From positions 15,001 to 39,000 of the forward strand of contig JBEQBT010000003.1 in assembly GCA_041639705.1 (NCBI GenBank): a DNA stretch of 24,000 nucleotides. The letters run 5' to 3'. Numbering within the stretch: position 1 is the stretch's first letter; each line of letters starts with the position of its first letter. Shown piece after piece: positions 1 through 24,000 of this stretch. The notes beneath the pieces were generated by a model. It worked only from the letters and a program-made list of their open reading frames with translations. It was not told where the DNA came from and did no database searches. This DNA is from Clostridiaceae bacterium. Its GTDB lineage: Bacteria; Bacillota; Clostridia; Clostridiales; Caloramatoraceae. The position numbers were made by a program, and so were the translations under genes.

Positions 1-1624
1 ACATAACCTCATCAAAACTAATATGTGGATTTACAGTATACAGATCAAAGCTTTTGATGATAGAGCCTATTTCTTTAGTTATTAAGCCAATTTCATCTAT
101 TTGAGTAAGCGTATCTGTTTTTTCTACATCTTTACCTGGCTTAACATTTTGGGAGGTATTTTCTATTTCGTTTGAAATTAACAAAACATCCTCCTCTGTA
201 AGCATTGGATTTACCTTTATATAATTGTATTTAGAATTACTTATGTCAAAAGTAGATATTAAAACCTCAATATCCTTTATTTTGTCAGAGGATAAATCGT
301 TGATAGACAGAGCTTTTACTCTTACCTTATTATAGAAAATATTAGATATTCTTGAGGACATCAACGCGGATATGCCTATTCCACTGGAACAAATAATACC
401 TACATTTACTTTTCTGCTAAACTTATAACTGCTTCTTAGCCTTACTTCAGCTCCCCCAAAATGTATTGCTAAAAATCCTAGCTCTTCTTCCGGAACCATA
501 AGGTTATACTTATCTTCAATTACTTTTGCAGCTCTTTGAGCTTTTTCATATACCCTTGGATATAAACGCTTTATTTCATTTTGAAAAGGATTTTGAATCT
601 CTATTCCATGCTGCAAGCGTATGATTGTTGGTCTTACATGGGCAATTAGCCCTCTTATAAAATCTGTATCCTGCTTAAATTGATAGGCTATAGTGCTGTC
701 ATATTGCTGAATCATTTCATATATCATGTACCTGATCTCTGGCTCCGTATCAAATATGTCTTCATTTTCATTTATGTGCTGAAGCTTGGCACCTCTGACA
801 TATATATATAAATCAATTATTTCCGTAGTATTGTACTCTGCTTCAAACTGCTTGCTAAGCAGAGAAATCAATTCGATTACAAACTCGTAGTCTCTAATAT
901 TCTGTCCTGTCAGGTTTATATTTTTTTCTCTTGTATTTTTCCTGCCCATTAATATTCGTTTTGTCATTATAGATAAATAAACTATAAGCTCTGTATAAGA
1001 ACTTTCCACTATTCCGCTCAATCTATTGTTTTTCACCTTTTTTATTGAATGGATTACTTTATTTACAACAGCGGCCTCTATCAAATCAGACAGTCTGTTT
1101 AACGGATCTTCTGTATTTTGATACACATATCTCATACATGCTTTTCTATAGTCCTCTTCTTTATAATCTAGATAAATTCCAAATCCAGATTTTCTAACTA
1201 AAGCCATGTTATTTTTTAAAAACCACTCTTCAATGCTGTCCAAGTCGTTATTGATTGTTGCTTCACTAACCTTAAGTAAGCTTGAGTAGTAATATATCTT
1301 TTGTGGCTCTTCTTGGTTTAATAATTCTAAAATGAGTTGAGTATGACGTTCTTCCTTACTTTTGGGATCACTATATTCCAGCTTGTTTAACTCTTCCAGC
1401 AGCTTATTTTTATTTAATTGACTGCCTATTATACTGATTCCTTTTTTAGATTTTGTCTCTAACTCAAGATTGTATTGTTTCAGACAAACATCTGCATTTT
1501 CTAATTCTCTGAATATAGTTCTCTTACTTAGCTGCATATTTTCAGCAAGAATTCCAGCAGAAATGGGTTTATCTGAACCAAGCAAAAGAAGCAAAACCTG
1601 AATTAATCTTGCTGAGAGCTTCAT
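1..1624 (-). CDS. PRD-domain PTS-regulatory transcription factor (BglG/LicR/MtlR-type), partial: C-terminus lies left of the window
   Basis: Not in the ORF track because no stop lies in the window. My reverse-complement translation from ATG 1624-1622 stays open to base 1 (541 codons). It reads MKLSARLIQVLLLLLGSDKPISAGILAENMQLSKRTIFRELE (wHTH-like), EEELGFLAIHFGGAEV (PRD-like) and KVNVGIICSSGIGISALMSSRI (EIIB-like Cys loop). SD-like AAAGGGGTGA lies just upstream. Confidence 0.8.
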   Translation of the reverse strand, partial: MKLSARLIQVLLLLLGSDKPISAGILAENMQLSKRTIFRELENADVCLKQYNLELETKSKKGISIIGSQLNKNKLLEELNKLEYSDPKSKEERHTQLILELLNQEEPQKIYYYSSLLKVSEATINNDLDSIEEWFLKNNMALVRKSGFGIYLDYKEEDYRKACMRYVYQNTEDPLNRLSDLIEAAVVNKVIHSIKKVKNNRLSGIVESSYTELIVYLSIMTKRILMGRKNTREKNINLTGQNIRDYEFVIELISLLSKQFEAEYNTTEIIDLYIYVRGAKLQHINENEDIFDTEPEIRYMIYEMIQQYDSTIAYQFKQDTDFIRGLIAHVRPTIIRLQHGIEIQNPFQNEIKRLYPRVYEKAQRAAKVIEDKYNLMVPEEELGFLAIHFGGAEVRLRSSYKFSRKVNVGIICSSGIGISALMSSRISNIFYNKVRVKALSINDLSSDKIKDIEVLISTFDISNSKYNYIKVNPMLTEEDVLLISNEIENTSQNVKPGKDVEKTDTLTQIDEIGLITKEIGSIIKSFDLYTVNPHISFDEVM

Positions 1625-1647
1625 AACCTCACCCCTTTATTGCTTTT

Positions 1648-1676
1648 ATTATAGAATGTAATGGTTTTGTTATCAA
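1648..1676 (-). promoter_or_regulatory. Sigma-A-type promoter candidate for the PRD regulator
   Basis: Read on the minus strand: TTGATA (1676-1671), 17 nt spacer, TATAAT (1653-1648). The -10 lies about 24 nt upstream of the ATG at 1624. Confidence 0.5.
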
Positions 1677-1797
1677 TTAAAAGACAATCACCCTTGTCAT
1701 CTTGTTATGTTGACAGGGTTTGAATGAATAAGAAGACATAACCTCTTTGCGGTAAGATGTGATTTCCCTTGAATGAGAGGAGGAAGATAATTTTATA

Positions 1798-1841
1798 GCT
1801 ATAATTGTTTTAGTGCATTAACTGGCTAAAACAATTATAGC
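1798..1841. repeat. Perfect 16-bp inverted repeat (hairpin, 12-nt loop), terminator or insulator-like
   Basis: GCTATAATTGTTTTAG (1798-1813) is the exact reverse complement of CTAAAACAATTATAGC (1826-1841). ATTTTGTGATT follows on the plus strand. No plus-strand gene lies upstream. Confidence 0.5.
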
Positions 1842-1971
1842 ATTTTGTGATTGCTTATACTGTTAAGTTATATTTATTTCTACGTGTATGCTGAACTTTT
1901 GTTATTGCTTTTACCAGAAATCTTACTGCAGGTTTGTCACTTTTGTATGGTGACAATTTTAAGTAAAGAAT

Positions 1972-2048
1972 AGGTGCCAGCCTCATCAGATATCAGATAT
2001 CAGATATTAGTAATATCTGATATCTGATATCTGATGAGGCTGGCACCT
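1972..2048. repeat. 77-bp perfect palindrome (38-bp arms, 1-nt centre), copy A of a repeated REP/MITE-like element
   Basis: AGGTGCCAGCCTCATCAGATATCAGATATCAGATATTA (1972-2009), G at 2010, then its exact reverse complement (2011-2048). Each arm carries three tandem CAGATAT heptads (two GATATC sites per arm). No U-tract follows on either strand. Confidence 0.9.
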
Positions 2049-2071
2049 TCCCCTATAATCATTTATAAAAA

Positions 2072-2145
2072 AGTTTGATCAAAATTTAATCTTAAAATAG
2101 CATTGGATGACTTGAAACGTAAAAAAGTGTTATTTTGATCAAACT
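2072..2145. repeat. Pair of TTTGATCAAA palindromes exactly 60 bp apart, forming a 14-bp inverted repeat
   Basis: AGTTTGATCAAAAT (2072-2085) and ATTTTGATCAAACT (2132-2145) are exact reverse complements. Each contains the self-complementary 10-mer TTTGATCAAA (2074-2083, 2134-2143). Confidence 0.6.
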
Positions 2146-2255
2146 ATCTTATAACTTTTATTTAAAGGCATTTTTTACTTCTCTTTCAGTAAAGAGTTCT
2201 GATGTTCTTGCCGGTAGCACTCCCAGGCAGCATCGCCAGCGACTTATTATATAGC

Positions 2256-2855
2256 TTATTTTACTTTTAAATAATCATATGGGGAAAAACCAGATACAGC
2301 ACGTCCATAATATATATTCCACTTGTCAGAAAATACTTTTAATGTATTTTTAAAATCCCCCATTGTAAGATTAGGATTAATATTTAGTTTATCTTTTCCA
2401 ACCAAAGAAGATCTCACTATGTCAAGGTCTTTGGAAAGTTGACGAATGAATTTTACTTCATTTTCAGATAATACTTGATCTTCGTCAAAACTACCTTGAT
2501 AACCCTTATCTTTTAGTCTGCCATTCATTGCATAACCAATATTTTGGAAATCATGTAGAGAGGATATATAGAAATCCTTTACACTGACAAGATACGATGC
2601 TTCGTTGAGCAGTTGATCGACGGAATATAAGTTTTCAACCACAAAACTTACTTTTCCATCCAGTCCACTATAATTACCTGTAGAATAGCTGTCCTCTAAC
2701 TGTTTTAAGCCTTGCTGGATATCATTAATATAGGAATTGGTAAAATTAAAAACTACGTGTTCTTTCTGATCATTTTCCCTTATGCTCTTGATGTTATAAT
2801 AAGCTGATGCTACAAGTGAAATAATTAAAATAATAATGATAATTTTACTTTTCAT
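2256..2855 (-). CDS. Hypothetical membrane-anchored or secreted protein, 199 aa, no recognised domain
   Basis: ORF track. SD AGGGGG lies about 8 nt upstream of the ATG at 2855. The N-terminal hydrophobic segment KIIIIILIISLVASAYY looks like a signal or anchor, and the rest is hydrophilic. Confidence 0.6.
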   Translation of the reverse strand: MKSKIIIIILIISLVASAYYNIKSIRENDQKEHVVFNFTNSYINDIQQGLKQLEDSYSTGNYSGLDGKVSFVVENLYSVDQLLNEASYLVSVKDFYISSLHDFQNIGYAMNGRLKDKGYQGSFDEDQVLSENEVKFIRQLSKDLDIVRSSLVGKDKLNINPNLTMGDFKNTLKVFSDKWNIYYGRAVSGFSPYDYLKVK

Positions 2856-2926
2856 ATCAAAAACCCCCTGATTAATAATCCTCTTAATATTTTATGTTTC
2901 GCTTACTTTTAAGCTATAGCTAGAGC

Positions 2927-3112
2927 TCATATCATTCTTTTCATTAGCAAATACATTTTTAAATTTAATTTATCATAATTTCCAACAAGAGAAGGTAATA
3001 ATTCATTATTATTGCAGTAGCCTCTAAAAACACAATTATCATTTTTTCGAGTATCAAAAAGTTCATCCATAAATTTGTTTAATTCACTTTTACCAATTTC
3101 TTTTGTTTCCAT
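2927..3112 (-). pseudogene. Truncated FRG-domain protein (N-terminal 61 codons only)
   Basis: The ORF-track peptide contains CVFRGYCNNNELLPSLVG, matching the FRG...L.PS signature at the start of FRG domains. Full-length family members are several-fold longer. A strong SD (AAGGAGG, 5 nt spacer) is retained. Only 71 nt separate its stop from the next gene. Confidence 0.45.
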
Positions 3113-3669
3113 TTTAACCTCCTTCTAAAAGTAGGCTTTTCTTTATTGGCTGTTCATTTTAGTAATCTTCTCACATATGTTCTTAACATAATTGTTATAT
3201 ATAAAAATACAAATCCAAGCTTCCAATTATAGGCATAATCAGACTTACTCAATTCTCCTTAAATATGTTATTATTTATAACAACTTAATCATTGATTGCT
3301 TCATACTTCATTCCATTATTCATTTTATCAAATAAAAACCAGGGGACGGTTAATAAATTACTCAGCACTTTGTTGTTCAATCATCCTCAGTAATGTTTCC
3401 TTCAAGATCACCTAAATTTCTCCTTACCCTCTTGCAGCTATATAGAAATAATCATCCTTTTGAAGAAGTAATAATAAATCTTTCAACTCCACAATTTCAT
3501 CCTACGTATCATTTCTTTTTATGGTTTGTTAATATATTCCACATTAACTTTATAATTCCTCCAAGGGTAAACATTTTCAAATATTTTTTCAGCGACCTTT
3601 TAGTTTTAGCAAAATATATTGCTCTGCTTCGCAACTCTAGGATAGGCAGCTTTATTCTTATCATAGCAA

Positions 3670-3967
3670 CTAAGGTTGTCTGAATAATGTGAAAGGCTTG
3701 TCAGTTACTTTAATAATTATTTGCGCCTTTGAATTTTTGTCTTCTTCGTAAGTAATGTATATCAATTTCTGACCTTTATCCATCTCTATTTTCTCGTCAG
3801 CCATAATGCCATTCTCTGTTTTAAATGTCAGGTCATGTTCCCCTATGCTTAGATTTCTATAAACTTTTATATCAGTATTTTTCTCCTCCTAGTATGAAAT
3901 CAATACTGAAAACAAGCTCATTGGCTTTTTCCGAGGAAAATTCATAATCACGAGTCCACCTATTCAT
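3670..3967 (-). pseudogene. Frameshifted small gene (about 100 codons if repaired), unknown function
   Basis: My translation from ATG 3967 gives MNRWTRDYEFSSEKANELVFSIDFILGGEKY then a stop at 3874-3872. The +1 frame continues as TDIKVYRNLSIGEHDLTFKTENGIMADEKIEMDKGQKLIYITYEEDKNSKAQIIIKVTDKPFTLFRQP, stopping at 3672-3670. Removing one base from the A5 run (plus-strand T5 at 3878-3882) joins the two frames. SD-like AGGAA lies 7 nt upstream of the ATG. Confidence 0.3.
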
Positions 3968-4118
3968 ATTTTAATTCCTGCTCGTAAAATAAACAATTGT
4001 ATAATTTTTATCCTTTAATACCTCAGAACTGTCTCTACTTACTTGATATCAAAAATTCACCTTATGCGAATCATATGGTGAATTTCCATGTAAAAGTCTA
4101 TGCGGTTTTTTATACTCA

Positions 4119-4127
4119 TGGTATAAT
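4119..4127 (+). promoter_or_regulatory. Extended -10 promoter candidate for the mntA-hepT operon
   Basis: TGgTATAAT at 4119-4127, 33 nt upstream of the ATG at 4161. No good -35 hexamer is present. Confidence 0.45.
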
Positions 4128-4160
4128 AAAGACATTGAATTTGAGTTTAAGGGTGATTTT

Positions 4161-4574
4161 ATGATTAATATTGAAGATAAGCTAGATGACCTTAAGAAAT
4201 ATTTCAAGGACAACATGAATATTCTGGCAGTGTGGATAGTAGGTTCATATGGGACAGAGTATCAAAGAGATGAAAGTGATATTGATTTTGCCTTATTGTT
4301 TAACAATTATACTGATTTGTTTGATGAGATGAAGATTGCATCAGATATTTCATCACTTATTAAGTATGAAGATGTTGATATCATTAACCTGCAAAAATCA
4401 CCTGTTACACTTCAATTCAAAGCAATCAGTCAGGGACGGCAAGTATATGAAAAGGACTTTATAGGGGTAGGAGATTATATTGAAAATGTCCTCAATAATT
4501 ACAGAAATTCTAAATACTATATAGATCTGTTTAATAGAGAATTTTTGAACGGGTTTCAAAAGGAGGGAATATAA
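4161..4574 (+). CDS. mntA: Minimal nucleotidyltransferase (MNT) antitoxin, MntA-like (type VII TA)
   Basis: 137 aa. Carries the GS-x(n)-D-x-D nucleotidyltransferase signature GSYGTEYQRDESDIDFALLF. SD AAGGGTGA is upstream. It ends 3 nt before the HEPN gene. Confidence 0.85.
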   Translation: MINIEDKLDDLKKYFKDNMNILAVWIVGSYGTEYQRDESDIDFALLFNNYTDLFDEMKIASDISSLIKYEDVDIINLQKSPVTLQFKAISQGRQVYEKDFIGVGDYIENVLNNYRNSKYYIDLFNREFLNGFQKEGI

Positions 4575-4577
4575 AAA

Positions 4578-5000
4578 ATGATTCCCAATATTGATTTTGA
4601 AAAGATTAAGCAAAAACTTATTTATGCAGAAGGCAATATTAACAAACTTGATAAACTTAAGGATTTAACAGAAGAAGAATTTATTAATGATTTTAGGAAT
4701 ATTGATAGTGCAAAATATCTTCTTCAAGTTACAATAGAAACCATGCTGGATATATCAGCTCACATTATTGCAAGAAATAGATGGGGCAAGCCCGAAAGCA
4801 ATAAAGAATACTTCGAGATTATGGCAGATAAAGATATAATTCGTAAAGGTGACATTGAAACTTATTCGTCTATGGCTAAGTTTAGAAATAGGATTGTACA
4901 TATGTACTACGCTATTGATAATCACGTGATTTATGAAATAGTCAAAAGCAATTTAAAGGATTTAAAAAAATTTATTAATGATGTTGGACAAAAGCTTTAA
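4578..5000 (+). CDS. hepT: HEPN/DUF86 RNase toxin, HepT-like (type VII TA)
   Basis: 140 aa. The R-x4-H HEPN motif is present as FRNRIVHMYYAID. SD AAGGAGGGA is upstream. Gene order (MNT then HEPN) and spacing are typical of MntA/HepT pairs. Confidence 0.85.
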   Translation: MIPNIDFEKIKQKLIYAEGNINKLDKLKDLTEEEFINDFRNIDSAKYLLQVTIETMLDISAHIIARNRWGKPESNKEYFEIMADKDIIRKGDIETYSSMAKFRNRIVHMYYAIDNHVIYEIVKSNLKDLKKFINDVGQKL

Positions 5001-5007
5001 AATTGTA

Positions 5008-5070
5008 AGGTGCCAGCCTCATCAGATATCAGATATTACTAATATCTGATTTCTGATGAGGCTGGCACCC
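5008..5070. repeat. Palindromic element copy B (two heptads per arm, one arm mismatch)
   Basis: AGGTGCCAGCCTCATCAGATATCAGATATTA (5008-5038), CT, then AATATCTGATTTCTGATGAGGCTGGCACC (5041-5069). It has the same termini as copy A, one heptad fewer, and one A/T mismatch in the stem. It begins 7 nt after the hepT stop. Confidence 0.9.
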
Positions 5071-5320
5071 TGGTATGTACCATATAATGATTTAGTTTTC
5101 TCAAAATCTTTTTCACCAAGTATTTTCTTAAGTATTTCATTTTTTTATATTTTTTATCATAATCAAATAAATTTTAATTTGCAAAACCCTGAGTTAAATG
5201 TATATTAAAAATAAACTGTTTCTATACTTCAATATTTCAAATCAGTAGCATTGTATTTTTTTATAGAGAGTAATTGGCAGAGAAATAGGTTCAAAATGAT
5301 TTATATGAGGAGTTGTTATT

Positions 5321-6343
5321 ATGGGTAATCATTTATTATTAATAGATGGTTCATCACTTCTTTCCTCCAGTTTCTTTGGTAATCTTCCAAATGAATATAA
5401 ATTTGCTAAAACCGATGAGGAAAAGAACAAGTATCTTGATAAAATACGCCATTCACATGATGGTAGGTTTACTAATGGTGTATTTACAATGATGGCATCA
5501 ATGCTTAATGTAATAAAAAATCAAAGACCTACTCACCTGGCGGTAGCATGGGATCTTACCAAGGAATTTACTTTTAGAAAAAAAATGTTTCCTGAGTATA
5601 AAGGCCACAGAAAAAGCTTGAGACCAGAACTTGGCAGCCAATTCTCTTTGGCACAAGAGGTTTTAAAGGAAATGGGTATTTCTGAGTTCGTTTTTGAAGA
5701 ATACGAAGCAGATGATATAATTGGCACCCTAGCAAGAAGGTTTGAAGAGGATATGAGAGTTACCATCTGGACCAAAGATCAGGACAGCCTGCAGCTTATT
5801 GATGAAAATGTCAGAGTATGGCTTATTACATCAAAATGCTCGGATATGTATTCAGAGCTTGGTCTAGACATAAAACAGTGGAATATTCCTCCTGGAGCAT
5901 TTGAATATACACCAGTTTATGTTGAACATTTTTATGGTGTATCTCCAATACAGATTATTGATAGGAAAGCAATTGAAGGGGATCCATCAGATAATATTCC
6001 AGGAATTAACGGAGTAGGTGAAAAGTCTGTAATCCCATTACTTCAGGAGTTTCAAACTGTAGAAGGAATTTATGATTTTATTGAAAACTCTTCTGAAAAG
6101 GAAATCAAAGAAATTTTTAAAACCCTTGGAATATCCCGTTCACCTTTATCAAAACTTGTTGAAGAATCAGACATAAAATTAGCAGGGAAAAAAGCTGCTT
6201 TACTTTGCAAGCAGCTTGCAACCATAAAATGTGATATTGAAGAACTTAGTAATATAACCATAGACTCATTAAAACTTGAAATTAATAAGGATGGTATGAG
6301 AAATATATTCACCCAATTAGGACTTACCAGCCTACTAAAATAA
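5321..6343 (+). CDS. Stand-alone 5'-3' exonuclease / flap endonuclease (PolI N-terminal domain family, YpcP-like)
   Basis: 340 aa. Motifs seen: LLLIDGSSLL, YKGHRK, EADDIIGTLA, TKDQDSLQL and the H3TH-type GDPSDNIPGINGVGEKS. SD GAGGAG is upstream. Confidence 0.85.
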   Translation: MGNHLLLIDGSSLLSSSFFGNLPNEYKFAKTDEEKNKYLDKIRHSHDGRFTNGVFTMMASMLNVIKNQRPTHLAVAWDLTKEFTFRKKMFPEYKGHRKSLRPELGSQFSLAQEVLKEMGISEFVFEEYEADDIIGTLARRFEEDMRVTIWTKDQDSLQLIDENVRVWLITSKCSDMYSELGLDIKQWNIPPGAFEYTPVYVEHFYGVSPIQIIDRKAIEGDPSDNIPGINGVGEKSVIPLLQEFQTVEGIYDFIENSSEKEIKEIFKTLGISRSPLSKLVEESDIKLAGKKAALLCKQLATIKCDIEELSNITIDSLKLEINKDGMRNIFTQLGLTSLLK

Positions 6344-6726
6344 GTGATAGGCGGCAACCTCCACTTATTAGACTTAAATGCGAGTAGAAACAGAGGAACA
6401 TAATTACTGAATCTATTCTACAAGTAGATAATCCTCAGGTATTAATTTTTCATATATCCTGCTATTAAATATATCAATTTGTCCACTTTTTTACCAAGCA
6501 TAAAAATACCTTCAAAAATGTATATGATGTATAACCATTATATCACATTACTTTTTCGGAGGTTTCCCTTGCACCTGAGAGATGCTATCTCTTTTCTATA
6601 AAAAAACAGATACCCTGTCCATAGGCTTTGAAACTATGGTCACCCTGTATAAAAAGAAATGAATTCAATTATTTGTTCTTCATGATTTAAACTTACCCTT
6701 AAGCTCACTCCTAATATAAAACGCAC

Positions 6727-6774
6727 CAGGTCTCGAGTTCACAAGTCGAAAGTAACTTGTGAACTTGAGACCTG
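6727..6774 (-). terminator. Rho-independent terminator candidate after the YcxB-like gene
   Basis: 20-bp stem CAGGTCTCGAGTTCACAAGT (6727-6746) pairs with ACTTGTGAACTTGAGACCTG (6755-6774), with one G-U pair and an 8-nt loop. On the minus strand GTGCGTTTTATATTA follows. It starts 28 nt after the stop at 6802. Confidence 0.6.
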
Positions 6775-6801
6775 ACTGTCACCTCTTCACGTAAGTTCAC
6801 T

Positions 6802-7305
6802 TTAAGCTGCATCCTTAAACTTCACAGCCAAATTATAAAAATCCTCTGCTTCTTTTTTGGATGAAAAGCACCGCTTTGGTATTATATGGGCTATGGCTTT
6901 ATCAATAAAAATGAATATATAATTCTCATTCTGCTTGATCAACTTAATACCCTTCCATGAATGAAAGGATTGATTGACTGAAGTAGATTCTGTAAGTCCA
7001 TCGCTTCCAATTTTAATAACATGTCTGCCAAGAAATCCTTCACCATCATCATGAAACTTCATTATAGCTTTTTTCGAAAAGTAGATAAGCAGTAAATCAG
7101 CTAATGCACCAAGTACTAATGAAGATATCAAGGAATAGGTAAATGGCAGCTTAATAAAAAGCATAATAATAAAGGACAGCAAAGGGACTGAAATCATGCT
7201 GAATAAAAAATTGTTTCTGTATTTAGCTATATTCAATATTGCATATTTGTTAAATTCCCAGTAATCCATTCTTGTAATATCTATTGTTACATCCAATATT
7301 AACAT
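6802..7305 (-). CDS. YcxB-like membrane protein (two TM helices plus a C-terminal YcxB-type domain)
   Basis: 167 aa. Two hydrophobic helices (FLFSMISVPLLSFIIMLFI, SLISSLVLGALADLLLIYF) are followed by WKGIKLIKQNENYIFIFIDKAIAHIIPKRCF, as in YcxB-family proteins. The start is uncertain: the SD GAGGAG abuts the ATG at 7305, so a TTG 9 nt downstream or a later ATG is possible. Confidence 0.55.
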   Translation of the reverse strand: MLILDVTIDITRMDYWEFNKYAILNIAKYRNNFLFSMISVPLLSFIIMLFIKLPFTYSLISSLVLGALADLLLIYFSKKAIMKFHDDGEGFLGRHVIKIGSDGLTESTSVNQSFHSWKGIKLIKQNENYIFIFIDKAIAHIIPKRCFSSKKEAEDFYNLAVKFKDAA

Positions 7306-7389
7306 CTCCTCGCTAAAAATATTATTCTAATGAAAATAGTATGTGCAAATACAGGCTGAAATAGCAGAAATTTGTCTGTTTTAAAGAAA

Positions 7390-7418
7390 TGTGAGGTGAC
7401 TTTAAAATTCACCTCACA
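7390..7418 (-). terminator. Terminator candidate for the sgc-type operon
   Basis: TGTGAGGTGA (7390-7399) pairs with TCACCTCACA (7409-7418) around a 9-nt loop. The hairpin overlaps the sgcE-like stop (7416-7414). The minus-strand tail is TTTCTTTAAAAC. Confidence 0.55.
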
Positions 7419-8034
7419 ACTTTATTACCCTATCCTTATTTGAAAAAACTGCCCTTCCCATAACTATATTTTTTATCCCTAACTTAATTAAATCCCCAAT
7501 CTGATCCTCCCCAACTCCCCCATCAACCCAGAGGTTCACACCATAATCATTTAGTTTCCCAATCTTACCCTCTAGTGCCTTGATATACTCCTGTCCCCTT
7601 CCATCTGGCTCACAGGTCAATACCAGGACATCCTCAACCAGTGGAATAATATACTCAATTTGATTAATCCCAATACCCGGGATAACAGCAATGCCCACCT
7701 TTATACCTTCATCCTGATAAAGTCTTATTAATTCCCTTGGATATCTCGTTACATCTGCATGAAGGAATACAATATCAGGCTTGCATTCCTTTATAGTTTT
7801 TAGAAATGCCTCGGGTTTGTTAACCATCAAATGAATTGACTTTTGAGAAGTGCTGTTTTGGCATATTAGCTTTAGCAGTTTTTCTCCAAAAGTTATATTA
7901 GGGATATAATTACCGTCCTCTATGTCTATGTGTATATGCCCATAGTTCCTGTCGATAAAATTAATTTCTTCCTCCACACTCAGCATATTTCCTGAGGCTA
8001 TAGATGGAATTATAACTACCCTATTCCCTTGCAT
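7414..8034 (-). CDS. sgcE: Ribulose-phosphate 3-epimerase family protein, SgcE-like
   Basis: 206 aa. Motifs: PSIASGN, HIDIEDGNYIPNITFG, EPDGRGQ, VDGGV, MGRAVF. These are co-linear with E. coli SgcE as I recall it. Its start overlaps the upstream gene by 14 nt. Confidence 0.85.
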   Translation of the reverse strand: MQGNRVVIIPSIASGNMLSVEEEINFIDRNYGHIHIDIEDGNYIPNITFGEKLLKLICQNSTSQKSIHLMVNKPEAFLKTIKECKPDIVFLHADVTRYPRELIRLYQDEGIKVGIAVIPGIGINQIEYIIPLVEDVLVLTCEPDGRGQEYIKALEGKIGKLNDYGVNLWVDGGVGEDQIGDLIKLGIKNIVMGRAVFSNKDRVIKL

Positions 8035-8824
8035 TTCTAACCTTCTCCATAAACTTTGATACCCTCTCTACATCTACCTCATTATAAAATTCCCCATCTC
8101 TTTTAAAGACAGTTCCCACAACTGCACCATCTGCTATTGAAAGCTGTTCTTCAACATTTTCCATTCTTACTCCTGTATTTACAAAGACAGGAGTATGTGG
8201 AATAACTTTTTTCACTCTCTTTAGTATCTGGGTATCGGTTGCAGTTCCCGCTGTTAAACCAGAAACACACAGTGCATCTGGATTATTATTAAAAACAGTT
8301 GATTTTGCAATATTTTCTATTTCCCTTTCTGCCATGTAGGTTGCAGCTTCCGGTACTATATTAAATAAAGCCTTAATATTCTCTCCACCTATATTATGTT
8401 TATGTCTAATGACTTCTCCGTAATTTGTGTTCCATAAACCAAAATCGCTGGCATAAACTCCTGTAAATATTTCTCTTACAAATTTTGCATCTACAGCTAC
8501 AGCAAGGTCAAAGGTCCTCATTGGGTCCCACAATACGTCAACTCCGTAGGGAACCTTTATATATTCCATAAGCTGACCAATTACTCTTGCCATTGCAGCA
8601 GTAGTTTCAGGATTAACCTTTGTAAGATATGGCAGGCTGAATTCATTTGAGAACATTACAGCATCTACCCCACCATTCTGCAATGCCAGTAAATCATTTT
8701 TTGCCCTGTCAATTACCTTTTTCATGCCTCCAACTTTGTCATAATCCGGATCTCCAGGCAAAGACAGAAAATGACACATTGCAATTATTGGTTTATCAGT
8801 GTTGAATACTTCCTTTATCCACAT
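8021..8824 (-). CDS. sgcQ: BtpA/SgcQ-family TIM-barrel protein
   Basis: 267 aa. Long stretches match my recollection of E. coli SgcQ: IIAMCHFLSLPGDPDYD, LQNGGVDAVMFSNEFSLPYLTKV, PETTAAMARVIGQLM, STVFNNNPDALCVSGLTAGT, ENVEEQLSIADG. It overlaps the EIIC gene by 29 nt. Confidence 0.85.
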   Translation of the reverse strand: MWIKEVFNTDKPIIAMCHFLSLPGDPDYDKVGGMKKVIDRAKNDLLALQNGGVDAVMFSNEFSLPYLTKVNPETTAAMARVIGQLMEYIKVPYGVDVLWDPMRTFDLAVAVDAKFVREIFTGVYASDFGLWNTNYGEVIRHKHNIGGENIKALFNIVPEAATYMAEREIENIAKSTVFNNNPDALCVSGLTAGTATDTQILKRVKKVIPHTPVFVNTGVRMENVEEQLSIADGAVVGTVFKRDGEFYNEVDVERVSKFMEKVRNARE

Positions 8825-10175
8825 AGTTTTTTAGCTCCCTTTTTTTTATGATATTTAATAGAAGATATACAAAACCAGCTACGAGTGCTATAATGAGTAC
8901 TATTCCAACTATCCCAAGCCTGCTTAACTGGTACAAAATATAGGCTATAGGATTACCTGCTGAAAGTGCTGTTACCTGTACTGCACCTTCAGGTATTTGT
9001 GTTGTGCCGCTCTTTGCAAACTCTGTTATCATAGGTGCAAAGAAGGATGCAATTGATAATACAATGGCCATCATTATTGTTCCACTTATAAGTGTCCTTA
9101 TAAAACTCCCCTTATGCATAACAGTTGCCATTGAAATAAAGAATGCTGTTGCTGCAAGATCTCCCAGTGGAAGAGTAGTATTTATAGGTATAATCATCGC
9201 TAGTACCAAGGCAATAGGAATAAGTAAAAGTCCAACTGCTACAGTAGTCGGAAGCCCTAATAATACAGCTGAGTCCAAGCCTATAAAGAATTCAGCTCCC
9301 TGATACTTTTTCTGCATAAATGCTCTTGTCTGCTCGCTTATTGGTACAAGTCCCTCCATCAATATTTTTGTAATTCTAGGAAGAAGGAACATTAAGGCAG
9401 CCATTGACATGCCAAGTTTTAGAGAAGCGCCGATTGAATATGATACTGAAAGGCCTAATATTATGCCTATAATCAATCCAAGGAAAACTGGTTCTGCAAT
9501 AACAGAGATAAAGCTTAGTTTTGAACTGTCTATATTACTCTCTTTATCCTTATTGCCCTTTGGTAGGAATAGGTCATAAAATTTATCAAGCAGGGCATAT
9601 ATTGGTACAGTACTTACTGCAAATCCCTGTGGTATAGAAATACCAGGTATGCCCAATTCCTCCTGAACATAGGGTGCTGTATAGTCAGCAATTTTCAATG
9701 ATAAAACACAGTGTGCTGCAGCTGCTATAAATCCATATATCAAGTTATTGGTTAACATGAATACTACTGCTCCGGTAAAAGCATAATGCCAGTAGTTCCA
9801 GATATCTATGTTTACTGTTCTAGTAAGCTTGAAGGTAAGCATCAATACATTAACTATGATTATGAATGGAATTATAAAGGACCCGATTGTTGTTGAAAAT
9901 GCCAATCCAGCAGCTGCTCCCCATCCTGTGTCAATAGTAGTCAGATTAAGATTAAATTTCTCAACGAAAATATTTGCTACAGGTCCAATATTGGTCCATA
10001 TCAATCCTAGAACCAAATCCAAACCAATCAATCCAATTCCTACTGTAATACCTGCCTTTAAGGCTTTAATCGGGTGCAGTCTTACAATAAGTCCAACTAT
10101 GGTTATCATTATAGGTATCATAACATATGAGCCAAGCCCACTGATGTAGTTGAATATTTCTTTAATAAAATCCAT
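8796..10175 (-). CDS. sgcC: PTS galactitol-family EIIC permease, SgcC/GatC-like
   Basis: 459 aa polytopic membrane protein. The ATG lies 1 nt after the EIIB stop, and its SD GAGGAGGG is embedded in the EIIB 3' end. Confidence 0.88.
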   Translation of the reverse strand: MDFIKEIFNYISGLGSYVMIPIMITIVGLIVRLHPIKALKAGITVGIGLIGLDLVLGLIWTNIGPVANIFVEKFNLNLTTIDTGWGAAAGLAFSTTIGSFIIPFIIIVNVLMLTFKLTRTVNIDIWNYWHYAFTGAVVFMLTNNLIYGFIAAAAHCVLSLKIADYTAPYVQEELGIPGISIPQGFAVSTVPIYALLDKFYDLFLPKGNKDKESNIDSSKLSFISVIAEPVFLGLIIGIILGLSVSYSIGASLKLGMSMAALMFLLPRITKILMEGLVPISEQTRAFMQKKYQGAEFFIGLDSAVLLGLPTTVAVGLLLIPIALVLAMIIPINTTLPLGDLAATAFFISMATVMHKGSFIRTLISGTIMMAIVLSIASFFAPMITEFAKSGTTQIPEGAVQVTALSAGNPIAYILYQLSRLGIVGIVLIIALVAGFVYLLLNIIKKRELKNYVDKGSIQH

Positions 10176-10176
10176 T

Positions 10177-10461
10177 TTAACCCTCCTCGCTTAAATAGGA
10201 TAATATCTTATTCTTCACCTCATCAATTCCAATACCTGTTATAAAGGGCAAACCAAGCACAGTAGGAATTTTATAATTCCCCTTAAGTGGCATAGAGGAT
10301 ACTATAATATTGCCCTGTTCTTCATATGACTTCACTTCTCTTAGACTGCATTGAATAATCCTGTGTTTAATATTCTTTTCAATAAGTAATTTTTCAATAT
10401 TACTTGTAATTATTGTTGAAGTCGCTACTCCGGCACCGCAAGCTACTATAATAGTTTTCAT
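10177..10461 (-). CDS. sgcB: PTS galactitol-family EIIB, SgcB/GatB-like
   Basis: 94 aa. N-terminal MKTIIVACGAGVATST has the active-site Cys in the Gat-type EIIB loop. Confidence 0.85.
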   Translation of the reverse strand: MKTIIVACGAGVATSTIITSNIEKLLIEKNIKHRIIQCSLREVKSYEEQGNIIVSSMPLKGNYKIPTVLGLPFITGIGIDEVKNKILSYLSEEG

Positions 10462-10464
10462 GCT

Positions 10465-11550
10465 TCACCTCCTTTTTCCATATTCAGTTTTATTATTGAA
10501 TTGATGAATAAAGATTTCGATTAACTTTGCAGCCTTCTCAGCGTCTGAAATGTCCATACATTCAATGGGTGTGTGAGTATATCTAGTTGGAATTGAGACG
10601 TTAATTACTGAAATACCCTCATTCTCAAATAATATATAGGCATTTTCTGTAACTACCCCTGTTGAAACTTCTCTTTGATAAGGTATATTATTATTTATGC
10701 AGATATTCTCAAGTGCATTTACCAATTTTATATCAGGAAGTACCCCTGCTAGGGTGCCTCTTCCATGAAAATTCATATATGTAAGTGCCGGCCCATGCCC
10801 AAGGGAAATATCATTGTAATCAAGATCTGGTGTGTCACATGCTGGAGTAATATCGATTCCTATTGTAATATCAGGCTTGATTTCCCTAATTACAGGCAAT
10901 ATCCCTCTGATATTAAATTCCTCCATTACACAGGCTACCAGGTAAACATTAGCCTCCAATTCTGTTTTCTTTTGTCTTTCTGCCAGCTCAAGCAAAATGC
11001 TGCAGCCTATCCTGTCATCTATAGCCTTTGAGCTTACTATTCTGTCAGTTAATTCTGTCCATGAATCATCAAAGGAAAACATGCCTCCAACATTTATTCC
11101 TCTTTTAATAACTGCTTCCTTTGAATCAGCCCCAATATCTATATACATTTCTTTTATCTGGGGTATTTTAAATTTGTTTTCTGCATTCATAAAATGATGA
11201 GCTTGAACCCCTATCAAGCCTTTTAACAATTTATTATCCATGCTTTGGACCTTTGTTCCAGGAAGTATTTGTGTATTTACACCTCCCAATCTCTCAAATC
11301 TCAAAAATCCGTTATTTTCAATTTTTCTAATAATAAATCCTATTTCATCCATGTGGGCAAAAACCATTATCTTTGGAAGCGTATCATCTTTAGTCTTAAA
11401 ATTACAAACAACATTTCCTATAGCATCTATGTATACATTCTCATTTGATTTTTTGAACTCTTCAAACATGTATTCTCCTATACTGTCCTCTCTTGACGAA
11501 AGCCCATTTAAGCAGCACAATTCCTTTAAGCTCTTCTTAATCATTAACAT
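10465..11550 (-). CDS. sgcX: M42-family metallopeptidase homologue (FrvX/SgcX/YpdE type)
   Basis: 361 aa. Motifs: MVFAHMDEIGF, SKAIDDRIGC, VMEEFNIRG, IPTRYTHTP. SD spacing favours the ATG at 11544 (MIKKSLKELCCLNG) over the track start at 11550. It overlaps the 3' end of the EIIA gene. Confidence 0.85.
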   Translation of the reverse strand: MLMIKKSLKELCCLNGLSSREDSIGEYMFEEFKKSNENVYIDAIGNVVCNFKTKDDTLPKIMVFAHMDEIGFIIRKIENNGFLRFERLGGVNTQILPGTKVQSMDNKLLKGLIGVQAHHFMNAENKFKIPQIKEMYIDIGADSKEAVIKRGINVGGMFSFDDSWTELTDRIVSSKAIDDRIGCSILLELAERQKKTELEANVYLVACVMEEFNIRGILPVIREIKPDITIGIDITPACDTPDLDYNDISLGHGPALTYMNFHGRGTLAGVLPDIKLVNALENICINNNIPYQREVSTGVVTENAYILFENEGISVINVSIPTRYTHTPIECMDISDAEKAAKLIEIFIHQFNNKTEYGKRR

Positions 11551-12004
11551 CCATCCCCTTTAATAATTGCTCAATATCTTCCTTTGAATTGCAGTATTTT
11601 ATTTTAAACAGCTGCCTAGACTGCAATAGATCAGCAAGCTGCTGCAATACGGAAATATGTTTGTTCTTATCTTTAAGTAGAAGGATAAATGAAACTTCAA
11701 CTTCAATCTCTTCATCAGGATTATCCATTCTATTAAACTTTATCTTCTCAGGTAATATTGCTATTACAATGCCTTCTCTTAAAACATATTCTGTTTCACT
11801 ATGTGGTATTGAAATATTAATACTTTTAGTAACCAAGCCTGTTGGAAATTCCTTTTCCCTCTTAATAATTTCTGTTTTATACTCTGGAACAACATATTCT
11901 TTTTCAATCAGATAATCAGAAGCCATGCTGAGAAAATTTACTTTGTCAGAATAGCTTTCTTTAATAACTATGCCCTTTTGAATTAATTCAATTAACTCTT
12001 TCAT
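11537..12004 (-). CDS. sgcA: PTS EIIA, mannitol/fructose (Ntr-type) family, SgcA-like
   Basis: 155 aa. Candidate phosphorylatable His in INISIPHSETEY. Size and position match sgcA. Confidence 0.8.
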   Translation of the reverse strand: MKELIELIQKGIVIKESYSDKVNFLSMASDYLIEKEYVVPEYKTEIIKREKEFPTGLVTKSINISIPHSETEYVLREGIVIAILPEKIKFNRMDNPDEEIEVEVSFILLLKDKNKHISVLQQLADLLQSRQLFKIKYCNSKEDIEQLLKGMDVND

Positions 12005-12013
12005 ATTAACTCC

Positions 12014-12787
12014 TTATCTGGCTGTTATTATATCCCTGCACTTTTCCATGATCTGGCTAACTTCTCTATCGGTTATCCGTTTATCTGTAATAATTTTGTT
12101 GATCTCCTCCAGTGAACATACCTTTGCAATTTTATGGCTGCTAAACTTTGTATAGTCTGCAAGAAGGATTATTTCCTTTCCTGATTCCATCATTTTCTGC
12201 TTTACCTCAACTTCATCGAAGTTGGCATTTGAAACTCCTTTTCTTATATCAACAGCATCTGCACTCAGAAAGAATAGATCAGCATTTACACATTCAAGTC
12301 CTTTTAAGGTCAAAAGACCAGATAAACTGAACATGCTATTTCTTAGCTGTCCTCCTAAAATAACTAAATGAACCGCTTTATTATTTGCCAGTGTCATTCC
12401 TACCTTTAAATCATTAGTTACTACTGTTATGTCAGAAAAGCTCCTACTCTCGCTTATTTTTTTTGCCAGTGCCAAGGTTGTAGTACCTGAATCTAAAATA
12501 ATAGTCATTCCATCCTTTATGTATTCTAATGCCTTAGCTCCTATTTTCTCTTTATATTCCTTTTGAGTTTTTTCCTTTTCCAGCTGTTTAGGCTCGTAGG
12601 TCAGCTTAAACTTATTGCTGACTGCACCGCCTGTAACTCTTACCAATTTACCTTCCTTTTCAAGTGTTGAAAGGTCTCTGTTTATTGTTGCCTTTGAGCT
12701 GCCTAATTTTTCCATAAATTCTTGAACTGTTACATTTCCTTTTTCATTTATGTAATCCAATATTAACATTCTTCTATGGGATAACAA
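12014..12787 (-). CDS. sgcR: DeoR/GlpR-family transcriptional regulator, SgcR-like
   Basis: 257 aa. N-terminal HTH (VTVQEFMEKLGSSKATINRDL) plus a DeoR C-terminal sensor domain. The TTG start at 12787 has a good SD (AGAGGTGA, 5 nt spacer). Confidence 0.85.
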   Translation of the reverse strand: MLSHRRMLILDYINEKGNVTVQEFMEKLGSSKATINRDLSTLEKEGKLVRVTGGAVSNKFKLTYEPKQLEKEKTQKEYKEKIGAKALEYIKDGMTIILDSGTTTLALAKKISESRSFSDITVVTNDLKVGMTLANNKAVHLVILGGQLRNSMFSLSGLLTLKGLECVNADLFFLSADAVDIRKGVSNANFDEVEVKQKMMESGKEIILLADYTKFSSHKIAKVCSLEEINKIITDKRITDREVSQIMEKCRDIITAR

Positions 12788-12837
12788 ATTATCACCTCTT
12801 TTGAGTCTATTTGAGCCATATTTGTTTTACTGATTAA

Positions 12838-12866
12838 ATAGTATCATTTCGGCTCAATAATAGCAA
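12838..12866 (-). promoter_or_regulatory. Promoter candidate for the sgc-type operon
   Basis: Minus strand: TTGCTA (12866-12861), 17 nt spacer, TACTAT (12843-12838), about 50 nt upstream of the sgcR-like start. The spacer contains a TTGAGCC motif (see findings). Confidence 0.4.
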
Positions 12867-13369
12867 TGAATTTTTTAAAGTTTTATTAATATTTTATTGT
12901 ATTTATTTGATGATTACACTCTTAGATATAATTTATACAGGTATCATCAAGAATAGGTTGCTTTTTTACAATATATGATACAATTTGAGCCATTATGTAT
13001 CTTTATAATATAAATTTAAATTTAAATTTAAAACTTAATACAAATAAATAAACTTTGAGTATATAAATTAGTTTGTGTGATTAATTAGCACTTAAAGTCA
13101 TATGTTGTGGTAAATCTTATTAATAATAAGGACGTCAAAAGCAAAAATATGATTCTGACGCCACATATTAAAGACTGTTCAATTTTTCAGCAATAAATTC
13201 TAAAAGCCTCACTTCTAAATATTAATCTCCACTTAGCAATGCTTTTCTCTGCCAAATCTATCTTGATAAACTCCCAGAAGGTTCTAATTGTTACACTTTG
13301 TTAGTCATACTTTGGAAGCCTTGTCCAGTTCCCCAGGGACTTAGGTTTACTTCCTATACCAGTGAACTC

Positions 13370-13424
13370 GTTCAGCTAAAGCTGAACATCGAGACTTCAG
13401 GTGGGGACTCTACCCCACCTGAAG
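13370..13424. repeat. Two further stem-loops downstream of the rpiB-operon terminator
   Basis: GTTCAGC-TAAA-GCTGAAC (13370-13387). CTTCAGGTGGGG (13395-13406) pairs with CCCCACCTGAAG (13413-13424): 12-bp G+C-rich stem, 6-nt loop, no U-tract on either strand. Confidence 0.6.
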
Positions 13425-13436
13425 CAAATAGTGGAA

Positions 13437-13460
13437 ACTCCACCTTATAGAAGGTGGAGT
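13437..13460 (-). terminator. Rho-independent terminator candidate for the aldolase-to-rpiB operon
   Basis: ACTCCACCTT (13437-13446) pairs with AAGGTGGAGT (13451-13460) around a 4-nt loop. On the minus strand TTTCCACTATTT follows. It begins 35 nt after the rpiB-like stop. Confidence 0.6.
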
Positions 13461-13494
13461 CTTAGAAATTGATAAAAACTTCTTTTTCTACTAA

Positions 13495-13935
13495 TTACTT
13501 TCCATTCTTTTCATACTCGAGAATTCTTCCCACTTTCGGGTCAGACCTTGAATTAGGAACATAGCTTACCCTCAGATATTCTTTCACCAGGCACTTAGCC
13601 AATTCAATCCCCGTTACCAGTGCTCCTATAGTAATAATATTTGCATTATTGCTAAGCTGTGCACGTTGCGCCTGATATACATCTGTTACAAGAGCCGCAT
13701 ATGCTCCTTCTACTTTATTCGCTGCTATACATACACCAATTCCAGTACCACAAAGCAATACTCCTCTTTCACATTCTCCTCCCGCAACTGCCTTTGCTAC
13801 ACTAATAGCTGTATTTGCATAAATCGGATCCTCACTTCCAAAATCCCTACACTCATTCCCCAAGCTTTCAATATATTGTATTAGAATTCTTTTGTAATCA
13901 GTTGCATTTGGATCACACCCAATCGCTATCTTCAT
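13495..13935 (-). CDS. rpiB: RpiB/LacA/LacB-family sugar-phosphate isomerase
   Basis: 146 aa. Motifs: MKIAIGCD, active-site loop LLCGTGIGVCIAANK, NNANIITIGA. SD AAGGAGGAG is upstream. The C-terminal third diverges from classical RpiB. Confidence 0.85.
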   Translation of the reverse strand: MKIAIGCDPNATDYKRILIQYIESLGNECRDFGSEDPIYANTAISVAKAVAGGECERGVLLCGTGIGVCIAANKVEGAYAALVTDVYQAQRAQLSNNANIITIGALVTGIELAKCLVKEYLRVSYVPNSRSDPKVGRILEYEKNGK

Positions 13936-14115
13936 CTCTTTCTCCTCCTTTACTTACCACTTAAATTGTCTTCAGCAACCTGCCCAGGAATTTATCACAT
14001 AATTTCCCTCTCTATTTATCAACCCATCAAGAAAAGAGGCGCAGTATATTCATGTCCATTATATCCTTGGATTCTGACATGATGCTGCACCCCTTTTTTA
14101 TATCCTTTATACCTG

Positions 14116-14757
14116 TCACATTTCCAGCATTTTTTGAATAAATGATGCCATTGTCTGAATAATAATATTGCAGCTGGTGGCTCCTGCATCCAGCACACCT
14201 CTGGAACGTTCCCCAAGACGGCTAGCCCTGCCAATCCTTGCTGCCATTCCTTTCGTAGACAGCCATCCTTCCTTTGATGCTTCTTTCATAAGCTCTAATG
14301 CTTCTTTAAAATCTTTTCCTTCCTGCAATGCATTGCAATAGCTTTCTTTTGCAGGAATAAGTACATCCAGAAGGGTTTTATCACCTCTTTTTGCAGATCC
14401 AATATCCTGAACTCCATCAAGGGCGGCAGTAATCATCTTTTCAAAAACATATGCATCAATTTCTTCCTCTTTTGCACTGGCTTCTGCCATTTCCTCAAAA
14501 AACACACCATATAAAGGCCCCATGGAACCACCGATGTCTTCCATAAGTGTATTGCTCAAAATGGAAAGCCCTTCCCACATGGAATAATTTTTTCCTTCCA
14601 ATTTTTTATGACACAAGGTAAAACCTTTGTTCATATTAATACCATGGTCACCATCCCCGATTTTTCCATCAATTTCACTTAGATAGTCTTTATTCTCTTG
14701 AATTTTTGCAATCAATTCTAATACTATGGATCCTGCTTTAGAATTATATATTTTCAT
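14116..14757 (-). CDS. dhaL: Dihydroxyacetone-kinase family, ADP-binding subunit DhaL
   Basis: 213 aa. Contains the diagnostic LSEIDGKIGDGDHGINM (D-x3-GDGDHG) nucleotide/Mg site. Confidence 0.85.
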   Translation of the reverse strand: MKIYNSKAGSIVLELIAKIQENKDYLSEIDGKIGDGDHGINMNKGFTLCHKKLEGKNYSMWEGLSILSNTLMEDIGGSMGPLYGVFFEEMAEASAKEEEIDAYVFEKMITAALDGVQDIGSAKRGDKTLLDVLIPAKESYCNALQEGKDFKEALELMKEASKEGWLSTKGMAARIGRASRLGERSRGVLDAGATSCNIIIQTMASFIQKMLEM

Positions 14758-14772
14758 ATTCTACCGCCTTTC

Positions 14773-15771
14773 TCATAGCTGTTTTAACCCAACTGAATTC
14801 ACTGGCATATCCAAACATTCCTTCAGTTCATCATCCAGTTTCATCACCGTTAAGGTAATGCCCATCATTTCCAGTGACGTAAAATAATTTCCCACATATG
14901 CTTTATATACAATGATTCCTTTCTCTTCCAATACTTCTGCTACTCTATTGTAAACAATATATTGTTCCATAACTGGAGTTGCACCAAGCCCTGAAAGCAG
15001 CACTGCAACTTCATCTCCATTAGCAAATGGCAGATCTGGAAGAATCAGATCCAGCATTTCAACTGCAATCTCATCAGCTGTCTTCAAAGGCTCCACTTTT
15101 ATTCCAGGTTCCCCATGATGCCCAATTCCTACTTCCATTGTTCCGTCTTCAATTTGAAAATTTGGATGTCCCACAGCTGGAATCGTGCAAGGTGCGGTTC
15201 CAATTCCTACAGAACGAGTATTGTCAATTGCCTTCTGTGCAGTAATAATAACATTATCCAGGTCAGCTCCCATCGCTGCCTTAGCACCACCGACTTTCCA
15301 CAGCAGTACTTCACCAGCTACTCCACGGCGTTTCTCTGCTTCCGTTTTAGGAGCAGAAGCACAGTCATCATTTGCTACTACTGTCTTTACTGTAATTCCC
15401 AGCTTTTTCGCATTTCGGATAGCCATCTTAACATTCATATTATCGCCTGCATAATTTCCATAAAGGCATGCAACTCCTTTTCCCGCATCTGCTGCCTTTA
15501 TAGCATCAGTAAAGGCAGCAGCAGTTGGTGAAGAAAATATCTCTCCTACGGCAACAGCATCACACATATTTTCACCAATATATCCTATAAATGCCGGCTT
15601 ATGCCCGGAGCCTCCACCTGTCACAATTCCTACTTTTCCTGCAACAGGTGCCTTTTTATATTTTACAACCCTTGGATTATCAGTTGCTTCAACCAGATCC
15701 TTTTGGGCTTTCAAAAATCCTTTAAGCATATCTTCTACTACAAAATCCGGATTATTTATTATTCTATTCAT
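14773..15771 (-). CDS. dhaK: Dihydroxyacetone-kinase family, substrate-binding subunit DhaK
   Basis: 332 aa. Motifs: TGGGSGHKP, and GIGHHGEPG with the hemiaminal-forming His region. Confidence 0.9.
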   Translation of the reverse strand: MNRIINNPDFVVEDMLKGFLKAQKDLVEATDNPRVVKYKKAPVAGKVGIVTGGGSGHKPAFIGYIGENMCDAVAVGEIFSSPTAAAFTDAIKAADAGKGVACLYGNYAGDNMNVKMAIRNAKKLGITVKTVVANDDCASAPKTEAEKRRGVAGEVLLWKVGGAKAAMGADLDNVIITAQKAIDNTRSVGIGTAPCTIPAVGHPNFQIEDGTMEVGIGHHGEPGIKVEPLKTADEIAVEMLDLILPDLPFANGDEVAVLLSGLGATPVMEQYIVYNRVAEVLEEKGIIVYKAYVGNYFTSLEMMGITLTVMKLDDELKECLDMPVNSVGLKQL

Positions 15772-15791
15772 ATTCTAACTCCTCTTCTACA

Positions 15792-16649
15792 TCACAATGT
15801 TTCTGCAATTGCCTTCAAATTTGAAAGTCCTTTTACAGCAAGTTCTTCTCCGGTATCTGCAAATTTGCGCCAAATTGCACAGTTGCCTGCAAGCTCTTCA
15901 AATGCAGGATCAAATGATTCTATTGTAAGAGGACCATCGTATCCAATATCCGCTACTGCCTGAAAAAACTCCTTAAAAGGAACAAGACCGGTTCCAGGAA
16001 TACCTCTGTCATTTTCATTCACATGTATATATCCCAAATATTCTTTTCCGCAGGTCTTTACTGCACCTGAAAAGCTTTTCTCCTCTCGAATCATATGGAA
16101 GCAGTCTAGATGAACCTTTACATTATCCAGTTCCACAGCTTTGCAAAAACGAACTGCATCCTCTCCGATATTCAAAAAATGGGTTTCAAAGCGGTTTACA
16201 CATTCGACGCAGATCATAACATTTCCATTTTCTTTTGCATATGCGGCAACCTCTTTCATATTTGCAACAGCCCAATCCCATTCCTGTTCTGTACGAGGCT
16301 TTCTGGTCAGATATCCCCATGCTGCATAATTAACCCCGCCTAAAATAGGTGCTTTCAATTCATTACAAATATCAATACACTTTTTCATTGCATCAACAGC
16401 TGCTTTTCTTATTTCTGCATCTGGAGAGATTGGATTTGTTTTCAGGGTAAGCGTTGTAGTACAAACACAGTCAATTCCTACTCTATCCAACTCTTTTTTT
16501 ACTGCTGCCACCGGAAATGTATATGGATTAGAGATTGCAAAATCAATTACCTCAAAACCTATGGACTTTGCTTTCTCAATAATCCACAAATCCCTTTCAC
16601 TGAAATTTTCTGACCAGATAAATGAATCTACACCAAATTTAAAATACAT
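15792..16649 (-). CDS. Xylose-isomerase-like TIM-barrel enzyme, ketose 3-epimerase / sugar-phosphate isomerase family
   Basis: 285 aa. The E-D-H-E metal-ligand pattern is seen in ICVECVNRFE, HLDCFHMIREE and HVNENDRGIPGTG, co-linear with D-psicose/D-tagatose 3-epimerases as I recall them. The sequence does not tell whether the substrate is free or phosphorylated. Confidence 0.8.
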   Translation of the reverse strand: MYFKFGVDSFIWSENFSERDLWIIEKAKSIGFEVIDFAISNPYTFPVAAVKKELDRVGIDCVCTTTLTLKTNPISPDAEIRKAAVDAMKKCIDICNELKAPILGGVNYAAWGYLTRKPRTEQEWDWAVANMKEVAAYAKENGNVMICVECVNRFETHFLNIGEDAVRFCKAVELDNVKVHLDCFHMIREEKSFSGAVKTCGKEYLGYIHVNENDRGIPGTGLVPFKEFFQAVADIGYDGPLTIESFDPAFEELAGNCAIWRKFADTGEELAVKGLSNLKAIAETL

Positions 16650-16664
16650 ATGAACCCCCTCCTC

Positions 16665-17312
16665 TTAAAACAAGACTAATATATCTTCCGGTACCCTCAT
16701 AATATAGTCGGTACCATTATCACTTAGCTCTTCCTCCCCTCGGAATCCCCAAAGTACTCCACCAGTAGCCATTCCGGCATTTTTTCCTGTGTGAATGTCA
16801 GCGCCTGAATCTCCAATATATATTACCTCCTCAGGTGCCAAACCCATCATGCCTGCTATCTCAAGAGCCGTTTGGGGATCAGGTTTTTTAGGAATCCCTT
16901 CCCGCTCTCCAAATACTCCCGCAAATTTGATCTGGGGGAAAAACTTATTAATAAGATGATTTGTGTAATCGGTTCTTTTATTGGAATTTACACCTATTTT
17001 AACTCCCTTTTTATAAAGGATTTCAAGCATATCTGTAATACCATCATAGGGTGCAGTTTTATTCATATAGTTTTTATCATATGTCTCCAGGAACATTTTA
17101 AGCCCTTCAGAAATCTTATCATCATCACGGCAATCCTCTGGAAAGCTGACCTCTAGAAGGTTGCGAAATCCCTTTCCGATTTTAAGCTTATAATCCTCAC
17201 AGCAGTGCTCCGAATATCCATATGTTGCTAGTACATGATTCACACTGTAGGATAAATCCTTAAGTGTATCAAGAAGTGTGCCATCCAAATCAAAAATTAC
17301 ACCTTTAAGCAT
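16665..17312 (-). CDS. HAD-superfamily phosphatase (phosphoglycolate-phosphatase-like subfamily)
   Basis: Motif I VIFDLDGTLLDT, motif II GVNSNK, motif IV GDSGADIHTGKNAG. The track starts at TTG 17339. I prefer ATG 17312 (MLKGVIFDLDGT), which gives the usual short N-terminus, but both candidate SDs are weak. Confidence 0.8.
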   Translation of the reverse strand: MLKGVIFDLDGTLLDTLKDLSYSVNHVLATYGYSEHCCEDYKLKIGKGFRNLLEVSFPEDCRDDDKISEGLKMFLETYDKNYMNKTAPYDGITDMLEILYKKGVKIGVNSNKRTDYTNHLINKFFPQIKFAGVFGEREGIPKKPDPQTALEIAGMMGLAPEEVIYIGDSGADIHTGKNAGMATGGVLWGFRGEEELSDNGTDYIMRVPEDILVLF

Positions 17313-17546
17313 TTTAGTATTGCATCCTTTCTTGTTCAAAAAGCCCTAAACGCAATACCGTATAGAGCCTTTTAGCTGATTTATAATTGCCAAGTCAATT
17401 CTTATATATGACCTGCTGATCCATATTAACCATTTATTAGCTTGTCCAATACCTTGGAGATACTGCTTCGCCTATACCAGGGAATTAATTTTTTCTCTAT
17501 TTATCCTGCTAATAGAATAAATTGTTAATCAGTCAGAAACTATCAT

Positions 17547-18461
17547 TTATAATTCTGTAATTGCAAAAACTACCTTAATTGGCTTGTTTTCAAAATTAAC
17601 CAGTTGATATTTAGTTCCGGCTGGCAGGAAAAATGAGTCTTCTGGTTCCAGCACATAACTTTCTTGCATATCAACAAGATTAACAGTTACTGGTCCATCA
17701 ATACAATATAACGCTCCATCACCTTTATGGGAATCAGGATCTGAGCAACGTGGTCCATATCCACCTGCAGGAAGAATCATCTCTCCCATATGTCCATAGT
17801 TATTGCTTGATATAAATCTCAAAAGCATTGGATGTGCTGTTCCATGTACGTTATTTAATTTTTCGAATTCACGTACTGCATACACAGCTCCTGTCTTTCT
17901 GGCTTCTTCCGGTTCCACCGGCCAAGCGCCAATATCGTCCGTACAACCCTGTCTTGAAATATCATGAATCTTGCCCTTCATGTTAGGTAATTGATCATTA
18001 TTCTGCCCTTTATAAAACTTAGTATCACTATCTTCTGGAATGACAGTTGGGGGAATTGATTCACTCCAAGCCTTTGGAGTTATAAAGTAAAGGATTCTGG
18101 CTTTTTCTGCTGAAAAATTATGGCAGCAGTGCCATGCACCTTCTGGCATGTAAAGCCCTTCTCCGGTTTCAAGATATGCAAACTGTCCATTTCCGCTTCT
18201 TTGAACTACCGGGCCATTTAAAATATAATAGGTTTCATCTCCTGGATGAATGTCAAGAGGTGCAAATACACCACCTGGCCCTAATTCATAGATTCCAAGC
18301 ATAAATGTGTCAGTTGTAACTATTGTAAATGTATTATCTGAAGTAAATGCATTATTAGGTGGATATAGTGCTGTAGAATAATCATGTTTGCGAATCAACA
18401 TTGGCCTTTTTTCATCTTTTTTAAACGGAAAATTTTCCAATATATCAAATAATTTTGCCAT
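17547..18461 (-). CDS. Two-domain cupin (bicupin) protein of unknown function
   Basis: 304 aa. Two cupin-like cores are visible: PLDIHPGDETYYILNGP...GLYMPEGAWH and SDPDSHKGDGALYCIDGP...FFLPAGTKYQ. Neither has the canonical G-x5-H-x-H-x3,4-E motif. SD GGAGG is upstream. Confidence 0.65.
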   Translation of the reverse strand: MAKLFDILENFPFKKDEKRPMLIRKHDYSTALYPPNNAFTSDNTFTIVTTDTFMLGIYELGPGGVFAPLDIHPGDETYYILNGPVVQRSGNGQFAYLETGEGLYMPEGAWHCCHNFSAEKARILYFITPKAWSESIPPTVIPEDSDTKFYKGQNNDQLPNMKGKIHDISRQGCTDDIGAWPVEPEEARKTGAVYAVREFEKLNNVHGTAHPMLLRFISSNNYGHMGEMILPAGGYGPRCSDPDSHKGDGALYCIDGPVTVNLVDMQESYVLEPEDSFFLPAGTKYQLVNFENKPIKVVFAITEL

Positions 18462-18479
18462 TATAAAACCTCCATAACT

Positions 18480-19358
18480 TTACTTTCCATTTTTAAATGT
18501 AGAAATAACATTTTTTGCATAATCCTTCATAAATACATAAGCCTCTTCCTGTAGTTCATGGTATGGAATCTTTCCATTTGTTTCTGCAATTCTATCACCA
18601 ACATACTTTGTTGTTGCTTTTGCCATATATGAATAATAATTTATTTTAGAACATCCTGCATTTATTGCTTTCTTTACCTGATCAAACTCCACACCGGATG
18701 CTCCATGCATTACCACGCGGCAGTCCTTTGGCAGTGCATCGCGGATTGCAGAAACTCTGTCAATATCAAGTACTGGAGGTTCCGCATAGATTCCATGCAT
18801 TGTGCCGAAGCATACTGCAAGCGCATCACATCCAGTTTCTTTTGCAAATATTTTTGCTTCCTTAGGATCCGTAAAGAACTTTTTGATATCTTGATTGGTA
18901 AGTACACGGCTTTCTGCATCTCCATGGCTGTCTTCCTCAGTAGATGCCATTATACCCAGTTCTGCTTCTACTGTAATATCTAATTCATGTGCTATTTTAA
19001 CAAATTCCTTTACTCTTCTTACATTCTCTTCAAATGGTAAAGCACTGCAGTCATACATAATTGAAGGAAATCCAATACGGATAGCTCTCATAACAAAAGT
19101 GTAGTTAGTAGCATGATCCAAATGAACACATACTGGAACTGATGCTTCTTTTGCATATTTCAGCATTTCTATGCCTATTCTCTCCAATGGTATTACTGTA
19201 TCATGAACTTCTGCATGATCAATTATGATTGGTGTATTCAACTCTTCAGCTGCTCCAATCACTGCACGAAGTGTCTCTACATTTGGAGTATTAATACATG
19301 GTATTGCATATTTTTCTTTTTCTGCTATTTCTAGAATTTGTCTCATATTTACTAACAT
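18480..19358 (-). CDS. Class II (metal-dependent) ketose-bisphosphate aldolase family (FbaA/GatY/KbaY-like)
   Basis: 292 aa. Zn-ligand motifs: VCVHLDHATN, FGTMHGIY, VMHGASGV. N-terminal KYAIPCINT is typical of the family. SD AGGAGAG is upstream. Confidence 0.85.
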   Translation of the reverse strand: MLVNMRQILEIAEKEKYAIPCINTPNVETLRAVIGAAEELNTPIIIDHAEVHDTVIPLERIGIEMLKYAKEASVPVCVHLDHATNYTFVMRAIRIGFPSIMYDCSALPFEENVRRVKEFVKIAHELDITVEAELGIMASTEEDSHGDAESRVLTNQDIKKFFTDPKEAKIFAKETGCDALAVCFGTMHGIYAEPPVLDIDRVSAIRDALPKDCRVVMHGASGVEFDQVKKAINAGCSKINYYSYMAKATTKYVGDRIAETNGKIPYHELQEEAYVFMKDYAKNVISTFKNGK

Positions 19359-19561
19359 CTATTCACTCTCCTATAACATAATGTTTAATGTATATTTTCC
19401 AGGAATTGCTGTATGTTAAAAGCTTCCTAAAACTTTCTAAAGAAATTATTTTTCTTCCAGCAGAAATTAACACCTCCATATCCTTTTCTTTATTTTACTG
19501 CTTTCATTCTCCTTAATTCTCATTTGTTGTTTTTTATTATTGATTTCTATTACATACTAAT

Positions 19562-19590
19562 GTTATATCATTTTAATTTGGCAATGTCAA
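19562..19590 (-). promoter_or_regulatory. Sigma-A-type promoter candidate for the aldolase-to-rpiB operon
   Basis: Minus strand: TTGACA (19590-19585), 17 nt spacer, TATAAC (19567-19562). This implies a leader of about 195 nt before the ATG at 19358. Confidence 0.5.
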
Positions 19591-19693
19591 TTGATTATCG
19601 TGTATTTTTTATGTTTTTATTGTTATTTTAATGTAAAACGCTAACAATTAACAATTCGGAGGTTATTGGATCAAAGGAGATAATTTTTAGCTT

Positions 19694-19743
19694 ACAAAAA
19701 ACAAGGATAAAAAAGTACTTGTTATACTTTATTTATCCCTTGT
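19694..19743 (-). terminator. Rho-independent terminator candidate after the Fru-type EIIC gene
   Basis: Minus strand: ACAAGGGATAAA ... TTTATCCTTGT (one bulge), followed by TTTTTTGT (plus strand 19694-19700). It lies about 57 nt after the EIIC stop. Confidence 0.6.
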
Positions 19744-19799
19744 CCAATAAAATTAATCAATTATAATATTTCACATAACATTTTCACATGTAGTAATTA

Positions 19800-20852
19800 T
19801 TAAAAACTAAGAGCATTCTCTTCTGATTCTTCAGTAGTTACATCAACATTGCGCTTTAATAGAACAAGCATTAATGCAGTAACAAGACTTGATAATGCGA
19901 ATACGCCCATCCAAACAAGAGGTTTATTAGCAAGGAATATTACGAATAATCCACCGTGAGGAGCTTGTAATGTTAATCCTGCAGCATAAGATAAAGCTGC
20001 ACCAAATGCGCTGCCTACCATCAAGGAAGGTATTACTCTACCAGGATCTGCAACAGCATAAGGAATTGCAAATTCAGTTATCATTGCAAAACCACCTATA
20101 ACACATCCTCCAAGACCTTTTCTCTCTAAGTTAGTAAACTTCTTCTTTGCGATTAACATAGCAATTGCAATACCCATCGGAGGAGCCATTGAAGCTACGA
20201 AATTTGCAGCCATTGGTCCCCAGTTATTTGCTGATGAAGCTGCTAAAGCAAAGGCATATGCTGCTTTATTAACAGGACCACCCATGTCAAATGCTAACAT
20301 TGCTCCCTGAATTAATCCAAGAATTAATAAGCTGCCACCATTTAAGCCATTAAGTAAATCGGTCATAGTAGTGTTAAGCCATGTAACTGGAATTCCTATA
20401 ATATAAGTCATGATAACCCCAACCAGGAATGTACCAAATAAAGGTATAATAAGTGTAGGCAGAAGTGATTTAATGCTTACAGGAAGCTTGATTTTCTTAA
20501 GAGCTACTACAATATATCCAGCAATAATACCACCAATCATTGCTCCTAAAAATCCAGAGCCTTGGTTACTTGCAATCATACCCGCAACAAATCCTGGAGC
20601 AATACCTGGTCTGTCAGCAAGTGAATATGAAATGTATCCGGCAAGAGCTGGTATCATAAGTCCGAAAGCTACTTTACCCCATGTGAACATACTAGCTGCA
20701 AATGATTCTGTTTTAAAAACGAAAATACCTCCAAATGCAAAACCAAGTGCGATAAGTATTCCTCCTGGGATAACAAATGGAATCATGTACGAAACGCCTG
20801 TAAGCAATGCCCTTTTGATGTCATTTCCTACTTCCTTAAAAGATTTACTCAT
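19800..20852 (-). CDS. PTS fructose-family EIIC permease
   Basis: 350 aa polytopic protein. N-terminus ALLTGVSYMIPFVIPGGILIALGF and the Gly-rich loops are typical of FruA-type IIC domains. SD AAGGAGG is upstream. Confidence 0.88.
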   Translation of the reverse strand: MSKSFKEVGNDIKRALLTGVSYMIPFVIPGGILIALGFAFGGIFVFKTESFAASMFTWGKVAFGLMIPALAGYISYSLADRPGIAPGFVAGMIASNQGSGFLGAMIGGIIAGYIVVALKKIKLPVSIKSLLPTLIIPLFGTFLVGVIMTYIIGIPVTWLNTTMTDLLNGLNGGSLLILGLIQGAMLAFDMGGPVNKAAYAFALAASSANNWGPMAANFVASMAPPMGIAIAMLIAKKKFTNLERKGLGGCVIGGFAMITEFAIPYAVADPGRVIPSLMVGSAFGAALSYAAGLTLQAPHGGLFVIFLANKPLVWMGVFALSSLVTALMLVLLKRNVDVTTEESEENALSF

Positions 20853-20953
20853 AAAATGACCTCCTTTTATAAAATTATGAATAGTAATTATATATATTTT
20901 AGTAATATATATACATCATTAATAAGAGTGGCGCTTAAGTATTCTAAAAAATA

Positions 20954-21277
20954 TTACTGGTTATTTTCAATGATTTTCATAGCTTTTTCAAAAACAGACT
21001 CTGGATCTTTAATCATTTCATGAGGTGATGACTGAAAAATTTTTTCCTTTACTTTTGAAAATCTCTCTACTGCTGTTATGTTCACATCATTTGCGAATAT
21101 TATTAAATCAGCACTTTGTATATCAGTGCTTGACAATTGATTCTCAATGCCCAAAGCTCCCTGAATTTCCACCTTTACCTGGAATCCCTTTTTCTTTGCT
21201 ATCTTCTTTATTGCTTCTGCAGACATATAGGAATGAGCAATCCCTGTCGCACATGAAGTAACTGCAACTATTTTCAT
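20954..21277 (-). CDS. PTS fructose-family EIIB
   Basis: 107 aa. MKIVAVTSCATGIAHSYMSAEAI carries the Fru-type IIB active-site Cys loop. Confidence 0.85.
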   Translation of the reverse strand: MKIVAVTSCATGIAHSYMSAEAIKKIAKKKGFQVKVEIQGALGIENQLSSTDIQSADLIIFANDVNITAVERFSKVKEKIFQSSPHEMIKDPESVFEKAMKIIENNQ

Positions 21278-21302
21278 TTTTCTCCCCCTTATCTAATAAC
21301 TT

Positions 21303-21788
21303 CTATTCACTTAACATTGATTCTGCTGTTTTAATAGCAGAAATAAGATCCTCATAATTTTGAGACTTGTATATTTTTTCAACAAATTCATCATATATAA
21401 GTAAACGGGATAAAGTAGATAAAATTCTTATGTAATCATTTGATGAAACACTTTTAGGAATAGCCAGCATAAAAATAATTTTAGCTGTTCCTACTTCCCC
21501 ATTGGATTCATAAAGAACTCCATTTGAACAACGACAAAATGCAATTGTAGGGCTTGTAACTGTCTCACTTTTCCCATGTGGTATTGCTATATAATTTCCC
21601 ATATATGTGGATCCCATATCTTCTCTCTCGTATAAAGACTTTAAAAACTCCTCTTCGGATTTAACCTTACCTGCTTTAAACAAAAGTGAAACCATATGAT
21701 GAAATAAATCATCTTTATCATTAAAACTACCATCATTTAAATCAACTATATTTGGTAATAATACTTCGGATATATGAAAGTCAAACAT
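21303..21788 (-). CDS. PTS EIIA, fructose/mannitol (Ntr-type) family
   Basis: YIAIPHGKSE is the active-site His region. The track start (GTG 21800) abuts the SD GGAGG with no spacer. The ATG at 21788 (MFDFHISEV), 11 nt after GGAGG, is more plausible. Confidence 0.8.
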   Translation of the reverse strand: MFDFHISEVLLPNIVDLNDGSFNDKDDLFHHMVSLLFKAGKVKSEEEFLKSLYEREDMGSTYMGNYIAIPHGKSETVTSPTIAFCRCSNGVLYESNGEVGTAKIIFMLAIPKSVSSNDYIRILSTLSRLLIYDEFVEKIYKSQNYEDLISAIKTAESMLSE

Positions 21789-21940
21789 TAATATGTGCAC
21801 CTCCTATTTCATGTAGTTTCCTCATGTAGTAATTTACACCATGTATTAGTAACTTGCATTTTAGAACATTTCTTACATATTAACCAGCATAACAATATCC
21901 CCTTTCTCAAAATAAAATTTTAAATGTTCCAAATGCATTT

Positions 21941-21972
21941 AATTGAATTCACCAGATCTCATTAATTCAATT
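21941..21972. promoter_or_regulatory. 32-bp dyad symmetry overlapping the PTS promoter -10/TSS: candidate repressor operator
   Basis: AATTGAATT (21941-21949) and AATTCAATT (21964-21972) are exact inverted repeats. The dyad centre falls in AGATCT (21954-21959). The right arm overlaps the predicted -10 by 3 nt. Confidence 0.35.
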
Positions 21973-21998
21973 TTATTCTATTCAGCATTAAAAGTCAA
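21970..21998 (-). promoter_or_regulatory. Sigma-A-type promoter candidate for the Fru-type PTS operon
   Basis: Minus strand: TTGACT (21998-21993), 17 nt spacer, TAAAAT (21975-21970). This implies a leader of about 170 nt. Confidence 0.5.
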
Positions 21999-22172
21999 TA
22001 TATGAGAAAAATATTTTTATCATTTTCTCTCATTTATTATCATTTTAATTTTTTATCTGACATATACTATATATAATTTAGTATGATGTTTTTGCTTAAA
22101 AGAAATAAACCAGGAACCAATCTGGCTTAATCCATTTTACATATATTGTTTAAATTAAACCTTAAACTAAAT

Positions 22173-22209
22173 AAAAATTTCTTATGTAACTAAAACATAA
22201 GAAATTTTT
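22173..22209 (-). terminator. Terminator-like hairpin after the DeoR gene
   Basis: 14-bp A/T-rich stem (22173-22186 with 22196-22209) and a 9-nt loop. On the minus strand ATTTAGTTT follows. It lies 43 nt after the stop at 22252 and has T-runs in both orientations. Confidence 0.45.
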
Positions 22210-22251
22210 GGATAAAATTCATCAATATATGATGACAAACACGAAGTTGTA

Positions 22252-23073
22252 TCATTCTATTACCGGTGCAACCATAACATTAATTCCAGCGGCACGAATT
22301 GATTCTATAACTTCTGGTGAGACACCATCATCAGTTATTATGTAATCTACTCTTTTTAATGGTGCTACTGGCATAACACAAACACGTCCTATTTTAGTAT
22401 GATCTGCAACAATTATTAATTGGGAACATGACTCAATCATTTTTTTCTTTATTGATGCAACTGCAGGAACCATTGAATTAGCTACCGTGAGACCTTGCTG
22501 CAAAGATATGCCATCAATTCCTAAAATGAGCTTGTGAGGCATAAATCTGCTAACAAAATCATTTGTTAGGTCTCCAATTAACACACAATTTTCCTTATAG
22601 ACTATTCCTCCTGCCAAGTATACAGCTGAATCTTTTATAGAAATTAAATCATTCAACATATAAAAGGAATTTGTAATAATTGTTAATCCGCTTTTATCAC
22701 CTAAATTCTTTGCTACACATTGTGTGGTGCTCCCGCCATCAATCATAATAGTATCACCATTATTTATTAAAGAAGCAGTCAGTTTACCTATTGCATACTT
22801 CTCAGCCTGATTTTTTTCAATCCTCAAGTTTATATCCAATATATTTCTGACCATTTCCTTTCCATCTTCAGCATTTAAATCATTAAGTAAAATTGCACCG
22901 CCATGGGTACGTTTGATTAATCTACGAGATTCTAATTCTGCCAAGTCCATGCGAACTGTAGACCTGCTCATACCAAACTCATCTGCTAATTCATTAACAA
23001 GTACCTTTTTCTTTTCTAAAATTTTTTTATAAATCAATTCAAGTCGTTCTTCAGGAAATATTTTTTTATCCAT
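22252..23073 (-). CDS. DeoR/GlpR-family transcriptional regulator
   Basis: 273 aa. HTH VLVNELADEFGMSRSTVRMDL plus a DeoR C-terminal sugar-phosphate sensor domain. SD AAGGAGGGAG is upstream. Confidence 0.85.
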   Translation of the reverse strand: MDKKIFPEERLELIYKKILEKKKVLVNELADEFGMSRSTVRMDLAELESRRLIKRTHGGAILLNDLNAEDGKEMVRNILDINLRIEKNQAEKYAIGKLTASLINNGDTIMIDGGSTTQCVAKNLGDKSGLTIITNSFYMLNDLISIKDSAVYLAGGIVYKENCVLIGDLTNDFVSRFMPHKLILGIDGISLQQGLTVANSMVPAVASIKKKMIESCSQLIIVADHTKIGRVCVMPVAPLKRVDYIITDDGVSPEVIESIRAAGINVMVAPVIE

Positions 23074-23488
23074 ATTCTCCCTCCTTTTATATTGTTTTTG
23101 TACACCTTTGTAATAAAAGACAACATATAATTATCTTAACTAAGTTATTATCGACTTCTGAGGTAAAGAAGTAACTAATAAAATTAAATGACTATGAATA
23201 CCACCAAAAGCCAGGTGATTAAATAGAAGAACCTCCTCTTGCTGTGCACTTTTTCTCATATGAATTTCATATTTCTTTGTAATATATCCTGCTAATATTA
23301 TATTTTACTATAAAATTTAAGCGATTTCTATTGAATTTGTATTATTTCAATAATAAAATATTATTAAAATAGCATTTAACGTTAATTAAGATTGTTAAAT
23401 GCTTGCATTCAACAATCTTTTAATTGATTTCTTTGTCTTTAAAACCATAAATTATTTATTGAGGAAGATATGGAAAAAATAGATCCTC

Positions 23489-23707
23489 CTACCTCCCCTT
23501 CTTTTTCTGCAGAACCCTCATAACATCCTCATCTATTGTTCCTCTAGCTATAATGTGATTCACAATCACATGCTCCTCTTGTCCCTGCCTATGAAGTCTT
23601 GCATTAGCCTGTTGATATAACTCTAATCTCCAGGTTAAACCAAACCATACTATCACATTTCCTCCAAATTGAAGATTAGAATTACCTTGACTATACCCTA
23701 AGTTACC
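23489..23707 (-). pseudogene. Remnant of a SNF2-family helicase (last 72 codons only)
   Basis: My minus-strand translation between a TAG (23710-23708) and the stop (23491-23489) reads GNLGYSQGNSNLQFGGNVIVWFGLTWRLELYQQANARLHRQGQEEHVIVNHIIARGTIDEDVMRVLQKKKGR. It contains SNF2 helicase motif VI (QAxxRxHRxGQ). No usable start codon is present and no upstream helicase sequence is in frame. Confidence 0.6.
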
Positions 23708-23734
23708 CTATGTGACAGCCACATCACAAGTTTT

Positions 23735-23762
23735 ATATCCTACATCTGATGAGGCTAGCGCC
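23735..23762 (-). repeat. Degenerate half copy (one arm) of the palindromic element
   Basis: The minus strand reads GGCGCTAGCCTCATCAGATGTAGGATAT versus the arm consensus GGTGCCAGCCTCATCAGATATCAGATAT (23 of 28 identical). No complementary arm is adjacent. It starts 6 nt after the phosphoesterase stop. Confidence 0.6.
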
Positions 23763-23768
23763 TATACT

Positions 23769-24000
23769 CTATATAAAAAATTCCTCTATGGTTTCTCCAT
23801 TTTCAATGTTTAAAAACCTGACTGCTCCATCTTCAAATACTGCAGCAGAGGGAATTCCATCTCCCTTGGGAACTCCAATACTTCCAGGATTAATAAACAC
23901 AGTTCTGCCATAGATCTCATATTTTCTTATATGTGTATGTCCTGTTATCATAATATCAACTCTGTAAGCTTCTGCAATTTGGTTCAGTTTAGCCTGATCC
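23769..24000 (-). CDS. Metallophosphoesterase, YfcE/MJ0936 family, partial: N-terminus lies right of the window
   Basis: The track ORF starts at an internal Met. The frame stays open to base 24000 (DQAKLNQIAEAYRVDIIMITGHTHIRKY...). GHTH and FINPGS are family motifs. Confidence 0.75.
   Translation of the reverse strand, partial: DQAKLNQIAEAYRVDIMITGHTHIRKYEIYGRTVFINPGSIGVPKGDGIPSAAVFEDGAVRFLNIENGETIEEFFI

Follow-up and report, generated by a model that had tools for sequence, protein, structure and literature searches.

Seven ORFs of the window (the whole 24,000-nt stretch of DNA analysed), all on the minus strand and co-directional, were assigned to families by Pfam and NCBIfam profile matches. 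They correspond in position and family to the seven genes listed in an earlier sequence-only reading of this DNA. With the genes upstream and the candidate transcription signals they are:

22252–23073, minus strand: DeoR/GlpR-family regulator of the PTS and catabolic unit (NCBIfam DeoR-family matches)
21303–21800, minus strand: PTS EIIA, fructose/mannitol type (PF00359; TIGR00848, 107.5 against a cut-off of 103.5)
20954–21277, minus strand: PTS EIIB, fructose type (PF02302; TIGR00829, 100.5 against a cut-off of 76.85)
19800–20852, minus strand: PTS EIIC, fructose family (TIGR01427, 331.5 against a cut-off of 157.55)
19699–19745, minus strand: terminator-like hairpin 3' of the IIC gene, then UUUUUUG (RNA fold −16.6 kcal/mol, z = −3.9)
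19562–19590, minus strand: promoter-like site TTGACA-17 nt-TGnTATAAC, 5' of the aldolase gene (read directly from the sequence)
18480–19358, minus strand: DHAP-dependent class II aldolase, distinct subfamily, proposed to act on a ketose-1-phosphate (PF01116)
17547–18461, minus strand: bicupin, proposed aldose-ketose isomerase for the free aldolase product (two Cupin_2 domains)
17337–17374, minus strand: U-run hairpin in the bicupin–HAD gap, possible internal or partial terminator (RNA fold, z = −2.8)
16665–17312 (ORF to 17339), minus strand: HAD-IA phosphatase, phosphoglycolate-phosphatase-like type (PF13419)
15792–16649, minus strand: ketose-3-epimerase-like TIM barrel, proposed erythrulose(-phosphate) epimerase/isomerase (AP_endonuc_2)
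14773–15771, minus strand: DhaK subunit, DAK-family kinase (PF02733)
14116–14757, minus strand: DhaL nucleotide-binding subunit (PF02734; TIGR02365, 175.7 against a cut-off of 138.3)
13495–13935, minus strand: RpiB/LacAB-family gene with a DerI-type residue pattern (family profile and aligned residues)
13395–13462, minus strand: two tandem strong hairpins 3' of the RpiB gene (−40.6 kcal/mol, z = −6.8)

The suggestion that one promoter and one terminator serve these genes holds only in part. The promoter motif sits at 19590–19562 and looks good by eye, but a consensus scan of the region lends it no statistical support, promoter-like and terminator-like sites being no commoner there than in shuffled sequence. 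The terminator named earlier is the first of the two hairpins after the RpiB gene (13462–13435 and 13424–13395), but further hairpins lie at about 17374–17337, within the 235-bp bicupin–HAD gap, and at 19745–19699 after the IIC gene; with U-run hairpins at these two places, the PTS genes of the window make up an upstream unit of their own. For the HAD gene ATG 17312 is a likelier start than TTG 17339, and an independent call on an identical contig gives a protein of 215 aa.

Gene neighbourhoods were compared across 78 genome loci (counts below are out of 79 bicupin loci). These genes are found side by side in dozens of genomes, which is no chance grouping; the seven-gene order of the window is just one among many. 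The conserved core consists of the Fru-type PTS, a DHAP-type aldolase and the bicupin (aldolase in 68 loci, IIC in 64, IIA in 62 and IIB in 57). The proposed tie to the adjacent PTS is real, the PTS genes lying inside the cluster in most related genomes, between aldolase and bicupin, and in Alkalibaculum (L041) and Moorellaceae (L070) an orthologue of the window regulator (57% identity) stands at the head of the corresponding cluster. No part is less conserved than the HAD phosphatase (26 loci), which reached no NCBIfam equivalog cut-off; it might relieve sugar-phosphate stress as an overflow valve, or be an enzyme of the sedoheptulose-bisphosphatase type. The cluster is a real sugar-breakdown system, frequent among gut bacteria, Anaerostipes hadrus for one (35,332 index blocks in gut metagenomes), and full-text searches of one literature library found no published substrate for it, in keeping with the view that the seven-gene combination is undescribed. 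As both DhaK and DhaL are present, the latter above its equivalog cut-off, the window might be read as an ordinary glycerol/dihydroxyacetone operon with the aldolase as a spare glycolytic copy. This is scarcely credible: glycerol dehydrogenase and a glycerol facilitator are missing, there is no DhaM gene in the 24,000-nt window, the invariant set consists of a sugar PTS, a divergent aldolase and the bicupin, and DhaKL is wholly absent from the minimal loci of Propionimicrobium and Oceanobacillus, which comprise regulator, PTS, aldolase and bicupin alone.

Substitutions within the core are informative about the order of steps. The aldolase is usually of class II; a class I enzyme of the DhnA/DeoC type is found in two loci (Oceanobacillus and one Moorellaceae genome), and on rhizobial plasmids a split bicupin accompanies an AraD-like Aldolase_II protein and an FGGY kinase, suggesting that the bicupin follows a DHAP-type aldolase/epimerase step whatever the fold of its partner. 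Lientehia and related loci carry an ABC transporter and an FGGY kinase in place of the PTS, which argues for phosphorylation and then cleavage. These ABC-type loci also resemble lsrACDB with its FGGY kinase, the two DhnA/DeoC aldolases belong to the family of LsrF, the Propionimicrobium locus is headed by a SorC-type regulator, and a fructose PTS has been linked to autoinducer-2 uptake in pneumococcus. All of this would suit an Lsr-like route for autoinducer-2 (DPD), with phosphorylation by PTS or FGGY kinase, the bicupin as an LsrG-like isomerase and an LsrF-like aldolase releasing DHAP and acetate. We nevertheless regard such a route as very improbable, as the FGGY kinases score 123–166 against the LsrK cut-off of 528 and the DhnA aldolases 77–160 against the LsrF cut-off of 297, and the DAK, epimerase and DerI-like genes would go unexplained.

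The window aldolase passes no NCBIfam equivalog cut-off and clears only that of the generic subfamily model TIGR00167. Its zinc-binding His residues fall at the same alignment positions as in AgaY, but its subfamily conserves K(I/V)NYYSY and (Y/W)H(E/D) where a canonical paralogue has NYATE and DPK. The DPK position in FBA, GatY and KbaY is that of the distal-phosphate Arg or Lys. Retention of the zinc ligands together with (Y/W)H(E/D) at this position is consistent with a monophosphate substrate. The bicupin has the canonical cupin D-x-H-x3-E ... H arrangement in its N-terminal metal site (D70, H72, E76 and H111), and its cupin motifs are invariant across homologues, which form a small family (46 representatives at E <= 1e-30) with 70–90% identity across phyla. 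In the PDB the AlphaFold2 model (mean pLDDT 92.7) matched only generic bicupins by fold, mostly dioxygenases and decarboxylases, and by sequence the protein had no relative. In the rhizobial context the bicupin stands beside ribulokinase-like and AraD-like genes in place of AraA. We propose that it is a metal-dependent aldose-ketose isomerase whose substrate is the free product of the aldolase; the idea that it is a spare protein lacking a step does not survive its place in an invariant core with aldolase and transporter.

The bicupin might instead act before the aldolase. Some sources annotate it as 'mannose-6-phosphate isomerase', and it carries many invariant Lys and Arg residues that could bind phosphate, as would befit a sugar-phosphate isomerase or epimerase resembling phosphomannose isomerase; the bisphosphate for an ordinary ketose-bisphosphate aldolase would then come from a household phosphofructokinase, as it does when E. 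coli degrades galactitol, leaving the DAK module to a separate dihydroxyacetone/triose function. The E. coli gat and aga operons likewise have no kinase of their own, and tagatose-bisphosphate aldolases of both class I and class II exist. We think this order improbable, however, as the subfamily aldolase does not have the DP(R/K) motif seen in a canonical paralogue, a DAK-family kinase is present in about 57 of the 79 loci, adjoining or near the bicupin, a single FGGY kinase immediately precedes the aldolase in the ABC-type loci, and the enzyme that the rhizobial bicupin replaces, AraA, works on free sugars.

The accessory module takes two forms. In the first, that of the window, split DhaK/DhaL is combined with the ketose-3-epimerase-like TIM barrel; in the second, a fused DAK is combined with a triosephosphate-isomerase paralogue, the two genes occurring together in 10 loci. 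None of the 41 loci with the epimerase-like gene has the TIM paralogue, which is found in 10, and an RpiB-family gene is usual in both forms (46 loci). The best NCBIfam match of the window DhaK is the two-domain DAK subfamily PRK14479 (427 bits). The epimerase-like protein is matched best by D-psicose 3-epimerase in NCBIfam (176 bits against a cut-off of 300) and by D-psicose and D-tagatose 3-epimerases in the PDB, and it retains all catalytic and metal residues (E150, E156, D183, H186, H209, R215 and E244). The window RpiB has D-P, C-T, S-N and R-S-K where canonical RpiB has D-H, C-T, H-N and R-H-R. Ser at the His99 position is shared by the window RpiB, DerI1, PDB 5ifz (which passes the NCBIfam D-erythrulose-4-P isomerase equivalog, 249 against 240) and all of the approximately 48 cluster-linked RpiB-family ORFs. 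Every RpiB-family protein of the clusters has the residue pattern of D-erythrulose-4-phosphate isomerases (DerI/EryI) and not the canonical pattern of ribose-5-phosphate isomerases.

From gene families, conservation, co-occurrence and residue signatures we infer, tentatively and at somewhat less than even chances, a PTS-dependent ketose catabolism with cleavage to DHAP and a free tetrose and erythrulose-type salvage to erythrose-4-P. The Fru-type PTS would import a ketose and phosphorylate it at C1, cleavage of the resulting ketose-1-phosphate by the class II aldolase would yield DHAP and a free aldose, and the bicupin would convert this aldose to a short ketose, most likely erythrulose. The ketose-3-epimerase-like enzyme would then set its configuration (L- to D-erythrulose, or an equivalent step on the phosphate), DhaK/DhaL would phosphorylate the erythrulose and the DerI-like RpiB would turn D-erythrulose-4-P into D-erythrose-4-phosphate; in other genomes the fused DAK and TIM-family isomerase would stand in for DhaKL and the epimerase. 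The earlier outline of aldolase cleavage to DHAP and a free fragment, DAK recapture and isomerisation to erythrose-4-P is strengthened by the DerI signature of RpiB and by the LerK/LerI/DerI-like loci. A tetrose fragment would point to a C7 ketose configured like fructose at C3/C4, for instance sedoheptulose or L-galacto-heptulose. The substrate is thus possibly a fructose-configured heptulose, chain length being the weakest part of the proposal; the C6 to C7 size given earlier is likewise inferred. The HAD phosphatase has no explanation in this scheme, and the dioxygenase and decarboxylase fold matches of the bicupin count against it.

Two further points against the salvage of a tetrose favour a hexulose instead. 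Free heptuloses are rare as nutrients, at odds with the prevalence of the cluster in gut metagenomes, whereas ketohexoses are far commoner; and the minimal loci have no accessory module, so the bicupin product would be handled elsewhere in the genome or be a common metabolite such as dihydroxyacetone, for which a household kinase would suffice. A ketohexose-1-phosphate (from L-sorbose, D-tagatose, D-psicose or fructose) would give DHAP and glyceraldehyde, the bicupin would convert (L-)glyceraldehyde to dihydroxyacetone, DhaKL would return this to DHAP and the TIM paralogue would form GAP. The pairing of fused DAK with TIM paralogue, an FSA and a TIM-like gene near the cluster in Tetragenococcus and the fructose-like C3/C4 configuration of L-sorbose agree with this, and Sato et al. 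reportedly described L-sorbose use by Anaerostipes in 2017. We still consider a hexulose unlikely: the RpiB-family gene and its DerI-type signature would have no role, the intact ketose 3-epimerase would be idle because dihydroxyacetone has no C3 stereocentre, and D-glyceraldehyde would need no isomerase because DAK enzymes phosphorylate it directly.

Erythrulose itself might also be the imported sugar, L-erythrulose mimicking C1–C4 of fructose. The PTS would yield erythrulose-1-phosphate and the aldolase would be the long-sought erythrulose-1-phosphate formaldehyde-lyase (EC 4.1.2.2), releasing DHAP and formaldehyde, while parallel isomerases led to erythrose-4-P and DAK recaptured free erythrulose. 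We give this little credence: the invariant bicupin would have no role (no formaldehyde-handling cupin is known to us), aldolase cleavage and isomerisation would duplicate each other, a kinase would be needless for a sugar that the PTS has phosphorylated, and the rhizobial bicupin with its ribulokinase-like and AraD-like neighbours points to isomerisation of a free aldose. In its favour, class II FbaA makes L-erythrulose-1-P from DHAP and formaldehyde, and Propionibacterium pentosaceum has been proposed to cleave erythrulose-1-P when it degrades erythritol (both PMC10733421); the Propionibacterium and Propionimicrobium clusters are flanked by LerK-, LerI- and DerI-like genes, and in one ABC-type locus genes for hexulose-6-phosphate synthase, a SIS-domain protein and RPE lie beside aldolase and bicupin.

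The second form of the accessory module (DAK, TIM-family and RpiB-family proteins) has the same family set as the characterised LerK, LerI and DerI of M. smegmatis. A Listeria dihydroxyacetone/pentose-phosphate locus, reportedly described by Monniot et al. in 2012, also clusters RpiB, a TIM paralogue and DhaKL, so co-occurrence alone is no proof of tetrulose chemistry. LerI had been taken for a xylose-isomerase-like barrel, wrongly, as its sequence (Supplementary Data 3, PMC10733421) is that of a triosephosphate-isomerase-family protein; the TIM-barrel gene of the window would thus replace LerI and is not its homologue. The TIM paralogues resemble E. coli TpiA (37–38% identity) as much as they do LerI (37–42%), and in the window the identity of DhaK to LerK (first 133 residues) is only 37% and that of RpiB to DerI1 only 36%. 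Over the first 133 residues LerK shares 61–64% identity with the DAK of the Propionibacterium cluster, and DerI1 shares 71% with the RpiB of the Cellulomonas cluster.

The seven minus-strand ORFs of the cluster, with the coordinates and families proposed in the sequence-only reading, were borne out by an ORF search and by the Pfam and NCBIfam models. They are listed here in order of transcription after the regulator gene that lies directly upstream on the same strand, with the fructose-type PTS.

22252-23073, minus strand, DeoR regulator
18480-19358, minus strand, class II aldolase (PF01116), passing only the generic ketose-bisphosphate aldolase subfamily model
17547-18461, minus strand, bicupin, two Cupin_2 domains and no named family
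16665-17339, minus strand, HAD-IA phosphatase, likely start 17312 (215 aa in the gene call of an identical contig)
15792-16649, minus strand, AP_endonuc_2 barrel, top match the NCBIfam D-psicose 3-epimerase equivalog at ~176 bits (175.8), below its cut-off of 300
14773-15771, minus strand, DhaK (Pfam/NCBIfam)
14116-14757, minus strand, DhaL (Pfam/NCBIfam)
13495-13935, minus strand, RpiB-family protein (Pfam/NCBIfam)

The PTS directly upstream of the cluster, also on the minus strand, is complete, its EIIA (TIGR00848, 107.5 against a cut-off of 103.5), EIIB (TIGR00829, 100.5 against 76.85) and EIIC (TIGR01427, 331.5 against 157.55) all scoring above the TIGRFAM cut-offs. No DhaM-like ORF was found in the window among the ORF calls searched with Pfam and NCBIfam, and no Rfam family was detected in a scan of the window, which is AT-rich (G+C ~30–42%). 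The earlier claim of one promoter and one terminator stood in part. The promoter-like site at 19590-19562 (TTGACA-17 nt-TGnTATAAC) is convincing by eye, and two very strong hairpins follow the RpiB gene (13462-13395, −40.6 kcal/mol, z = −6.8); on the other side, a generic consensus scan of the region gave promoter- and terminator-like sites that were not enriched over shuffled sequence, and RNA folding revealed further hairpins. One of these, with a U-run, lies just 3′ of the IIC gene (19745-19699, z = −3.9), so that the PTS genes of this genome probably form a separate transcription unit. A weaker one, also with a U-run, is found within the 235 bp that separate the bicupin gene from the HAD gene (~17374-17337, z = −2.8) and may partly uncouple the aldolase–bicupin pair from the five downstream genes. 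Co-transcription of all seven genes is plausible.

Beyond the RpiB hairpins is an AT-rich stretch of ~600 bp (12788-13394) without an ORF of at least 80 aa, containing short taaattt repeats at ~13010-13040, and beyond this a second complete PTS operon (7414-12787, minus strand), whose gene content matches that of the E. coli sgc operon.

12014-12787, minus strand, DeoR regulator
11537-12004, minus strand, EIIA
10465-11550, minus strand, M42 aminopeptidase of SgcX/FrvX type
10177-10461, minus strand, Gat-type EIIB, 94 aa
8796-10175, minus strand, Gat-family EIIC
8021-8824, minus strand, BtpA/SgcQ-family protein
7414-8034, minus strand, RPE-family epimerase of SgcE type

The window also carries, on the plus strand, a type VII toxin–antitoxin pair (4161-5000; MntA adenylyltransferase antitoxin and HepT RNase toxin, both above NCBIfam cut-offs) and a stand-alone 5′-3′ exonuclease of 340 aa (5321-6343) similar to the N-terminal domain of DNA polymerase I.

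For the comparison between genomes 78 genome loci were fetched, the window proteins were mapped onto them and all neighbouring ORFs were clustered; the total of 79 loci used in the counts takes in a few duplicate fetches and truncated contigs. Homologues 70–91% identical to the window bicupin occur in Lachnospiraceae, Erysipelotrichaceae, Christensenellales, Negativicutes (Propionispora, Pectinatus), Oceanobacillus, Enterococcus, Tetragenococcus and Coriobacteriia, and homologues ~50–55% identical in propionibacteria and Cellulomonas. Their source labels are ‘cupin domain-containing protein’ or, automatically assigned, mannose-6-phosphate isomerase or gentisate 1,2-dioxygenase. The linkage to a PTS, which the sequence-only reading had noted in the window, recurs widely.

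Gene families found near the bicupin gene (number of 79 loci)
Aldolase, beside the bicupin: 68
EIIC: 64
EIIA: 62
EIIB: 57
PRD/Mga-type regulator: 46
DhaL: 46
RpiB-family gene: 46
DhaK (split): 43
Epimerase-like barrel: 41
HAD-IA: 26
EI paralogue: 16
Fused DAK: 14
Cof-type HAD: 12
Triosephosphate-isomerase (TIM) paralogue: 10

The commonest order is aldolase-IIA-IIB-IIC-bicupin-(HAD)-RpiB-(barrel)-DhaK-DhaL, to which Anaerostipes hadrus SSC/2 conforms; the exact bicupin sequence of this strain occurs in 35,332 index blocks of public assemblies. Much smaller loci were also found. Propionimicrobium has a SorC regulator, aldolase, IIA, IIB, IIC and bicupin only, and Oceanobacillus a PRD regulator, IIBC, IIA, a class I DhnA/DeoC aldolase and the bicupin; a DeoC-family aldolase is likewise used in one Moorellaceae genome. 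Lientehia hominis and its relatives have a ribose-type ABC transporter and an FGGY kinase instead of the PTS, the kinase gene lying directly upstream of those for the aldolase and bicupin. On plasmids of Rhizobium, Sinorhizobium and Agrobacterium the bicupin is split into two genes (41–43% identity to the window bicupin) in an operon that further encodes a dipeptidase resembling PepD, a sugar ABC transporter, an Aldolase_II protein resembling AraD and an FGGY kinase of ribulokinase type. Comparison of the minimal, ABC-type and rhizobial loci thus leaves three invariant elements, namely a transporter with its phosphorylation step, an aldolase of DHAP type and the bicupin; the fold of the aldolase and the means of phosphorylation can each be exchanged from locus to locus. 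The FGGY kinases and DhnA aldolases bear on a reading of the system as AI-2 (Lsr-like) processing, which is very unlikely: the kinases score 123–166 against an LsrK equivalog cut-off of 528, the aldolases 77–160 against 297 for LsrF, and no LsrG-type protein was detected.

Several features of individual loci deserve record. The rhizobial operon lies on conjugative plasmids (L088, Rhizobium etli pRetIE4771a, 10489-18936; L089, an Agrobacterium plasmid) with a LysR regulator, and its PepD-like aminoacyl-histidine dipeptidase hints at a sugar–amino acid conjugate as substrate. The Enzyme I (PtsI) paralogue lies within the cluster in its 16 loci, many of them from Lachnospiraceae (for example 8113-9960 in locus L006), and in at least six loci an unannotated ORF of ~90 aa, possibly HPr, just precedes it, between the IIC and bicupin genes; this suggests that the cluster PTS of many Lachnospiraceae is served by a dedicated phosphorelay. 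Another ORF, upstream of the RpiB gene in L006, encodes an unrelated isochorismatase-like protein. Upstream of ABC-type aldolase–bicupin loci is a gene for a ~400-aa protein (unk406, 406 aa; 1734-2954 in L051, 499-1704 in L083, 11069-12265 in L075), which in Faecalicatena orotica adjoins a split bicupin. It has no Pfam or NCBIfam match; its motifs FSKFxDY..FHxHP, GWYxPAGVLH and YEPQ resemble by eye those of type I phosphomannose isomerases, the PDB matches being not significant (E = 0.2–2). In Tetragenococcus solitarius (L044, 2407-3776) a fructose-6-phosphate aldolase (FSA/TalC) that exceeds its equivalog cut-off is encoded, together with a TIM of archaeal type, just upstream of an RpiB-aldolase-PTS-bicupin-DhaKL cluster.

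The aldolase (PF01116, 264 bits) has HLDH, MHG and HGASG motifs that align with the zinc-binding His83, His180 and His208 of AgaY, and it also retains that enzyme's catalytic Asp and Glu. It does not reach the FBA, GatY or KbaY equivalogs (best 197–219 bits against cut-offs of 343–543), the one model passed being TIGR00167 (221.1 against 215.6). All aldolases of the subfamily carry K(I/V)NYYSY and (Y/W)H(E/D) where a canonical paralogue in locus L056 has NYATE and FDPKK, and the C-terminal DP(R/K) motif is absent from every cluster aldolase. In FBA, GatY and KbaY this position supplies a residue that binds the distal phosphate, and its loss would fit a monophosphate substrate. The motif change, like the linkage to DAK-family kinases, conflicts with a scheme in which the bicupin would be an upstream sugar-phosphate isomerase and a household PFK would make the bisphosphate, and we regard this scheme as improbable.

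In the bicupin a canonical cupin metal site of two motifs, with Asp for the first His (D70, H72, E76, H111), lies in the N-terminal domain, and the C-terminal domain is without a full metal site. Sequence profiles found no solved relative, and a Foldseek search with the AlphaFold2 model, a confident one (mean pLDDT 92.7), returned generic bicupins only. With 46 representatives at E ≤ 1e-30 among 1.84 billion, the family is a small one, and it is far more conserved than its operon partners: across the bicupin loci its identity is 82–88% where that of IIA is ~40% and that of IIC 50–60%, and between the window and Anaerostipes faecalis the values are 86% (bicupin), 50% (IIC) and 42% (IIA). Such conservation could come from an oligomeric or complex interface or from recent horizontal transfer. 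The window PTS is of a different lineage from that of A. hadrus, its IIC being 79–80% identical to those of loci L045 and L064 and ~50% identical to that of Anaerostipes. In the rhizobial operon the split bicupin stands in the place of L-arabinose isomerase, beside the ribulokinase-like and AraD-like genes, which supports a predicted function of the family as a free-aldose isomerase. The invariance of the bicupin also weighs against erythrulose as the transported sugar with the aldolase as an erythrulose-1-P formaldehyde-lyase, as the bicupin would then have no role; this reading has historical support in Propionibacterium and a hexulose-phosphate synthase near one locus, and is nevertheless quite unlikely.

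The RpiB-family proteins of the cluster were compared with canonical references from PDB alignments (E. coli 1nn4, C. thermocellum 3he8) and with erythrulose-4-P isomerases.

Residues of RpiB-family proteins at signature positions
Canonical RpiB (E. coli, C. thermocellum): 9-10, D-H; 66 and 68, C, T; 99-100, H-N; 133, 134 and 137, R, H, R
M. smegmatis DerI1 (fragment, not covering 133, 134 and 137): 9-10, D-D; 66 and 68, C, T; 99-100, S-N
PDB 5ifz: 9-10, D-S; 66 and 68, C, T; 99-100, S-N; 133, 134 and 137, R, S, N
Window RpiB: 9-10, D-P; 66 and 68, C, T; 99-100, S-N; 133, 134 and 137, R, S, K

The window protein departs from the canonical ribose-5-phosphate isomerase B pattern (TIGR01120, 99.6 against 138.65) and has the RpiB fold, the Cys-Thr pair and Ser at the His99 position, as do DerI1 and 5ifz. 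In all of the ~48 RpiB-family ORFs linked to the cluster, Ser stands in place of both His99 and His134 and Lys in place of Arg137, and His10 is missing from all but one. His99 assists furanose ring opening, a step that an acyclic tetrose phosphate would not need. On this showing the cluster genes appear to encode erythrulose-4-P isomerases, not ribose-5-P isomerases. PDB 5ifz scores 249 with the NCBIfam D-erythrulose-4-phosphate isomerase equivalog, above the cut-off of 240, and the window protein is below this rhizobial-type model (NF051858, 132.2 against 240), although the test is lineage-limited since the fragment of the characterised DerI1 also falls below it (124.5).

The accessory genes take two forms. 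In form A, to which the window belongs, a split DhaK/DhaL accompanies the epimerase-like barrel, and in form B a fused DAK accompanies the TIM paralogue; barrel (41 loci) and TIM paralogue (10 loci) are mutually exclusive, with no locus having both. The window, where the DhaK and DhaL genes sit between those for the barrel and RpiB, has no TIM-family gene. Its DhaK has as top NCBIfam match the two-domain DAK subfamily, which is presumably ATP-dependent. In M. smegmatis LerK, LerI and DerI form the route from L-erythrulose to erythrose-4-P (PMC10733421), and Supplementary Data 3 of that paper lists lerK, lerI and derI1 of M. smegmatis and eryC of Brucella, each over its first ~133 codons. The sequence-only reading had taken LerI for a xylose-isomerase-like barrel, and this was mistaken: translated from that source, LerI is a member of the triosephosphate-isomerase family (GTSWKMNK … GHSERR), and it matches only the TIM paralogues of related loci, not the window barrel. 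Judged by family membership, form B is thus the same set as LerK-LerI-DerI, and where a TIM paralogue adjoins genes for DAK and RpiB it may isomerise tetrulose phosphates; a sequence comparison intended to distinguish LerI-type from housekeeping TIM could not separate them. Over the first ~133 residues LerK is 61–64% identical to the cluster DAK of Propionibacterium and 55% to that of Cellulomonas, and DerI1 is 71% identical to the Cellulomonas cluster RpiB, whereas the window DhaK and RpiB are only 36–37% identical to LerK and DerI1. For EryC no similarity to the window barrel was detectable over the first 133 residues. Alignment of the barrel to 3vni showed the metal and catalytic residues of ketose 3-epimerases (E150, E156, D183, H186, H209, R215 and E244) all to be conserved; the substrate of such an enzyme would need to be a ketose with a C3 stereocentre and hence at least a tetrulose.

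Taken together these features suggest a general scheme in which the PTS would convert a fructose-like ketose to its 1-phosphate, the aldolase would cleave this to DHAP and a free aldose, the bicupin would isomerise the aldose to a short ketose, and the DAK-family kinase and isomerases would carry the ketose to erythrose-4-P. We consider this scheme a real possibility, though somewhat short of an even chance. A hexulose giving a triose fragment (L-sorbose, for example) would fit the minimal loci and the pairing of DAK with TIM, yet would leave the DerI-like isomerase and the 3-epimerase without explanation, and is unlikely. A plain glycerol/DHA operon fails on family cut-offs or on gene content and is scarcely probable at all. 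Under the general scheme a tetrose fragment implies a heptulose substrate. Sedoheptulose and L-galacto-heptulose (the ketose isomer of LPS heptose) both have the C3–C5 configuration of fructose; the first would release D-erythrose and the second L-threose. From L-threose would come L-erythrulose, the LerK/LerI substrate, which would explain the need for an epimerase or TIM-type isomerase. That the cluster is a PTS route for seven-carbon ketoses such as these, with the bicupin as the first dedicated natural isomerase of a tetrose (erythrose or threose), feeding an erythrulose-to-erythrose-4-P module in abundant human gut commensals, is a tentative and rather doubtful proposal. D-apiose was also considered and dropped as substrate, because apulose-4-P is cleaved, reportedly in the 2018 work of Carter and colleagues, by a transketolase and not by an aldolase.

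A full-text search of the available literature found no publication assigning a substrate to the cluster and no description of the gene combination, in agreement with the sequence-only reading, which had not recognised it as a described pathway. A promising title, on anaerobic riboflavin degradation in Lachnospiraceae, concerned an unrelated class I aldolase neighbourhood. The cluster is present in A. hadrus, a major butyrate producer of the human gut, and in many Lachnospiraceae, Erysipelotrichaceae, Coriobacteriia, Negativicutes and propionibacteria, and what it breaks down is probably a genuine nutrient, of dietary or microbial origin, overlooked by current annotation. Solving it would assign roles to the bicupin family, which is uncharacterised and unusually well conserved, and to a divergent subfamily of aldolases, and would show many ‘RpiB’ annotations in Firmicutes to be probable tetrulose-phosphate isomerases. 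The cell-free pathway of PMC12012885 relies for erythrose isomerisation on a weak side activity of L-rhamnose isomerase, and a dedicated tetrose isomerase would be useful both there and in the erythrulose-monophosphate formaldehyde cycle (PMC10733421). Because the cluster is prevalent in gut commensals and may contain such an enzyme it is worth following up.

Among known systems the cluster would seem to combine the workings of the ketose-1-phosphate aldolase pathways with those of the M. smegmatis and Brucella module for tetrulose phosphates. It belongs to neither, since it lacks a polyol dehydrogenase, has another entry route and, in the window, another isomerase fold at the place of LerI, and includes an uncharacterised enzyme family. 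It resembles the LerK, LerI and DerI tetritol module of M. smegmatis, said to have been described by Huang and colleagues in 2015, in having a DAK-family kinase followed by isomerases ending at erythrose-4-P, in the His-to-Ser signature shared with DerI1, and in the related loci that have the full DAK, TIM and RpiB set, the actinobacterial copies being 61–71% identical to LerK/DerI1 over 133 residues. It differs in having no tetritol dehydrogenase of the EltD type, in an entry by PTS and aldolase rather than from a polyol, in the ketose-3-epimerase-like barrel that the window has in place of LerI, and in the added, invariant bicupin. With the Brucella enzymes EryC, EryH (TpiA2) and EryI (RpiB) it shares the AP_endonuc_2 barrel, TIM and RpiB superfamilies, which there act on tetrulose phosphates, and the window RpiB shares its signature and several motifs with PDB 5ifz; the EryA kinase and EryB dehydrogenase are absent, and barrel and TIM paralogue are alternatives rather than consecutive steps. 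The L-fucose and L-rhamnose pathways and mammalian fructolysis (ketohexokinase, aldolase B and triokinase) likewise convert a ketose-1-phosphate to DHAP and a free aldehyde, a DAK-family triokinase recapturing the fragment in fructolysis. Unlike in these routes, phosphorylation in the cluster is by the PTS and the fragment is apparently isomerised by the bicupin before it is phosphorylated, a DerI-like isomerase then following; the aldolase, moreover, is of the FBA/GatY class II type and not of the FucA/RhaD type. With GatY, KbaY and FbaA this aldolase shares the fold (PF01116), the zinc-binding His and the catalytic Asp and Glu, but it has NYYSY and (Y/W)H(E/D) in place of NxxT(E/D) and DP(R/K), and the cluster has neither a GatZ- or KbaZ-like partner nor a dedicated second kinase. 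The barrel gives ~140-bit matches to solved D-psicose/D-tagatose 3-epimerases and conserves their metal-binding and catalytic residues, although Tyr6 of their hexose pocket is Asp in the window protein and the cellular context supplies no free hexulose. No dehydrogenase was present in the window cluster or among the recurrent neighbours of the bicupin loci, and, unlike the PTS-dependent DhaKLM systems, the window pairs DhaK and DhaL without DhaM.
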